Program-made: the position numbers and the translations under genes | Shown here: piece by piece, positions 1-64,000 of the stretch | Layout of the letters: every line of letters starts with the position of its first letter | How positions within the stretch are numbered: the first letter of the stretch is position 1 | The notes under the pieces: generated by a model | What the model saw: only the letters and a program-made list of their open reading frames with translations | What the model was told of the DNA's origin: nothing | The model's database searches: none | Assembly: GCA_047495785.1 (NCBI GenBank) | Contig: JBLDXI010000015.1 | Coordinates: 3,782,001-3,846,000, forward strand | DNA length: 64,000 bases | Origin: Lepidodermella squamata | Taxonomy: Eukaryota; Animalia; Gastrotricha | Reading direction: 5' to 3'

Positions 1-1228
1 CTCGAGTGATAAAAATCGGAAGGTCCGGTAGAGTCATGCTGGTGTCAAGTAAAGTGATCAACCAAGGTCCTAAAGGCATTTAAGATTCGAGACTTGAAGG
101 TTCTTAACTACGGAAATTTCACCTCCATAAATCACCATGTTCTTGGCTTGAAACCATTGACCCATAAGCCAACCCTGACCATATCGGGACCACACGTCAG
201 ATTGCATATAGATGTCGGTATAGTAGGCCACGCCAAACATGAAGAACGCATGATGCATGAAAACAGCGACACAAAACCACACAGCTACGAAGAGCAATTG
301 TTTTATGAATAAAACAGCGATCTGCCCTGGCGATTTAAGCAAGTCTGATCGCTTCTCCTCCTCTTCTTCCCCAGCATGTCGGATATCATTGAGTTGAAGA
401 AACCGTTTGTAAGTAATGAAAGGAGCAAAAATGACGGGGAAGTAGAATACGTAAGCCATGAAATGCAAGAAACCAGTGTTGTAGCGAACGTTGAAATCAT
501 TGTAGCTCACGATTTTCAGTATATACCAAACGATGAGCCAGATAAATAGAACTCTTGCTGTTTCCAATGAGTTGTAAGTCAGCATCGACCCATGAAGATG
601 TTTATGTGCCCAAATTACCTCCGATACTGTGATTATCCAAGCTACCCAGATTCTGGGTATTTTTGAAAATATTGGCAAAGCCGGGGCTACTTTGTAGATC
701 GCAACCCAATTGATTGCCGCTAAGCTCAACAACAGGGTTCCATAATAGCGACCACAGATGTAGCTTAGTCCAAGATATCCATAAATTGTTAAGAAGCTGA
801 GTAGGGCTTTTTCGTGGCTCTCGGAGCCTGGGCGAATGATTAGTCCGAAAAACAGTTTCTTGAGAATGACGTGGACAAGGCCTAACGCCAAATAGTACGG
901 CCCATGATGAAGAATGATCAAGATATCCGGATCAAATTTTTCCTACGAAAATGAGATATTATACAGTGTTTTAATGTTAAACTCTGTTTAGTCAACTCTG
1001 AATTGAAAATCTGGCAAGAAACCCGGTTGCAGCGCCCAATCTGTGAATCCTTTGTTGCTCTCAAGTGCTAATTCAGAAACATTAATTCAATTTTAAAATT
1101 AATTAGCAGAGCAAACGATGTAACTTACATCTACTGTAGTTGTAGAAGTGATAAGCCATTTTCGAAAACAAAGGCAGCCATATGCAGAAATACAGCAGAA
1201 GCTCGATTTTAGGGAGCTTCGCATGCAT
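1..1228 (-). CDS. HHAT: Hedgehog acyltransferase-like MBOAT (HHAT/Rasp family), 5' part; continues beyond the window start
   Basis: Exon 1 from ATG 1228 reads MHAKLPKIELLLYFCIWLPLFSKMAYHFYNYSR|gtaagt. The main exon (ORF 70-921) is multi-TM with the MBOAT motifs ILKIVSY, AYVFYFPVIFAPFITYKRF and GQWFQAKNMVIYG. Confidence 0.8.
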
Positions 1229-1499
1229 TTTTCAACTTTCCAGGCAATTCAAGAAGGTAGAGGTCTCGAATCTAGATAAAGGTTAAGCGCTAATTCGGCG
1301 CAGCAAATGCTTCTTAATCAAGTAGAAAGACTTGGCCGAATGCGCTACGACTTTTATTACCTTCAACGTATTGTGGCCAACACCGCTTGCGAATGTTGTC
1401 GACATAAAGCGAAGCCTGACGTGGAATGATAATAACGCAACAACAAAACCACGTCATTTATTAAAAAATATGTTGAATAGAACACGCACTACACAGTAC

Positions 1500-2403
1500 T
1501 GCTTACATCGCTTAACAATGAAGTGGTGAACGCTCACCTAAAGGCCAGTTACGCTGAGTTGGTACCTGCTGCCGGCATCCTAACTAGCAAGTAGAAACAT
1601 TCGAAAGCGGCAGGTCCATTAACTGTTGGTAGCATCGTTGCCGCCGATGTCTACTTTGCGTCTTTCCTGTACTGCACGGGTAAATCTACGTAAAAGTGAA
1701 ACCGTCTTAATAGTTTTAGCATAATTAGCTTGTGAATGCTATTGGTTAAGTGTTATCAATTTAGCTGAACATGGTTGAGAGCGCGTGCTTATCCTTATGC
1801 CGCGATTTTATTGTGGATACGGAGGATTGTACGAAAAATCTAATCATCAGTATGTCTCATTAACAGCCAGGTCGAAGTCGAAGAGATGAGAGAAGTCTCG
1901 CGCGATCTTCGAAGTTGTTATTCCAGCGTCAATTAAATAACGGGGAGATCGCTAGCCGAATGGCGAGCTTTAATCAACGCGACAAGCCTGGCCCGGACAC
2001 CTAGACTGATCGATTTCACTGCTAAGCACCCGAATTCCATACTACTTGGAACTTGTAAAATGAACAGCTCCGCTGCAAGCCGCTTATTCATCGGCGCTGC
2101 CATCATATTTGACGTCCAACTCATGACGGCAATGAGGACGATCGAATTGAAGAACAGAAGAATCCTTTAGATGATCAGTAACAGCGTTAAAAGGAAGAAT
2201 GTAGGGTGAATTCGGCTACGGCAAGTGCAGACTGTAGTCAGTTGGTCTATCGCTTTCCCTGACGATATATTCAAAAATACGATTGAAATGTTGCAGATGA
2301 GCTGAAAAATCAGCCTTGTTGTTTATCTGGTATTGTTGTTTTTTTTGTCTGGAAATGGCAATATTCCTCGTTCGAAGAATCGCGAACAGTTTGCATCTTT
2401 GAG
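1500..2403 (+). pseudogene. Possible decayed or cryptically spliced Tudor-domain exons upstream of the Tudor gene
   Basis: Fragments in different frames, broken by stops: LTVGSIVAAD (~1620), TWLRAR (~1770), KCRL*SVG (~2225), QPCCLSGI...IFE|gtaaat (2297-2403). Confidence 0.3.
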
Positions 2404-4222
2404 GTAAATTTTTAGAAAATTTGGGGAAAAGTTGACAAACAAAGAAACACGGTTTTACACCTGAGACAGATTACAATTCATATGTGAGCTCCTGATATCA
2501 GATTTCCTCTACATTCCAAATCGAGATTCCTTGCATAATTACGTTGGTTGTTACGTTTTCGTTCTTTCATTGACAATGTTCATCGGAGAGATCGCATCGG
2601 AGTGATGTCAAAATCTCATTATTTTGTTTCAGTGTACTAAACTTCATCTTCCTCGAACCTGTCAATGGTCAATAGTGACTATCGTTTGGCTTCATAGCAA
2701 ATCAGCGGAACACCGACCTCCGTTTTGAGTTTTGAACCCGGATTGGTCAAATGTCACATCGTCATTCGTCACGCAAAATTCGGGTGATCACAATGGAAAA
2801 ATAATTTTCGGATATCTGCAAAATATTGGCACCATATTGGCAAAATGTGTAGAGCGTGAAATTCTGAGTAGAACGAGGTTAGACACTTAGGGTCTCACAA
2901 CTAACGAGTAGGCTGCGGATGGGCTAAAAAGGAAAAAAATGCCTCAGGACCCCCGAAATTGCAATTTTGGGATCTTTTGGTCCGCGGCAAATCACTTCTT
3001 TTCCAAAAATGGATACTCAATTCATCTCTCATCTTTACTGCTCACCGAATCAACCAAAATTTGTTAAAATGAGCGCTTTCTGCTGGCACTGCGCTGGAAT
3101 CTGTCAAAAGTGATATGATCTACTGCGACCAATAAATTGGATTAAACAATAATCAAAATATTTGCCATTGAACCAGTAATCAAAATGTTAGCAAAAAAAT
3201 ATGTATTATATTTTATTCGGCGAAACTAAGGTCAATTGAGCAGATAGTCACGTGGATCTTTAAGTTGTTGAGAAGTAGCTGCGGGCCAAGAGATCTCATA
3301 TGTCTCGACCATCAAGATCTGTCGAGCGGGCGCGACGGAATCTGAAAGGACGAGGTGAGGCGAAAGACGAAGACGAGGTCTCTTTTTCAATTGTTACTCC
3401 TTTTGAGAAGAGCAAAGGTTGATGCTTATTTGTTATTGCGAAATTCCTATTTTTTATTCGACAGCCTAGAAGAATCTGATCACGTATCAAAATGCCACCA
3501 AACTGCATGAAAGTAGTCAAATCGATCTTGAAATGAATGGCCCGCTGAAATCAATTTCGTGCTTTTTTCGTCTCACATTTATTCGTTTCTTATACTGATC
3601 TTTATTCTATCTCTGCACCTGACCTCGGATCTCGGAGGGGTAGGTTCCTAAACGTTTAGCGTTTAAATAGGATAATTTTCGAGGTAAATAGACAGAATAT
3701 GACAATCACGATCGAGAAGGAACGTTTCAGAAGCAGAAATCAGACAACCTTACAGATATTCTCTTTAGAGTACCTTTTTAATTCATGCGGAATGTATCAT
3801 TTTTAGCATGCAATACCTATGTTAGTATGCATTTACCTATGTTAAAAATTGAAAACACAAGGGGACTGTTGTTCGCAATGGGTTTTATTGGTTTTGTATG
3901 TAGCAATTTTGGTAAAATAAGGATGCGCACGGAAAATGTTATCGGCGATATATGAATTCAGGAGGTTTCATAATTGCGTTCGGCCTTCAATTCAACTTAT
4001 AGCTTATAGCTTGAATTAATTGGCTTAATACTATGTTGTTTGAAATTGGTCCCCTTTTTGCATTTGTTGACTAGGTCATTTAGTGTGAAACGGCACGTAC
4101 TGATTGATTCTGTCGACTAATGGAACCTGTTACGTTACCAGAATCATATGCCTGTTTCCCTGTATGTTTCTTGCAAGTCCTCGTAGCTTGTCAACAATTA
4201 ACAGCATTTTATTGCCAATTCA

Positions 4223-5182
4223 GGTTGAGCATTGGCAGAGAATCCGCGACTCAGGTCCCGCAAGGTGCCAAATAATATCAGCCAAGTCCCCGGATCGCTT
4301 TTATTTGAGATTTTTATATGCCGACGATGATCTGGACGAGCTTGCGGCTATTCGCGATGTAATGGACGAATACTTTGAAATGATTGCCCCTGATGGTTCC
4401 ATTCAAGAGCCGAATAAGAAGTTGATCGAAAAGCATCACCTTGTCATGAGTCTGCCCGTTGCTGCTTACATTGAAGCTGAAAATGCTTTTTTCCGCGCCG
4501 TGATCCTTGCCGTTGAAGAGACTCGTTGCAAAGTCTATTTTGTCGACATTGGCGATGAAGACTGGATTGACGTAGAAAACATTTGCTATCTACCCAAATA
4601 TCTCCTGGAGCACGAATGCCTGGCCGTCCAGTGCCGCCTTGTTGGTGTTACGCCACCCGATGGAACGCCGTCGGCTTATCCCGAGGACTGTGGAGTCAAA
4701 ATGTTGCGACTTTCGAATAGCGATGACGTTCAAAAGCTTCGCGAAAATCCTCTGATGTGTAACATCGTCGAGGTAATTAAAGCTGAACCGGTTCAATTTG
4801 ACTCAGGATGGCGGCACCATCGGAAAATGCTCAACCGCCTCGTTGTCGAATTGAATTTGCCAAACAGCGAAAATCCGATGGCAACTCGAAAGAATGGGTT
4901 TGTGATTTCATTATAAAATCCGATTTCATTTGAGGGAACATATCCATTTTCAGATTTGCGCATGTTCTGGCTTCGTTCCACTTGTGCGCTATTGCTCATG
5001 ATGGAATTGATGCCAGTGAATCTAATAAGAAGGTGGAACAGCGAAAGAATCTTCAGCCATCAGCTCCCGTATTTATCCCGTCCTCGCAAGTTTCAATTCC
5101 AAGTTCGAAGCCTCGCGGACGAGGCCGTGGTGCTTTTTCGCATTTGCCCGATAAAGAATGCCCACCTCTACTTTTCGACTGA
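4223..5182 (+). CDS. Extended Tudor-domain protein (TDRD-like), last two exons; 5' end unresolved
   Basis: SPDRFYLR...FFRAVIL...CKVYFVDIGDEDW...AVQCRLVGV is an extended Tudor fold. Intron ~4898-4953 (gtttgt..tttcag). The last exon ends with RGRGRG...LLFD*. Confidence 0.75.
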
Positions 5183-5394
5183 ACGAACATGTTTGTACGC
5201 TGACTATTTCTAGTTCTCAATGACAATTTCCCTGACTGTTCTCTGACTTCAATCTCACGTATTTTTAGTGCGAGATTTTTCATTCTAGTATTATGCCTTG
5301 TTATGCCTTCTCATTGTTGCTCAAATGTACGACAAAGATAATCAAAATTATGCTTCATTTTCATATATTCCATTTAGAAATTATTATTTTCTTA

Positions 5395-7958
5395 ATGGCG
5401 AACAAGTCCTGCTCCAAGAAGAAGACTTCTTCAGAAGTCAAATCCAAACCCAAAACAAAATCGACAAAGAAGTCAACAGCCAAGGACACAAAATCCCGCA
5501 AGCAATCGAAAAAGGTCGTAGATTTGACGAAAACTGTCGATGATCCTAAAGAAGAGTTGAGTTCCGCTGTTAAAAACGAGCCGGAGGAATTCAAATTCGT
5601 AATTGATAAGAAAAACGATGTCTTAATCGAAGCTCCTCTGTACAAACCGATGGCACGAGTTAAGCCTCGGTCAGTTAAAGATGTGCTCGATGGACTGAAA
5701 TGTCACGCGAATCTTATCCCACCAAGTTCTGTTGACATGACCCTGCCAAAAGCTGCGATTGAAAACGCGAAAAAGCGTCAGAAGAGAGAGGCGAGAATGA
5801 AGTTGAAAAGGCTTAAAAGTGGCGCTAGAGTTGATAAAATTCAGCCGACGACTGAAGCTCCGGTTGATCCTTGGAAAGAGCCTGGAAAGAAGCGAAAGCG
5901 ATTGGATATCACTGCCCCGCTATCAGAGGAACCTATCTTCGCTTTACCTCTCAGTTACAATCCCAGCACTGATAGCGAAGCCCTGAGGTTGGCTGTTAAG
6001 GAGGCGGCCAAGGTCCTTACTGAACATGATCGCAAACACGCGAAAATCGAGCGAGTTGCTTCTCAAATCCGGAATGCGAAACCGCTGACTATTCGCGAGC
6101 AGATAGAGGAAATGTCTTCCGGTCTATTTGACGAAGATGCGAAAGAGAGTGAGAAAAAAGGTAGTGATGATGAGACGTATTTAAAGCCGACTGACAAGAA
6201 AGAAGTGAAGAAATTGACGTCGAAAGAGCGGAAGCATCGTAAATCTCAAGAGCGCATTCGTTTATTGGTTCTAAAGCGGAAGACTCAAAATCGTCTGATG
6301 CACGATTTCTACCGCCTTCGACAGATCAAAAACGAGGTTTCGGCTGAGGCAGCTCGCCGCAATGCTTCGCAATCGTTTGATGCGCAAAAGGAGGCGTCTA
6401 GGCGCCGAAAATTGGAGATCTGGCGAAAGATTGTGCTACGTAAAGCGACGATTCAGGCGATAAGGAAGCGCGAAGCAACGGCTCTGATTCAAAAAGCGCC
6501 GTCTGCGGTTATCGGGGATTCGAGTGACATGGGTCTGGAACCTGGAAAGAGCCTACGTTTGATTGAGGTTAGTTTCTCCGAGTCCTTTTCTACGGTTTTG
6601 TTCATTTTCTCTACGGATTTCTCTATCGGATTTTGTCTTCCATATAAAACTCAGCCTTTAATTGAATTTTGTGTCTGAGACCGACTGCAGATATTACTTA
6701 TGTACCAATTATAGTCTGCAAGACAATTAGTGTTAATTGAGCAGTTATACTAGATATTCAATAGAGCCAATACGTCTATTTTGCTCTATTTTTTATTTAG
6801 CACTAAAGATAAGGTTACGGTTTCCTTTAATCAACTTCTCTAAATATATCTTAATAGTTCAAAGAGGCCCGAAATAACGCAATTTATTAAGGCGTGTTGA
6901 GTTTGGGTGACATCAAAATCAAGGGTATATCAATTAATTTCACTGACAATTAAGACAAATTATCGCTGAATGTTGGACAAAATCGAGGCTCTACGTTGGA
7001 TAAATTTGATTTAATCAATAGCCATTATACAATTGCTGATTGATTGTTTGTTATGAAAGTTAAAATAGCCGTATCAAATCATCTCTCAATATAAAATTGT
7101 TGTATGGGGAAAAGAGTTCGTGAATCCCTTTGATGGCAAAACATACTGTCAAAAATGCGACTCAAATAAAAATTGTCGTAATATAATCGAATTTCCACAT
7201 TATATTCGACGTACGTGACTGGTTCGGCTCGGCTCGGCTCGGCTCTACGACAATTAAGCAAAAATGATAAATAACATTTTCTCTGCGCTAAAAATGTCTT
7301 TTCGACCCCGAGTCGGTGGGCCCCTTGAAATATAACTAAGTTGGGCAGTGTCTGTTTTCCGACGGTTTCTGTCAGATCCTCCGTTATTTAACGAAATTGT
7401 ACAATGAGTATGACGAAAGCCTTCCTTTGCCGATTGCCGACCATTTACTAGCGGCCTCAGAACCACAAATGACTGAAAATATCGGAATCAAATTGAAGTA
7501 TTTGAATATAATACAGTGAAAGTTGTGTAAACCGGAGTCTTCCATACCGTACGGATTTTGGTGGCTCTTGTAGAGGCTCATAGAGCAAATTTGGTCGTTT
7601 ACACTGAACTTGTCCTTAACCGGACGGATTTTGCCTGGTGATATCCTACTCCGGTTTACAACATTTTCACTGTATGTATTTCCGATGGTTCCAACGGTTC
7701 AAGTAAAACTGAAAACTGGTTCGAAAGAACAAATAAGTTCGATAATTTCATGTTACTTCCCAATTTTTATATTGCAATTTTAATCAATTTGTTCGTATTT
7801 CCACATTTCAGCCTCGAACGACCAGTCTGGCCTTCGAGAGATTTGTGGCTGCTCAGCGTCGTGGTTTGCTTATCGACTATCGACAAATGGAGCAGAGCCG
7901 ACGTGCTGTTTTCGCTCGCAAGCGGCACGGCTACAAAACCTTCGAGATCAATCGATAA
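5395..7958 (+). CDS. NOP53: Ribosome biogenesis protein NOP53 (GLTSCR2)
   Basis: Exon 5395-6567 (FVIDK, SYNP, basic K/R-rich helices, SLRLIE|gttagt) joins exon 7812-7958 (PRTTSLAFERFVAAQRRGLL...YKTFEINR*), which resembles the NOP53 C-terminus. Confidence 0.75.
7222..7246. repeat. (GGCTC)n microsatellite in the NOP53 intron
   Basis: ggttcggctcggctcggctcggctc. Confidence 0.7.
7514..7672. mobile_element. Tc1/mariner-type MITE (~159 bp) in the NOP53 intron
   Basis: ~25-bp imperfect TIRs CAGTGAAAGTTGTGTAAACCGGAGT / ACTCCGGTTTACAACATTTTCACTG, flanked by TA (7512-13) and TA (7673-74). Confidence 0.8.
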
Positions 7959-8674
7959 GAAAAACTGTAATATGTGTGCAAACGGCTTGTTATTTGATAA
8001 AATAAAGTCACTGTCTGGCCTCGATTTAAAACCTCTTTGGGCTTAGATCGGACACTGTGATTTTCCTTACAACAGTTTCGGGTTTTTTAGCGCAGCAAAC
8101 GTCTATTGTTGGAGAAAACGTATATTGGATTGGGACTTAATGATCAATCAACATATTTCCGAGGGTACATCCTCGTCCAGCTTAATTCATAGTGACAGTC
8201 TTTGACATGAATTGAATGGAATGTTTTCCACAAATTTGGCGATTCCTGCACAAACCTTAATTAAATAGTACAAATCCGGTCAAATCTTTAGACATTCAGG
8301 ACATGTGTCATACCTGGAACTCGTTCAGAGACCTGGGAGGATTCAGTCTAACAATTTAAGACAAGTCAAAAAAGCGTCGACATGAAAAGTTCAAAATTTT
8401 ATTGAATGTACACGTACATTTACGCGCATCACGCACAAGCTTCCTGAGCCGAGACATTTTTTAATCAACTATTCGTCGAGTTTTTTCCAATCGTATAACA
8501 ACAACAGACGTCTGTGCGATAAAACAGCGGATAAACAATAAAATGGTTATTACTATAATATTATTATCATTGCACCAAGAAAAAATTTTCAAGTCGTATC
8601 ACGCCGCATTTTTACATTGAGATGAAGTTGAAAAAAAACCAAAAGTAACAACGCAGTAGGTAATTGAGCTTTTT

Positions 8675-10444
8675 TTAGTCAGTTTCTGCCGCCTCGGTTT
8701 CTTCGATTTTTAAAGCATCGTTCGACGCTTCGTCCTGCTCCTTTTGAAGTTCATCGGCCAGCTCCGAAAATCCGAACTGCTTAGCCAGCGCCATAGCTAT
8801 GGTGTTCTTCTCAGTCTCGTTCGATGACGCATTCGAGTTGTCTTCGACAATGTTGATAACCGGCTGTTCGACGCGCGCATGCTTGACGCCACCAGTCGTG
8901 TTTTCGTCCAGTTTCCGCTTCGTCGACTCGTTTTTCAGTGGCGGCGGTGTGGCGAAAGTTGAGCGTTGCTGTTGCTGCTGCTGACCGGGCAATGGCGACG
9001 TGCCAGTGTGACTGAGCATCGCATCACGAGCCGTTTGCCTCGCCAAATGATACAAGCGCTCGCGGTGGGTGAGTAACACCGGCACCAGGGTGCACAGAGC
9101 GGCTGAGGCTTCGTTGACGCTCAACTCGTGGTACGAAAGGCTGCGATCTGGGTTCTTGCGTTTCGCGTCGAATCGGCCGAAAATCATCGAGAAACGACGG
9201 ACACCTTCGATAAAGCCACTTTGAGATGGCGGCGTCGACAACACAGCCTATAAAAAAAGTATATTATAAAAACTCCACCTTAATGATAATCAGTGCTTAC
9301 CAGAAGTTGCTGAAAGTCGTTCGCCTTCATGCGGGCATTTGAGCAGTCAGTTCGCGGGGTCAGGCTGAGTAGATCGGGGTGTTTCGCGAGCGTTTCAGCC
9401 GCCGCCAAAGCGATAGCACTTCGCATGTCGACTGCAAGCGTAACCGGTTGTTTCGACGCAGCGTTGACCATCAACAGCCCAGTTGCGTTCTCATTGACGT
9501 CTGACGAAAAATTTGTTGAACAGAACGACGACGCCTCGCTGTCGGTGTTGTCGGGGAAGTCACCGCTGTTGCTCGGCGACGTGTTGGCGCCGGAGTGATC
9601 TTCATGCTGGCGTTGAGGTAGAACCGGTAGCTTGTTGTTAGCGAAGTAGACGACTGACGGCGAGCCGGAGGAAGATGACGACGAGGCGGTTGGGTAGGCC
9701 GAGTGGGAGACAAGGCTCAGGTTGATCGGTGCCATAGTTGGGTCGATGGGTGTAGATTTCGAGGCGCTGCTGTGCTGCGACATCATGATCAACGACAGGG
9801 CGGCATCACCGGCGCCGCGAGGTGACACGCTCGATGCGTTTGATTTCGATGCGGACGAGTGAACACCCGTTATCGAGTTGGCAGGAGGAGGTGTGGAAGG
9901 CGGCAGGGCCAGACTAGTCTTCACTGACAATAAAGTAGCGCTTTCCGCCGGCGTCAAAGGAGCGCGAAAAGGAGCTGAAAATAAATAAAAATTAATTAAT
10001 TTAAATCGATTTTTTGCGTGAACCAACAAACCTGGACTATTATGCCATTCAGCTAGCGCTTTTTGAAGACGGCGAATGTGAAGGGGTTTTGAGGTCATGT
10101 CGACAAGACGAAGAATTTCAGCAAATTCCTCCTGGGTTGCTTCGACTAGTTGTTGAACATCATCACCGCCGTTTGACACAAACACATCGTAATAACCGAG
10201 CAGATTAGCGCGTTGTAGCAGGCGGAACAGTTCGACCTCTGAGGCAGAACGGGGCAAGTTACGAATCGCTGGCGACGTCATCATTTTAGGCTGGTTCGAT
10301 TCTTGGGGTGTAGGTGAAGGCGACGATGTCGATAAAGCTGGCGATGACGTGCGAGGTTGCAGGCTGACAGGCTTGTGCTCGTCTTCCTCCAAATCGTCGA
10401 TGTCGAGGTCGTCGTCTTCTTCGGCGCAATAAGCTGACGAAGTG
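8675..10444 (-). CDS. NAB: NGFI-A-binding protein (NAB, EGR co-repressor), NCD1 and NCD2
   Basis: NCD1: ELFRLLQRANLLGYYDVFVSNGGDDVQQL...PLHIRRLQKAL. NCD2: RRFSMIFGRFDAKRK...HELSVNEASAALC...LARQ. Exons 10444-10032, 9974-9301, 9247-8675. Confidence 0.93.
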
Positions 10445-10578
10445 CTGCAAAAGCGACACACATTAATAAAAATGAAAGTAATAATGGGCGTATGAAAAAC
10501 GTTTTGCGAGACTCAAATGCGGACTCTCATTATAACATTATTACTACTCATAAAATTAACACCGCGCGACGCACAAAC

Positions 10579-11369
10579 CTTTTTGCGCCTGAAACCTCCT
10601 CGTATTTAGCATCGCTACTGCTGTGCAAATTATTATCGTCGTCGTCAAAAATAACGACAGAACCTGGCTCCTTCTTCGGCCTTAAATCCAAGGGCGTCGA
10701 GTCGTAACCGGAACCTGCGAATTGACTGCCGTAATTGCCACTTGTCGGCATCATTGACATTGGGAGGAATGAGGCGGGTTTCATTTGACGCATTTTCGGC
10801 AGGCCGGGTAATCGCGGCTTGTGAACATGCGGCTCGCGGCCGACGTAAACGATCCGACCGCCGTTGGTGTGAACCTTTGCGCGGCACGTTCTGTTCGCGC
10901 ATCGCCAATACGTTTTCGATCGATTGTCTGAGATTTTCGAGAAAGAGTAGCCTTCAAAGCGTAGAACGGTGTAACCACGAGAAGTTCTTTCGAAAACAGC
11001 CGGGCCCAGGTCGCAGTAGACGCCTGGCGGGACTGGAGAGATTGAGCGAGGCGTGCCTTGAGCGGTTTGAGTCGGCGTTTGAGGTGTTGTAGGCGCTTGT
11101 TGATTATTTGTTTGAGACTGAGACGGCACGACAGGTGGGGCGACCGGAACTGGTTGCAACGCATTCTGCTGATGAGCGGCGAGTAGTGAGGCGAAAAACG
11201 AGGCGTGCGGCGGTAGGGTGGCGAAAAACGAGGCTGGCAGTGAGAGCGAGTGCGGCAAAAACGGCGACGGGTGATGATTAAGATGGTGGTGATGATGGTG
11301 ATCGGCGGCCGGCGTCGACTGAGGCGATGTGACAATGTTACCAGCAGAAGCGGATGCAACTGCGGTCAT
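10579..11369 (-). CDS. FLYWCH-type zinc-finger exon, probably the first coding exon of the NAB gene
   Basis: TSRGYTVLRFEGYSFSK...TYWRCANRTCRAKVHT...HVH matches the FLYWCH pattern. The phase-2 donor at 10578 matches the phase-2 acceptor at 10445. Confidence 0.75.
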
Positions 11370-13660
11370 TTTTATGAGTTCCCAAAAAAATCAGATAAAA
11401 ATTGAGGCTAAATGATGATGATGATTTAAATCGAGGCAAATGACATATTGAACAAGGGTAAAACTGAGTGGCATATTCGACGCGCGACGGTACATAGAGC
11501 CGCGTGATCGGAAAATAATAGGCATGGAAAAACTCTCTAATATCGGATGATTGATTACGATTAAAACTCTCGATAAAATAGACTTGTCAAATCTAAAGTA
11601 TATATTAATTTGGGTAATCTACTAGCGACAATTTTTTCTTCTAAGCGTCGCGCGTCCAACTGAGCATGACTGCGCACTCGACAAGCCTACGCAAGCTCTA
11701 CCCATCTATTTTGACTAATCAAAATCACCAAATTCAATTGCTAATATTGAAGAACGGATCGACATTGTATTAACAAAGTTCAAAAGCGACTTGTCAGGGG
11801 AAAAACTTGTCAACTGTTCGTGGGACTTTTTTGACACCTAAGGTACTAAGCATGTAAATCGACGCATTTGACACGGCGCGAGAGCGCGGTCACACTTGAC
11901 TGGATAATATATTTAATTTAATTCGCCCCGTTGTCGATGTAATAAGAACATCCAGGACAAGTCGGTGGGTTGCTAAAAATTGAAAACAGTAACTGTCACT
12001 GTGAGAGATTTCAGTGAAACTGCAAGTGCGAGGCGCTGTCTCACGCCGGCATTTCGCAGGCAGCAGCAGTATAGGAAGGTACGTGCGATTTGGGAAATAG
12101 CTGTTAAGAGCGTGAACGCGCATTTGACAAAAGTTTGTGGTGAATTCAAAAGATAGCGCGAACAATGGGCACCGGTGGGTTCGATTACGCGGACGCGAGA
12201 CGCTCGCAGGTGCTGCGCTTTGCCGTAAAGCGTTGCGCAACGCGAGCCGGGTCGAGCGACGCGCTTTTGGCCGCTCTGTGGCGGTGCGCGTTGCTCAACT
12301 ACAAAGAGGCGTCGTATAGGAATGACAACTGCAGCAACGTATACGGTGGGCAAAAACGCGCAGACACGGCGGCGCGAGTGATTTGATGGCAGCAGGATGA
12401 TCCGTATCGCGGCCATGCGCGAGTGCTGCGAGACGACGTTGACGCGTCGAAAAGTTCGACCCGTGCGGTAACCGACCGTACGGTATAAATGTGCGAATTC
12501 GTCATAGTCGCCGGCTCGAAAAGCGGCTTGCGCAAGACGCGACGAGTAATTACACTCCTTTTGTTCCGTCCTCTCAATTATTGCCCAACGGCAATATAAA
12601 TTACCTATACGATGTGTATGTGTCGTAGCCACTTTTTAACTCAGAGAGCGCGAGAGAGTCCGCATTTCTCAGGTGTTATTTACCAAAAATCGTAACTATA
12701 TTACGGCCTAATTTAGCAGACGGGTATTACCTACCTGTCGCGTTCACCAGACGCTGACGTTGACCACACGGGTAACAGTGGCCCTGAGAAAATTTCATTA
12801 GCAATGTTGCCCAGATTCACTATAAATGGACATTAAAACTTACAGATAGATGTCCTAAGACGATTCAGATTAAAATCGACAACGTATATGTCGTCACTGG
12901 ATACGCCGATTTTATTCGAATTAAGCGCTGATTCCTATAGAATGGTATAAAAAAATCATTAGCAATTATTTGAGCAATTAATTATCAATATGGGCAAAAT
13001 CGGAAGCTTCTGATCATTATGATCATTGATGACAGAGTCCGTTATGGGTAGAAAATTAATCAAAATTAAATTTGATTAATTTTCTTAAAAAGTTAATTAA
13101 GTTAATTAAGTTAAAAATTAGAAAATTAATCTGCGGAATAATAGTTGGTTGCTATTGCATTCTTTTATTTTTATAATTAACTTGAGGCATTTACATGATT
13201 TTTTTCTAACAGCAACGAATACAGGGTCAGTAAAGCACGTAGAACCTTGTACAACGCTTGTAGTTTTTAAAGGGCATAATAATTTAAAATTCTACTGTGA
13301 GACCTGGATATAACAAGGTTTGGTTCTAATAAAGCATTGGCGGTCAGTGAGTAGCTAATCAATGTCTTTTACGATTTTTTATTCGGTGAAGAGTCGGGTA
13401 ACAAAATTATGGCTAAATCGACGGCCTGAAAAATCCATCTTAATCTACAGCAAACCGAATTTTTATCGCATTTTTGAATTTTCATTCCTGAAAATATTAT
13501 TTCAATTAGTTGCGTCAGTTGAAAAACTTGAGCCCACGTATAGAGGGGATGGCGAACGCAATAATTCGTAATAACAATATACACACAGAGTGTACAACAC
13601 TCGCCTCGCCTCGCCTGATAAAAAAAAAGGAGAAGAAGAGGAAGAAAGTGCTCAGCGAGT

Positions 13661-14321
13661 TGCGTGGGCTTTTCTTTCGAGGCGTAGGCGTCGCAGCACA
13701 CATTTAGTACGAACGTAAAGCAGTGCTCATAGCCGCTGCTCGTTTGATTTTCGCCAAAGTAGCAATAATAATAAAGCCGTCAGTGCTTGGCGAGCGCGCA
13801 AAAAACACGCTCCGAATTAGCGCAGCTCTGAAAAAAAATCAACGAAGAACAAAAAACGTGAATTTAATAAAGAAAAAAACTGTGCACATGTGTGGGGGAA
13901 GAAATGAGCAGAAGCCAGCGGGCTCTTTACGACGTGGGCGGGGATATATCGGCGAGAAGTTTTTCGCTCAGGAAAACTCGTCCAGGGGCCGCGCGTGGCC
14001 GGAGGTTTTACAGCGCTGCATTACCCGGCCTGTAGTCGTCGCCGCCCGCGTAATGTTTAGAAATAAACCAGGCTCTTTCTTGTCACATATCAGCTGAAAA
14101 ATGAGCCACCCTCCTGTCTGAAACTGAAATTAATGTGATGTGTGTGATAATAATAATAAATGTAAGCCTCGCGAGCCGATATAGTACAGGACCGAGGTGC
14201 AGCGGGGTCTGCTCTTGCTCTCTCGTGTGCTGCAGCCCAGCCACCGCCGCCGACGCCCCCGCAACTGCCAGCCTCCTCGCTCGCTCAGTCAGTGAGCAAA
14301 TAAAATTGGCTCGCCCCCGCA
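13661..14321. promoter_or_regulatory. Cluster of EGR (Zif268/Krox)-type binding sites upstream of NAB
   Basis: CGCCCCCGCA at 14254-14263 and 14312-14321; GCGTAGGCG at 13682-13690; near matches TGCGTGGGCT (13661) and ACGTGGGCG (13932). Confidence 0.6.
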
Positions 14322-15616
14322 CTCCAAGCCTTGTGTTGTTATAATGTAATCATAGAACGGACGCGCGTCGCCCTCCTCCCCTCTGTTTTTTTCCACTGCG
14401 GGCAAAATCGAACAGTTTTCCATTCGTGCACCCACTCTCCGGAAACAGACACGACGTAAAAATCAGAGCGCGTTTTTTTGTCAATACAAACCGGCAATAT
14501 TTAACGATGAAAAATCGAAAATGGCGACACACATTATCGTGTTGACAATTTTATTGCATGACATTTCGGCTGAAATTGTTACATATTAAGGCGTTTTTTT
14601 AACGTGTCCCTAAAGTCACGACACGACAAGCTATTTTATCAGCGAAAGCATCATTTTTTCTGAATCATGAATTCAACAGTGAGAAGCGAGTCTATCCGAC
14701 TTATCACACTTGATGATGTGTTTAACCACCGGAGCAGCAATAGTTGTTTGACAGGCAAGCAGTTTACACGATTTCACCCCTAAAAACAGAAAAATATTCA
14801 ATGTAATAATTAATATTCCATCATAAGTGAGCAATTCTTTTCCGCGAATTTACGACCGAAATTAGCAGGCTACACCAGAATATATTATAAGGAGGAACAA
14901 AAAGGTCGAAAAAATAAATTAAGGGCAGGTCGAAATATCAGGCAGATGCCTTCTAGTGCGAACTCGTGTGATCGCTCATTCGTTTCAACAGAATATCGAC
15001 GGGTTGAACTTGGAGCGAAATTACCCAGCTTAAAGAAGGGTGTGAATTTTTGTCTGGCACTTGTCACCTTTAGTCAGCCATATGCCTTATTTTGTCCGAC
15101 AGCCCAAAAATTGACTTGAAAGAAGACAATAAAATTGACTCAAAGCTAAGTTTTAGTGAATTTTAGCAGATAAATCAGGAGGGCCTCCGTGACCGTAAAT
15201 ATTAACTAATAGATACATAAGTCGATTTTGTATCAACATCTGATAGCATCGTCGGTTTAGCACGTGAGAAAAAATGATTGGCAAACCTCTATCTAATCTT
15301 AGCTGAATCCATCCAATTCCAAGTAAAACTTTCAGGCTGTTGGATGAATGAGACATACTTAATTATGTCTGACCTCTTAAAGGAGCAGCTATTGTAATTT
15401 ACTCTAATTTTTTATAAGCAGAATCCAAGAAAATGAGGCCCAATTCCTAATATATTTTCAGACTTTTCCGATGTTCAAAAAATAAAAGGCAGGACCTCAA
15501 TCTAAGGCCTTCACATTGCCTATATTTTATGGTAATAAAAAAGTTTTTTCATGGTTGAAAAGCCCATACAAATCTCCATTTTTTATATATCGCTTGCTGA
15601 ATTTGTTTCGAAGAAC

Positions 15617-16807
15617 TCACTTGCGGATGTGCTCGGCGACAGTCCAGTCAGTCTTGAGCGGGATCGATTGCTTGATCTGAACTCCAGCCGACGTGATAAT
15701 TGCAATATCATACTGAAATTTGGAAGAAAATAGATAAAAATTAGGATTGACACAAAGCGAATTAAGAAATCCTCCGACAATGAAAAAATAAGCCTAACTA
15801 ATTGTTCCGAGTTCGAAATGTTTGACATTCACGGTTTATAAATCAATTCGCAAAATTGACGGATATTGACAAGATTTACGTCTGTGGAGGCAATTATCTC
15901 GTAACGCATCGAGATAATCGAGATTCGATCTTTGACATAATGCAGTAATTTGCGTGAGCAATGGCCCCAAATAACATGGGATGACTTGAAAAACAAGTTA
16001 ATTCCTCAAATATACGAGCGATGAAAGGATTTCCTAAAAATGTTGCGTCAAAAGACTGCTCTACGCTTTCATTTGTAAATTATAGAGTCCATCCTAGAAC
16101 CTAAAGTGAAATAAAATGTAACTAACCTTGTCGTAAGAGCGAGCATCGCGGTAGAAAAGAACGCGTTGGCATTCATCCAGCAACTTCTCGGCTCCAGCCT
16201 GGTCGAGCTTATCAGTCTTCTCCAAAGCCGAGCGCATGATCGGCTGAGCCATGTAGGCGCCAAGGCCGGTCGCAATCGACGGAGCCTCGTACGCAATACC
16301 GAGCAGGTCGACGTAGCCGAGGAAGGGCACAGTGCCGCCTTCTTCCATTCCAGCGACGACCAGGCGGTTCCAGAACGGCTCGAACTTGCTACGGGCGTTG
16401 TACATAACGCGGGTTAGCCACGAGTAGACAGCGCGAGGCGACAGCTGCACGCCGTCATTCTCGCAGTAGTCGTCGACGATCATTTGCTGGATGTGGCGGT
16501 TCAGGTACTGGAAATCGGCGATTTCACCTGACGCAGCAATCACAACTCGGTCATTGACCTTGATAATGCGGTGAATGTTGCGAAACTTGGCCAGAGAGCC
16601 GTAAGAAACCAAGGTATCAGCAGCCAGGGCGACACCACCGTCGAATTTGACCCCCAAAACTGAGGTACCAGTCGTAATGGGCGAGCTAAAAGAGTTATTG
16701 AGGTTAAAAAATCAAGCTCGTGACCTCAATTTTTACCTCATATGGGTATGGGGCTCAGCCTTGGCATGAACGGGAGCATCGAAAACAGTAGCCGGGGTAG
16801 ATAGCAT
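15617..16807 (-). CDS. PSMB4: Proteasome subunit beta type-4 (beta7)
   Basis: Three exons (16807-16737, 16685-16128, 15712-15617): SPITTGTSVLGVKFDGGV...SYGSLAKF...IATGLGAYMAQP...VLFYRDARS...TDWTVAE. Confidence 0.95.
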
Positions 16808-16857
16808 TGTTAAATTTAATATCTATCACAGCAATTTCAAGGTAAAATTAAGATCAT

Positions 16858-17508
16858 TTAATATAATTTAGCTCCCGGCAAAACTTGTTCCTCCCTATCA
16901 ACGCCCAACGAAAAAAACGAACCGTCTTCCGGCTCAACAAATAACGGAATATTTTCTTTCGGATTAAAAGCTATCAACGAGCCTTGAAGATTCTCGTGAT
17001 CTTTGAAAATAAAAGATAGCGTAGTTGAACAAGTTTGCCCATCGCCAAGATCAACCGTCAAATTGCAACCGCCATCTTCAGTTCGCTTGATTTCCAATAC
17101 TTTAACGCAGCATATTCCACCTTCTTCGAAATCGTGGAAAGTTATCTCAGGGCTGCTCAGATCTTCATCAGAATGACGGAAACCGATTCGAAGTCCATTT
17201 TCGAATTTATTCCCGCGGGTGTTCATAAGATTCACACGCGATTCAATATTCGGAAAACCAACGGTAAGGAACTCGGACATAAAGCCTGCAATGTTCTTCT
17301 TCGGGAAGTTGCAAACTGCGATGACTTGTTTTCCAACCAATTCATCAATATTAGGATAGGTTAGTGGTAGCTGAGCAGATGTTTTCCGCAAACCAAATTT
17401 ACCGAAGTCAACATGAATCTTATAGGAAGGATTCCTCGCTCTGGGGAAAGGTTCCGCTTTCACAATAGTTCCGATTCGAAGTTCAATTTTTCTTAAAATT
17501 ACCGACAT
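16858..17508 (-). CDS. csaA: CsaA/Trbp111-like OB-fold chaperone with two tandem domains, bacterial type, intronless
   Basis: ELRIGTIVKAEPFPRARNP...DFG...TSAQ...GKQVIAVCNFPKKNIAGFMSE...NGLRIG matches prokaryotic CsaA. A second, degenerate unit runs EITFHDF...PGAKLY. Confidence 0.85.
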   Translation of the reverse strand: MSVILRKIELRIGTIVKAEPFPRARNPSYKIHVDFGKFGLRKTSAQLPLTYPNIDELVGKQVIAVCNFPKKNIAGFMSEFLTVGFPNIESRVNLMNTRGNKFENGLRIGFRHSDEDLSSPEITFHDFEEGGICCVKVLEIKRTEDGGCNLTVDLGDGQTCSTTLSFIFKDHENLQGSLIAFNPKENIPLFVEPEDGSFFSLGVDREEQVLPGAKLY

Positions 17509-17592
17509 TAGTAAAATCTAAGATGAATACAAGTATAAATTACAAAAAACTAGAATCACTTTTATTTAATAAATAAAGGCAACATTTCGGTA

Positions 17593-18147
17593 TTATCTGC
17601 CATCGAGTGAACGCTCACGTGCAATGACTGCATCCTCGAACGTTACTTGATAAGCCGTGCCTTCGTGAATGATAGCTTCAACCTTAGCTGGGAAGCCAGC
17701 CACCGTAAGGAAACCTTGTATGATCCCAGCGGCAAAAGCAGAGCAGTTGAGACCACCTTGATCTTTCGGTGTAGAAATGAATCGGCATAGAGCTGAATCA
17801 TGCTCGTGTAAATAGTACACATTGTCAACGTTAGAGGCTTTCTGCAAAGAATCCAGCTCACGCCCAAACAAATGGCGCCATAGATTCGATTTGACGAATA
17901 ACAGAATGTTATTGACGCGAACGTCTCTCTTTGAGCCCTTTTCCTGCATGTACAAAACGTCGACCAACCTTTGTCCGACTTCAGCGCCAACAGCTGCTAA
18001 TTGATCGTGGAAATCAGTTGCAGTTTTCGCGTTGTTATGGGTATATTTGACGATTTCCGAAAAGAGCAACGCGAAAGAATGCAAATTGACATCAAGTTTC
18101 CCCTTTGATATAGGAAAATCTTGAACTGAAAATGGCTTTCGAAGCAT
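17593..18147 (-). CDS. TRAPPC5: TRAPP complex subunit 5 (Trs31)
   Basis: VNLHSFALLFSEIVKY...LWRHLFG...FISTPKDQGGLNCSAFAAGII...GFPAKV...VIARE; single exon. Confidence 0.93.
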   Translation of the reverse strand: MLRKPFSVQDFPISKGKLDVNLHSFALLFSEIVKYTHNNAKTATDFHDQLAAVGAEVGQRLVDVLYMQEKGSKRDVRVNNILLFVKSNLWRHLFGRELDSLQKASNVDNVYYLHEHDSALCRFISTPKDQGGLNCSAFAAGIIQGFLTVAGFPAKVEAIIHEGTAYQVTFEDAVIARERSLDGR

Positions 18148-19431
18148 TATCAACGCGTAATAATAAAAATCTAAGCCAGAAACAGCATTATGATATTACG
18201 TACTATGTGCAGCAATCATAACTCCCGAAAAGCTTGATGAAAAAAGCAGCTTCCCTTATCAATATTCGAAAGCTCTATTCATCTAATATCTAATATGCAA
18301 CATGCAATAGCGGAGAAATGAGCATCAACTTAACACCATCAGCATCAAATCATAAGGGAAACAGCAGCCTGATCAATAGGTTAATCCCTAAACATTAATC
18401 ATCGCAAATCTAGCTGTGTAATTAGATTGATCATGCAGCCAGAACGCTAGGTGGAGTAGAGTAGGTAGAGTCGGTTAATGTGACATGTTATATTTAATGT
18501 TTGCAAAGCTAGATGAAGTTCATTTAATACATTTTCTAAATTGATCTGAATATGCTTCCAACCCTGAACCCTGAATTTCTGGTATCGCACTTCATAATCC
18601 CTCAGCTCGCAGAGCCGAGCCTGTTCATCATTCATCACTGTCAAGCGTCAAGCCTGACAACTGACAAGAGTCCAGCGATACCTTAACCCTGAAGCGATCT
18701 GCGAGCTGATAAATAATATGCCGTTTGACGCCAGTTACGCTGGCCACCCGTTGGCAATGCCATCCTTAAAAACATCAGGTAAGGCACATCCAAATAAGTA
18801 GAGATACGGAGTAACTCGGTACCACGCTGGCTCCGCGCTCCGCTCCTTTCTTGGAACCACTAGCAGGTAAGTTCCTTCTTACTTACGAACTGGAAGCTGG
18901 AAGTCCCAGGTTCTAAGTTCTAGGCCTTGGGTGCATGTGCACAGCATCGAAAGATGACAAACAGCTGGCAAGATGACGGACACGACGAGAGTCGACGACG
19001 AATTATTACGCGCGCAAATTCTCAAAATATCAACTTAATTGATCGACTATAAAGTCAATTGTATAAAACTTATTAAAACATGATGTTAAATGTTATTTCA
19101 TAAAAGTATATGCAACGTTGCTATGGAGACGCGCGGCTACTTTTTCAAACTCGGAGGTCGTCCCACTTGAAAAGACACAGCTGATTTCATTGACTTACTC
19201 GCAGCGAACTTCCAGAGCTGAAGACATGCGCAAATCAATTATTAAGCAGTCGAATAAGTCTTATTGCAAGATTACTCTCAGTCGCATTGAATCAGACGAA
19301 ATTTCTCCTTCCATTCCATAAACAAAACGTTTAGCCCAAATGCTTCCGATTTATAATCAATCAGTCGTCCAATGCTTTTCTCCTGATTACTACAGTCTAG
19401 TTATTATTGTCTGTAATTTTCAAGTTTCCCC

Positions 19432-21546
19432 ATGGGCTGCGGTGCATCTAAAGACGACCAGAAGAAGGTGTGAGCTGTTCCTTGTCTGAACTGAACTTAA
19501 ATCGTTTTATTAAGGTTTCGAATCCGCAACCTGTCTCTAGTCCACCACATGCAGGCAACGTCTCCATCCAAAAGCAACCGGCACCTCCTGTAAGCTAACT
19601 ACAACGCACGTCTGTAGTTATAAATTGGGCTTTTATTTCCTTTCAGACTAATGGCTTCGAAGTCAAGCTTATCCAGGATTACCTGAAGATGAGCCAGGTT
19701 ATCAAACAACTTGAGCAAGCTAGTCCTATTTTAGCTCAAGGAGAAAAAACTAAGCGTCTTGAGTATGTCCAAGGCAAGCTCGCCGATCTATCCAAAAAAA
19801 TAGCCACGGCCAAAGATAGCATGTTAGATCGTAACTTTATCATTAATGTTTGACTTCCCAGTTACTTGACAGTGAGCAACAAACAGTCCAAGTGCAATTA
19901 GCTCACTCGGTGGTCGACTCAAGCGGTTCTACAGCTAAAGAGCTGGTCAATGGCCTGGTTACTAAAGAAGAAGTACGTTTTAAAAATTACTGGCTACTTT
20001 TCTAATCTTGTGAAAACCTCAGGCCGAGTTGATTCAAGCTCAGCAAAAATATGCCACGATGCAAGCTGAATACGACAAATATGCGAAGGAATGCGATCAG
20101 CTTACAGCTGAAGTAGCCCCGTTGAGCGCTCAAGCGGACATGTTGAAAAAATGTTATCTTGAGCAAGACGCCTTATTACGTTAGTTGTGAATATGACTCA
20201 TGCAGTTGAGGTTCCGTTTGCTTTCATAGACAAAATCTTCGATGGGCAGTATGGCAGTGATGAAGAAAATAGGCTTGAGAAGTTGGTGGATGATCTAGGT
20301 GATTTGAAGGCGCGCATTGAATCTGCAACGATTCGGTGGAGCAGCGCTGCTAATGTTGTGAATGCAGTTGCACTGCAAGCATCTGCGGGTTTGGCTGCGT
20401 GGAGCCGTCTGCAAGAGTCAAAGGACAATGGGTATAATTTTCCGTATCCAATAATTTCAAGCTGAAAATTTATTGTCTGTTTCATTTATTAGTGTCATTT
20501 ACGGCGCTGCAACTGAGGCAAACAGCAATTTAAGTGTCGCCGTTAAAAACACCCAACTAGTGTTGAACTACATGACTGGCATAAAACTTCCATTTCTTAA
20601 GGAAAGCGACATTGCGACCGCCGTAAATCTATTAAATGGCGGTCTTCCATCAAAAGTATCAGATCCCAACATGCTGCAGACGATTCGTCAGTGTTTCGAG
20701 AATTTACGTCTGAAGGCATCTCAGTTGGAAGGCTGGATGAAAAGGGTTGGTATTGTTATATGCATTTTAATACAAGAGCCGCGCATTTATTTACTAGTAC
20801 CAATTTGAATTATTCATGAGGTGCAATTATCGATTAGCGATTGTTCGCAGCTTTCACGCGTTGTCAAGTGAAGGTTAAGCTGCGTAGACTGGATGTGGGA
20901 GGGTTAGAAGCGAATAAAGCTACTATAATCGCAACTAGCTTAGCATTAAGGACTTGATAAACAATTTCACGGCAACCAATGTGTCCCGTTCCTATTATAA
21001 GGTTGTCTCTGAGATCATCGATCCAGATTCTGCAGATACTGAAGCTCGATTACGTGAGGCCGAGGAAAAGCTTCACGCTGAGCGATTGCGATTGATGCTC
21101 GGCCGAGCTACACAACTCGGAGCCTTATCACCAGACGAGAGGGTGGTTCTTGAGAATTCTATTCAACAAGTTGATGCGGCAGTGAAAGCTGCTAACCTCG
21201 AAGTCCAAAAAACAACGGCGGCAGCCAATCAGGCAGCTTCAACGCCTGCTCAAGAGCCGAAATCCGGCGGTTCTGGCAAAGCTCACGAGAGCTTGGCTCG
21301 GCCCGTTGACGGTTAGATACATGAGAGATGAAAAAACAGGAGCTTCAATTTTCTGGTTTAGATGGTGAATTCGAGGCTGTTAGAGCCCAGCTCCGCAAGC
21401 AGCTCGCCGCGGTCGAGCGTAAAGACGAAGCAATTAAATCCAAAGCCGATAAAGAGTTGCAAGAGCGGCTCGAAAAACGAAAGCTCCGACGAGCTCACGC
21501 GCAATCCGGTGGACCAGAGCACCAAGCTTTAGAAGCTCACAGCTAA
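19432..21546 (+). CDS. Uncharacterised coiled-coil protein with N-terminal MGCGASK, copy 1
   Basis: Multi-exon gene with heptad-rich sequence (IFDGQYGSDEENRLE...LQERLEKRKLRR); clearly paralogous to 21904-24737. Confidence 0.8.
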
Positions 21547-21903
21547 CTCTGATAACTTTTTTTGAATTTCCTATGCAGTTTTTCTGAGAATTTTTCTAAT
21601 CATTCCTTGCAATCATGTAAAATGTGCCATCCCTTTTATATTTTGCTGAGCTGATATTTTGATCTATATTTTTTATCCGCTGTGTTTACTATATTATATG
21701 CATGATGTGTGACATTTTTTCTGGTCAAATGGTTAAAATAACCCATTTTTTGCTTCGATTTTCTTTTTTGGCAATTTTTTATCCAGTGAAATTACTTTCT
21801 TAAATTGATTTTTTTTAAATTCTAGTCAAATTTTGTGAATGTGACCAGGCTTTGAATCCGAAATCAGCCTTCAAGTTTTCAGTTTTACCTTTTGTTGGTC
21901 AAT

Positions 21904-24737
21904 ATGGGCATTTGCGAATCAACTGATACCAATAGGAAGCAGTCAACCCATCACATGGATGGAGGCACTGGAACGGTGAAGTATGGCTTTGAAGAAACCT
22001 ATAGGGTAAGCTAAAATTCTCCAATTTGCAACAAATCGCATATGTTCTTTAATTTTTAGCAAAAAGGCCTTGATGTTCAAGTGATACGTCATTATCTGCA
22101 ATTGAATCGGACTATAAAACAGCTTGAACAAAATCACCCAATATTAGCTCATGGAGACAAAACAAAACGCCTCGAATACGTGCAAGGAAGGTTGACTGAT
22201 CTTGAGAAGAAAATCGTCATGGCCAAAGACAACATGTAAGTCTTACTGTTTCACTGATTATTCAATATACGATGAAGCTTTGCAGTGAACAACAGCTAAT
22301 TCAAGTTCAAATGGCTCATAACATGCTAGATTCAAGTGGTGCAAATGCCAAAGAGTTGGTTAGTGGCCTGGTCACGAAAGAGGAGGCTGAGCTCATTCAA
22401 GCCCAGCAGACCCTTGGCCTTTTACAAGCAGATTTCGAAAAATTAACCCGAGAAAGCGCGCAACTTCAGGCAGATTTACATCCAATAACAGCCCAGGCCG
22501 ATCAGTTGAAGCAATGCTATCTAGAGCAGGACGCGTTATTACGTAAAATTTTCAAAATTCACGAGACTGAAAGGTAAAAAAGCTATGATAGGCGCTGTTT
22601 TCGACGGCCAATACGGTAGTAAAGAGGAGAACAAAATCGAGCGGCAAGTTGATGACCTCGCAGATCTCCGAGCCAGAATCGAGGCGGCTAATATCCGGTG
22701 GAGTAGCGCGGCTAATGTCGTGAATACTGCGGCTGTTCAAGCCGCGACAGGTCTCGCTGCCTGGAGCCGATTGCAAGAGTCAAATAACAACAAGTAGCTA
22801 TTTAATTTTCCAATTTTTTTTCATTAAATTTGTATTTATCATCAGTGTAATTTATGCCGCGGCAACAGAGGCGAATAGCAATCTTAACGCTGCTGTTAAA
22901 AATATTCAACTAGTCATTAGCTACGTATCAGGCATCAAACTGCCGTACATCAAAGAGGCAGACATCGCCAACGCAATCGATCTTCTGAAGGGTGGTCTTT
23001 CTTCAAAAGCAGCCGATCCCGACACAGCGGCGCGAGTTCGTGTTTGCTTTGAGGACATGCGTGAAAAAGCCGTTCAGTTGGAAAGTTGGATGAAGCGGGT
23101 ACGTTTGCTCGCTTATCGTTTATTTTTCAAGCCACTTTAATAGCGATTAATAATTAACTGAATTATGACGTTGCATCGATTGATCGGTCGCCAGGCGTTG
23201 GCGTGTTGCAAAAATTGAGTGTAAATATTGCCAAAATAATTCAAGACAATGGGGTGAAGTCTCGAGGATGAGTCATATGATTTTCTGATGTAGGTTGTAG
23301 CAGAAATTATCGACCCTGATGCGGCTGATACCGATGCTAGGCTGCACGAGGCCGAAGAACGGCTGCATGCCGAGAGGTTGCGGCTCATGTACGGCCGGGC
23401 CTTACAGCTTGGCAAGTTGACGCCCGAGGAGAAAAATGTGCTTGAAATGGCTGTTAGAGATGCGGAAGAGGCTGTGCGGTTAGCAGGCCTTGAGGTTGAG
23501 AAAACATCAGCAGCTGCTAATCCGCAAAACAACGGCGCTGATCCTGATCAAATGCGAAAAGTTGCTTTCGATGGTTCCGAACCTGGGCCGGGGGGTCAAA
23601 ATTCCGAAAGTGCCCGGCGCCGCAAAGTTGTTGACGGTGAGTATTTCTTGACAAATTTTGAACAAAAAACCCGAATATATTGCTAAGAGTTCCTTATATG
23701 TATCTGATAAATAATGGACGTTAGCGTAAAGTAACTTCGATCAATTGCCCCAATTATTTTTATTATAACTATGTCAAATCGATAGCTCTCACTATGCACT
23801 AGATTAGTTTACGAGTTAGACCTGAGCTATAGAGAAAAATATGACCAGAGATATCACTCGAGATTTTTTGCTGGGTCTTACGTTTAGCGGGGCCGAATTT
23901 CGAAATTCTTGATGGGCCTAAACGGGCATTTCGGAGCTTTCCAGAATACTAATTCAAAATAAATCATTTTTAAATTCAGCGTAAAATTCTGTATTAGACG
24001 CTTTCTTCACTTCAGAACTCATACTTCACCTTAAATTCGTAAAAATATTCGAAAAGCGACCTTTAGCTTGTGCCAAATTTGGTTCCGCTAAAAGATATTC
24101 AGGGTTTTGATCGAAGTAAGTTTGCAATTTTTGTTACGCAACAATGAACGACCCAAATTTTACCAGGGGTTAGCCATACCTAAGAGCTACCTGTCGTAGA
24201 AAATTTGACCCACCAGGATCACCCATTCAAATGTTCGCATGACTCAAAGTTTGCACTTTTCACAACCCTGATTCTGTTTCTTGCTTTCAATTTCTTTTCT
24301 ACGACCCGAGTTTGCAATGCCTAAATTTCCGATTTTACAATTAGATTTTGCAAATCGTATTTCGACATCGGGTTTAACAATTTTTCAAACTTGTTGGTGT
24401 GTCAGGTGGCTAAAATAAAGTGTCTCAGAAAGATGCATATCTATTGATCTAGAAAGCCGGGTTCGCAAAAAATTGAACAATTTAGTGCTCGAACCCAAAT
24501 TTTAATGATGAAAATATGTACACCAAATTTTATTCCGTTATAGACGGCGAATTCGAGGCAGTTCGTTCCCAGCTTCGGAAGCAAATGGCTGCTGTTGAAA
24601 GGAAAGACGATGCTATTAAGACGCGAGCTGAACGCGAGCTTGCCGAGAGACTCGAACAACGTAAATGGCGCCGTGTTCAAGCCGCATCAGCCGCAAAGGA
24701 AGCTCATCGTGAAACTATCAACCAGTCTCAAGTGTAA
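21904..24737 (+). CDS. Uncharacterised coiled-coil protein with N-terminal MGICEST, copy 2
   Basis: Exon-by-exon similarity to copy 1 (KTKRLEYVQG, CYLEQDALL, RWSSAANVVN, DGEFEAVRSQLRKQ). Confidence 0.8.
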
Positions 24738-25557
24738 TACTCGATCTGCTCGGTCATTTTTCAACTTATCATCCATCATTCTTTCGCTGTGATACAAAAT
24801 TTGCAGCAAATCATTTTCAATTTTTTTAAATAATTTATTGTACTGATATCGTGCCTTTTTTCATTTGCAAAAATATCCGACTGTGCAATTTCATAAGTAT
24901 TAACTGACTGCTAATATTTTTTCTCAGATGCAAGTACCGCTGATGATATTTTTCGATATGTCAGAATTGAGAAGGAGAACTATTGTTATTTGATTCTAGT
25001 TTTTTCCGCAAATATTATATCGAGGGCATCAGAGATTCGATCAGATTGAATTTCGCGCATGACCGCGCTTGATTTTAACTGGGTCGTTGAAATTAAGGTC
25101 AAACTGTTGTTTTGTAAAGTCTATTACAAATAAACTTGAACATTTCTAAGAGTAAATTTTTCTTCTAGTTGCGGTTAAAAATCAGCACTGTATTATGCTG
25201 CTGTTGCGGCTGCTTCAATTGAGTTTGCCAGACGTCATCGATGCAGAAAGTACTGCCCGCTTTTGCGCCGTCCACCACGAAAATTTACGTGGCTTGCTTG
25301 AAGTCGGTGACGAAAGTCGAAAAATTGAATTTAGCGGCACTCTTGATTGGCGATTTTTATTGCTATCATGACGCACGGCATCGGCACCTCAGCGTATAAC
25401 GACGAACGGGTGATAAATATCGATTGCCGCGCGATATCATGTTCGCATAACACACGCCAGAGTATAATGAGCGTATATCGTGTCGCGATCACTAGTTTTT
25501 GGATGCAAATCCAAAAATGCGATATGCCGATCTAGAAACCAGTTTTTAGCAGGTTAC

Positions 25558-28500
25558 ATGCTGACGGCTTACGGCGGGACATCGAATCTGCTCGATATTG
25601 TCGAGCAGATCGGTGCGGATGAGGCGCCCTCCTTACTTCCACCCCTCGATACCACAACAGCCGGCTCGTTGCTGGTTGATATCACTACGTGGAGTTTCGG
25701 CGATTTGGCTCAACGGAAAGCACCCTTTGTCAGCCTAAAACAGACCACGGAAACTTTTCCTACATTCAACAATGAAACTGAAGAGGAAGAACTATTGCTC
25801 GACGTCCGATCTGGCCACCATCCAGGATTTTTAATTCTAATAATTCTGAATCTATGGACAACTCTAAGGTATGCTAAATTTCTAGTTGCGAATTTTGGTA
25901 AATCGTTTTTTCTAGTAATGCGGTCGTTTTACTCGTGATGCTTCGAACTCCTCATCTAAGGCGCCGATTCGGTTGTGTGATTTTAAGCCTATCATTTGCT
26001 GACCTATGCAGCTCAATCATTGTTATGCCATTGGCTATCTACTATTTCGTAATTATTCTTGCTATTTTAAGGCGGAGTTATTCATTCATTATTTTTCCAG
26101 TCAAATTACGACGGTTGGCGGCTAGGAAGCTACTTCTGCGTTGGTTGGGTGACTGCAGATGTTTTCTTTTGCACTGGTAATAAAAAATACAATATTTTCG
26201 AATTTATTGAAATATTTTTCTAATTTTACAGCCAGCATCTGTCATCATGCAAGTATTGCGATTCATCGTTATTTGGCCATCGCAAAACCCCATCAGATGA
26301 GCATGATAACGACAAATACACCCATCATCGTCCAGCTGATCCTACCATCTTGGGCCATTGGGTTGGGTATTGCTGTTATCCTCGCTTTTCAAGCTATGGT
26401 GCGAGAGGACATTGTCTTCAAGGATGGTGTGTAATTTGATTTGGATATAGGATTAAATTTTTTTATTTTTTTTATCTAGATACATGTGGTTTGCAAGATC
26501 GCCTCTACCTCATTTATTCATCAGTAGTATCTTTCTTCATTCCACTTTTCGTGATTATTCTCGTTAGCCTCAAGTCAATACTACTGCTACGGCACCACCT
26601 TAAATTGAAGCAACAAGCGATTCTTAGAACTCTACCTCGACCCATGGCAACATCGAATAACGGCGATTTCGTGAAAGAACAAATCGAAGAGCAGAATTCA
26701 GAGACTACAATTACGGCCGCGGGTTACACGATTCAAATGAGCCAGCCTAAAAAGGAACAACCACCTGAAAATCACGAATCCGACGAAGCGAAAAGGCTTC
26801 AAGATCTGGCGAATGACATATCTTTCAACGCATCAGTTGCTGCTAGAGGGTATAATTTAAAATTGAAAAATAAATTAAAACAAATTAAAAACTTGAGAAT
26901 TTAAGAATTTAATTAAAAAATTGGAAAAGTTGATTAAAAAATTTAAAATGGCTTTTGAAAAATTTTGAAAAATTTTGAAAATTTTGAAACTAAATTTAAA
27001 AAATTTATATCAAGTTAAAAAAAATCATTTTGAGTTGAAAAATTAAAAATTTTAATTTTAATTTTCAATTCAATTTTTTTCAATTTTAGAAGAAAAAGTC
27101 GAGCTATGAGTTTGACGCCCAACATTGACAAGCAGCTGTTGAGCAATATTAGCAAGCAATATCGAAACGTGAAATCGCCACGGATCGATGAATTGAATAA
27201 ATTGACGTCGTTTAAATCGCTGATTGAAACCTACCTCGAACTCGGCTCGTACTGCTACCAAACATCGTCGTCCGTTTCAGTGAGTGCCGGCAACCTTCGT
27301 TCGAGCGCCTCGCGGCAATACTCAAACGACGACAGCGACAGTGACGGGGCCGAAGCGGTTCAGCCGTTGTTCGCCCGAAATGGCTTGGTTATGACCAGCT
27401 CGAGTTCAACTAACACCACCTTACCTCCTCGCGTTAATGTTATGCAAAAAGTGAAAAACCTACCGCAAACCATGGATGTGATACGGGAGGAATCCCACCA
27501 TGAATTTTCGCCGTTATCTATAGCGCAATTATCGGAGAGCCACGTCAGACGGCCGCCCCACAGCCTCGTCCGCCGCGTTTCCTCAATTGTTAGCTTCGGG
27601 TCGGATGTCATGCTAGGCGACGATCATAGCCTCAATTTCGACCTTACAAGCGGCGAATTCGACTCGGCTATGATTTCTGTCGACGAAATGACGCCTAGCA
27701 TTGATTTGCTGACGAGTTTCGGTTTCATAATACCCGAAATACCGTCCCCGGTCGACGAAGAGCACCCTCTAGATCTCCGGATTGTTTTCTCGCGGACATT
27801 ACCTAACATTCAGAAAGAACTCGAGAAGAATAAGGATAAATTAAACCCGAAAAGTAGCCCGCAGCTTGGTAAGATTCGAAAACGGACGGGCCTGAGGAAA
27901 CGGGCCTACTCCATAAATTTGCCGATTGAGCACGTTCTGGTTCAAGAGGCCCCGATCGCTGAGATTGAGACTTATGTGTCACCCGTGGTCCCACGCAAGC
28001 TACTATCGCCCCGCATCAATCGACCCGGTCAGCCGGGCTCGCCGTCTAATAAAGGCGTGCGGAAACACATTAGTTTCAACCCGGCTGCGCGCCAATTTAT
28101 GGCGCAAAGGTCGCCACGTCGTTTTAGTATGCATGAGAACGATTGTGGCGAAGCAGCGGTGGGTAGGCGACCCTCGAGGCGGCTTCGTCCTAGGATACAG
28201 CGAAATTTTAGCCAACGAGTTGTGGCGGCGAGGAATTCCGGAGATCGATTGACCCATCTTTGCGTTAAACCTAACGAGGAGGGGTTAGTTCAGTCTTTCA
28301 TTTTTTATTATAGTTAATTTTTCTGATTTTTAGGGGTAAATTATCTTCACCGGTAAAAAGACAGCCGAGCTCGGTGGATGAAAGTTTGGAGATGGAGGTT
28401 ACCATTGATGAAAATGGCAAACCGGTGGAATTGCAGAATCCGACTAGACTGGTTGTCCAGGTGACGGGTAGCCCGCCTGTCCGGCGCCGGTCTTCCTCGA

Positions 28501-30155
28501 CCAGTGGAACTAATTTTGCTAAAGAAGGGGGCAAAACTATATTTCTATCCCCACGACTGACGGTGGTGGTGAGCCCGCCGTTGGAGAAAAAGTACCAACC
28601 AGAAGCCGAGGCTGAATTGCAGAGATCACCTGTTATGAGCCCGAATGCTGAGGTGAAGCCTAAGGAGAAGGCTCAAGAGCCATCGCCAACTGAGCAGAAG
28701 AAGCGGCAAGTTGTGAAGCGAAGCATGACGGCTCGGCAGAAGCAGCGCGAAAAGGAGAAGCAAGCCGAACGCGTTCTGCTGTTTGTTCTCTTCATCTTCG
28801 TCTGCCTTTGGCTGCCGTTTTTCACCACCAATTTACTCTACGGCGTTTGTCCAAACTGCGTTTACGAGGCGAGTTGAAACTTTTTTCATCTTATTCTGCC
28901 TTAATAAGACATTTTTAGTGGTAAATGGTTCTTCAACCGTAAAAACTAGAATTAAAAATCAATTTTTTGAAATTTCGAGTTTTCCAATCAAATTCAGTTC
29001 AAATGGCTCTTAATTACAGCGTGTCCCAAGAAACGCAAGAAAAAAATACACGAGAAAGGGTTCAAAAACTGTAAAATGAGAGAATGAGAGACGAAGTCAT
29101 ATCTCATGGCCAGAAAAATTATAGAAAAATTCAAAAAATCACGAGAATAGTAATCAAGTATATGCCACTTTTTAATGGGAAAAAAAGTCCGGGAAAATTC
29201 GGTCCAACCGGGTAAAATACCGAAAATTACCGAAGGAGTTGCCATCGAAGTTTTCCGGGTTTTCTCCGGTAAATTTTTCATTTCTTCTGTTAAATCGCGG
29301 ACAAAAGATGGAATATTCCCACAGTAGGTTTAATTTAATAAAATTAGTTGAATTTCCTTCAAAAAGTTGCCAAATTAAAAAATTGTCGCGCAATTCCGAG
29401 ACGCGCTATAAATTTAGTCTGGTCGGATAATCATCAAAAATATATATTTCAGCGACTTTCCAGAATCTAAAAGCCCCTGAAAGCCCCAGAAATTTTCAAG
29501 GTGTTGTTTTTCCATTCATTTGAGATTTTTATTAAGTGGGAAACGCTGATAAGCAGGAATTCAATTAAACTCCGCTTTCCTAATGGATAGCTTTTTTTAA
29601 ATTTTATCCATCCATAAACCTCGATGCGTTTTTTAAATACTTTTTCAATATATAATCTCGAAAAATTCATAATTATTCAACTCATATTTCTTCTCGTACC
29701 CCAAAAATCTGGAGTTAATATTGACGTCATCTGGGGACGTTTCCTCCGAATTCAAAGCCAGCAAGATTAGTAAATAAAAACACCCCTGGACGTCGCCAGC
29801 CCGATCCTAGGCCAATGAAATATGAAATTAATTTTTGTTGTTTTTCCCTTCGCGCTGTGTTCAGGAAGTTTTCGTCGCCTTCACGTGGTTCGGCTGGAGC
29901 GCTAGCGCGATAAACCCGATTGTTTTCACGGTGTTTAATCGCGAATTTAAGAAAGCCGCCGTGCGCATGCTTCGTGACATTAGCAGCTGGATTCGGCGCT
30001 CACGCCGCCGCCAGCCATCGATCCAAAACGCGCTGACGGCAAATCTGCGGCAGGCGCGTGACGTAGGCGGCGACGCCGGCAGGCAGCAGACACGCCGCGG
30101 CAGACAACACCCGTCCTTTCACGAGACACCGACCGCCACTGAACCAACGGGTTGA
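25558..30155 (+). CDS. Class A aminergic GPCR, 5-HT2-like, copy 1
   Basis: TM2 LSFADLCSSIIVMP; TM3 WVTADVFFCTASICHHASIAIHRY; TM6 CLWLPFFTTNLLYGVCPNC; TM7 SASAINPIVFTVFNREFKKA; ICL3 of ~600 aa. Confidence 0.85.
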
Positions 30156-30325
30156 TATCGGCTAATCCTCTTGTCTATTACGACATCATTTTATTTGAAT
30201 TGAACACACACCGAAAAATCGCTTGATTGATCCTGAGTCGGGTAAAAAAAAAGAGAAATAAATGAATTCGGGAGAAAAGTACCCATTCAGTGCTGCCTTT
30301 TCTCGGTGATAGTAGACTAGAATAA

Positions 30326-33300
30326 ATGATCGTAAGCCTGTCGGGAAGCATCGATGATGCCTCTTCGACGAATTCAACGCCGCCGCCGGAGGATTGGGCC
30401 AGTATTTCATGCATACGAACGCGTTACCTGCCGCTGGTTCTCGTCAACATTTGGGCTATTTTCAGCAATATTTTCGTTGTGATAATTATGATTAGGTCGC
30501 CGTCAATCCGAAGAACCTTTGGCGGGGTCATGCTCAGCCTTTCCATCGCCGACCTATCCACATCTATTCTGATAACTCCATTGGGCCTGCAATATTTTGT
30601 AACAGGAAATACATTCTTTTTTCTGGGTTAAATATTCATTTTTTAGTATAAATGCTCAAAATGGGAACTTGGCTACGCGCTGTGCGGATGGTGGATCACC
30701 TGCAATTGCATGCTATCAGCAGCTTCAATTTCGCATCACTGTTGCATAGCCGTGAATAGATACCTAGCAATAGCAAAGCCACACGAGCACAACTGGCTTA
30801 AAGTTGCCGCTAATTCAGGGGTATATCTTCAAGAAAACCGCTCAGTTTTAAATGAAATTTTATTTAAAGATCCTGCTACGAATTATTATGCCATCCTGGC
30901 TGCTCGGTTTGAGCGTGGCGATTACGGTTGGAATTTATTCAATCTACTCACCCGATGACGTCTACTTCTTAATTGCTCAAAATCAAACGTGCCAGTTCCG
31001 AGGCCGATTTTTGATATTAACAGGCGCCGTTTTCTCGATGGGGGCCCTAACGATAATTTTAGCATCTAGCATTTACTCAATCTGCCTGCTGCGACGGCGA
31101 CTTCAAACCCAGGAGCGTAACGCAGCCGCAAATCGCCGGTCCGTTTTGTCGCGACGAAAAAGCTCACCTAGCTCGTCAAACGGCCATTCAATTGTGCCAC
31201 CGGTTGTCATTTTGACGCCACCCATTCAACCGAGAAGTCCGCTATTGAAAAGAATAAGGCGGCTTTTTATTTGCAAGAAAAACCTAAAACAAAAGAAATC
31301 ACTTCTTCATGCTGCGAGAATGACGATTCCAAGACTTGTGGACTACTACCTGGTAAAATCGGCCTTTAGATTTTGTCAATTTGAAAATAATTTTTTACAG
31401 AAAGAAGACGACTATTTCGGCAAAAATGCACCATCTTCATGGGCGAAATGTCGATCGCTGAGTAGAACTTCAGTTGGAACTGACGCGGATGAAATCAGCG
31501 CTGATTTGTGCAGTAGCAGCTTTTCGGGACAGGGCGCCGCCGGTGGTCGCTTATCAGTTCCATCCCGGTCGTCGATCATCCGACAAGATAGCTGTGCTGT
31601 CGCCCAGGGCGTAATGGAGGCAATTAAGGAGGATGAAGAGCCTGAGGGTGCCAACAAGACGCCGTCAACTTTCACACCCGAGTCTTATCTGTCCCGTTCA
31701 CCCTCGCTAACTAGTTACACTTCAATGCAGGTTCAATTTTTTTAATACATTTTTAATAATTATTTGGCATTCATTGAGAAGTGAAAAGTGGGGTTTAGGA
31801 AAAATTTTGACATCGTGAGATGTTAACGCCTCTTTCAAGATCAATGAACGAGGAGTCGAACGGTATCAAAAAGAGGTTGATAGTCTTCTGGGTTGCTGAG
31901 AAAATGAGTTTAAAAGTTCCCGGGTGAGAATTGCTAATTTCGAAAAATTCGCGCTTAAAAATTTAGTTTTTATTGCATCAATTAATAATTCGTCGCGCAA
32001 TAAATTATGATGTTATTTTCTTATGCGAACTCGAGATTTTTTAGGGTTAATCTGAGGTGAGGAATCTAGCTAGATATTCAAAAATGTTGATGACATCATG
32101 ATAGTGCTTCCACGTTAAACAAAATCGATCAGTCTTTTCGGCGTCACTTTGGGGTCTCCCGTCTTTTGAGGTGGATGGGAGCCTCCTAGAGGTCTACTTT
32201 TCGAATAATTATTCAAAATGCTCAACAAAAACTGAGTAAGAACACCTAGGAATCCAAGAATCGTCCCTCTCAATTCAACACATTCTTTGCTATTTGCTGG
32301 AAAATTCAGCAAATACGCCAAACCCCACTTTTCACTTGTTAACGGTCATTTTATTGAAAATAAAAAATTATTTACCTGAATTAGGCAAAGGACTTCGACG
32401 AGGATGCCGATCTAAAAAAATTTCAGTCCGAAATCGCTGAATTCAACGACTCGGGCGAGGATGGTTTATTCGATTCTGATGAAGATAACGAAGCTCCGAA
32501 ACCGAAAATTCCGATTCGACCTGTTCGATCATTCACGAGGAAGAGGGCTTTCAGCGTTGATTTACCGCTTTCATATCTATTTTTCCAACAAGCCCCCCTT
32601 GCTCAGTTTGAAGCACGTGCGAAAAAGGCGTCTTGCTCATCTGTCGAAAGTCACCTTCAAGGCAATATTCAAGCTGTTCGTCAAGACTCGAACGACCCGA
32701 CGTCGGGCGAGGACAATCAGGTTCGAATGAAAAGCCGTGCTCTGTCAATAACTACGAGCCCATCGCGCAATCGCTTCAACACCCAACCGCAAGCAGTTCT
32801 CAGCAAGCTACGCCACCTTAAATCGTTTGTTCGCCAGGAGGATTCAATCGACGAGGCTGATGAAGCTGTTTTAGTTCGAGAAAGAGCTAAAAAGCCTCGG
32901 GCTCACAGCCTGGCAGTAGTTATCGAGCCACACCACAATAGCTTTGTGAGAACTATCGTAGCCCCATCGGCCATGCATGATGTAGAAGAAGTCGCGGAGG
33001 AAGACACGTTCGTCGAATCGCCAGGTTCGAAATTTGACGAAGAAATTGTCGAAGCTGAGCCGGAGATGATGGTAGGCAATTCTGCTTCAACTGCTTCACA
33101 CCTAATTTCTCCCTACCTACGGCGAATGTCCTCAATAAAGCGATTCATAAGGCGTGACCGCTGCTCGGGTGACTCGTCTGTATCTGAAGGCGAGTTCGAA
33201 ATCGGTGTTTGCGATCGGACTACGCACAAGTTTAAACACAGCCGCGTTTTGCTACAACGCGCCGCGTCTGTTGTTTCGTCGCTCAGTAGTGATAGCTTGA

Positions 33301-33849
33301 AACACCTTCGGCAGTCGTTTAAACAACGCTATTCTGGGGCAAGCAGTACGACTGGGAAGAAAACTTCCCTGGCCCTAGAGCGATTTCGAAGAAGGGAACG
33401 TCAGACTGAACGGGCCTTGTTCTTCGTGCTGTTTTTCTTCCTATTTCTATGGCTGCCTTACCTCATCGCAACTTTTGTTTTCGGTATTTGCCCGGCATGC
33501 ATTGATCAGGTATTTATCGGGTAAAAAATCGCGATTTTGAGTCTTTAATTTTTTTCGATAGGATGTCTTAAACGCGTTTTCGTGGTGTGCATATGCTTCA
33601 GGTGCGGTGAATCCTTTGTTGTATGCTATATTCAACCGGCAGTTCAAACATTCGGCGAAATATTTCGTGCGGAAAATGATACACCGACGGCGTGCTCGTC
33701 GTTTTTCAGCCCGGCCTGGGTCGTTGCAGCGTAGATCAGCCAAATTTGTCTCGCGGACTAGCCTTGGCGAACTTGGCGTATCTCCTAATGGAGGCGGCGT
33801 CTCACTTAATACCATTCAACAATTGATGACAAACCCGGACAGTGACTGA
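30326..33849 (+). CDS. Class A GPCR, 5-HT2-like, copy 2
   Basis: LSIADLSTSILITP; WITCNCMLSAASISHHCCIAVNRY; FLWLPYLIATFVFGICPAC; SGAVNPLLYAIFNRQFK. Confidence 0.85.
31779..32337. mobile_element. Putative ~560-bp non-autonomous TIR element in a GPCR copy 2 intron
   Basis: Perfect 18-bp inverted repeat AAGTGAAAAGTGGGGTTT (31779-31796) / AAACCCCACTTTTCACTT (32320-32337); no clear TSD. Confidence 0.5.
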
Positions 33850-35151
33850 AAATAATTAAATATGTCTCTAGCATGTTTCAATTTTCATATATTATAGACA
33901 CCTAGTATTTTTCAAATTTACGGAATAAATTGTCTTTGTTGTTTACATTTTCGCCCGGGTCAGGTTAGGTTTATTTCACGCTAATTAGTTGCCGATCAAT
34001 TAATGTCATAATGATGCGTTTATCATTGACAATATTTCAGACGATTCGAATATATGAGTCATCAGGGGATGATATAGACAAAAATGCGCAAGTCGCATTG
34101 TATCGGAAATCAGTACCCTTTTCAATTCCTGCATTTAATTTCCTTCCTATTTTCGTTAAAAACTATGTCGTGGCATTTCCTGTGGGATTGCTCTAATAGA
34201 AAAATTTATTAACAATAGAGCTCTATGATGCTGCTATCTTCATATTAAAAATACGACCTTGCGAGGACCTAAAGTGAAGACCATTTGTAAATGTCTTATT
34301 TTCTAGTAAAAATTTGGTATTTTGCTGCTAGACAATTGAGAATTAGCGATAATTTTTTCGCGCATCAATAGCTGGCTGTGATCACTTTGCGATGCGCTCT
34401 TGTTTTTCAGGTGAAATTGATTGGGTTTATCGAATTTATCCCTTTATATAAATATATATAATATTATCGCACTGCATATCGCCTTTTTACCGGCATGCCC
34501 AAACGTCGCTAAGAAATTAAGCCGAGCCTGCTTTGCTTTCCCCAACAAAAATAAGATCGGACTTTGGCGGCGGGCGATGCTGCACTGTGCAAAAATATTC
34601 CTATATGCTCTATAAAATAGCAAATTGAATTTCTATGCGTTCACAAGTTTCGAATCGCGTCGCTAGACTGGGCCTATTCTTATTTCTTTTTATATAGGCG
34701 TCACAGTTTAAAATCACATTTCTGCCGCATGATTTGCCTCGCTCGATTCGAAATCATCAAGCCGTTTCTTCATTCTAAAAGGAGAAAAAAACAGGCTCGC
34801 TTTTCACGATTATTTGGAGTTTACACTGACTCAATTTTACGATCGTTATATTGCCTATTGGGGGAATGATGATGATGGTTTCTTCTGATTGCAAAACATT
34901 TTACAAGGCGTCATTTTCCTCATTTTTGACACGGATTTCTTCGTGCGTAAGTAATACACGCACGTGATCGCGGTTGCGCTCAAGGTAAGAATTTAATTTT
35001 TACCTCAAGCAATTATGAAGCTTATCCGAAAGACAGTTCTCCTCAAAATATCTACTTTTTTAATCTTCAAAAGTATAGGGATTTGAAATTTATGAACTAG
35101 TTATGACTAACGGCGGATAAGAAAATTCGGCCAGCCTGAACCCTAGTTGGG

Positions 35152-38100
35152 ATGATAGGTGCTTTGAATGAAAGCGTGCTGCTCGACGAAGCATTGGAAG
35201 GCCTTTCAACTAATCATGTTGCCCCATTTTCTGGCGACGGCAGTGGCGAGCAGCCGATTGAAGATTCTGACCATGATCACCGCAATCCGTCAGATTACAA
35301 CAGCGGATTTTTATCATTCGTCATCCTCAACGTATGGGCGACCTTTAGCAATATTATTGTCCTAATTGTTATGGGCCGGTCGCGATCACTTCGCCGCAGT
35401 TTCGGCTGCGTTATTATAAGCCTTTCACTAACTGACTTGCTCATTTCACTCATCATCACTCCTATGGCAATTTATTACTACGTGAGGATTATTATGAATT
35501 TTTTGGAATTTATTTATATAATATTCATTTATTAGTACAACTGCGCTAGTTGGCATTTTGGTACAGCGGCCTGTGTTGTTTGGGTGACGGTTAATGTCTT
35601 TCTAGTCACGGCCTCGATTTGTCACCATTGCGCGATAGCTGTCAATCGTTATCTTGCTGTAGCTCGTCCTCATAGCCACAACCAGATCAAAATTGCTACA
35701 ACAGAAGGGGTAATTTTCCGACTATTTTTCTTGATTAAGCTGGAATTTTTAAAAAATTCTGTTAGTTTTCATTGTAAAAAGTCATGTTCTCATTCATCGA
35801 AAAAATGACGTAAACCAATTTTTTTAGCTTGTTTATCGAGTGATACTGCCGTCATGGTCGGTCGGTTTCCTATTCGCCACGGTTCTCGGAGTTCAAGGCG
35901 CAATCTGGCCATCGATCGTCGTAACGGAAATTCCGCCCTCTGCCAACACAGCGTGGCGAACAATTTTAACTTGCGGGGTCGTCGATCGCCCGATCGCTAT
36001 CTATACATCGATCGCATCGCTGGTGCCCCTCGCGCTCACACTTATCGCCAACGTGGGGTCTATATTAATTTTACGAGAACGGTTGAAGCATCGCGAAACG
36101 CTGCACCGCAACATGATTGCTCTTGGAACAAAGCCTCTGAAGCGAGATTCAATTTTCGCAGCCGCTGCTTTATCATCGATGCATTCGCTGAACAGTGAAT
36201 ACGCTATGAATCCGAGCAGTGATCAAACGTTGGAATCCAGCCAAACTCTGCTCACAATAGCTAATCAATCCGCCACTCGGGAGATGGGAGTGATTATTAA
36301 TCTCGACAGTTTACCGCCGGTGGTTAAGCCAGCAGGCGAACCTCCTCATCCTAACCACAACTCACCGTGGAGTTTCCGCAAGCTCAGCAATTTTATCGAC
36401 ATATACCTGGTTAGTTTTATATGATCATTCCTATCACTCAAATTTCAAAAAAAGAACTGTCCCATTTGCTTAGAAATTGAAGTCCAAGGTAATGAAATGA
36501 GCGCACCGGATAAATTGAAATCGACTTCCGACTTCCGAGGGTCGAATAAAAAATATTATATACGCACTTCCGATGCAGAATGATTTAATAGAATGCTCAC
36601 TGGCGCATGAATTTTTTTATTTTTTTCAATGATTCTTAATTTCAAATTCACTCGAAACTGGGTTAAAAAGTTGAATTTTTATTTTTATCATAGAATGAGA
36701 CCGATGGTTACACAGAGTCGAGTGCGCGCAAGAAAATGTCGCTTCGAAAGCGGTTAACTATGGCCAGGGGTCGAAGGTCACATCGAGCCTTCAAACCGTC
36801 AGTTCAAGCATCTCGTCAAACATCTATCGAAGAAGAAGAGAGCGGATTTCACAGCGAACTATCCCGTCCATCTACGCTGTCAATGCCGTCCAATTCTTCA
36901 TTCAGCAATCTTCAACATCCAATCGACAGGCGGTTTTCGGGAATTTCGGTAACTAAAAAGATGCCGAAGTCGATTCTATCGAAAAAGCGAAGTTCGTCCC
37001 TTGACACTTCCTTCGACGCGCAACCGCCTATTAACTGCCAGGCGACTATGGAGTGTATCCACGAGGACGATTTTGAGGCAGAATCTTCCGTAATAGATTC
37101 AGAATCGATGTCACCTCATAACAAGCCGCGTGCACCTTGTTCATGCAAACGTACGCCTAGCTCGGCAACTTTCGTTTCTATGACTTCGGCTCTGTACAAC
37201 GATAATTATAAATCTTACCAGGACGATTTAGCGCTGCTTTCGTCAAAGTCAACGCTGTTTCACTCGAGTTATTTCGACGACGATAGTGACGACAGCAGCG
37301 ATAATGACAGCGATTTCTGCTCGGGCGAAAGCCAGCATCATCACCAAAATCATAATATACTTCGAAAACACAGCGATTACCGGAAAAATCAGCCTAATTA
37401 TCATTTTGGCTGGACTGCGAGTCGAAATCGTAAACGCGCTTTCAGTGTTGACCTACCGCTGCAATACATTTTCGCGCAAAAAGCTCCTTTGGCGAAATTC
37501 GAGAGCAAATCGACATTTTCGATTGATAAAATCGAGAAAATTCCTCCTTTGATAATACATCAAGATTCTATTGATTCTGAGCCAAATCCCAAGTTATTCT
37601 TGCGGAAAGGTTCTTCCAAAAAATCCCTTGATCGATGTAACAACGCCCAGTCACCAGAACCACGCAAAGGTCTTTTGGAAGTAATATCCCAAAGACGGAT
37701 GTCTACAATTATGACTAACCAGAGGTCGTTTGATTCAACTTACGGTTCGCTGGCGACGACCCGAGTTGCGCTTTTCGAAGATCGCCCATCAAACGATTTA
37801 TCGGCGAAAAGACGTAATTTCGCGCAAAGAAGGTCGTTGAAACTAAGCCCGAACAACTTCAGTCCGAACAACGTCAGCCGAAAGCCAACAATTGTTAGAG
37901 CGTCGAGCCTCAAAACAAGGCGCCAAAGTATAAGAACGGAGGTCCACACTCCATTGGCTAAAACAGCTTCGGGGACTTCAGAATCGAGTGGAACAACAAA
38001 CTATGAAATAACAACCGCAAATATGGTTGATAGCGAGGAATCCAAGGTGGTGATGATTAAGCGGAAATCTGAAGTTGCTGCTAATAGCAATTCGTCAATA

Positions 38101-38605
38101 ATATCGCGAATTTCGCGAAAAACGAACAATCACCGGCGTGAGAATGCGGCGAAGCGGCGGTTCCGCAAGCGAGAAAGACAAGCTGAGCGGGCGCTCATTC
38201 TTGTACTGCTGTTCTTGATCTGCCTATGGGTGCCTTACTTCATTAGCAATATGATAACTGGCATATGTCCGTCATGCATCAGTGAGCCGGTTCACGATTT
38301 CTTTCACATTTTCGCTGTCGGATCAACAGGTGGTTTTTTTGTCAATTTAAGGTGGATTATTTATACTGTAATTTCTGCGTGTTATAGGTGCTATAAATCC
38401 GGTGGTTTACATTTTCGCTAGCCGAGACTTTAAGAAAGCGATGCTGCGGCTGTTCCGCAAACGGAAACGCTTCTCTCACCGGCAAATCAACCTTCAGCGC
38501 GGCTCAACACGTTTCAGCACGGCGACGTCGCTGATTACTGGCGTTCAGAACACCTTCGCGACGAGCGATGACACTGCGACTACAGCACAAACTTCATTCA
38601 GATGA
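35152..38605 (+). CDS. Class A GPCR, 5-HT2-like, copy 3
   Basis: LSLTDLLISLIITP; WVTVNVFLVTASICHHCAIAVNRY; CLWVPYFISNMITGICPSC; STGAINPVVYIFASRDFKKA. Confidence 0.85.
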
Positions 38606-38992
38606 TGAGATTCCCATCATTTTCTCTGAAATGAAATAAATTGAATTCCGACCGTTATATTTCAGCGGCGATTTCAAAAGGCTCAAAAACGTGACATTTT
38701 ATTTTGAAATGTCGGGAAACGTAGTGCAGCATCGTCAAGGAAAACAAACCCAAAGAAATTATAAATAAATTTTTTAAATTCAATTCGTATCACAAACTGC
38801 AAACTTCTTCACAATCAACGATAAAAAGGCTGAGATCGCAGAAAAATTCACAAATCAGAGTGGCACTAGGGGTAGAAAACGAGTTAAAAATTAAAATGAG
38901 CGTAAAAATTTTGACACTTTCGTATAAAAGCAACTCGAGGCACTGAGTGCTGGATACTGGAAAACTTGAGAGAAAAACGTTGCTGTTTCAAT

Positions 38993-41900
38993 TCACTGAG
39001 CGTGTAATTTGCCGTCATCGCCAATTATGAAAGTCGGCGTTCGGCTTGGCACGGTGAGTTCGGCCGCGGTTGCGCGTCGCATTATCGGCTTTTTCGGCCC
39101 AATGGGCGCCGTTGAGCTGAGATTGGCAGGAGCACTTGGCCTAACGAGTGGCGACGGGGTTGCGATCGGTTCGCGGCGCGTTGAAGCCAGAGCGGATAAA
39201 TCGACTGTAAATCGCCGGTTCGCGCTACCCGGGCGCTGGAAAGGTTCCGGCGAGGGCACCCCGCCCGAGGCAGACTCACTATCGAACGTATCATCTGCAA
39301 ATAAATAATGATTTTTCAAGTTTTTTCGAAATATTTCATCATTCAAATGAAATTTAAGGATAACACTTATTTCCGTTTCTCATTGATAAACGGGAGAAAC
39401 TCGATTGTAAGAGTCTTAATCGCTCCATTTTGAGGTTTCAGAACTAATTTTTCCCATTTTTTTGAAACTTTTCAATGTTGGCTTCCGATCATATCGGAAA
39501 AATCACTTATTTGTAAAATCGATACTTGCTCAGAAGGCTGAAATAATACTCGAAAAACGAGTAATAGTGGGATCTATGGGCTAAATTGCCAAAACGAGAA
39601 AACGAGAAACTTGAAAACTAATGTTTTATATTTTGGGAAAATTTATGCATTAAGCATATTTTTTACGATTGATAGAGCTCCAGTTATCATTCATTTCCAT
39701 TCGAAAGATTAGACATCAATTTAATCGATATTAAAACTCACCATTATAATCTGAGATGGATCTACTGCTAAGCCGGCCCCTATTCGGTGTAGTTGGCTTG
39801 CTTTGAGCTGGAGCAGATTCATCACTTTCACTCTCTCGCCTCTCGTAATACTGCGGCAAATCAGGCACAGTTCCTAGGGTCGGCGAAACTTTCTCCCCGC
39901 CATCCTCTCTTCTATTCATCCCAGACGCCATAGACATGGCATGTTCAATCTCAGGCTCGGGCTCGTCGTTTTCTTCCACCCTGGAGAACGGCGTAGTCAA
40001 CTGCGCAACAGTGTGTCGTCTCGCCATCGAAACAGTCGGTTTGTTAACAACGTAAGTTGTTTTCAAGGAAGACGGCGGCTTTGGCTTTTCAACAATAGTA
40101 CCCGGGGCAGATTTCGTCCGGCTTAAACTTGGTTTCAATTCCTTTTCCGGTTTCTCATCAATTTGTTGATGCCGCTGGCTGGTGGTAGTAGTAGTAGTAC
40201 CCGATGCGATTTGCAGCTGTTTCATCAGAAATTTAGCCATCGCCTCGGCAACCATGTCCTCTAGCAAATCGGGCGGTTGATTGACCAGGGTTGATACATC
40301 ATCTTGACTGGCAATGCTATTCCGGGCAGAAATTATACGAACACTCTTGCCCTGTTGCGGTTTGTTATCGTCATAAACAACAGCCGTTCCTTCAGTATTC
40401 ACGCCAATAGTGTTAGTCGCCGCGGCTGGTTTCTTCGACAATTTCGACTTCCGTCTTCGGCGTTTCGTGACCACGGGCACTTCGATAACTGAAATTATAG
40501 AAAAATGTGTGATTAGGCTTGATCTCGACTGAAAATCGTAATTTCTCCCCGAGATTGATTACTTTCACTATTCAATTTTGCAGGTAATTTAGACTGATAA
40601 TCGAATTAAAATCGATAACCAAAAATAGGAAAACCTGCGAATAAGACGATTTTTTTTAAGATGGATCAACTTACTTTTTTCGACAACTTTCGGCCGCGAT
40701 TTCCCGAGGTACCAAAACGGGACAGGCGGCGGCGATGGAGTTATGCCTCGAGGGACCCTTGCCAGCGGGGTTTGACGTCGCCAGCTGTGTCGCCGTCTTC
40801 GGGTCGGCTGGGTCACCTCGCAACTAGGCTGCGTGTAACACCGTTTCACTCGTTCACACTCCTCGCGAGACACCGGCCTCGGGTAGTAGGGCGACGGAGA
40901 TCGCAGCCCGGACCGCAAAAATCGGCATTTGACCGAAAAACAGTTTTTACCATGCCGGCATTGTTGGTAGGAATTGCCGCGTTCGATCACGTATTCGCGA
41001 TTCGTTGGGCTTTTACTGCGACTCCGGCCGCGTCGTCTAACCGGCCCACTTTGGCACGCCTTGTCGATTTGGCGACGGAAAGTTACAATCGGCGAAGATC
41101 GATTCATCATTTCCGGCGAGGATACCGGGCTCATTCGATCACTCCTCGCGACTCGCCGCGATTCAACTTCAAGCTGATCGAAATGATAGGGCGAACAACG
41201 AAAACGGGTCGGTTCGTGGATGATAACTTGCTCATTTCTATCGTAATCAACCTCTTCATCGTCGTAATCGTAATTTTTAGGCGGCTTTTTCGAGTCAATC
41301 AAATCGGATATTTGTTCCGCAAATTTTTTACTATTAGCCAAATTAGCAGGCTCAGAAATCATTACACCGCTCTTAGCTACTATTTTTTCCTCTTTGGCCG
41401 GCAAATTTTCCATTGAAGCGAGAGACACGTCGACGTTGAAGCTGGAAAAACCAGGCTTGAAATTTTCATTCGCCTCACTTTTCGGGCCTAAATAGTACAA
41501 TCGAACGTCGATTTTAGCTTCACCGCAAACATTAAGGTGGTTGCGGCTGTAGAATGGTACCACGTGTTGTGTAGCCTCGGCGCAACACGGGCGCTGGAAG
41601 CCGAATCGTTTCGCTTTCAGCTGAAGCTCTTCGAAAATCGGAACCATATCCAACGAGGCCATAGCTTTTACGCTAGGCACCACACTTCCGTAAAATTCAA
41701 GTAACACAACATATAGCAGGCGTGACGTAGTAGAGAAGGCGTGTTGAAGCTGGTCAAAAGTTGCGTCGAATAGGCAAGACTTGCCAGATTTGAAAGAGTA
41801 TGCGTTTTTCTGTGATTGAAGCGTCGTCAAGAGAACGGCTTCATCTGCGCATCGAAGAACAGGAATTCTATCGGGCGGAACCAAATCGACGACTTGCATT

Positions 41901-42013
41901 GGAAAATTTAGAAAACGGAAGGCAACCGCCGGAATTACGACGATTTCTTTACGATCGTCGACATGGATCGAGTCGACAATCACGTCTAGAGCGAATAGGT
42001 CGGAAGAAGTCAT
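38993..42013 (-). CDS. MAP10: MAP10 (KIAA1383)-like microtubule-associated protein
   Basis: N-terminus LFALDVIVD...PAVAFRFLNFP...FKSGKSCLF matches the MAP10 N-terminal motif. Three exons (~42013-40636, 40489-39741, 39295-38993) with a disordered S/R-rich tail. Confidence 0.7.
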
Positions 42014-42399
42014 CGGAAGACAATGTCAAAATATAAAAATATTCGCTCTAAAGAATGAAAAAAAAACATTGAAAAATTTACTGAAATATCAGCTTTTCTT
42101 TTCCAAATCGGCACCTTGATTTAGGCAGGTTATTGTCCACATAATATTTTAGCAGTTTTCGTATAAGCACATGATATTTTTATATACCCATAAATCAATT
42201 ATTTGCATGTGTTTAGTAAACAAAAAACCGGCTCATGAAGGGAAAAGGTCACCTTTTCAGGAATAAAAGGAAGAGCACACGAGTATGGAAACAACTTATG
42301 CATTTCTTTAGCAGCGATTGCAATCAAGTAAATAATATAATATTATATCCTCACGAGAAAAAATATAGACACTAGGTTTCTAGCTAAATCTCAATTTTA

Positions 42400-45300
42400 T
42401 CAGCTGACGGGACATTCGACATAATCGGTACCGGCAATTGTAGGCACCGAAAACGCATATAGGGCTGAAAAATAGAAAATTAAAATTCCACCTTAAAATT
42501 TATTTGCTTTACTCACCTGCTCTCGATAGGTATGTCAGAGTGCCGAAACGACCAGATGGGGCCGAATCGTAGAAATAAGCGCAAATGCCGGCTGGTCCGT
42601 GGCAAATCGGCGACGATTCGCGATTCGTTCGACGGCGGTAGTTGCTGCCGAAGTTAGCGCAACAAGACTTTGCCGCGCCGCCTTCAATCGCGCTCTGTTC
42701 CTCCAGGAACAAATCATTCGCAGCCGCTATGACACGATCAACATGAATTGTGCCGTGGAACATGATCAAACCATGGTCGTTTTCGGATAACGTCGCCAGA
42801 CTCGATAGAGCCTCGACGAAAAGTTGACGGTAGTTCGGGTCAGGCACACGATTTAAGGCGGCTTCAACGTGCAACGCAAATTTCAGTTCGTGTTGCGTCA
42901 TTTCTCGAGTTAGAGAAGACGGAATATGTCTATCGAAGACTACTATACCCTCGCAACGTTCCAACAACCGCCAAACACTGGCGTAAAATCCGATCGGGAC
43001 TCGATTAAGGGAGCCGTCAAGACGCCGCCGCCGGAACCATTGGCCATGGCGGTAGACTTCGCCAACGTCCATTTCTTCCTCGGATTGGCCGTCCTTCCCG
43101 TCGTCTGTTGATGCGTTGCTGAGCGTGCGTTCAAAGGCGAAAACTGAGGGTAGGCGATCGCCACTCCTGTCGACGCCCTTATCCGGGCCCGGGCTGTTCG
43201 CCTGTGAGAAACTGTGTTCGCCCGCCAGTTCTTTCGCGAAATGAGACGCCTGGCGCGCGAAGGAACGTTTCGAAGCGCGACTAGTCACCATTTGGCCGAC
43301 GGACATGCTCGACGCGGCGCGCATGCTCTTGTCGCTCGGGGCCAGTTCGGAGCCGGACAGCACTCGAGATAGCAGGGTTTTCATTTGAAACGGACTCAGG
43401 TTGAACAGGTGCTCGGTCGCCTCCTCAGGCGTACACGACATCATAGCACCCAGCTCGCTAGCCATGACCTAAAAAATTACGTTGTTAATAAAACGAAAAG
43501 AAGGAAAGGGAATATTTAAATAGAACCACATTTTATATCCGATAAAAAATTTGACCGCTAACAATTAAAAAACGATAATTTTTCGAATTTTTCGAATTTC
43601 CTAGAAAAGCGCAAGTGTTTGGCTTGAAAATGAGCGATTCTTAGCTTTCCCCAAGCCATGAACAAATTGTTCAAGTAAATATTAAAATTTCCAGTTTTAG
43701 ACCGTTGGGATGTTCCAATCCTCCTTAAACAGAGAAAATCATTATTTAGCCGATAAGTCCAACTGTTTCAGATTGATGCGAAGCAACTAGCATAACTATT
43801 GGAACTTATGAATATCTAGTGAAATTTCTCACATCAGAATAAGAACTTCAAATAAAATCGACTGAGACCTAAAAATAGCTAAATATTTGAAAGGTGAGGC
43901 TATGTTCAGCATCAGTTGATAATTCATCAACTGATGCTGAAAATGGAAACTTTTTAGGGCGGTTTTTTAATTTCAATTCGCGCTCTTTAGCTTAGAAGCC
44001 CATTTTCACCCATAGCAAGGCTGATGGTTAATAGCTTCGTTTTGATATCGACTCAATTCAAGTTTATTGAAACCTTGAAATTGCTTCAAACTTTTTCATT
44101 CAATTATTTTCGACCGAAAAAAAGATAAAATAGGATCCTAAAAATGAAAATTACCTGTGTAATAAGACCGATGCGAATGCGCAACATGTTGCTGAAAAGC
44201 CGAGGTTCGCTCTTCATAAGCATCGAAAGGTCGACTATCAATTCTTGGGTGATAACCGTCAATGTCGGATCGCCATTGCAAGTCGATCGAATCAACGCCT
44301 CGAGTTCATCCGGCGGTAACGGGGTGGTCACTACTTTTTCGCTGGGTTCAGGTGGTAGACCGATTGTCACCTGTTTTCCGCGGACCAATACGTCGGTTAG
44401 ACATTTGGCGAGGTCATCGGGGCGACGGCGCAATACCCCGGCGGCGTGACGAACCAGCCACCACTCGCGGGTCTCCGACGCGCGGTCACCCAGTTCAGCG
44501 ACCAGGTCTTTGACCGGGCAGCCAAACGGCGTCGGCCAGTCGAGACCTTTGGCCAGGTACAAACAATGAATCAAATCGGCTTGTTCGTGAAGATTGCTCG
44601 TTTCACGCAGAGATTCAATCAGCTCATTGATATCACTTTGCAACGCGAGTTGGATGGCTCCGATCGAACTGGGTGACGGGTGCATGGTGACTAACAGATT
44701 CGACGGGCGGGCTCGAGGGGTTGTAGCCAGTGGCGAATTAGCTATGTCGGAACAACTCGCCGACACCACCATACCGCCTTGGGGTGAGCAGGAAGACGGC
44801 CTGGCTAATCGCTGCATAGGCACCCCGCCATGATGCTCGACCGTACTGATAAACTCATCCAAACTCAATTCGGTCAGGGGCACAAATGCGGCTATCGACG
44901 GGTCTAGGGTGGTATTGATGTTGTCTTTTCTTGAATTCGGGGTCGTTCGGTCGTTGTCACCGGGTAAGAACTCGGCCGATGCCGGGCGCAAATTCGGCGT
45001 TGGGTACACAGATTGGCGCCGCTTTGACACGATACCAGCGACGCGTTTCGCCGTCATCGACATGCGCCGGCCCACATCGCGAATCGAATGCTCGGTATCA
45101 TTCAACTTGCTGTCATCCTGAGACTCGGCAACAATCGACGACAGCCTAGCAACAGGGTGGTGGGATGAGTGCAGCTGAATGAAGCGATCTAGCGACTGCT
45201 TCGAAAAGTGCTCAGAATGCTCGAGGAAGGACAAACGCGTCACGCAGGACGTTGAAATGAACTGCTTCAGGGTACCAACTTGCACCCGATGACCGCCGAT

Positions 45301-47174
45301 AATACCCGATTGAAGGTTCTGAAGCGCTGATATGAAAATATTTCTCGCCTCATCGGCCTGGTCCAGCAAGCGGTGGTTGATCGTTAGAACAACCGTAGGG
45401 CGCCCGAGCATGGTCCAATTTTTGTTTAAATACGCAACAGTCGTCGTGAATACATCAATGAGAAATTCGTTGTCCAAACCGAGGTAAAACACCTGTTGAT
45501 CGAGGAAACTGGGCGAAAACACGAAAACTTCGTCGTGTAACATATACAGCTTTGACGTAGCAAGCACGCCCAGTTCGTTGGAGGCGCGACCGGACAGGCC
45601 GAGGCGTTTATTTTTCCCCAAATGGGAGTAGAGGTACGAAAGAATTCGGGCGCGATGAACATGAACCGGGGCGGCTTCGTTCAAAGTTTGGCAAACTATG
45701 CCGTGTTGTGCGATTCGTTCTTTGATTTCAAGATCTTCCGCCAGGATAACAACCTGGGTTACAACTTCCGGCCGGGTTTGGCTGATCAATCGGCGGTTAA
45801 GGGGGTCGATCTCTCCGGGTGAAATCAGCCGTTCGTAGACCATTCTCGCGACAATGTACAGCGATTGGCCCCATTTGTGGGGCACTCGGCCGAACGGGTG
45901 GCGGGCCTGCGAGCCCGGGTTAGCCCGTTCAAGAGCGACTAGTTCCGGGTCGACCCGGTACAGCTCCGGTATGACGTCGATGCCGTCATGATGCACAGTT
46001 AGGGCCTCGAGGCGCTTCAACAACTGCCCAGCATCGCTAACATCTCGCTCAATATCGGCTTGATGATCCTCGTTTGAGCAGGCAACGTTATGATCGCCAA
46101 ATAAAGCATCAAGAGCCAAATATGCAAAGAAAATTGGCCACTCGCACTCGATATTCTGAAAAAAAATTAAGTAGGATTTTTCAGTGGAAAAGCGAGATTT
46201 CTTACCTCAAATAGTTTAAGCTCATGAAGTTCGTAGTGAAGCCGATTCGGGTCTTCGAGAGCTGTTTTGTAGCCGTCTCGTAAAAATCGTTTACAGCCAT
46301 GTTTGCCCTCCAATTTTTCGCGAATTTCACGTTTCGTAGCCTCTACAACTTGCCGGTCTTCAACAGCAAAAGCCGGGTAGCCAATGACAGCTAAAACAGC
46401 CGAATCGACCTCTTTCGATAGTGACTCGCGCGGCAACATTGACAACAAAACAGCGTTACACATTGAAGTTTCGTCAGGTAGCGTGTGGATTAAGGAGGCT
46501 GAACCGCCCTGCGCGCCGAATAGATTCAACCCGTCAAGGGAGCGAAGAGCTGCGTGGGCCATACCCACCGAGCTAGCATTCAGCTCAGTCAAACCGTGAT
46601 TCGTCTTATCACCCCGCTCCCAAATACCATAATCAGGAATACGATACGCGGCTTCGATGTAAAATACAAGATTTTGAATGAAAGCAACCTCATCCAAGGT
46701 GCGGATAATCTGAAGGCCGGACGTCGTAGTTTCAGCAAGGATAAGCAGGTACAACGAAACGGCGTCGAGTTGTAAATGGCCCCATTTGTCATCGGCGACA
46801 ATTGGTTGACAAGTCCGGCTGTCGTATTTCGCATGCAGCGAATCAATCGGAGCTTGGGTCACCTTAAATTTCTCCAATTTTTCGCGTTGAAGCATAAAAC
46901 AACGTAAAAGGCCTCGCATCAGCCGGACTACACATTGCTCGAATTCATATGCCTTCGCTCGGTCGACCTCGCTATCGGACGATTTTCGGTAAACGAGGGA
47001 CAGCGCCCACACGGCGAGGATTGAATACACATTATCACGAATCCACGCGTCCGGATTTTTATCGGTGTCAGCTATCAAACCTGTGACAGGGTGCTGCAAC
47101 TCTAGAATAGTTTTTGACACCACCCGGGTGAAATAGGTTATTCGAGCTGACGACGAAGCTGTTCGTCGCCGCAT
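42400..47174 (-). CDS. PHKA: Phosphorylase b kinase regulatory subunit alpha, copy A
   Basis: [52 protein letters not shown]; C-terminal CaaX CPVS*. Exons 47174-46206, 46155-44155, 43468-42517, 42464-42400. Confidence 0.93.
43905..43941. repeat. Perfect 16-bp inverted repeat with a 5-nt loop in a PHKA-A intron
   Basis: TTCAGCATCAGTTGAT aattc ATCAACTGATGCTGAA. Confidence 0.85.
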
Positions 47175-47570
47175 TTTGTCAACACTAGTCCGTCAATTTC
47201 ACTCGATATATCATTCGCTAAGATTTGCCTAAAAAAATTGGAAAAAATTGTTTCATTTCAGTATTTATAATAACGATTTTCATGGTGTTAAGCACCGCTC
47301 GGACGTAAAATAAACGGCAGGGAAACTAAACGTGACGTAACACAAGGGAAGACAAGATAATTTTTGATGGTGTCGTTTGCAATAAATATTAATTCAAGTA
47401 AGAAAAAGACAGCTCACAATATTTTAATTAAAAAACAACAAGTACAAATTTGACAAGCAACTTCGCGTCTACCACAGTCGAAGAAAGAATACTACGGGAT
47501 GGCAAAAAAGCGCAAAATTATATTCAATAGTGATGTCATCATAATCTTCAAATGTACAAAAATAAGGCAA

Positions 47571-50500
47571 TCAGCTAATCGCGCAGTCGATTGTATCAGA
47601 CCCGGCTGTTGTTGGCAGGGTGAATGCGTAGGTGGCAGCTCGGGCGATGTAGGACAGCGTGCCGAATTTGCCAGACGGGCCAGAGTCGTAGAAATAAGCG
47701 CAAATACCACTCGGCCCGTGGCAAATCGGCATGGGCGGCTTTTCAACACCACCCCGCATGATTTCACGCCGAAACGTCTGGCCAGCCTCATTCGCGCAGC
47801 AAACTAGGGCGGAGGCGCCTGGCATCGTTTCTTGATCGGCGAGGAATAGATCGTTAGCCGCGGCGATTAAGCCATCGACCTGAACGTGCCCGCGGAAACC
47901 AGTCATGCCGTGGTCGTGTTCGGTCAGCGTTGTCAGCACTGAAATCGCTTCGACGAAAAGTTGGCGGTAATTCGGGTCTGGGATGCGATTCAAAGCCGCC
48001 TCAACGGTCAGCGCGAATTTCAACTCCTGCTGGGTCATTTCTCGGACGAGCGATGACGGCAGTGCCCTGCCGTAGATGATCAAAGCATCACATCGGTTCA
48101 GAATTTGCCAGACCCCAGCGTAGAAGCCGAGAGGTACCCGGTTCAACGCACCGTCTAGACGGCGACGACGATACCAAGTGCCCCGGGTGACGATTTCAGA
48201 CACGTCTAGTTCCTCCTCTTCCTCGGTTGAAATAGCGGAGGTCGGGGTGTTAGTCCCGGACCGATCGCTAGAATCTTGCCGATCGAATGCGAAAACGTTG
48301 GTGTTGCCAGCTGAACCAGGCGTAACAGGTTGAACCTAAACGGAAAAATCATAAAATTATTGCGTGTTGTTACAAAAAAATGTTGACAAACCGTTCCTAA
48401 CGCCTCGGCAACATGGCTGGCTTGTCGTGTGAACGACCGCTTAGAGACTCGATTCGTGACCATTTTTCCGACAGACATTGTCGACATGTCGCCACTGCGA
48501 TGTTTAGGTGCCAACTCGGAGCCAGAAATAACTCGATAGAGCATGATTTTCACCTGATAAGGACTCAGGTTGAACAATTGACTCGTCGCTTCCTCCGGCG
48601 AGCAAGATAACATAGCCGCTAGTTCACTGGCCATTACTTGGGTGATCAGCCCGATGCGAAGTCGAATCATGTGGCTGAATAGGCGTTTCTCACTCTTAGC
48701 CAGGTTAGACAATGCAATAAGAAGTTCCTGTGTTAACACGGTGAGACTAGGGTCATGGTTACACGTATTCCAAATCATTGTTTCCAGTTCGTCGGGCGGT
48801 AACGGCCGTGAAACCACCTTTTCGTTAGGTTCAGGCGGTAGACCAAGCGAAACCTGTTTGCCTCGAACCAGCAGGTCAGTCAAACATTTCGCAAGATCTT
48901 CAGGCCTTCGGCGCAGAACTCCGTTAGCGTGACGAACCAGCCACCATTCGCGAAGCTCAGCCGCCCTCTCCCCTAATTCGGCAATCAATTCTTTAACGGT
49001 ACATCCCAGTGGGGTCGTCCAGTCTAGACCCTTCGCCAGGTACAACGCATGAACCAAATCGGCCTGTTCGTACAAATCTGTTGTTTCTTTCAAAGAATCG
49101 ACCAATTCGTTGATATCTGCGTGAGAAACTTCGTGAGATGAGCCCAGTGATTGAGGATTTGGGTGTTTCGTGACCAGCAAATTCGAAGGCCGAGCTCGAT
49201 TAACCGCTCCAGTAGGTGGGAAAACCATCGATCCAAACGGGCTGTCGGTAACGTTAGCTCGAGCCAAATGAGTCGACGCAGTCATCGGAGCGCCGTCTGT
49301 CTCACATTTAGAGATGAACTCTTCGAAAGATAGAGCCTCAGATGACGGGTTAGTGATATTGGTATTATGAGGCAAAGCCGGGGATGTATCCCCTGTATCT
49401 TCTCCCGACGAAGCTGATGGTCGGAACTGCCCAGGGACCTGATAAACAGATTGCCGACGCTTCGAAATCACCCCCTGAAATCGCTTGGCAACAAGTGATT
49501 TCCTTCGATTCAATGGTTGACGATGACTTGCTGGATATGCGTCCTCATCGGCAACCGGAACGGCAGAGGGCGCGAGCTTTGAAGTCACAGTTTCTGCTGA
49601 GTATTGTGAAATAAATCGCTGCAATTGTTTATCCGAAAATTCGTCAGAATGTTCGAGAAATGACAGACGTGAAACGCAGCTGGTGGAAATGAAGTCTTTC
49701 AAATAGCCGACTTGAACACGCTGACCAGCTATGATTCCTGATTGAAGGTTTTTCAAGGTCGCAATCATAGACTCTCGGGAAGAATCATTGTGATCCATTA
49801 GCCTGTGATTCAGAACAACAACAACCGTGGGCCGACCTAACATAGTCCAGTGTTGATTCAAATACGCGACAGTCGTTGAGAACATGTCGATTAAATACTC
49901 GGCGTCTTGGCCCAAATAGAACACGCGTTGATCGAGAAAACTTGGTTGAAATGCGAAAATCTCGTTATGGAGCATGTATAACTTGGACGTAGCAAGGACT
50001 CCAAGCTCAGTCGAAGCTCGACCTGACAAACCAAGGCGTTTGTTTTTGCCGAGATGAGAATACAGGTAGGAAAGAACCTTAGCATTGTGAATGTGCATAG
50101 GTGCGGCCTCGGCGATCGTTTGACAAGTGACACCGTGCTCTTCAACCCGTTGTTTTATTCCGTCATCTTCTGCTAGCAAGACGACCTGCGTGACTACTTC
50201 AGGTTTTCGGTGGCTAGTCATGCGACGATTCAGGGGATCCAGCTCGCCAGGGCTGAGAAATTTTTCGGCGACAAGCCCAGCGACAACATATAGCGACTGT
50301 GCCCACATGTGCGGGATTTTCCCAAGGGCGACGCGCTCTTGACTACCTGGATTTTTGTACTCTTCGCCAACTTTTTCAAGTGGAACGCTGTACAGCTCTG
50401 GCACAGCTTTCATCGAGCTCTGAGAAATCAACAAAGAATCAAGTTTATCGAGGTATGCTTTGGCGACAGCTCCAGATTCTGTTGACGGGTCAGTTGGATC

Positions 50501-51596
50501 ACCGCAAACAGAACCGTTGAACAACGCATTCAGAGCCATGTAAACGTAAAATAGCGGCCATTCACATTCAATATTCTACAAAGTATAATAATATAAAGCA
50601 TGAAAAACAAGTTGTAATTATTCTTACTTCGAAAGCTTTCAATTCATGAGGTTCGTAATGCAGGCGGTTTGGATCTTCCTTGGCAGTTTTGTAACCATCA
50701 CGCATGAATCTCTTGCATCCATAACGTCCTTCGAGTTTCAATTTTATCTCATTATTTGTTCTTTCAATCAAATCTTGGTCGTCGACTGCAAAGGCAGGAA
50801 AGCCAATTACAGAGAGCAAAGCAGAATCGACTTCTTTTGAGATGGATTCGCGGGGCAACATTGATGTTAATACAGCAGCACACATTGAAGCTTCATCCGG
50901 TAAGGTATGAATCAAAGAGGAACTGCCACCTTGCGCTCCAAATAGATTTAATCCGTCGAGAGCCCGAAGCGCAGCGTGAGCCATACCTACGGAACTTGCG
51001 TTAAGTTCTGGAAGGCCGTGATTTGTCTTATCGCCTCGCTCCCAAACGCCGTAATCGGGAATTCGATATGCGGCTTCAATATAGAAAACCAAGTTTTGAA
51101 TGAATGCAACCTCATCCACCGATTGAATTATAAGCACTCCAGAGGTAGTAGCTTCGGCTAGAATAAGAAGATATAAGGAGACTGCATCCAATTGTAGATG
51201 ACCCCACTTGTCATCCGCGACGATTGATTGACAATTACGACAATCGTATTTTGCATGAAGCGAATCTATGGGATTCTGAGTCACTTTGAATTTCTCGAGC
51301 TTTTCCTTCTGAAGCATGAAGCATTTCAAAAGACCACGCATAGTTTTCACAAAACTTTGTTCAAATTCGTATCCCTTCGCCCGATCGACTTCGGAATCCG
51401 ACCGTTTGCGGTAAACAATCGACAGGCCCCACACTGCGAACACAGCATATACGTTGTCTCGTATCCATGCATCTGGGAATTCAACGTTAGAAGGAATAAG
51501 CCCTGTGATCGGATGCTGACGCTCGAGTATCGTTTTGGTCACAACACGAGAATAATAAGCTATTCGCGATGAAGAAGATTGTGTCCGATTTCTCAT
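47571..51596 (-). CDS. PHKA: Phosphorylase b kinase regulatory subunit alpha, copy B
   Basis: Same motifs as copy A; C-terminal CaaX CAIS*. Exons 51596-50628, 50575-48392, 48335-47571. Confidence 0.93.
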
Positions 51597-52394
51597 TTTG
51601 CTTTATATTAATTTTCAGGAACCCATCACTAGATGAAACATCAAGAGAAAATTCGATGAAACAATTAAAAATCTTGAAAAAGCTTGTGTAAGCAACTCAA
51701 AGATGAATGAGGAATCACGCAGAGGCAGAAAGACGACCTAAAATCTGAGAAGTCAGGCTTCATTCTAGGAAAGATTCCGAATGGAGACATTAATACTTCA
51801 CGCCTAAAAATCTTCGGGCTTCAGGTTCCACTCGAAACATGTAACACCCGAGCTGCTGAAATATGCATAGCAAACGTGAGTATCAAACGCGTGAGACAGG
51901 TGCAAAGCATTGAAACCCAATGGAGATATTTATCTGAGTTATGGATGGTTTCAGAGCCCCTTCAAGATTGGAATTGGGATTATTATGGGTGGCGTAGTAC
52001 CTAACGACACTATAACCTAAACTGTAACACGAGACACGAGTACCAAAAACCAGAAGCCCGAACCCAACGCTCTCATCAGCGCAAAACGCAAACCCCAAAA
52101 CTGGAACACAAAAACAAAAAATACGACCAGACGGCGAAGCATTTGCGGCCTCCGGCCTCAGCAACCCAATAATTCGTGGATTTAAATCTGAATAATTATT
52201 TGCTTTCTTTTGACGAAACTTTATAATTATTTTACGTGAAAATAAAACGAAAGGCGCGGGAAATTTTGCTTTCCTAACGCAGCTCTTCTCTGTTTGGCGA
52301 GCTCGTGCCACTCTCTCTTCTTGTAGTGGCGTGATAAACCTGCCGTGTCTAATCTCTTTACCGCTGCGTGTGAACTCCGGCCGGCGCGAGAGTC

Positions 52395-54014
52395 ATGTTC
52401 AATTTTCGTGGAGTTTTCGATTTCCTGTTGACATACATTTTATTCCATCAGCGATGGATATTTATCTTATTCGTCCTCCCGGCATCTGTTGCGATCCGGA
52501 TTGCAACCTATGTATGCGAAACAATTCAGCGTGTAGCCTTTTCTTCTCGAAATAAGCACGAGAAGCGTGTTGGGCGAGTTCAGTCTGAAGTCAAAGCATG
52601 GTATAACAGGTTTGACGAATCAAAACTTACCGTTGCGCGTCGGTCTTGGTTTGATCCTGTACCCAGAGTGAGGTGAGATTTTGCATTGGCACGAGGTTTC
52701 TAATGACTATATCTTTTAAATCATACTAGTGGGGTCAATTCGACGACGGCTATTAACTTGGACCTAAAAGGTGTCCTCGAAGTTGACGTCGTTGCGAGTT
52801 GTATTCGGGTGGAACCAATGATCACGATCGGCAGTATTCTGGATGAATTAATACCTCTTGGCTTCACTTTACCAGTTGTCCCGGAGTTGACTGAATTAAC
52901 TGTGGGTGGCCTGATTACTGGAATAGGCCTAGGTGAAATATCATTGTTATATAGTTTGCATTACTTATTACGCTAATTTGCAGAATCTTCATCACATCGT
53001 TTTGGCCTATTTAAGGACAGTTGCCTGGCTTTCGATTTAGTTTCGGCAAGCGGTGATTTATTACACTGTTCCCCTTCGGAAAATACAGATATTTTCTACT
53101 CAATCCCCGGTTCACACGGCACCTTGGGCTTTCTAGTATCCGTTGCTCTGAAAATAATTCCTTGCAAGCCAGTTATCAAGTTGGAATACTTTCCAGCTTA
53201 CAGTTCCGATGATGCTGTTCGCATTCTAAGTGAATCTGTGAGATCGAAAAACTATCAATTTGTCGAGGGTATAATCTATTCTGAAACGTCTGCGGTTGTC
53301 ATTCGAGGGAATTTTTCTGAATTGCCAAGTGGCGAAAAAGTCAATCGGTTGTCTCACTGGTGGAAGCCATGGTTCTACACGCACGCCCGAGATAAGTTGA
53401 AAAATGGCCGATCGGTTGAGTTTGTTCCAGTGCGGGACTACTACTGTCGTCATTCTCGATCGTTCTTTTGGCTGATGAAAGATATCATACCTTTTGGTAA
53501 CCTTCGACTATTCCGCTACTTCCTCGGCTGGACGTCCCCTCCTCATCCTGCCCTCATGAAAATGACTTTGACGAAGGCTATGTCAAGAATGTACGAAAAT
53601 AGTCGAATGATTCAAGATATGCTAGTTCCCATGGACGCAGTCGAGAAAACGTTGATCTACATATTTCGCAACATGAAGATTTTCCCTATTTGGTTGTGCC
53701 CGTACTTGTGTGTGAACAAGCCTGGGCTTATCCACCCGTCGTCGAATAAGGATGAAATTTACTGCAATGTTGGAACCTATGGTAACATCGGCATTAGCGA
53801 TTACCATCCGATCGAATGTACGCGAGCTTATGAGTCCTTCGTGCGACGCGCCCGGGGTTTTCAAATGATGTATGCTGATTCCTATCAAACTCGCGATGAA
53901 TTTGCTCAAATGTTCGACCGATCTCTTTATGATAACGTGCGCCGCAAAATGCCGGATTGCATCAGGGCGTTTCCTGATGTTTTCGATAAAACTACGCGAT
54001 TCTCAAGGCGCTGA
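52395..54014 (+). CDS. DHCR24: Delta24-sterol reductase-like, divergent copy A
   Basis: [72 protein letters not shown]; three exons, frame intact. Confidence 0.88.
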
Positions 54015-54180
54015 ATTTCTGACCTTATCTGACTATTTGAAACTTATTTTTCGACTTGACTCGTATGTCTTTAGCCTTTTTCTGCCGGATGATCCGAAGC
54101 AATCTCTTAATTTACACATTGCATGCTCAAATACACTTATTCAATTTTGATGGCTAGATATTAGATATTTCATTTTTAAA

Positions 54181-55857
54181 ATGGCGAAGCAGCGTGGTTT
54201 GATTGACCAGCTGATGATTTGGATCCTGGTTAAACAGCGCTGGATCTTTGTCATATTTCTACTCCCCATTTCCCTACTCTACAATTTCGTCTTCTATTTT
54301 CGCAACTGGATCGTTTTCACTCTGAGATCTGCCCCGCATAAACACCACGAGCGAGTGAGAAATGTTCAACGCCAAGTTCGTGAATGGAGCAAAAATGGAG
54401 CTAAAACTCAAATGTGCACAGCTCGACCGGCCTGGGCTAATACTAGCCTTCGTTTTAGGTAAGAAACCGAGTTTTATTTTATTCTGGCTTTGATTAGTCG
54501 ATTTTTTTTGAACTAGCTTGTATAAAAAGACGATGACCAATATTGACGTGAATCTGTCTGATGTCCTCGAAGTTGATACAGTTAAGCAAACTGTTCGTGT
54601 CGAACCTCTAGTGACGATGGGTCAAATAACCGCAACTTTGCTGCCTCTGGGCTGGACTTTGCCGGTAGTCCCTGAGTTGGACGACTTGACTGTTGGCGGC
54701 TTGATCAACGGCATCGGAATTGGTAAAATTTCTGCGAATTTCTTCTGCCTCGGATTTATATTTCTGTTTTTTTCAGAGACTTCTTCTCATATCTACGGCT
54801 TGTTTAAGGACGTTTGCTTGAGCTTCGATGTCGTCACAGCTGATGGTGAACTTGTTCATTGCACCGAGAAAGAAAACAGCGATTTGTTCTACACGATCCC
54901 ATTCGCTCACGGGACCTTGGGTTTTCTTGTAGCGGCTGAAATCAAGATTGTTCCAGCAAAGAAATACGTTAAATTGGAATACGTTCCTACGTACACTTTG
55001 GACGAAGGTTGCCGGGTTTTCGAGGAAGCTTCGAGGAATAAGAAAATCGACTTTGTTGAAAGCTTGGTCTTCTCCGAAACCGAAGCTGTTGTGATGAAGG
55101 GAACTATGACCGACGATGCCGAATGGACTAAAATGAATCACATGGGTTACTGGTGGAAACCGTGGTTTTACAAGCACGTCCAGGAATATTTGAAGACCGG
55201 CCCAGCTGTGGAGTACATTCCCCTTCGTGATTACTATCACCGCCACACTCGATCAATTTTCTGGATGCTGAACGATATCATTCCTTTCGGAAATCACTGG
55301 CTGTTCCGATTCCTTTTCGGCTGGCTCGTCCCTCCAAAGGTTCAAATGTTGAAAGCCACAACGACGAAATTGATGAGCGAATTGTACGAGGAGACTAATA
55401 TGGTAAATCATTTTCTGGAAATTTAAGGAGGATTGCAATTTTTTATTTATAGCTTCAAGATATGTTGGTTCCTGTGAAGGATTTCAAATCAACTTTGCAG
55501 TTTGTGTTTGGAAATATTAAAATCTACCCGCTCTGGATTTGCCCGCACATCTGCTTCAACAAACCCGGTTTGATCCACCCTGGCACAGGGAAAGACGAGC
55601 TGTACGTTGATATCGGCACCTACGGCCCAGTGGGTATTGCCGACTACCACCCGGTGGAATGCACTCGCGCCTATGAAACTTTCGTCCGCCGAGTTCACGG
55701 CCATCAAATGCTGTACGCTGACTCTTACATGACGCGCGATGAATTCGCGCAAATGTTCGACCGTTCGCTCTACGACAGTCTGCGCAGCAGGTTGCCCGAC
55801 TGTATCAAAGCCTTCCCAGACGTTTACGACAAAACGAATCGTAAAGCTCGCGTTTAG
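54181..55857 (+). CDS. DHCR24: Delta24-sterol reductase, canonical copy B
   Basis: [60 protein letters not shown]; four exons. Confidence 0.93.
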
Positions 55858-56075
55858 TTCGGCAAAAATAGGACCAGTATCCGTAGTGTTGATGAAGAAA
55901 AACGAGGTTTTAAGTCTTAGCATTCCAGCGTTGCATGTATTGAAATATAGCTACATGTAATATCATGTTAGTATTTATTTTGAAAAAATCGTTGTGATTA
56001 TTGATGCAATGAAATAATTTTGAGATTGAATAAATTTGCGATATTTTCAATTTATTGATAGTTGGTTTATTTAAT

Positions 56076-59000
56076 ATGTTTTCTTCGAGCACCCATCGAC
56101 GCAATTGGCTTTTCGCGAATGAAAAAGCGTTGGCTGACGTGCGTCAAGAGGCGAATCGGTACTACGTCGAAGAGGGAAGCGCTGAAGATGTGGACCCGAA
56201 TGGGCACAGCGTGGCTCCCCGCCCGTCAGTTGACCCCGAGCTGGTGTTAACCGCTGAAGACGAGGTCGAAATTTGTTTCTACTACGAAATTCGCCTGGTT
56301 CAGTTTTGCCGTGACTTTCGCTTCCAGAAGACTGACCTTTCGATCCCGTTATTTGTCCAATACACGGCTATAGCGTATTTCAAGCGGTTTTATCTGTGCA
56401 CAAGTGTCATGGACTTTCACCCGGCCGATATGTAGTAAGCTAATTATCATTTTTGTGTCTAAACAACAGGCCATATATGTGTATGTGTTTGCCTCGATAA
56501 GCCTTGTTTGCATCTACGTGGCGTGTAAAACGGAGGAGTTCAATATCAGCATGCCGGATTTCGAGGAGAATATCAGCCGGCACTTTGAATTTGACCCGGA
56601 GTCGCCGGACGATTGCGCTGCTGTGAATGATCTGTCGAAAATGGTTCTCTGCTTCGAATTACTGCTGATGGCCAAGCTCAATTACGATCTGATCGTTCAC
56701 GCTCCGCTCAAGCCTCTCGATGGCTTCCTGCTTGATATTCGTGTAAATTTCATTTTGTCTCATTCAATAGCGAGAAAATGATGAGAAAACAAGGTTCTTT
56801 ATCTAATTTTCATATCAATTTTCCGAGTTTTGTAAAGAGATGAGTAATTACATCGGGGTCAAAGGTGACTGTAACTAATTAATAGACACATTCTGCGGTA
56901 GTTTCGGCCTGGTTTTTATCGGAACTGAGACTTCCCTAGTTTACGAGCCGATAAGACAATCCAGTCGTGTGGTCAAAGCGATAACTTTTTTGGTTTAGTG
57001 ATGAGTACTAAACCGCTTGATAGACTTCTCATGTAACGAGAAGACCTTTTCCTCGAATTGTTCACAGTTTAGGAGAACAAGCTGCATTGGAGATGCCGCG
57101 GTTAATAAAATAACCGGATAACCGCGGTTCTAACTGAAATAACCGCCATAGATTGATTGATTGAGACCTCAATTACAGGGCCAGGCGGAAGATATTCTAC
57201 AGACACATTTCTTATAATCATTATTTTCATTATTAGGAGTCATGTGACCGTCAATTTTTTAAACGTCTTCAGCCCCATACGCGAAATTTTGGCATGAAAT
57301 TGACGGTCACATAACTCCTAATGATGACAATAATGATTATAAGAAATGTGTCTGTAGAATAACTTTAGCATGGCACTACAAATCTTCGGAAAGGGAAGCT
57401 TATTAATATTTTGCTTAATCCATTCTTTTACGCTGGTTCGCAACTTATCAAGTGTTTTTCCCATTTTAATGGCAAATCAATCAATTAGCTGATCACCGAT
57501 ATTCGATAGTCGATAACCGGTACGTGATAATAGATGGATGCGGCAAATTTTACCCTACATCCGAAATTTACAGGTCGTAATTCGTTTTAATAAAAAATAT
57601 ATCGCAAAATCAATTTCGCCTCCAGTTAATTGTAAGCAACCGTTAATTAGGTGGGTTTAGTCCTCTGAACGAGGTTATTTGTTAAGCGAGACACCTCACA
57701 TATTTTTGTTTGTGGGAGGCAGTTAGTGCCCCCTCGCACCCAAACAGTGGCAGACGGCGGCGAACCGAGGGTGCATAGTGTTGGTTTCTCAGGCAAAGCA
57801 GGAGTATTCAAATTTCCGTAGCCATAGTACTCAAAATCTGGATCAATGTTAAGCTTCCTTTCACCTGTAGAACGCCTAACATTGATCAAGATCGGTTCAC
57901 GGACATCCACGGCGTCTTGTGACACTTCACTTGCAGGCAAGAGTACTTGTTTCACGCCTTGTTTGAATGCGAAACCAAAGTCGTTTTCGATGAAATCAAC
58001 ATCACAGCGAACGATAATAGCTTTGGTCTCCGGGTGGAGCAGCCGGTAACCCTTTTGTTCGGCAGCAATTCCAACGAAGCGATACTGCGAAGATTTTGGC
58101 GAGAAATCGTTTGAACGTCCAACATTTTCGCTTAAGCAGCACATAGATCGTGGAAAGTCGGCACTAATTCAAATTTCCAACATTTTCCTTGTTCTCCTCG
58201 CAAACTGACACTGTTTTTTTCGAATTGAGAATACTTATTCTCTTCCATCTTTGAATATTTGGTAACAATGGCGACCGACGTACATTCCAACTTTTTCGTT
58301 GCGAAGTTCAATTTTTCGAGTTATAGAACGCTTACCTGTAACGTGTAGATGCTTGATGATTTTTCAGGTGCGGTAATAGCCCGGGTTGATTTTCTTCTGC
58401 GTGAAATTTGATCGGCAAATCGGAAGGATATGTTAACGAAGTTTTGCAAGCGTGCGGCTTTCTTGGATTTTGTGATGACAAGCCATTTGTTGATTTCAGG
58501 GAATTTTGTCGTATCGGTGCAATTTCGAAGTAGCGTTTCGGTATTTTCCGGTAGCAAAACGGCTTTCCTAATTGGCGAAAACAATCGTTTATGTTCTTGA
58601 ACGCCGCCTGATCTTTGGCCGAGCCGCAAAGGACGCGGAAGGCTTCTAACATAAAACGCATAATATAGTGAAAATAACCGCCTGAAAATATTTTAGTTGC
58701 TGTGAATTCCTCTGCGCGTTATATCATCTGTTCCCAGGCGATTTGTAGAAGATTTACGCTGCAATTTTAGCACGTGCTCCAGAAAATATCCAGGCGGAAA
58801 TATGTTGCTTTCATTGGCCACTGAGGGTTCCCACTGACGGGTTCCGATGAACGAAGCTGTATATCTTCCCTCGCAAAACTGTAATGACGTCGATTTTGTT
58901 GTTTTTAATCAACGACGTGACTATATGTTACAATCTATTTTGCAAAAGCCATGACAGCAGTCGAGAAAACTCACGAATGATTTGTTTATGCCCGGGTACG

Positions 59001-60290
59001 GGTTACGTCAGCGGGTGTTGCTTTATTTTATTCTTTGATAGCCTTCGCTATTTTCCGGGTTCGGGCCTCGCTGCCTCGCTGCAAGCAGTACAGCTTCCAG
59101 ATTTGTTTTTGAAATTGATATTTTGGAGCCCATCTGAGAATGTTCCTTATTGCGAACCTTTGCAAAGTTTGATCCTATTTCAAAAGTCAACGCTCAGATG
59201 CCATAGAATCGCGTCGAAGGACTGATTACCGGTACCAAAATTATTCGCCTGCGTAACTGCGACATGGGAATTTACCAAAAACTATTTTTCAGTGAAAGAA
59301 AAATCTAAAATTCTATAACTTTTTAAAGCTTCCGAGCAACTGCATCGGCCTTTGACTCCCAAGTCAATAGATTGAAGTAATTTAGCTCAAACCAGATGTT
59401 GGTAGTTTATCTCAAATAATGGCTGAAACTTAATTTAATTGAGTTTGTTTAATTACGCTCATGATTTTGATCTATGACAACTTGGGCTAACTTGGTTCTA
59501 GCAAACGTAACAAAATCCCATCGAAGCCATGATGAGCGTTTCTTACTACATGTATGAATTTTTCAATTTAATGATAATATTATCAATTTTTAGACTCGAT
59601 TCCCGAAATTCTCGGACGCCGAGAGCTTCAAACCTGCCGCTCTTCGTTTCATCACGGTCTCCATGCTGAGTGACACTTTGCTCATGTACGCACCGTCTCA
59701 AATCGCCCTGGCCGCCCTGAGCTACGCTGTTGGCCCGGACAACGAAAAGGTTACACACTACATCAGGGAAGTTCTGTGCCTCGGTGCTCCTGAACATGAC
59801 ATAGCAACACTATTCAAAGCGATTGAAGGCAAGTTATACTACATTTTTATCAATTATACACAAATTTTGCAAGAAGAATTATCATGCTTTTCGATTTTCT
59901 GATTCGATCAGCATTCATTTTCGCTTGCAATATAAAAATTGAAAGAAATCAATCTTGAGGAAATTTCGTTCATGTTTTTCGCGAGATCAAGACTTATCAA
60001 ACAATTTATCTGCCTTAGATGTGACTCAATCGCTCAAGTCAAGTCGAGCTGAATGGGCGTTGTCTTTCATTGAGGACACGGAATCTTCAATGGCAGTTGA
60101 CAACAGCTTCAGCGGCTGGATCGAAGCTACTATCGACAGATTGCTGGATCGGTTGAAAAACTGTCGCAATCCTTCTAACGATTATCTAACTGAACAGTAA
60201 GTACTGACAATTCCACCTTAAAAATCTCAATTTAAATTTTTCAGATTTTCTAAACGGTTCAACGACACCATGTTCAGCGATGACGATTAG
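56076..60290 (+). CDS. CCNH: Cyclin H
   Basis: MFSSSTHRRNWLF, TAIAYFKRFYL..SVMDFHP, CIYVACKTEEFN, LNYDLIVHAP..PLDGFLLD, LMYAPSQIALAA; 2.85-kb intron at 56743-59593. Confidence 0.92.
57193..57361. mobile_element. Fold-back MITE-like element (~65-bp near-perfect inverted arms) in the cyclin H intron
   Basis: TATTCTACAGACACATTTCTTATAATCATTATT...GTGACCGTCAATTT pairs with AAATTGACGGTCAC...AATAATGATTATAAGAAATGTGTCTGTAGAATA (about 3 mismatches); TA at both ends. Confidence 0.8.
57800..58110 (-). mobile_element. Ty1/copia retrotransposon pol relic (integrase C-terminal SH3-like region)
   Basis: FSPKSSQYRFVGIAAEQKGYRLLHPETKAIIVRCDVDFIEN matches the copia pattern KLxPKS..FVGY...KGYRL.DP....I..SRDV.F.E; no RT or LTRs seen. 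Confidence 0.75.
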
Positions 60291-60349
60291 TCAATCTGGT
60301 TTTGCCTCATTGACTCGTTTGCTGTTCACCATGTTCAGCGATGACGATT
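60266..60349 (+). repeat. 23-bp direct repeat of the cyclin H stop region
   Basis: CACCATGTTCAGCGATGACGATT at 60266-60288 and 60327-60349. Confidence 0.85.
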
Positions 60350-61585
60350 GAAAATTTTATATATATTTTGGATCATGCCTTTGAATAAACAATCTCGAGT
60401 TGAAAAAAGTCTTCGCGTTATTTTGAACTTCGTGTTTTATTTTGTTTCAGCTTTTTCTACGCCAGAAATAATAAAACAAAACACTGCGATTCTCTTCATT
60501 ATCATCATCATCATTCAAATAGACGAACAAACTACTGATTGTTTGTATTTTCTCATATATCGCGAATATAGTTATATTTCGATTGCCATAGATGTAATTG
60601 AAGTATACAATATAAACGGAAGTGATACATTGAATTTCTGGAATATACGGTATCATTTCACAAAGTATCACTGATTTTTTTTCGTAGCAAGTGAAATTGG
60701 TCCGTCGCGATTTCTCTCTCGCGGATATTAAACAAAAAAAGCATGCCGTGCATCATCATCGTAATCTTCGTTGAGAACAAAGCAATAAGAGAGAACGAGT
60801 ACGTTGAGAGAAATAAGAATTCGATCTCATGGAGAAGCAGTGTGTTTTAGTGATTCGTGGTCGCGTGAGACCGATGAATAAGGCAACAAGACGCTATGGT
60901 ATTGTAATCATCACCAATAATCGAGAATCAAAAAATGAAAAATGGCAGCGGCGATTAAAGCCGCGTTATTATTTACAGATAATTCTTCACGGAGTAGTAA
61001 AACAAAAAATATGATCATCATAGCGTTTATTATCATTTTTTTCGATCGGTAATTTTTTATAATAATAATAATAGAATCATTTGGAAGATTTGCAATGAAA
61101 CGCACGTGTTTTTTCTGCTATAATAATATATAGAAACCGAACAAATTGATATTACACTTGAACATAGATTGCAAGTTTTCTTTATACAGACTAGGAAGAG
61201 AAGCGACGATCGTCAACAAAACTAATATCGCCCGCGTGAAGAAGAGAACAAAAAAAATGATACAACGCGTGGCAAGGCGAATTTTCAAAAAAAAGAAGAC
61301 ATGCGATAATTTTTTTTCGTTATGAACAATTGAAACAGGAATGTGTGACGAAGTGCGCAGTGTGCTTGCGTGATTCTTCAGATGATGATATTTACACAGA
61401 TCAATTATATGATATAAGGTAGATAGATAGCAATAAGGCCCAAAAACTTTCGATGATTCAATCGTCAGGTGAAGGCGGAGAAAAAAACGAAATATAAAAA
61501 ACTTATTACACAAGGCAGCGTAGGTAACTAAAAAATATTTAGTGGCATTCATTTTTTTTTATCAAGGCAAGCAATTCAAGATCTA

Positions 61586-64000
61586 TCATTGGATGTAAGA
61601 GGCAATTTGCGATTTGCCATTCGATTGCACTTCACTCGCGTTCAGATCGCAGTCTTCTTCGAAGTCCTCCATCATCTCGTCGTCCTCGTCGAGAATTTCG
61701 TCGTCGACAACCGACGCCGATGACGTTGTTAAGGCGGACGAGTCCGTCAACGGCAGCCGGCCCGCCGGCATTTCAGCCCGCGGGAAGATGGCCAGCTCGT
61801 TCGAAGCACCCTCAGAGCCCTTCACCACCTCAGATTCCAACTCGCCGTCGGTCGTGTGCGACTCGGTCGAGTTGATCGTAGCGCCGCATTCGTGTTTCCG
61901 AACATGCCGCTCGAGGTTGGTCGACTGCGCGAACGACTGGTCGCAGTACTGGCAGCGGTACGGCTTCTCCTTGTTGTGAATATTTCGAACGTGGCGCTGT
62001 AGGTTCGACGAAATCGAGAAGGAACGCTCGCAGAACTTGCACTTGTACGGCTGTTCGCCCGTGTGCGTTCTCAAGTGTCGCGTCAAATTCGCAGAACGAG
62101 GAAAGAGTTTGCCGCAGAATCGGCACGTGTAGCGGTCCCGGTTTTTAACCGAAGACGACGTCGGCGCCGGGTGGTTGTGGCTGTGGTGATTCCGATGGCC
62201 GGTCGATTGAATTTCATTGGCCGAGACAACAGGCGATGACGTCACGTTGTTGTTGCTGTTCGACGGCGGTGATGAGAACCCGCTGTCCGCATTTGCCGGC
62301 TGCTTCTGACCCTGGTACCCGGTCAGCAGGCTTTGCAGCTTCGCGATTTCGAGCGGGAGGCCGAGAGTTGCGGATGACGCGTTGTTCGCGCTCAGGGCGA
62401 GCAGGGTGGCCCAGGGCGACGCGGGTGCCGGCGGGGTGCTCGGGACCGGGGTCGGCGCCGGGTTCAGCCCCATCAAACCAGCCAGGCGGGCGTAGGTCTC
62501 CAACTGCTGCCTCTGCTGTTGTTGCTGCTGATTCTGCGCCAACAGGCTCAAAATCGGGTTCGACGAAAACGGAGACGCGGCTTGTTGCTTCGCCGCTAAT
62601 TGCAACAACTCGACCAAGTTCGAATTCTGCGAATTTTGCTGACCCTGGAACACGTTAGACGGCAGCTTATCGTCCGATGCCGATGACGACGGGGTTGAAA
62701 CTGGCGGCGATGGCTGGTTATTAGGGTGGCGCGGCACCGGTGACGCAGCGACTGGTTTGACGATGGCCGGCCTTTTCACGGACAGGTCGAGCGCGGCTGG
62801 TTCCGGCTCGGATTTGACGCGTTTCGCGGCGGACAAATCGAAAGCTTGCTCAGCAGATCGCTTCATCTCGACCGGCTTCTCCTTCTTCGGCTCGGCGACG
62901 ACCACCAACGGCTGTTGTTTCGGCTGTTGTTGCTTCACCAACTCGTTCATCGCCACCTGGAGCAGGGCGGTTATCGAGGCGGATGAGCCGCCCTGGCTAG
63001 CGGTTTCGAGTAGGTTGGGCAGCAACGCGCTCAGCGGGTTGGTTGGTACGAAGGCGGACGTTCGCGAGGTCAGATCTTGAGCCGGGTGCGACGAGGTCGA
63101 GGAAGATGAGGATGTCGATGAGGCGGATGGCACCTGTTTGTGGCCACCGTGCATGGCGATGGGCGACGGCAGGCCGCACGACCCGATTTGGTTCGCCATC
63201 GCCATCACCGGCGTCGAGCTGGTCGGCGGCGCGGCGATGTGCAGCGGTTTCGAGTGGCTGTGGTTGTGGTGGTGGTTGCCTGATTGCTGGTGGTTACCTG
63301 GGGTGCTCCGGCTAGGGCGCTCGCTCGTCGACGGCGCGCTGGGTTGAGGCGACGGCGCGGGCGGTTGGCCGCCGTTCGCTGCCAGGACGGCCTCGCAGAA
63401 TCGACGGTGCTTTGAAAGCGAAGTGACTGTCGAGAAATGCTGGCCGCATTCCGAACACCGGACTTGCTGGCGACAGTCGGCGTGCATCCGCTTGTGACGG
63501 CACAAGTTCGAAAACTGGGTATAGGCCTTCATGCAAACCTAGAAAAAATGAAAAAAAATTAGAAAAAATGTTGGAAAAACTCGTTTCAAAATTTTTAAAA
63601 ATTAATTAAAAAATTTTCAGAATTTTTTCATAAATAATTAATAATTAGTTAAAAATTAATTATTTAATAATTTTAAAAATTAAATTAAAATTTAGAATTA
63701 AATTGAATAAAAAAAATAATCAAAATTTTTTTACCTCGCACTGAAACGGTTTAACTGAGCTGTGAATGTGCTGGTGTTGCTTGAGCCCGGAGCTGGTAGC
63801 GAAAGACTTGCCGCATTCGTCGCAGGTGAACGATCGCCCAGCCGGCGAATGGAAGGCACGGTAGTGGCGTTGCAGGTTGCCAGGGTCGCAGAACGTTTTC
63901 TCGCATTCAGGGCACTGGAAACGGCCGTCGTTGCGCACGTATTTCAGCGGCGAACCGAGCGGGTCGTTGGGGTCGTTCGACCAAGTATCCGCGCCGTTCA
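61586..64000 (-). CDS. MECOM: MECOM/PRDM16/hamlet/EGL-43-family C2H2 zinc-finger factor, 3' part
   Basis: [25 protein letters not shown]|[19 protein letters not shown]; CtBP-type motifs AFDLS and ALDLS; [31 protein letters not shown]...[17 protein letters not shown]; acidic tail; intron 63734-63540. Confidence 0.93.

What the first reader, a model, noticed from the sequence alone, without database searches (positions are those of the whole stretch)
8675..11369. Apparent FLYWCH zinc finger-NAB fusion: an EGR co-repressor that may have gained its own binding module
Seen: a FLYWCH exon (11369-10579) has a phase-2 donor (AAAAG|GTTTGT). It joins in frame across a 134-bp intron to the phase-2 acceptor TTTGCAG|C at 10445/10444, then runs through an acidic/Ser-rich linker into NAB NCD1. 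The exon also carries PLDLR (PxDLS-like CtBP motif), and PINLS lies between NCD1 and NCD2. Known: NAB1/2, Drosophila Nab and C. elegans MAB-10 have only NCD1 and NCD2, do not bind DNA and are recruited by EGR-family factors; FLYWCH domains bind DNA or proteins. Inference: a lineage-specific chimeric repressor able to target chromatin independently of EGR. The internal MMTSP start just before NCD1 could still yield a classical NAB isoform.
Basis: partly seen in the sequence, partly recalled or inferred. Interest (0 to 1): 0.8.

Follow-up and report, generated by a model that had tools for sequence, protein, structure and literature searches.

The report
FLYWCH zinc finger NAB fusion gene
In an unidentified small animal genome, the gene for the NAB transcriptional co-repressor appears to have gained an upstream exon encoding a FLYWCH zinc finger; one other species shares this layout, no NAB protein in public databases that I inspected has it, and no RNA evidence yet confirms it.

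Summary
On the minus strand, four exons (11369-10579, 10444-10032, 9974-9301, 9247-8675) splice into an 816-aa ORF with no internal stop. It carries FLYWCH (Pfam 1.1e-10), NCD1 (5e-35) and NCD2 (6.4e-24).

The only relative found is "species B", known from ENA metagenome contigs. It has the orthologous locus in conserved six-gene synteny and the same layout:
- a phase-2 GT donor after the FLYWCH exon;
- a 76/77-nt intron;
- an in-frame, ATG-free linker leading into MMTSP and NCD1.

In both species the linker has coding-like codon usage in the NAB frame only, and the intron and read-through tail look non-coding. The FLYWCH domain is the best conserved part of the protein (90% identity, against 76% for NCD1).

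No FLYWCH+NCD1 protein appeared among about 270 NAB-family proteins inspected.

The main rival is a two-gene reading. Neighbouring genes are spaced like operon cistrons (44-84 nt), so FLYWCH and NAB could be separate cistrons with NAB starting at the conserved MMTSP. Species B argues against this, because its read-through ORF has no stop before the acceptor.

No transcript data were reachable and the organism is unidentified. My verdict is a probable (~0.6) new variant of NAB. Its function is inferred only.

The parts
10579..11369 (-). Exon 1 (aa 1-263 plus 2 nt). It holds the conserved start MTAVAS, an SFF..LPP..SFFASL motif, the FLYWCH domain, PLDLRP and an acidic tail. It ends at the phase-2 donor AAAAG|GTTTGT.
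   Evidence: In-frame codon-usage score is +0.18, against -0.11 and -0.34 off frame. It aligns with the species B ORF P0087.
10821..10994 (-). FLYWCH zinc-finger domain (aa 126-183). The zinc ligands are C157, C162, H181 and H183. The domain carries 14 K+R against 5 D+E.
   Evidence: Pfam PF04500, 1.1e-10, full profile length. PDB 2RPR (human FLYWCH1) at 8e-7, with the C/C/H/H ligands aligned. Foldseek top hit is 2RPR, probability 1.0, E 0.02, on a low-confidence model. It is 90% identical to species B.
10677..10694 (-). PLDLRP, a PxDLS-like short motif and candidate CtBP-binding site.
   Evidence: It is identical in species B within a stretch that is otherwise 37% identical. Binding was not tested.
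10445..10578 (-). Putative intron 1 (134 nt, GTTTGT...TTTTGCAG). It contains the read-through stop at 10548-10550 and an AATAAT just after that stop.
   Evidence: Codon-usage score is negative in all frames (-0.17 to -0.65). The read-through tail RFVRRAVLIL scores -0.59. The species B counterpart is 76/77 nt, cannot be aligned, and carries the only polymorphism seen in 1.4 kb, a 1-nt T indel.
10285..10444 (-). Acidic and Ser/Thr/Pro-rich linker at the start of exon 2 (aa 264-317). It has no ATG.
   Evidence: The NAB frame scores +0.27 bits per codon, against a coding mean of 0.22 +/- 0.11. The other frames score -0.05 and -0.52. Only 1.1% of windows from other regions reach this score. In species B the linker scores +0.33, against -0.41 and -0.44. 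Sequence similarity between the two species is not above composition.
10270..10284 (-). MMTSP, a conserved internal Met-Met at the position where ordinary NABs start. It is a possible start of a 499-aa classical NAB isoform.
   Evidence: MMTSP is identical in species B. In most NAB representatives NCD1 begins at residues 1-10.
10033..10254 (-). NCD1 (SAM-like, EGR-binding and multimerisation domain of NAB).
   Evidence: Pfam PF04904, 5e-35. It is 76% identical to species B and about 65% identical to vertebrate NAB2.
9975..10031 (-). Intron 2 (57 nt, GTTTGT...TTTTCAG, phase 1, no in-frame stop).
   Evidence: Species B has a 60-nt intron at the same position and phase, and the sequences are not conserved.
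9301..9974 (-). Exon 3. It holds the inter-domain region with APINLS (9715-9729), a poly-Ser-GSP stretch, and the first part of NCD2.
   Evidence: The P[LIV]NLS motif is shared with chelicerate NABs.
9248..9300 (-). Intron 3 (53 nt, GTAAGC...TTTATAG, phase 0). It is absent in species B.
8675..9247 (-). Exon 4. It holds the rest of NCD2 (9005-9241), the conserved C-terminal motif LAKQFGFSELADE (8750-8788), and the TAA stop at 8675-8677.
   Evidence: Pfam PF04905, 6.4e-24, profile positions 43-120 of 125.

Best explanation
This is one transcription unit that encodes an 816-aa chimeric co-repressor.

Gene structure. A promoter upstream of 11369 drives a pre-mRNA. A 134-nt cis-intron is removed from it, which joins a FLYWCH zinc-finger exon in frame to an otherwise ordinary NAB (NCD1, a PxNLS motif, NCD2, and a C-terminal QFGFSE motif).

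Function (inferred). NCD1 still binds EGR-type factors and multimerises, and NCD2 represses. The very basic, highly conserved FLYWCH domain adds a second way to reach targets, either by direct DNA binding as in C. elegans FLH-1 or by binding a partner protein as in Mod(mdg4). The conserved PLDLRP motif may add CtBP recruitment.

Origin (inferred). A FLYWCH gene and NAB were adjacent cistrons. When the upstream ORF gained a donor, the NAB 5' acceptor became a cis-acceptor. The retained MMTSP start may still give a NAB-only isoform.

What is shown: the domains, the splice signals, conservation of phase and frame in two species, coding-like linkers, and absence of this architecture among the inspected NABs.

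What is inferred: that the splice is actually used, and every functional statement.
For: 1. The splice model gives an uninterrupted 816-aa ORF with three Pfam domains.

2. Species B has the orthologous locus (contigs L001-L005). The order TRAPP, proteasome, FLYWCH, NAB, Nop53 (opposite strand), TUDOR (opposite strand) matches the window.

3. Exon 1 in species B is 812 nt, so the donor is also phase 2 (GAAAG|GTTCTT). A 76-nt intron ends in TATAG, and the join runs in frame into MMTSP. The other two frames have stops in the species B linker.

4. Neither linker contains an ATG, yet both score like coding sequence in the NAB frame only (+0.27 and +0.33 bits per codon). Both introns and both read-through tails score as non-coding.

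5. The read-through tails are unrelated between species (RFVRRAVLIL against RFFIFKLFKNF...). In species B a 1-nt indel inside the intron changes the read-through ORF from 295 to 324 aa. It is the only difference in 1.4 kb.

6. In species B the read-through ORF has no stop before the acceptor. An upstream mRNA that ended before the acceptor would therefore be a non-stop mRNA.

7. The FLYWCH domain is 90% identical between species, against 76% for NCD1 and 28-46% elsewhere. It is under strong constraint.

8. There are 1.7-4.7 kb of upstream space before the FLYWCH ATG. Only 100-263 nt separate the FLYWCH ORF from MMTSP.
Against: - There is no RNA evidence of any kind. The only Logan contig (L006) is genomic.
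- Only one comparison species was found, so conservation of phase rests on n=2.
- In the window all three frames are open in the linker.
- Linker similarity between the species is not above composition (p about 0.12-0.5).
- The genome has operon-like spacing next door.
- In the window, an AATAAT follows the read-through stop and a TTTTGCAG lies about 95 nt further on. This looks like a nematode-type intercistronic region.
- MMTSP is conserved and lies at the usual NAB N-terminus.
- The donor GTTTGT is far from GTAAGT, although intron 2 of the same gene uses the same hexamer.
Confidence: 0.62

Rival explanations
1. These are two separate genes, possibly two cistrons of one operon. A 273-aa FLYWCH protein ends at the stop at 10548. 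A 499-aa classical NAB is translated from MMTSP, on an mRNA whose 5' end is made by spliced-leader trans-splicing at 10444 or closer to the ATG. The in-frame relation is coincidence.
For: - Neighbouring same-strand genes are only 84, 50 and 44 nt apart, with a YAG 9-15 nt before each ATG. Polycistronic transcription is therefore likely in this lineage.
- MMTSP is conserved and sits where NABs normally start.
- The window has AATAAT 5 nt after the read-through stop and an acceptor about 95 nt later.
- Linker similarity is not above composition.
Against: - In species B the read-through ORF has no stop before the acceptor, and the intron has no A[AT]TAAA.
- The read-through tails are not conserved, score as non-coding, and shift frame with a within-species indel.
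- The linkers score as coding in the NAB frame in both species and lack any ATG.
- The acceptor lies 100-160 nt before MMTSP, against 9-15 nt in the three operon-like spacers.
- The phase-2 donor is conserved although the exon and intron lengths differ.
Confidence: 0.2
2. Both products exist, but the separate ones dominate. The fused mRNA is a minor read-through or cis-splice by-product of an operon, and the FLYWCH and NAB proteins mostly act on their own.
For: The evidence is the same operon context and conserved MMTSP as above. From my own knowledge, chimeric read-through transcripts between neighbouring genes are common in animals.
Against: A by-product would not keep the frame, the phase and coding-like codon usage in the linker across species that are only 28-46% identical outside the domains. 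In species B a stand-alone FLYWCH protein would carry 25-54 junk residues that differ between alleles.
Confidence: 0.13
3. The FLYWCH ORF is a decaying relic derived from a transposon. It happens to lie upstream of NAB and is not part of any functional product.
For: FLYWCH domains derive from Mutator-like transposases, as stated in PMC12265568. Exon 1 is largely low-complexity outside the domain.
Against: The domain is 90% identical between two distant species, with intact C-C-H-H ligands. Start MTAVAS, the SFF motifs and PLDLRP are all conserved. The same orthologous position is kept in conserved synteny.
Confidence: 0.02

Closest known systems
NAB family co-repressors (vertebrate NAB1/NAB2, Drosophila Nab, C. 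elegans MAB-10)
   Same: NCD1 comes before NCD2, both well above Pfam thresholds. NCD1 is about 65% identical to vertebrate NAB2. A P[LIV]NLS motif between the domains is shared with chelicerate NABs. An internal Met sits at the usual NAB start. NABs act as cofactors of EGR/LIN-29 factors (PMC10584935).
   Different: Ordinary NABs start at NCD1, at residues 1-10 in most representatives, and carry no zinc finger. Here 317 residues precede NCD1, including a FLYWCH domain. There is no Nab1 C-terminal domain (PF04902). No FLYWCH was found in about 270 inspected family members.
FLYWCH zinc-finger proteins (human FLYWCH1, PDB 2RPR; C. elegans FLH-1/2/3 and PEB-1)
   Same: The Pfam match covers the full profile and the C-x4-C...H-x-H ligands align with 2RPR. 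The domain is basic, as expected of one that binds nucleic acid. FLH-1 binds promoters and represses transcription (PMC12265568).
   Different: There is a single FLYWCH domain, whereas FLYWCH1 has five. It is placed N-terminal to a co-repressor scaffold. No close stand-alone orthologue was found other than the species B ORF.
Drosophila Mod(mdg4) isoforms (BTB cofactor plus isoform-specific C-terminal FLYWCH)
   Same: The design is the same: a cofactor scaffold that does not bind DNA is given a FLYWCH module that helps recruit it to particular chromatin sites (PMC5666082).
   Different: The scaffold is BTB, not NAB. The FLYWCH domain is C-terminal and joined by alternative or trans-splicing of 3' exons. 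Its mechanism there is protein-protein and still unclear.
NAB2-STAT6 fusion of solitary fibrous tumour
   Same: The NAB scaffold is fused to a module of another transcription factor, which changes what NAB does at EGR targets (abstracts listed, e.g. PMC8305824).
   Different: That fusion is a somatic, pathological inversion. NAB2 is the N-terminal partner and gains an activation domain. Here the fusion is germ-line and conserved, and it adds an N-terminal zinc finger.
Lingula anatina predicted isoform X4 (P0126): NCD1 + HTH_psq + HTH_Tnp_Tc5
   Same: It is another case in which NCD1 is joined to a transposase-derived DNA-binding module in a predicted protein.
   Different: The DNA-binding fold is different and C-terminal, and it replaces most of NCD2. 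It is a computational isoform and may be a transposon captured in an intron.

Membership tests
NAB (NGFI-A-binding) co-repressors | NCD1 domain (PF04904) above the gathering score | tested here: met
   119.8 bits against a cut-off of 24.3, E 5e-35, profile positions 2-75 of 79
NAB (NGFI-A-binding) co-repressors | NCD2 domain (PF04905) C-terminal to NCD1 | tested here: met
   84.8 bits against a cut-off of 25, E 6.4e-24, on exon 4 alone (profile positions 43-120 of 125). The first part lies at the end of exon 3, across intron 3.
NAB (NGFI-A-binding) co-repressors | Binds the R1 domain of EGR-type factors through NCD1 and represses their targets | not testable with these tools
   Inferred only, from 65-76% NCD1 identity to characterised NABs. 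No EGR gene lies in the window. The C2H2 gene at 61586-63532 is EVI1/PRDM16-like.
FLYWCH zinc-finger domain family | PF04500 match above the gathering score over the whole profile | tested here: met
   41.9 bits against a cut-off of 23.6, profile positions 1-62 of 62
FLYWCH zinc-finger domain family | Zinc ligands (Cys, Cys, His, His) and the YW.C core are present | tested here: met
   TYWRC157...C162...H181-V-H183 aligns with the ligands of FLYWCH1 (2RPR). These residues are identical in species B.
FLYWCH zinc-finger domain family | WRKY/GCM1-like all-beta fold | tested here: inconclusive
   The AF2 model was built from a 2-sequence alignment. Residues 121-178 have pLDDT 58-70 and form six strands. 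Foldseek's top hit is 2RPR (probability 1.0, E 0.02, TM-score normalised to target length 0.55). The rest of the model has low confidence.
FLYWCH zinc-finger domain family | Sequence-specific DNA binding or partner binding | not testable with these tools
   Only the net charge is known: 14 K+R against 5 D+E in 69 residues.
CtBP-recruiting repressors (PxDLS motif) | A P-x-D/N-L-S/T/R type motif in a disordered region, conserved in orthologues | tested here: met
   PLDLRP and APINLS are both identical in species B, inside poorly conserved stretches. I recalled the motif definition from ELM. It was not checked here.
CtBP-recruiting repressors (PxDLS motif) | Physical binding to CtBP | not testable with these tools
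   The search turned up no paper linking NAB2 and CtBP.
Operon cistron pair resolved by spliced-leader trans-splicing (the rival filing) | The upstream cistron has its own stop and poly(A) signal before the downstream acceptor | tested here: not met
   In the window there is a stop at 10548 and a weak AATAAT. In species B there is no stop before the acceptor (the T7 allele stops at the acceptor's own TAG, the T8 allele runs on) and no A[AT]TAAA in the 76 nt.
Operon cistron pair resolved by spliced-leader trans-splicing (the rival filing) | Spliced-leader RNA, or SL-capped mRNAs, in this organism | not testable with these tools
   No Rfam SL family lies in the window and no transcript data could be reached. 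Operon-like 44-84-nt spacers are seen next door.

The most novel reading that the evidence does not exclude
The FLYWCH-NAB protein is the major product. It arose when an operon's intercistronic region was converted into a cis-intron. That change turned an EGR-dependent cofactor into a repressor that finds DNA sites through its own zinc finger. Read as a "Rosetta stone" fusion, it also predicts that separate FLYWCH factors and NAB cooperate in other animals. For example, FLH-1/2 and MAB-10/LIN-29 both act in C. elegans developmental timing (PMC12265568, PMC10584935).
Probability: 0.15. Interest if true: 0.7.

Novelty: new variant of a known kind. Interest (0 to 1): 0.5.

Why it matters
NAB proteins are the textbook case of a co-repressor that has no DNA contact of its own and depends on EGR-type factors to reach its targets. 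A conserved natural fusion to a zinc finger would matter for four reasons:
- It would show how such a cofactor can gain its own targeting.
- It would be a germ-line counterpart to the oncogenic NAB2-STAT6 fusion.
- It would give a testable hint that FLYWCH factors and NAB work together elsewhere.
- If the operon origin holds, it would be a clean example of two cistrons merging through conversion of a trans-splice acceptor into a cis-acceptor.

If the two ORFs turn out to be separate cistrons, the finding reduces to a conserved FLYWCH-NAB gene pair. That is ordinary.

Tried and rejected
- **More species.** Two scans of JGI metagenome contigs (peptide patterns, then a degenerate YWRCxxRxCRAKVH DNA pattern) and one scan of GTDB genome contigs found nothing.
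- **Organism identity.** Exact look-ups of 11 window ORFs found nothing in the 15-billion-protein collection. A paper search for the sample names was empty. The organism stays unidentified.
- **Stand-alone FLYWCH orthologues.** A search in the 145-460 aa range returned only the species B ORF.
- **Linker conservation.** A shuffle test showed that linker similarity is not above composition, so I dropped it as evidence.
- **Within-species variation.** L001, L003, L004 and L005 are about 99-100% identical, so no dN/dS-type test was possible.
- **EGR partner in the window.** The C2H2 gene at 61586-63532 is EVI1/PRDM16/hamlet-like, not EGR.
- **FLYWCH next to NAB in compact mite genomes.** None was found in Sarcoptes, Dermatophagoides or Dinothrombium by annotation or by tblastn. 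A weak hit in L009 was chance. The Tetranychus protein was not on record.
- **Structure.** AF2 on a 2-sequence alignment gave mean pLDDT 46. Only the FLYWCH core was usable.
- **Whole fused protein.** I could not submit the 816-aa spliced protein as one query, because it has no stop-free reference. Fused proteins in the databases were therefore sought only indirectly. Ranks beyond 150 and beyond 120 of 1253 were not inspected.
Full report
**What is in the sequence**

- An ATG at 11369, preceded by an in-frame TGA eight codons upstream, opens a 791-nt exon. It ends in AAAAG|GTTTGT after base 10579, with two bases of a codon left over.
- The next 134 nt (10578-10445) end in TTTTGCAG.
- Joining 10579 to 10444 gives an AGC (Ser) codon. 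The frame then continues through an acidic and Ser/Thr/Pro-rich stretch to MMTSP (10284-10270) and beyond.
- Two more short introns (57 nt and 53 nt) complete an 816-aa ORF that ends at TAA, 8677-8675.
- Pfam finds FLYWCH in exon 1 (41.9 bits, full profile), NCD1 in exon 2 (119.8 bits) and NCD2 in exon 4 (84.8 bits).
- The FLYWCH region matches the solved human FLYWCH1 domain 2RPR, with the four zinc ligands aligned. A low-confidence AF2 model has 2RPR as its only meaningful structural hit.
- PLDLRP (10694-10677) and PINLS (9729-9715) are present.

**A second species**

The NAB part finds one close relative, P0001 (41% identity). Everything else is generic NAB at about 65% identity in NCD1. 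P0001 lies on ENA metagenome contigs. There, a 295-aa FLYWCH ORF (P0087) sits directly upstream on the same strand.

Four assemblies and a genomic Logan contig carry this locus. They are nearly identical to one another, so they count as one species, "species B".

Gene order is shared between the two species: TRAPP, proteasome subunit, FLYWCH, NAB, then Nop53 and a Tudor gene on the opposite strand. The loci are therefore orthologous. Adjacency cannot be an assembly artefact, because it appears in several independent assemblies.

**Is it one gene?**

In species B, exon 1 is 812 nt. Its donor (GAAAG|GTTCTT) is therefore also phase 2. The gap is 76 nt, ends in TATAG, and the join again runs in frame into MMTSP. 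Here the other two frames contain stops. The spliced species B model is 704 aa.

I trained a codon-usage score on Pfam-supported ORFs of each genome.

| Segment | Window | Species B |
|---|---|---|
| Linker, NAB frame | +0.27 bits/codon | +0.33 |
| Linker, other two frames | -0.05, -0.52 | -0.41, -0.44 |
| Mean of true coding windows | 0.22 +/- 0.11 | 0.33 +/- 0.17 |
| Intron 1, all frames | -0.17 to -0.65 | -0.32 to -0.50 |
| Read-through tail | -0.59 | -0.42 |

Only 1.1% of windows from other parts of the 64-kb window reach the linker's score. Neither linker contains an ATG, so if it is translated, translation must start in the FLYWCH exon.

The read-through tails are unrelated between the species. 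The only polymorphism in 1.4 kb of species B is a 1-nt T indel inside the gap. It changes the read-through ORF from 295 to 324 aa. That is tolerable in an intron and awkward in a coding tail.

The FLYWCH domain is the most conserved segment of the whole protein: 90% identity, against 76% for NCD1 and 28-46% elsewhere.

**The evidence is limited**

- In the window, all three frames are open across the linker. ORF continuity there proves little.
- The similarity between the two linkers is no better than shuffled composition.
- There are only two species.
- No transcript could be reached. Searches that would have caught partial fused proteins of 145-667 aa found none.

**The main rival**

The genes just upstream are packed like operon cistrons.
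- In the window, TRAPP, a tRNA-binding-domain gene and the proteasome subunit are separated by 84 and 50 nt.
- In species B, TRAPP and the proteasome subunit are 44 nt apart.
- Each spacer has a YAG 9-15 nt before the next ATG.

FLYWCH and NAB might therefore be two cistrons. NAB would be trans-spliced and translated from the conserved MMTSP, which lies exactly where ordinary NABs begin. The window even shows AATAAT just after the read-through stop, with TTTTGCAG about 95 nt later.

Three points argue against this.
- In species B the read-through ORF has no stop before the acceptor, and the gap has no poly(A) signal.
- The acceptor lies 100-160 nt before MMTSP, rather than 9-15 nt.
- Codon usage says the linker is translated.

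I put the fused gene at about 0.62, strictly separate genes at 0.20, and a mostly-separate mixture at 0.13. The operon context suggests how the fusion could have arisen, by conversion of a trans-splice acceptor into a cis-acceptor. It also shows how a NAB-only isoform could persist.

**How unusual is the architecture?**

- A HMMER search of 1.84 billion cluster representatives with the NCD1 exon gave 490 hits.
- None of the 150 best contains anything like the FLYWCH exon by phmmer or by a W.C...C...H.H pattern.
- I ran Pfam on the 32 longest or most N-terminally extended hits, and again on the 10 with the longest extensions. Neither run found FLYWCH.
- A region search over NABs of 310-987 aa returned 1253 proteins. 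The 120 listed carry only NCD1, NCD2 or Nab1 domains.
- NAB loci of three mites have no FLYWCH upstream.
- No paper links FLYWCH and NAB.
- Lower-ranked hits were not seen, so absence is not proven.
- Other NCD1 combinations do exist: a Lingula isoform with Tc5/psq DNA-binding domains, and NACHT-ankyrin giants with several NCD1-like domains.

**Likely function (inferred)**

NABs are cofactors that act with EGR/LIN-29 factors (PMC10584935). FLYWCH domains bind promoters and repress in C. elegans (PMC12265568). In Drosophila Mod(mdg4) they help recruit a cofactor that does not itself bind DNA (PMC5666082).

The domain here is strongly basic, 14 K+R against 5 D+E. It is followed by a very acidic tract with 19 D+E in 54 residues. 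The simplest reading is a NAB that keeps EGR binding and NCD2 repression, and has a second tether of its own to DNA or to a partner.

PLDLRP is conserved and may bind CtBP. PINLS is also conserved, but it is an older NAB feature shared with spiders, horseshoe crabs and a mite.

**Verdict**

- The fusion is probable but unproven.
- The function is inferred.
- It is a new variant of the NAB family, not a new kind of system.
- Interest is moderate (0.5).

Noticed in passing
window 16094-18153 (minus strand); L003 290-1611: Spacing here looks operon-like. The TRAPP ORF, a tRNA-binding-domain ORF and a proteasome subunit follow each other with 84-nt and 50-nt spacers. In species B, TRAPP and the proteasome subunit are 44 nt apart. 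Each spacer has a YAG 9-15 nt before the next ATG, which suggests spliced-leader trans-splicing in this lineage. No SL RNA family was found in the window.
   Followed up: partly
window 4104-18153 compared with L003 290-8509: Six-gene microsynteny is conserved between two species that are only 28-46% identical outside the conserved domains. The order is TRAPP, proteasome, FLYWCH, NAB, Nop53 (opposite strand), Tudor (opposite strand). The window has an extra tRNA_bind gene and a 4.7-kb gap before the FLYWCH exon.
   Followed up: partly
window 61586-63532 (minus strand): This is a 648-aa single-ORF C2H2 protein in a GC-rich stretch (56%). From memory, its three C-terminal fingers ([35 protein letters not shown]) look like the EVI1/PRDM16/hamlet type. 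They are not EGR-like.
   Followed up: partly
window 42509-47174 and 48206-51596 (minus strand): Two tandem genes carry Glyco_hydro_15 halves, and in the first there is also a phosphorylase b kinase C-terminal domain. They look like adjacent phosphorylase-kinase alpha/beta-type paralogues.
   Followed up: no
L001 9883-9889 compared with L005 (alignment A3, column 935): The only difference in 1.4 kb between two species B assemblies is a T7/T8 length change in the polypyrimidine tract of the putative intron. It changes the called FLYWCH ORF from 295 to 324 aa.
   Followed up: yes
proteins P0126, P0088, P0089, P0091, P0161: NCD1 occurs in other combinations. A Lingula anatina predicted isoform has NCD1 + HTH_psq + Tc5 transposase DNA-binding domain. 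Proteins of 1200-2800 aa have two to four NCD1-like SAM domains plus NACHT/AAA and ankyrin repeats.
   Followed up: partly
window 9715-9729; proteins P0104, P0237, P0244 and others: The AP[ILV]NLS motif between NCD1 and NCD2 is shared with spider, horseshoe-crab and Dinothrombium NABs. Among the stored sequences it does not appear in any other NAB. It may be an unrecognised conserved short motif of NAB.
   Followed up: partly
window 8750-8788 and 11184-11231: Two further short islands are conserved between the species and have no known function. One is the C-terminal LAKQFGFSE[LI]ADE. The other is an N-terminal repeat, SFFxxLPP..SFFASL. A His6 run at 11283-11300 is present only in the window species.
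   Followed up: no
window 10281-10463: All three minus-strand frames are open across the acidic/Ser-rich linker, because of its GA/GC-rich repetitive composition. An ORF-based gene caller could therefore start NAB in the wrong place here.
   Followed up: yes

Follow-up and report, generated by a model that had tools for sequence, protein, structure and literature searches.

In Lepidodermella squamata, the spacer 5' of the gene for the co-repressor NAB holds a cluster of EGR-type binding sites (positions 13661-14321 of the 64-kb stretch analysed, hereafter the window), which is very probably a real, selected set of sites. The full reading, that an EGR factor binds this cluster and NAB is induced, is given a probability of roughly 0.55, and the mammalian wiring, in which EGR induces NAB, is probably present in this animal as well. 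The earlier note on this DNA had proposed a conserved EGR-to-NAB circuit with negative feedback. The cis-regulatory half of that claim is well supported by motif content, as the cluster is specific, does not reduce to a GC-box or CpG effect and recurs, in a distant sister species, in a spacer that can no longer be aligned; EGR as the binding factor, NAB as the target, the direction of the effect and the closure of the loop are parts of the circuit that we infer.

The NAB gene and its upstream spacer

The NAB gene lies on the minus strand and its exons were searched one by one, as separate ORFs. An ORF with a FLYWCH zinc finger recognized by Pfam (10548-11369, minus strand) is presumed to be the first coding exon, with the ATG at 11369; it is followed by an exon ORF with the NCD1 (SAM) domain (9280-10461, minus strand; Pfam SAM_NCD1, E=1.9e-34) and another with the NCD2 domain (8675-9244, minus strand; Pfam NCD2, E=1e-23). 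Both NAB domains are thus retained according to Pfam, NCD1 being partner-binding and NCD2 serving repression, and identity to vertebrate NAB2 is 57-65% when measured over NCD1, that domain only. In vertebrate NABs, NCD1 is the EGR-binding domain. The FLYWCH ORF starts with MTAVAS in both species, a match that favours 11369 as the start codon. The FLYWCH exon is apparently an acquisition of NAB in this lineage.

As NAB is encoded on the minus strand, the EGR-type sites lie 5' of it. The next gene upstream is a two-exon proteasome beta-4/beta-7-type gene (15619-16657, minus strand), and in both species the cluster has the 5' end of NAB on one side and the 3' end of the proteasome gene on the other. 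Only one three-finger gene occurs in the window (ORF 61586-63532), and its finger sequences mark it as MECOM/PRDM16-like, not EGR.

The spacer between NAB and the proteasome gene spans 11370-15618 (4.25 kb), and its description in the earlier note as unusually long and gene-free holds, the latter as far as this can be tested. No other spacer of the locus is as long in either species, its length being 4.25 kb here and 1.72 kb in the sister. No hidden gene is revealed by six-frame comparison with the sister or by sensitive blastn, no Rfam match is found either at the gathering threshold or at E<=1, and no repeat copy of the spacer is present elsewhere in the 64-kb window. The neighbouring genes of the locus are only ~85-200 bp apart, suggesting short 5' UTRs, which argues for a NAB start near the ATG. 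At the cluster itself, a CCAAT box together with nearby TATA-like and initiator-like motifs hints at a promoter.

Lying between two genes, the cluster could in principle regulate not NAB but the adjoining proteasome gene, or an unannotated non-coding transcript of the spacer. Such a target would fit the sister locus, where the cluster starts only ~400 bp past the proteasome stop codon, and it would also fit the TCAGT-like initiator motifs that occur on both strands near 14284-14293 in the window. However, a housekeeping proteasome gene would need an element 3' of itself, the sister spacer is too small for another gene, and the same want of coding conservation and of an Rfam family speaks against a spacer transcript, making a target other than NAB highly improbable.

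The sites of the cluster

All six EGR-type sites listed in the earlier note are present at the positions it gave. Read in the NAB sense, the most distal is an exact EGR-consensus site at 14312-14321 (minus strand; CGCCCCCGCA on the plus strand and TGCGGGGGCG on the minus), which is in NAB-sense orientation and ~2.95 kb 5' of the ATG. It is followed by a CCAAT box, again in the NAB sense (14305-14309, minus strand), and then by a second exact site of the same sequence at 14254-14263 (minus strand), 58 bp from the first, such that the CCAAT box sits between the two distal sites. A one-mismatch site, GCGTCGGCG (14248-14256, minus strand), overlaps the second exact site and, together with the weaker one-mismatch site GCGTGGCCG that comes next (13993-14001, plus strand), was absent from the earlier list. 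Further toward NAB are the one-mismatch site ACGTGGGCG (13932-13940, plus strand), overlapping a GGGCGG GC-box core at 13936-13941, and the exact site GCGTAGGCG (13682-13690, plus strand), which lies 12 bp from the near site TGCGTGGGCT (13661-13670, plus strand).

After TGCGTGGGCT, the spacer continues with ~1 kb of AT-rich DNA, a CpG-rich block and a lone near site (AGCCTACGCA on the plus strand, TGCGTAGGCT on the minus; 11684-11693, minus strand), which is isolated from the others and placed ~315 bp 5' of the ATG at 11369. The cluster proper, 13661-14321, therefore comprises three exact and four one-mismatch sites in 660 bp. Its distance to the NAB ATG is 2.3-2.95 kb in the window and 0.9-1.3 kb in the sister.

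Enrichment and motif specificity

When the exact consensus GCG[T/G][G/A]GGCG is searched on both strands of the 64-kb window, there are 4 matches where 1.15 would be expected, and three of them fall within 13682-14320. Dinucleotide-preserving shuffles of 13600-14400, which keep the local GC and CpG content, lead to an expectation of 0.05 exact and 0.96 near sites, as compared to the 3 and 7 observed (P ~0.0005). A total of 295 CpG-matched 800-bp windows elsewhere in the window hold a mean of 0.57 near sites and a maximum of 4 near and 1 exact, versus 7 and 3 in the cluster, which ranks top among EGR-type clusters in the 64 kb.

The genome is CpG-rich throughout (CpG observed/expected of 1.31), and the cluster region, at 1.21, is not special in this respect. 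With such a genome, and with a motif that itself holds two or three CpGs, the clustering might be put down to chance or to the base composition of a GC- and CpG-rich stretch, but this is scarcely credible, being rejected by the local dinucleotide shuffles, the CpG-matched windows, the composition-matched motif permutations and the recurrence of the cluster in the second species. The CpG-matched windows, the motif scan and the CpG ratios likewise led to the rejection of a generic GC-box or CpG-island explanation.

As to which motif is enriched, 1512 composition-matched permutations of the consensus were compared, and the top jointly enriched ones, taking both spacers together, are all EGR variants (RCGKGGGCG, GCGKRGGCG and GCRKGGGCG); on this ground the motif cluster is regarded as specific. 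An unbiased k-mer screen agrees: CGTGGG, GTGGGC and CGTGGGC are among the highest-ranking words (k=6 and k=7) that are enriched in both spacers. Neither spacer contains canonical Sp1 (GGGGCGGGG), KLF (GGGCGTGG) or WT1 (GCGTGGGAG) motifs, nor does either contain an SRE, CRE, AP-1 or ETS consensus motif.

It is relevant here that GCGGGGGCG is also a WT1/Sp-type site. The sites could accordingly be real and selected and yet be read by another C2H2 factor, whether WT1/Klumpfuss-like, Sp/KLF-like or lineage-specific, in which case there would be no EGR-NAB circuit. The overlap of one cluster site with the GGGCGG core is in keeping with this, and human NAB2 has been reported as a WT1 target (PMC5675621). 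Against it stand the missing canonical Sp1, KLF and WT1 motifs and the form of the sister sites, which are mostly T-type, GCGTGGGCG-like, as is typical of EGR, so that a different C2H2 reader is considered unlikely. A further point counts against the EGR reading, in that both TGCGGGGGCG sites (14254 and 14312) have G at position 4, which is disfavoured by Egr2 (PMC2235890). An EGR-family factor is still the preferred reader of the cluster.

Recurrence in a sister species

Searching with the NAB exons led to one close relative (P0001, 41% identity), located on an ENA metagenome scaffold. The FLYWCH protein search returned this sister species only, and no further relatives were found in two metagenome scans using FLYWCH and NAB alignments. 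The sister locus (L001, 14.5 kb) has the same gene order, running from the proteasome gene through a 1.72-kb spacer to FLYWCH, NAB and Nop53. Identity to the window is no more than 70-74% in coding DNA, and alignment fails altogether over the spacer.

In L001, all six of the one-mismatch-or-better EGR sites fall in 423 bp of the spacer (7683-8105), where 0.2-0.4 would be expected, and a perfect GCGTGGGCG is among them. A second contig, L004 (15.6 kb), which overlaps L001, has 6 of its 7 such sites in the spacer, and for the sister DNA as a whole (~21 kb, L001 plus L004) the orthologous spacer contains 6 of the 7 near-consensus sites. The correspondence is also seen when each species is used to search the other: a weight matrix made from the sister sites has 11 of its top 19 window matches in the NAB upstream region, which is 6.6% of the window, and one made from the window sites has its top 5 sister matches all in the sister NAB spacer.

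The order of elements in the sister is compressed but the same, with an EGR site, a CCAAT box and an EGR-like site (7683-7729) followed by further sites to 8105. The CCAAT box (L001 7708-7712) lies between the sites at 7683 and 7721, an arrangement as in the window. Short identities can be picked out as well: the 11-mer GACGTGGGCGG, which contains the ACGTGGGCG site of the window, is also found at L001 8071-8081 in the same orientation relative to NAB, and the 11-mer TTGCGTGGGCT, from the TGCGTGGGCT site, at L001 7766-7776 in the opposite orientation, though one common 11-mer is the chance expectation for spacers of this size and is not significant alone. As site positions and orientations do not correspond one-to-one, conservation is shown at the level of the cluster only and for two species; the conservation in related species that the earlier note named as a check is thus seen as an orthologous cluster in one other species, not as aligned sites. 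The sister contigs L002, L004 and L005 belong to the same species, with 99.6-99.9% spacer identity and no variation in the sites; they consequently add no phylogenetic information, and the comparison rests on two species.

C/EBP-type palindromes and a shared 15-mer

The first-ranked words of the k-mer screen are TTGCGCA at k=7 and TTGCGCAA at k=8, the latter a palindrome which we take to be a C/EBP-type consensus. Only two copies of it occur in the 64-kb window, at 12233-12240 and at 12528-12535, and they are located between the cluster and the ATG in a block (~12140-12560) with a CpG observed/expected of 1.77. The sister likewise has exactly two, both 5' of NAB (8461 and 8684 in L001; 2782 and 3005 in L004), and its ATG, at L001 9013, is downstream of the cluster and of both palindromes.

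Alignment of the CpG-rich block between both species with MAFFT gave no meaningful result. A 15-mer at 12395-12409 (minus strand) is identical to L001 8597-8611 and is colinear, being found between both palindromes in each species; it is the sole alignable anchor in the spacer.

Comparison with other NAB loci and published systems

Three other NAB loci were inspected for a comparable cluster. L008, an unrelated NAB locus that is GC-rich and comes from a Logan contig, has no EGR-site enrichment 5' of NAB, implying that EGR-cluster wiring at NAB is not universal. The NAB locus of Saccoglossus (L006) and nab2 of Xenopus laevis (L007) are both full of assembly gaps and gave no cluster; as the latter was the vertebrate positive control, these two loci carry no information on how widespread the cluster is.

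The closest published parallel comes from mammals. In the mouse, six conserved EGR sites are described for Nab1 and three to four for Nab2; these are footprinted by Egr2 and activate reporters (Srinivasan et al. 2007, PMC2235890), and the human NAB2 promoter is described as activated by Egr-1 in a negative feedback (Kumbrink et al. 2005, as cited in PMC2235890). As in the mammalian NAB1 and NAB2 promoters, several GCG[T/G][G/A]GGCG-type sites are clustered 5' of NAB in L. squamata and are conserved between species, and the gene product has both NCD1 and NCD2. Unlike in the mammalian promoters, the cluster is 0.9-2.95 kb from the ATG and conservation is by cluster and not by aligned sites; there are no ETS sites here, whereas mammalian Nab2 is ETS co-regulated; and the gene here is presumed to start with a FLYWCH exon. 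A feedback loop between Krox-20 (Egr2) and Nab has also been described in the vertebrate hindbrain (Mechta-Grigoriou et al. 2000, as cited in PMC2235890). The logic proposed here is similar, in that an activator would induce its own co-repressor, but the vertebrate loop was demonstrated genetically and the present case is one of cis-motif evidence in an invertebrate. For invertebrates, the literature searched yielded no account of nab being regulated by EGR.

In invertebrate models, NAB has been described as a cofactor of LIN-29 (MAB-10 in C. elegans) and of Rotund and Squeeze (Nab in Drosophila), and the Drosophila nab enhancers respond to Notch, Su(H) and Dpp (PMC10584935; bioRxiv 10.1101/036038). 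The worm and fly proteins resemble the one here as orthologous co-repressors with NCD1; the cis content differs, as that work describes no EGR-site clusters driving nab and the content here is EGR-type plus C/EBP-type. With NAB in worm and fly tied to LIN-29, Rotund and Squeeze, closure of a loop on EGR is not a given. EGR might drive NAB without NAB acting back, the co-repressor using LIN-29/Rotund/Squeeze-type partners or its own FLYWCH finger, so that the wiring would be feed-forward or cross-regulatory. Besides the worm and fly cofactor roles, the apparent gain of the FLYWCH exon lends this some weight; however, NCD1, through which vertebrate NABs bind EGR, is strongly conserved here, nothing in these data points to loss of an EGR R1-type domain, and a one-way arrangement is considered quite unlikely.

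Proposed mechanism and significance

In the reading that is preferred, 13661-14321 would be a homotypic cluster of Zif268/EGR-type sites that serves FLYWCH-NAB as a cis-regulatory module; this would be either a distal promoter with a 5'-UTR intron after it or an upstream enhancer. Selection would have maintained the cluster in both species although their neutral DNA has diverged beyond alignment. Most likely, the sites are occupied by an EGR-family three-finger factor, which thereby raises NAB transcription; if NAB then binds the EGR factor via NCD1, as it does in vertebrates, a delayed negative feedback would result. That this loop closes is suggested by analogy with vertebrates and is held only tentatively, and by the same analogy a role in wounding is plausible.

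A broader proposal, which is speculative and rather doubtful, is that EGR control of NAB predates the vertebrates and has here taken the form of a compact module, in which the EGR cluster is combined with the two C/EBP-type palindromes, possibly an immediate-early input, to drive a NAB with its own FLYWCH DNA-binding finger; the induced co-repressor could then act without being tethered by EGR.

The prediction is concrete and short, comprising ~660 bp and seven named sites, and, as the comparison of motifs in two species indicates, the regulatory content of spacer DNA can still be recovered when the DNA itself has ceased to align. This kind of wiring is already known from mammals, and what would be new is the extension of EGR-to-NAB control beyond vertebrates. 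If true, the wiring in which the activator EGR induces its own co-repressor NAB would not be a vertebrate invention but would be common to at least one distant invertebrate lineage, in contrast to the work in fly and worm that ties NAB to LIN-29-type partners.

Candidate regulatory elements upstream of NAB

The palindrome TTGCGCAA, of the C/EBP consensus type, was picked up post hoc in a k-mer screen and occurs just twice in the 64-kb window (12233-12240 and 12528-12535) and just twice in L001, the sister species' NAB locus (8461-8468 and 8684-8691). All four copies lie in the interval between the cluster of EGR-type motifs and the NAB ATG, and in each species the pair brackets a colinear 15-mer common to both (window 12395-12409, identical to L001 8597-8611). 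The arrangement has the look of a second conserved regulatory module.

The spacer between NAB and the proteasome gene is longer in the window than in the sister because of an AT-rich insert of about 1 kb, within which lies a near-perfect 36-bp palindrome (13050-13085; AGAAAATTAATCAAAATT / AAATTTGATTAATTTTCT). No second copy of it was found elsewhere in the window, and it may be the leftover of a small inverted-repeat element. Intron content also differs between the two species, as the sister's proteasome ORF (L001 6567-7289) and NAB ORF (NCD1 and NCD2; L001 10001-11263) are intronless, whereas their window counterparts are interrupted at 15713-16127 and at about 9245-9300, respectively.

Other genes in the window

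The minus-strand region 42509-51596 looks, from its domain matches, like phosphorylase kinase regulatory subunit in two tandem paralogues: two ORF pairs (44104-46119/46167-47174 and 48206-50539/50568-51596) match Glyco_hydro_15, while the C-terminal domain of phosphorylase b kinase is recognised in ORF 42509-43465. Also on the minus strand, in GC-rich DNA (GC 0.60), a 648-aa ORF (61586-63532) carries zinc fingers towards both ends, some at the N-terminal edge and three of C2H2 type at the C terminus, along with PLDLS-like motifs; these features resemble a MECOM/PRDM16/hamlet-type factor, which the ORF appears to encode, and EGR identity is disfavoured.

NAB neighbourhoods elsewhere

In a Logan contig (SRR30639611) from a third, unrelated, intron-poor organism, NAB lies downstream of an Aquarius helicase gene; the 850-bp spacer upstream of NAB (5745-6593) holds an Sp1-type GC box (CCGGGGGCGGGGC, at 5844) and no EGR cluster. 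In the hemichordate Saccoglossus kowalevskii (GL012786.1, 10001-29821), NAB adjoins a STAT gene in convergent orientation, an arrangement reminiscent of the human NAB2-STAT6 adjacency, and the NAB-STAT linkage may be ancient.

Follow-up and report, generated by a model that had tools for sequence, protein, structure and literature searches.

A tandem-domain CsaA-like gene, probably of bacterial origin and gained horizontally, between TRAPPC5 and PSMB4 in an animal genome

How does a gene of the bacterial CsaA family come to lie between two animal housekeeping genes, and what could its product do there? In the window, by which we mean the whole 64-kb stretch of DNA analyzed, the ORF list and the sequence place a CsaA-like gene at positions 16858 to 17508 on the minus strand. 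It runs without introns from an ATG through 216 codons to a TAA stop, exactly as the initial annotation described it, and the motifs listed there all occur in the translation (AEPFPRARNP, DFG, TSAQ, NFPKKNIAGFMSE, and NGLRIG). Both neighbors are host genes on the same strand. Upstream is the single-exon gene TRAPPC5 (17593 to 18147; 184 aa; Pfam TRAPP, 5.5e-35), and downstream is PSMB4 (16094 to 16808; Pfam Proteasome, 1.1e-26). PSMB4 consists of exon 1 (16737 to 16808), a 51-nt GT..AG intron (16686 to 16736), and exon 2 (16094 to 16685), with the junction inferred by comparison to the uninterrupted orthologue on L003, a syntenic 10.7-kb contig from a sister species.

The spacers, read directly from the sequence, are short. 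As first reported, 84 nt separate the TRAPPC5 stop from the CsaA-like ATG (17509 to 17592). The other spacer, from the CsaA-like stop to the PSMB4 ATG at 16808, is 49 nt long (16809 to 16857); the description of PSMB4 as intron-containing was right, but the 50 bp given for this spacer was not. The 84-nt spacer carries AATAAA at 17561 to 17566 and a pyrimidine-rich stretch with a terminal TTAG (17518 to 17521) 9 nt from the ATG, which may serve, respectively, as poly(A) signal and (trans-)splice acceptor. In the 49-nt spacer, ATAG at 16823 to 16826 lies 14 nt ahead of the PSMB4 ATG. On L003, TRAPPC5 and PSMB4 are 44 nt apart, and the spacer ends in CATAG followed by 15 nt and the ATG, resembling the 49-nt spacer of the window. 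Same-strand spacers of 84, 49, and 44 nt fit the spacing of roughly 50 to 100 nt found in spliced-leader trans-spliced operons. An Rfam search of the window gave no matches, SL RNAs included, and the AG-containing pyrimidine-rich motifs ahead of each ATG are only suggestive as candidate trans-splice sites. Judging by this arrangement, the CsaA-like gene is probably expressed within a tight operon-like TRAPPC5-PSMB4 unit.

The N-terminal half of the protein is an OB domain of the CsaA type (aa 6 to 109; 17182 to 17493), as indicated by Pfam, NCBIfam, PDB, and Foldseek comparisons and by conservation. These residues match Pfam tRNA_bind with 43.8 bits (cut-off, 27). Against NCBIfam, the protein falls 0.2 short of the PRK10089-type CsaA model NF007494 (108.8 bits versus a cut-off of 109) and also scores below NF007495 (109.2 versus 117) and TIGR02222 (106.9 versus 119.65), so that it lies under every curated CsaA cut-off in the TIGR02222 / PRK10089 models. 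The MetRS-C models give only about 35 to 40 bits. A sequence search of the PDB ranked CsaA proteins (5e-21 to 9e-14) ahead of YgjH/Trbp111 (3e-6), MetRS-C (1e-3), and EMAPII (about 5e-3). The 12 best Foldseek matches of the N-domain were CsaA without exception (rmsd, 1.0 to 1.9 A), and 2q2i, 2nzh, and 1gd7 superposed with an rmsd of 1.0 to 1.6 A and a target TM of 0.87 to 0.93. The NCBIfam and PDB scores thus uphold the original distinction between a CsaA-type and an EMAPII-type protein. Similarity to the EMAPII-type domain is confined to the OB core (about 5e-3), and by eye, the segment that would hold the Lys/Arg/Ser CCA-binding triad reads SSAQ, as in CsaA.

The initial annotation had considered only the first ~110 aa recognizable. 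That half is indeed CsaA-type, but the C-terminal half is not unrelated: it repeats the domain in diverged form (aa 120 to 216; 16861 to 17151). Aligned with hhalign, the profiles of the two halves matched over 104 columns with a probability of 97.6% and an E value of 3e-12. Pfam found no match in the C-terminal halves of six family members, and the duplication is visible solely by profile-profile comparison. The two domains are joined by a linker (aa 110 to 119; 17152 to 17181), recognized by low pLDDT and by its variable length in the family alignment. An AlphaFold2 model built from that alignment has a mean pLDDT of 93.9 and a pTM of 0.89, with the C-terminal half predicted to be beta-rich and a single low-confidence block at residues 111 to 120 (mean pLDDT, 63).

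Because its second half is a diverged copy of its first, the protein is predicted to be a single-chain pseudo-dimer. The gene does not encode a plain ~110-aa CsaA but belongs to a tandem-domain subfamily just under the curated cut-offs, with a CsaA-type N-domain and a homologous C-domain that ends in a G-x-D ... G-x-x-L-[FY] tail. The two halves are unequally conserved: 31 of 104 positions in the N-terminal half, and 11 of 97 in the C-terminal half, are conserved in at least 80% of the family, and identity to distant relatives is 49 to 57% and 18 to 33%, respectively. Retained motifs in one half and drift in the other point to selection on the half that bears the pocket. The N-terminal domain is presumably the conserved, ligand-binding protomer, and the C-terminal copy most likely just stands in for the second subunit of the CsaA homodimer.

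Several observations concern residence in the host genome. The window carries metazoan genes, including NAB/NCD1, FLYWCH, Tudor, and GPCR genes and two PHKA/B genes. The CsaA-like gene has a GC content of 0.41 (window, 0.44), and its codon usage correlates with that of host ORFs (RSCU r = 0.48; range among host ORFs, 0.09 to 0.75) rather than with that of its relatives' genes (-0.23 to 0.23). Short local segments apart, the TRAPPC5 and PHK proteins of the window are 40 to 48% identical overall to those of named animals, mostly spiralians, and no named animal protein exceeds 48%; the host matches no sequenced rotifer. TRAPPC5 in particular is 45 to 48% identical to the jellyfish and octopus proteins and 79% identical to its counterpart on L003 (P0238). 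The tandem CsaA-like gene is absent from all 10.7 kb of L003, a comparison confined to that contig; because L003 is so short, the gene may sit elsewhere in that genome, and relocation or loss is possible instead of gain. The window shared no synteny beyond the gene itself with the contigs of Rotaria, P0001, P0002, P0098, P0129, P0120, and P0083. Near the gene, motifs of bacterial promoters and terminators were no commoner than expected by chance, and no convincing target-site duplications, terminal repeats, or mobile-element traces were found at the insertion.

We placed the protein among its relatives by searching 1.84 billion representative proteins. The closest were bacterial CsaA proteins and a small clade of tandem proteins that mixes bacteria with a patchy set of eukaryotes. 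We defined this clade ("type A") by two homologous domains, the C-terminal tail motif, and a supported clade placement. It received support of 93/83 in the N-domain tree and 99/98 and 97/98 in full-length trees and is nested within bacterial CsaA diversity, with alphaproteobacterial single-domain CsaA as the outgroup. The only named eukaryotes among the best 150 of 1,635 matches were the bdelloid rotifer Rotaria socialis, whose locus is intronless, and the fungus Rhizophagus irregularis. A scan of metagenomes with the window protein returned 80 loci, all of them single-domain marine CsaA with at most 53% identity over residues 7 to 134 and none of them closely related or in an informative context. 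A scan of species genomes (185,579 from bacteria and archaea) returned at least 80 loci from many phyla, again all single-domain. The tandem form was thus found in 0 of the 160 matches listed from the two scans, all of which are single-domain proteins of about 100 to 120 aa. No bacterial protein among the matches listed exceeds 57% identity to the N-terminal half.

Within the clade, P0001, P0002, and P0098, three eukaryote-like sequences, form a subclade with the window protein (95/88 in the N-domain tree; 89/88 in the full-length tree), and their contigs hold no other sizeable ORFs. Assignment of most members to bacteria or eukaryotes rests on a few neighboring genes on short contigs and leaves out P0092, P0093, P0094, P0096, P0121, P0147, and P0148. 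Bacterial-context members are spread over at least three separate subclades, and Rhizophagus nests among bacterial-context sequences in the full-length tree. An AU test rejected monophyly of all eukaryotes (p = 0.0035; p = 0.0014 when repeated without P0120). P0120 had been taken as eukaryote-like from its grouping with Rhizophagus, an assignment that we dropped because it has a bacterial-style AzeJ-like partner 57 nt downstream. A giant-virus vector for the orphan-rich P0120 contig was also considered and rejected, as no relatives occurred in the viral contig collection. In the full-length tree, the window subclade and the Rotaria clade are grouped weakly (74/79). In the rooted tree, a group that looks animal-like is neighbor to the bacterial group and does not fall within it (74/79 and 83/86); the interior of the clade has little resolution, so that topology alone cannot fix the direction in which the tandem form was transferred. 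By tree placement only, a second tandem group ("type B") arose independently among sequences allied with the single-domain CsaA of bacteria.

In bacteria, the tandem gene has a recurrent partner. Bacterial contexts were recognized for P0085 (ExbBD, PGI, and SMC), P0088 (LGT, SSB, and Legionella_OMP), P0101 (GatC and L33), and P0083, which adjoins a DtxR repressor and is followed by a different methyltransferase; the neighbor of P0084 has a weak Methyltransf_33 match only. An AzeJ/VioH-like SAM cyclase is the next gene in three of the five bacterial contexts with a called downstream gene, and the partner genes of P0085, P0101, and P0120 are homologous. Among solved structures, they come closest to two synthases of azetidine-2-carboxylate (AZE), VioH (2e-16) and AzeJ (1e-13). 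When we compared them at catalytic residues taken from PMC11794875, all those tested aligned as identical (Tyr18, Phe134, Leu136, Arg172, and Tyr175). The 64-kb window does not contain an AzeJ-like partner gene.

What history could have produced this distribution? That assembly spliced a bacterial read or contig into an animal scaffold is extremely unlikely, even though the gene is intronless, belongs to a bacterial family, and is missing from the syntenic sister contig. A chimera would have had to place exactly one ORF in a 44-nt spacer and leave both neighbors undamaged, and the ORF is flanked on its own strand by host genes at 84 and 49 nt. The GC content is near that of the window, the codon usage is host-like and unlike that of any bacterial relative, and even in the N-terminal half no bacterial sequence among the matches listed is more than 57% identical. 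Together, the host gene context and the host-like codon usage make contamination very unlikely, in agreement with the original assessment. Another history, vertical descent from an ancient eukaryotic gene with loss from almost every lineage, would account for deeply diverged, compositionally native sequences and for the placement of the window protein with P0001, P0002, and P0098 and, at weaker support, with the Rotaria clade. We consider it highly improbable: eukaryotic monophyly is rejected by the AU test, Rhizophagus falls among bacterial-context sequences, the entire tandem clade lies inside bacterial CsaA diversity, and named eukaryotes are limited to two among the best 150 matches. The standard animal OB proteins, EMAPII/AIMP1 and MetRS-C, are distant matches only, and we looked for a wide clade of metazoans or eukaryotes with vertical inheritance, but none appeared. 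It is unlikely, too, that the duplication arose in a eukaryote and that host-associated bacteria later took up the fused gene. Some bacterial carriers do look host-associated (Legionella_OMP and ankyrin genes nearby), such bacteria often acquire eukaryotic genes, and in the rooted tree the animal-like sequences form a sister to the bacterial group rather than a branch within it. This direction fits poorly with the several bacterial subclades, with the conserved partner gene that follows at a short distance, as is usual in bacterial operons, with outgroups that are all bacterial single-domain CsaA, and with the independent rise of type B tandem proteins, which by tree placement group with bacterial sequences.

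Two further alternatives concern what became of the gene. A neutral, unexpressed, or decaying insertion without function in the animal would agree with the absence of the gene from the TRAPPC5-PSMB4 locus of the sister species. We judge this improbable, since the 216-codon ORF is intact, the near-invariant N-terminal motifs are kept amid the unequal divergence of the two halves, the predicted model folds with high confidence, and the gene combines host codon usage with a place in a compact conserved gene pair. The protein might instead have kept the classical role of CsaA as a SecB-like export chaperone that hands precursors to SecA. CsaA secretion chaperones lead the matches by both sequence and structure, and CsaA has been described as a SecB substitute in Bacillus subtilis (PMC4361572). 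The window protein is, though, a tandem fusion and not a homodimer, and its pocket motifs are kept in one half only. Its bacterial clade members, unlike CsaA, pair with the SAM-cyclase-type, AzeJ-like enzyme, and no secretion genes were linked to those examined (P0085, P0088, P0083, and P0101). Animal cells, moreover, are not known to have a SecA-dependent export pathway. This role is accordingly very unlikely.

The best explanation overall, to which we assign a probability of about 0.7, is a host-resident gene of ultimately bacterial origin that encodes a pseudo-dimer and was horizontally gained and host-adapted. Horizontal acquisition from bacteria, proposed at the outset, is well supported by the host context, the absence from the sister-species locus, the distribution, and the AU test. 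The transfer is not recent, because bacterial identity in the N-terminal half does not exceed 57% among the matches listed, the composition has adapted, and three eukaryote-like sequences share the group. Under this explanation, the tandem fusion would have arisen once and spread over several bacteria, bdelloids, Rhizophagus, and the window lineage with the three eukaryote-like contigs. The window lineage would have gained the gene horizontally, probably before its split from the organisms of P0001, P0002, and P0098. The gene would then have taken on host codon usage and settled between two genes whose same-strand pairing is conserved and whose spacer is very short. The intact ORF, the conserved motifs, and the codon adaptation suggest that it has been domesticated, as the initial annotation held.

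Known systems help to narrow the possible function. Like the proteins of the TIGR02222 / PRK10089 families (2q2i, 2nzh, 1gd7, 3g48, and 5zdi), the N-terminal half has the OB fold and the signature motifs; it is 35 to 45% identical to solved CsaA proteins and branches inside bacterial CsaA diversity. CsaA itself is a ~110-aa homodimer, whereas the window protein fuses two domains in 216 aa and is encoded in an animal genome. Trbp111/YgjH proteins share its superfamily and fold (Foldseek, 3ers at 9e-6 and 8vtz at 5e-5) but are further off than CsaA (3e-6 versus 5e-21), and Trbp111 is a homodimer without a tandem fusion. Trbp111 holds the tRNA 3' CCA end within its barrel, and Arc1p and AIMP1 are pseudo-dimers (PMC11286949); the binding mode of Trbp111 is plausible here. 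In Arc1p, AIMP1 (p43, EMAPII), and MCP1, a functional OB protomer is fused to a substitute for the dimer partner (PMC11286949), the design predicted for the window protein. The sequence relation is remote (E, ~5e-3), and the whole two-domain model superposes only loosely on Arc1p-C / EMAPII-like structures (Foldseek: 167 to 218 columns; query TM, 0.45 to 0.57; rmsd, 6 to 10 A). In the window protein, the second module is an entire, though diverged, OB domain, where Arc1p/AIMP1 have a truncated one, and the GST and lysine-rich domains of that group are lacking. The pseudo-dimer design appears to be a CsaA-derived invention independent of Arc1p/AIMP1. By analogy, the ligand of the N-domain barrel is most likely a single-stranded tail, which could be the tRNA 3' CCA/aminoacyl end that Trbp111 and Arc1p bind or, as for CsaA, an unfolded peptide.

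The AzeJ/VioH-like cyclase next to several bacterial members leads to a proposal of translation protection. ProRS and AlaRS charge AZE, according to work cited in PMC11794875, and the OB folds of Arc1p and MCP1 deacylate aminoacyl-tRNAs with small amino acids, a 2025 finding (PMC12021450). Of the functions considered, the most specific is that the family possibly guards translation against azetidine-2-carboxylate or a small non-protein amino acid like it, and that eukaryotes acquired just the protective member of the pair. Because SSAQ replaces the Lys/Arg/Ser triad required for deacylation by Arc1p/MCP1, catalysis by the window protein is speculative. A broader scenario strikes us as doubtful: tandem CsaA-like proteins would be a new translation-protecting class, encoded beside an AZE synthase in producer bacteria, and would use the OB barrel to clear or sequester tRNAs that carry AZE or a comparable small amino acid in error. 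Eukaryotes of soil and fresh water, namely this invertebrate, bdelloid rotifers, and an arbuscular-mycorrhizal fungus, would have independently captured only the protective half of the bacterial gene pair, as a defense against an environmental proline mimic, with the operon-like pair in this animal supplying expression to an insert that lacks its own promoter. Our literature search found no link of CsaA to animals, no dedicated AZE-tRNA deacylase, and no description of a tandem single-chain CsaA/Trbp OB fold.

The gene resembles bacterial genes that micro-invertebrates such as bdelloid rotifers have gained horizontally (PMC3499245) in being intronless, of a bacterial family, surrounded by host genes, compositionally adapted, and unevenly distributed among relatives, and Rotaria holds a member of the same tandem clade. 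That paper puts the foreign genes of bdelloids in subtelomeric regions, whereas this one lies within a compact housekeeping pair. Well-documented transfers from bacteria to animals are still uncommon beyond bdelloid rotifers and a few arthropods and nematodes, and support for this one is unusually clean, with host genes less than 100 nt away on both sides, a gene-free syntenic sister contig, and host-like codon usage. Should the close spacing be that of a trans-spliced operon, the locus would exemplify how a promoter-less foreign ORF gains expression in an animal. The tandem single-chain CsaA/Trbp OB fold parallels the Arc1p/AIMP1 pseudo-dimers, apparently independently. For a family annotated only as "tRNA-binding domain protein," the AzeJ/VioH-like pairing offers a concrete and cheaply testable hypothesis, and one that would connect with the recent finding of catalytic OB folds (PMC12021450).

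The window gene is a 216-codon ORF with an ATG start, located at 16858..17508 on the minus strand. Residues 6-109 of the encoded protein match the Pfam tRNA_bind domain (43.8 bits), and the top NCBI curated bacterial models are those of the CsaA/PRK10089 group, at 107-109 bits narrowly below their cut-offs (109, 117, and 119.65 bits). Methionyl-tRNA synthetase C-terminal domain models scored only 35-40 bits. Searches against solved structures favored CsaA chains (5e-21 to 9e-14) over E. coli YgjH/Trbp111 (3e-6) and EMAPII (~5e-3). Thus, the distinction between CsaA-type and EMAPII-type sequences drawn in the initial annotation is correct, and all of the CsaA-specific motifs it quoted are found in the ORF translation.

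The protein belongs to a tandem subfamily and is not the plain CsaA that had been proposed. When 1.84 billion representative proteins were searched exhaustively, the best matches included, besides bacterial CsaA of ~110 aa, about thirty clusters of 200-260 aa proteins. In an alignment of twenty of these clusters, the C-terminal half is conserved, with a G-x-D ... G-x-x-L-[FY] tail. Pfam gave no match to the C-terminal halves, and profiles of the N and C halves aligned end to end (hhalign probability 97.6%, E = 3e-12, 104 columns), identifying the second half as a diverged copy of the first. AlphaFold2, run with the family alignment, predicted a confident two-domain structure (mean pLDDT 93.9, pTM 0.89), which is weak only in the linker at residues 111-120 and whose N-domain superposes on CsaA crystal structures at 1.0-1.6 Å. 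Conservation across the family is asymmetric: positions conserved at 80% or more number 31 of 104 in the N half and 11 of 97 in the C half, and mean pairwise identity is 45% and 30%, respectively. The protein is most simply read as a covalent pseudo-dimer of one pocket-bearing and one structural protomer. Arc1p and AIMP1 share this design (PMC11286949), at which the tandem protein would have arrived independently, from a CsaA ancestor.

The surrounding genes are those of an animal. The window encodes NAB (NCD1 domain), FLYWCH, Tudor, and Nop53 proteins, a rhodopsin-type receptor, a C2H2 zinc-finger protein, and two phosphorylase-kinase alpha/beta genes in tandem. One phosphorylase-kinase exon, of 777 aa, shares 60% identity with a metagenome protein and ~40-45% overall with proteins of annelids, nemerteans, and molluscs. 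The host thus reads as a protostome, probably a spiralian micro-invertebrate with ~50-nt introns, and differs from all sequenced rotifers, nematodes, and tardigrades. The phosphorylase-kinase alpha/beta-like pair (42509-51596, minus strand; Glyco_hydro_15 and KPBB_C matches) has gaps of ~28-47 nt between long exons, suggesting that its introns are very short and that the duplication is recent. A GC-rich (0.52-0.60) gene at 61586-63532 on the minus strand specifies a 648-aa protein carrying three C2H2 fingers at its C terminus and lies ~50 kb from the NAB gene (9280-10461, minus strand). The usual partner of NAB is an EGR-type factor, and the 648-aa protein could be one. Long ORFs (265-474 aa) lacking a Pfam match, at 27106-28317, 30852-31745, 32727-33524, and 40589-42013, may be lineage-specific animal genes or further foreign genes.

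Sequence evidence, so far as it reaches, rules out contamination, which the initial annotation had considered unlikely. The GC content of the window gene is 0.41, against 0.44 for the whole window, and bacterial promoter and terminator motifs around it occur at chance level. Its RSCU correlates with that of pooled host ORFs at r = 0.48, within the host genes' own range (0.09-0.75) and far above the values for its relatives' genes (-0.23 to 0.23).

The gene shares its strand with both neighbors. The single-exon TRAPPC5 (Pfam TRAPP, 5.5e-35) has its stop 84 nt upstream, and 49 nt downstream begins PSMB4 (Pfam Proteasome, 1.1e-26), which contains a 51-nt GT..AG intron at 16686..16736 on the minus strand; the flanks named in the initial annotation therefore hold, with its 50-bp spacer adjusted to 49 nt. 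Window TRAPPC5 is 79% identical to a relative on a 10.7-kb metagenome contig (L003), read as a sister species; its identity to jellyfish and octopus proteins does not exceed 48%. Synteny with L003 covers window positions 4-18 kb (Tudor, Nop53, NAB, FLYWCH, PSMB4, and TRAPPC5), with coding DNA 70-74% identical. On L003, 44 nt separate the TRAPPC5 stop from the PSMB4 start, and tblastn found no CsaA-like sequence anywhere on the contig. Thus, the window ORF and its two spacers fill exactly the place of that 44-nt spacer. Either the gene was inserted in the window lineage or the sister lineage lost it precisely; it may also have relocated in the sister species, of whose genome only these 10.7 kb are known. 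No target-site duplications or repeats were found at the gene boundaries. L003 PSMB4 (L003:918-1640) is uninterrupted at the site of the window intron, which follows codon 23, so these close relatives differ by the gain or loss of an intron directly adjacent to the inserted gene.

TRAPPC5 and PSMB4 are tightly linked in both species. Each window spacer ends pyrimidine-rich, with an AG 9-14 nt ahead of the next ATG, and AATAAA is present after the TRAPPC5 stop. This arrangement resembles trans-spliced operons in several invertebrate groups. An operon-like context of this kind would allow expression of a promoter-less foreign ORF. No SL RNA was found in the 64-kb window.

Type A tandem proteins, among them the window protein, make up one clade of 21 (93/83) in a 69-sequence N-domain tree, beside alphaproteobacterial single-domain CsaA; support on full-length trees is 99/98 and 97/98. 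A type B group (P0089, P0103, P0109, P0142, P0152, P0153, P0163, P0193, and P0205) consists of two-domain proteins of ~200 aa with tails ending ...TAD..VP.G..L. It is unrelated to type A and arises elsewhere in the tree, beside single-domain bacterial CsaA; thus, the CsaA fold seems to have been fused in tandem on at least two occasions. Within type A, the window protein forms a subclade with P0001, P0002, and P0098 (N-domain tree, 95/88; full-length tree, 89/88), sharing a two-residue insertion and a C-terminal Leu-Tyr. The contigs of these three are short, without other sizeable ORFs, and range in GC from 0.29 to 0.53, which fits three different eukaryotes. This group weakly joins (74/79) the clade of an intronless gene from the bdelloid rotifer Rotaria socialis (P0086). 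The other side of the tandem clade (83/86) holds all bacterial-context sequences and the protein of the fungus Rhizophagus irregularis (P0091), with which P0120 groups. Among the clade members, P0085 lies on a bacterial MAG contig near ExbB/ExbD, PGI, and SMC genes, P0088 on a bacterial contig near LGT, SSB, and Legionella_OMP, P0101 on a contig with GatC, ribosomal protein L33, and ankyrin genes, and P0083, the top match of the search, beside a DtxR-type repressor. The P0129 contig carries two tandem-domain genes in tandem (L176:185-925 and L176:1049-1747), the second of which also matches the window gene in translated searches.

Horizontal transfer into the window lineage is the best explanation, as the family has a bacterial root and its eukaryotic occurrences are few and polyphyletic. 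An AU test rejected a single clade of all eukaryotic sequences (p = 0.0035; p = 0.0014 without two doubtful rows), supporting the acquisition proposed initially. The transfer is old rather than recent, based on the host codon usage, the eukaryote-like sequences in the same subclade, and an identity to bacterial proteins of at most 57% even in the N half. The tree itself does not decide the direction in which the tandem form traveled. Passage from bacteria to eukaryotes is favored over the reverse, because bacterial members occur in at least three subclades and form an operon-like pair with a partner gene. No relatives were found in a viral contig collection.

The role of the window protein is likely unrelated to Sec-dependent secretion. 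In the P0085, P0101, and P0120 contexts, the tandem gene is directly followed by a gene that is homologous among the three (28-53% identity). AzeJ/VioH-like class I SAM enzyme genes occupy this position at L004:10810-11475, L005:10810-11676, L173:10810-11598, and L171:10735-11823. The last contig (GCA_040384225.1, 38 kb), which carries P0120, is orphan-rich and also encodes RING-finger, subtilase, and SNF2/DEAD helicase proteins; it may come from a host-associated bacterium, a virus, or a eukaryote. In the two remaining bacterial contexts where a downstream gene was called, that gene is a different or unclassified class I methyltransferase, and no AzeJ/VioH-like gene is present in the window. 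The nearest solved relatives of the partner enzyme are the azetidine-2-carboxylate (AZE) synthases VioH (2e-16) and AzeJ (1e-13), and Tyr18, Phe134, Leu136, Arg172, and Tyr175 of AzeJ, essential by mutagenesis (PMC11794875), are identical in the aligned enzyme. AZE, a proline mimic, is loaded onto tRNA by both ProRS and AlaRS (cited in PMC11794875). In OB folds of the Trbp111 type, the barrel encloses the tRNA 3' CCA end (PMC11286949), and Arc1p and MCP1 OB folds hydrolyze tRNAs carrying small amino acids (PMC12021450). Together with the AZE-synthase-like partner, these properties suggest that tandem proteins may handle mischarged tRNA and that eukaryotes may have acquired them as protection. 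Two points call for caution: catalysis by MCP1 requires a Lys/Arg/Ser triad, from which the CsaA-type pocket motif differs, and CsaA itself has been described as a peptide-binding chaperone.

The finding is real and adds a new variant to two known categories, the CsaA/Trbp OB family and gene transfer from bacteria to animals. Its main value lies in the clean presence/absence synteny and in a testable link to AZE biology, where the AzeJ/VioH-like partner genes could widen the known range and gene neighborhoods of AZE synthases.
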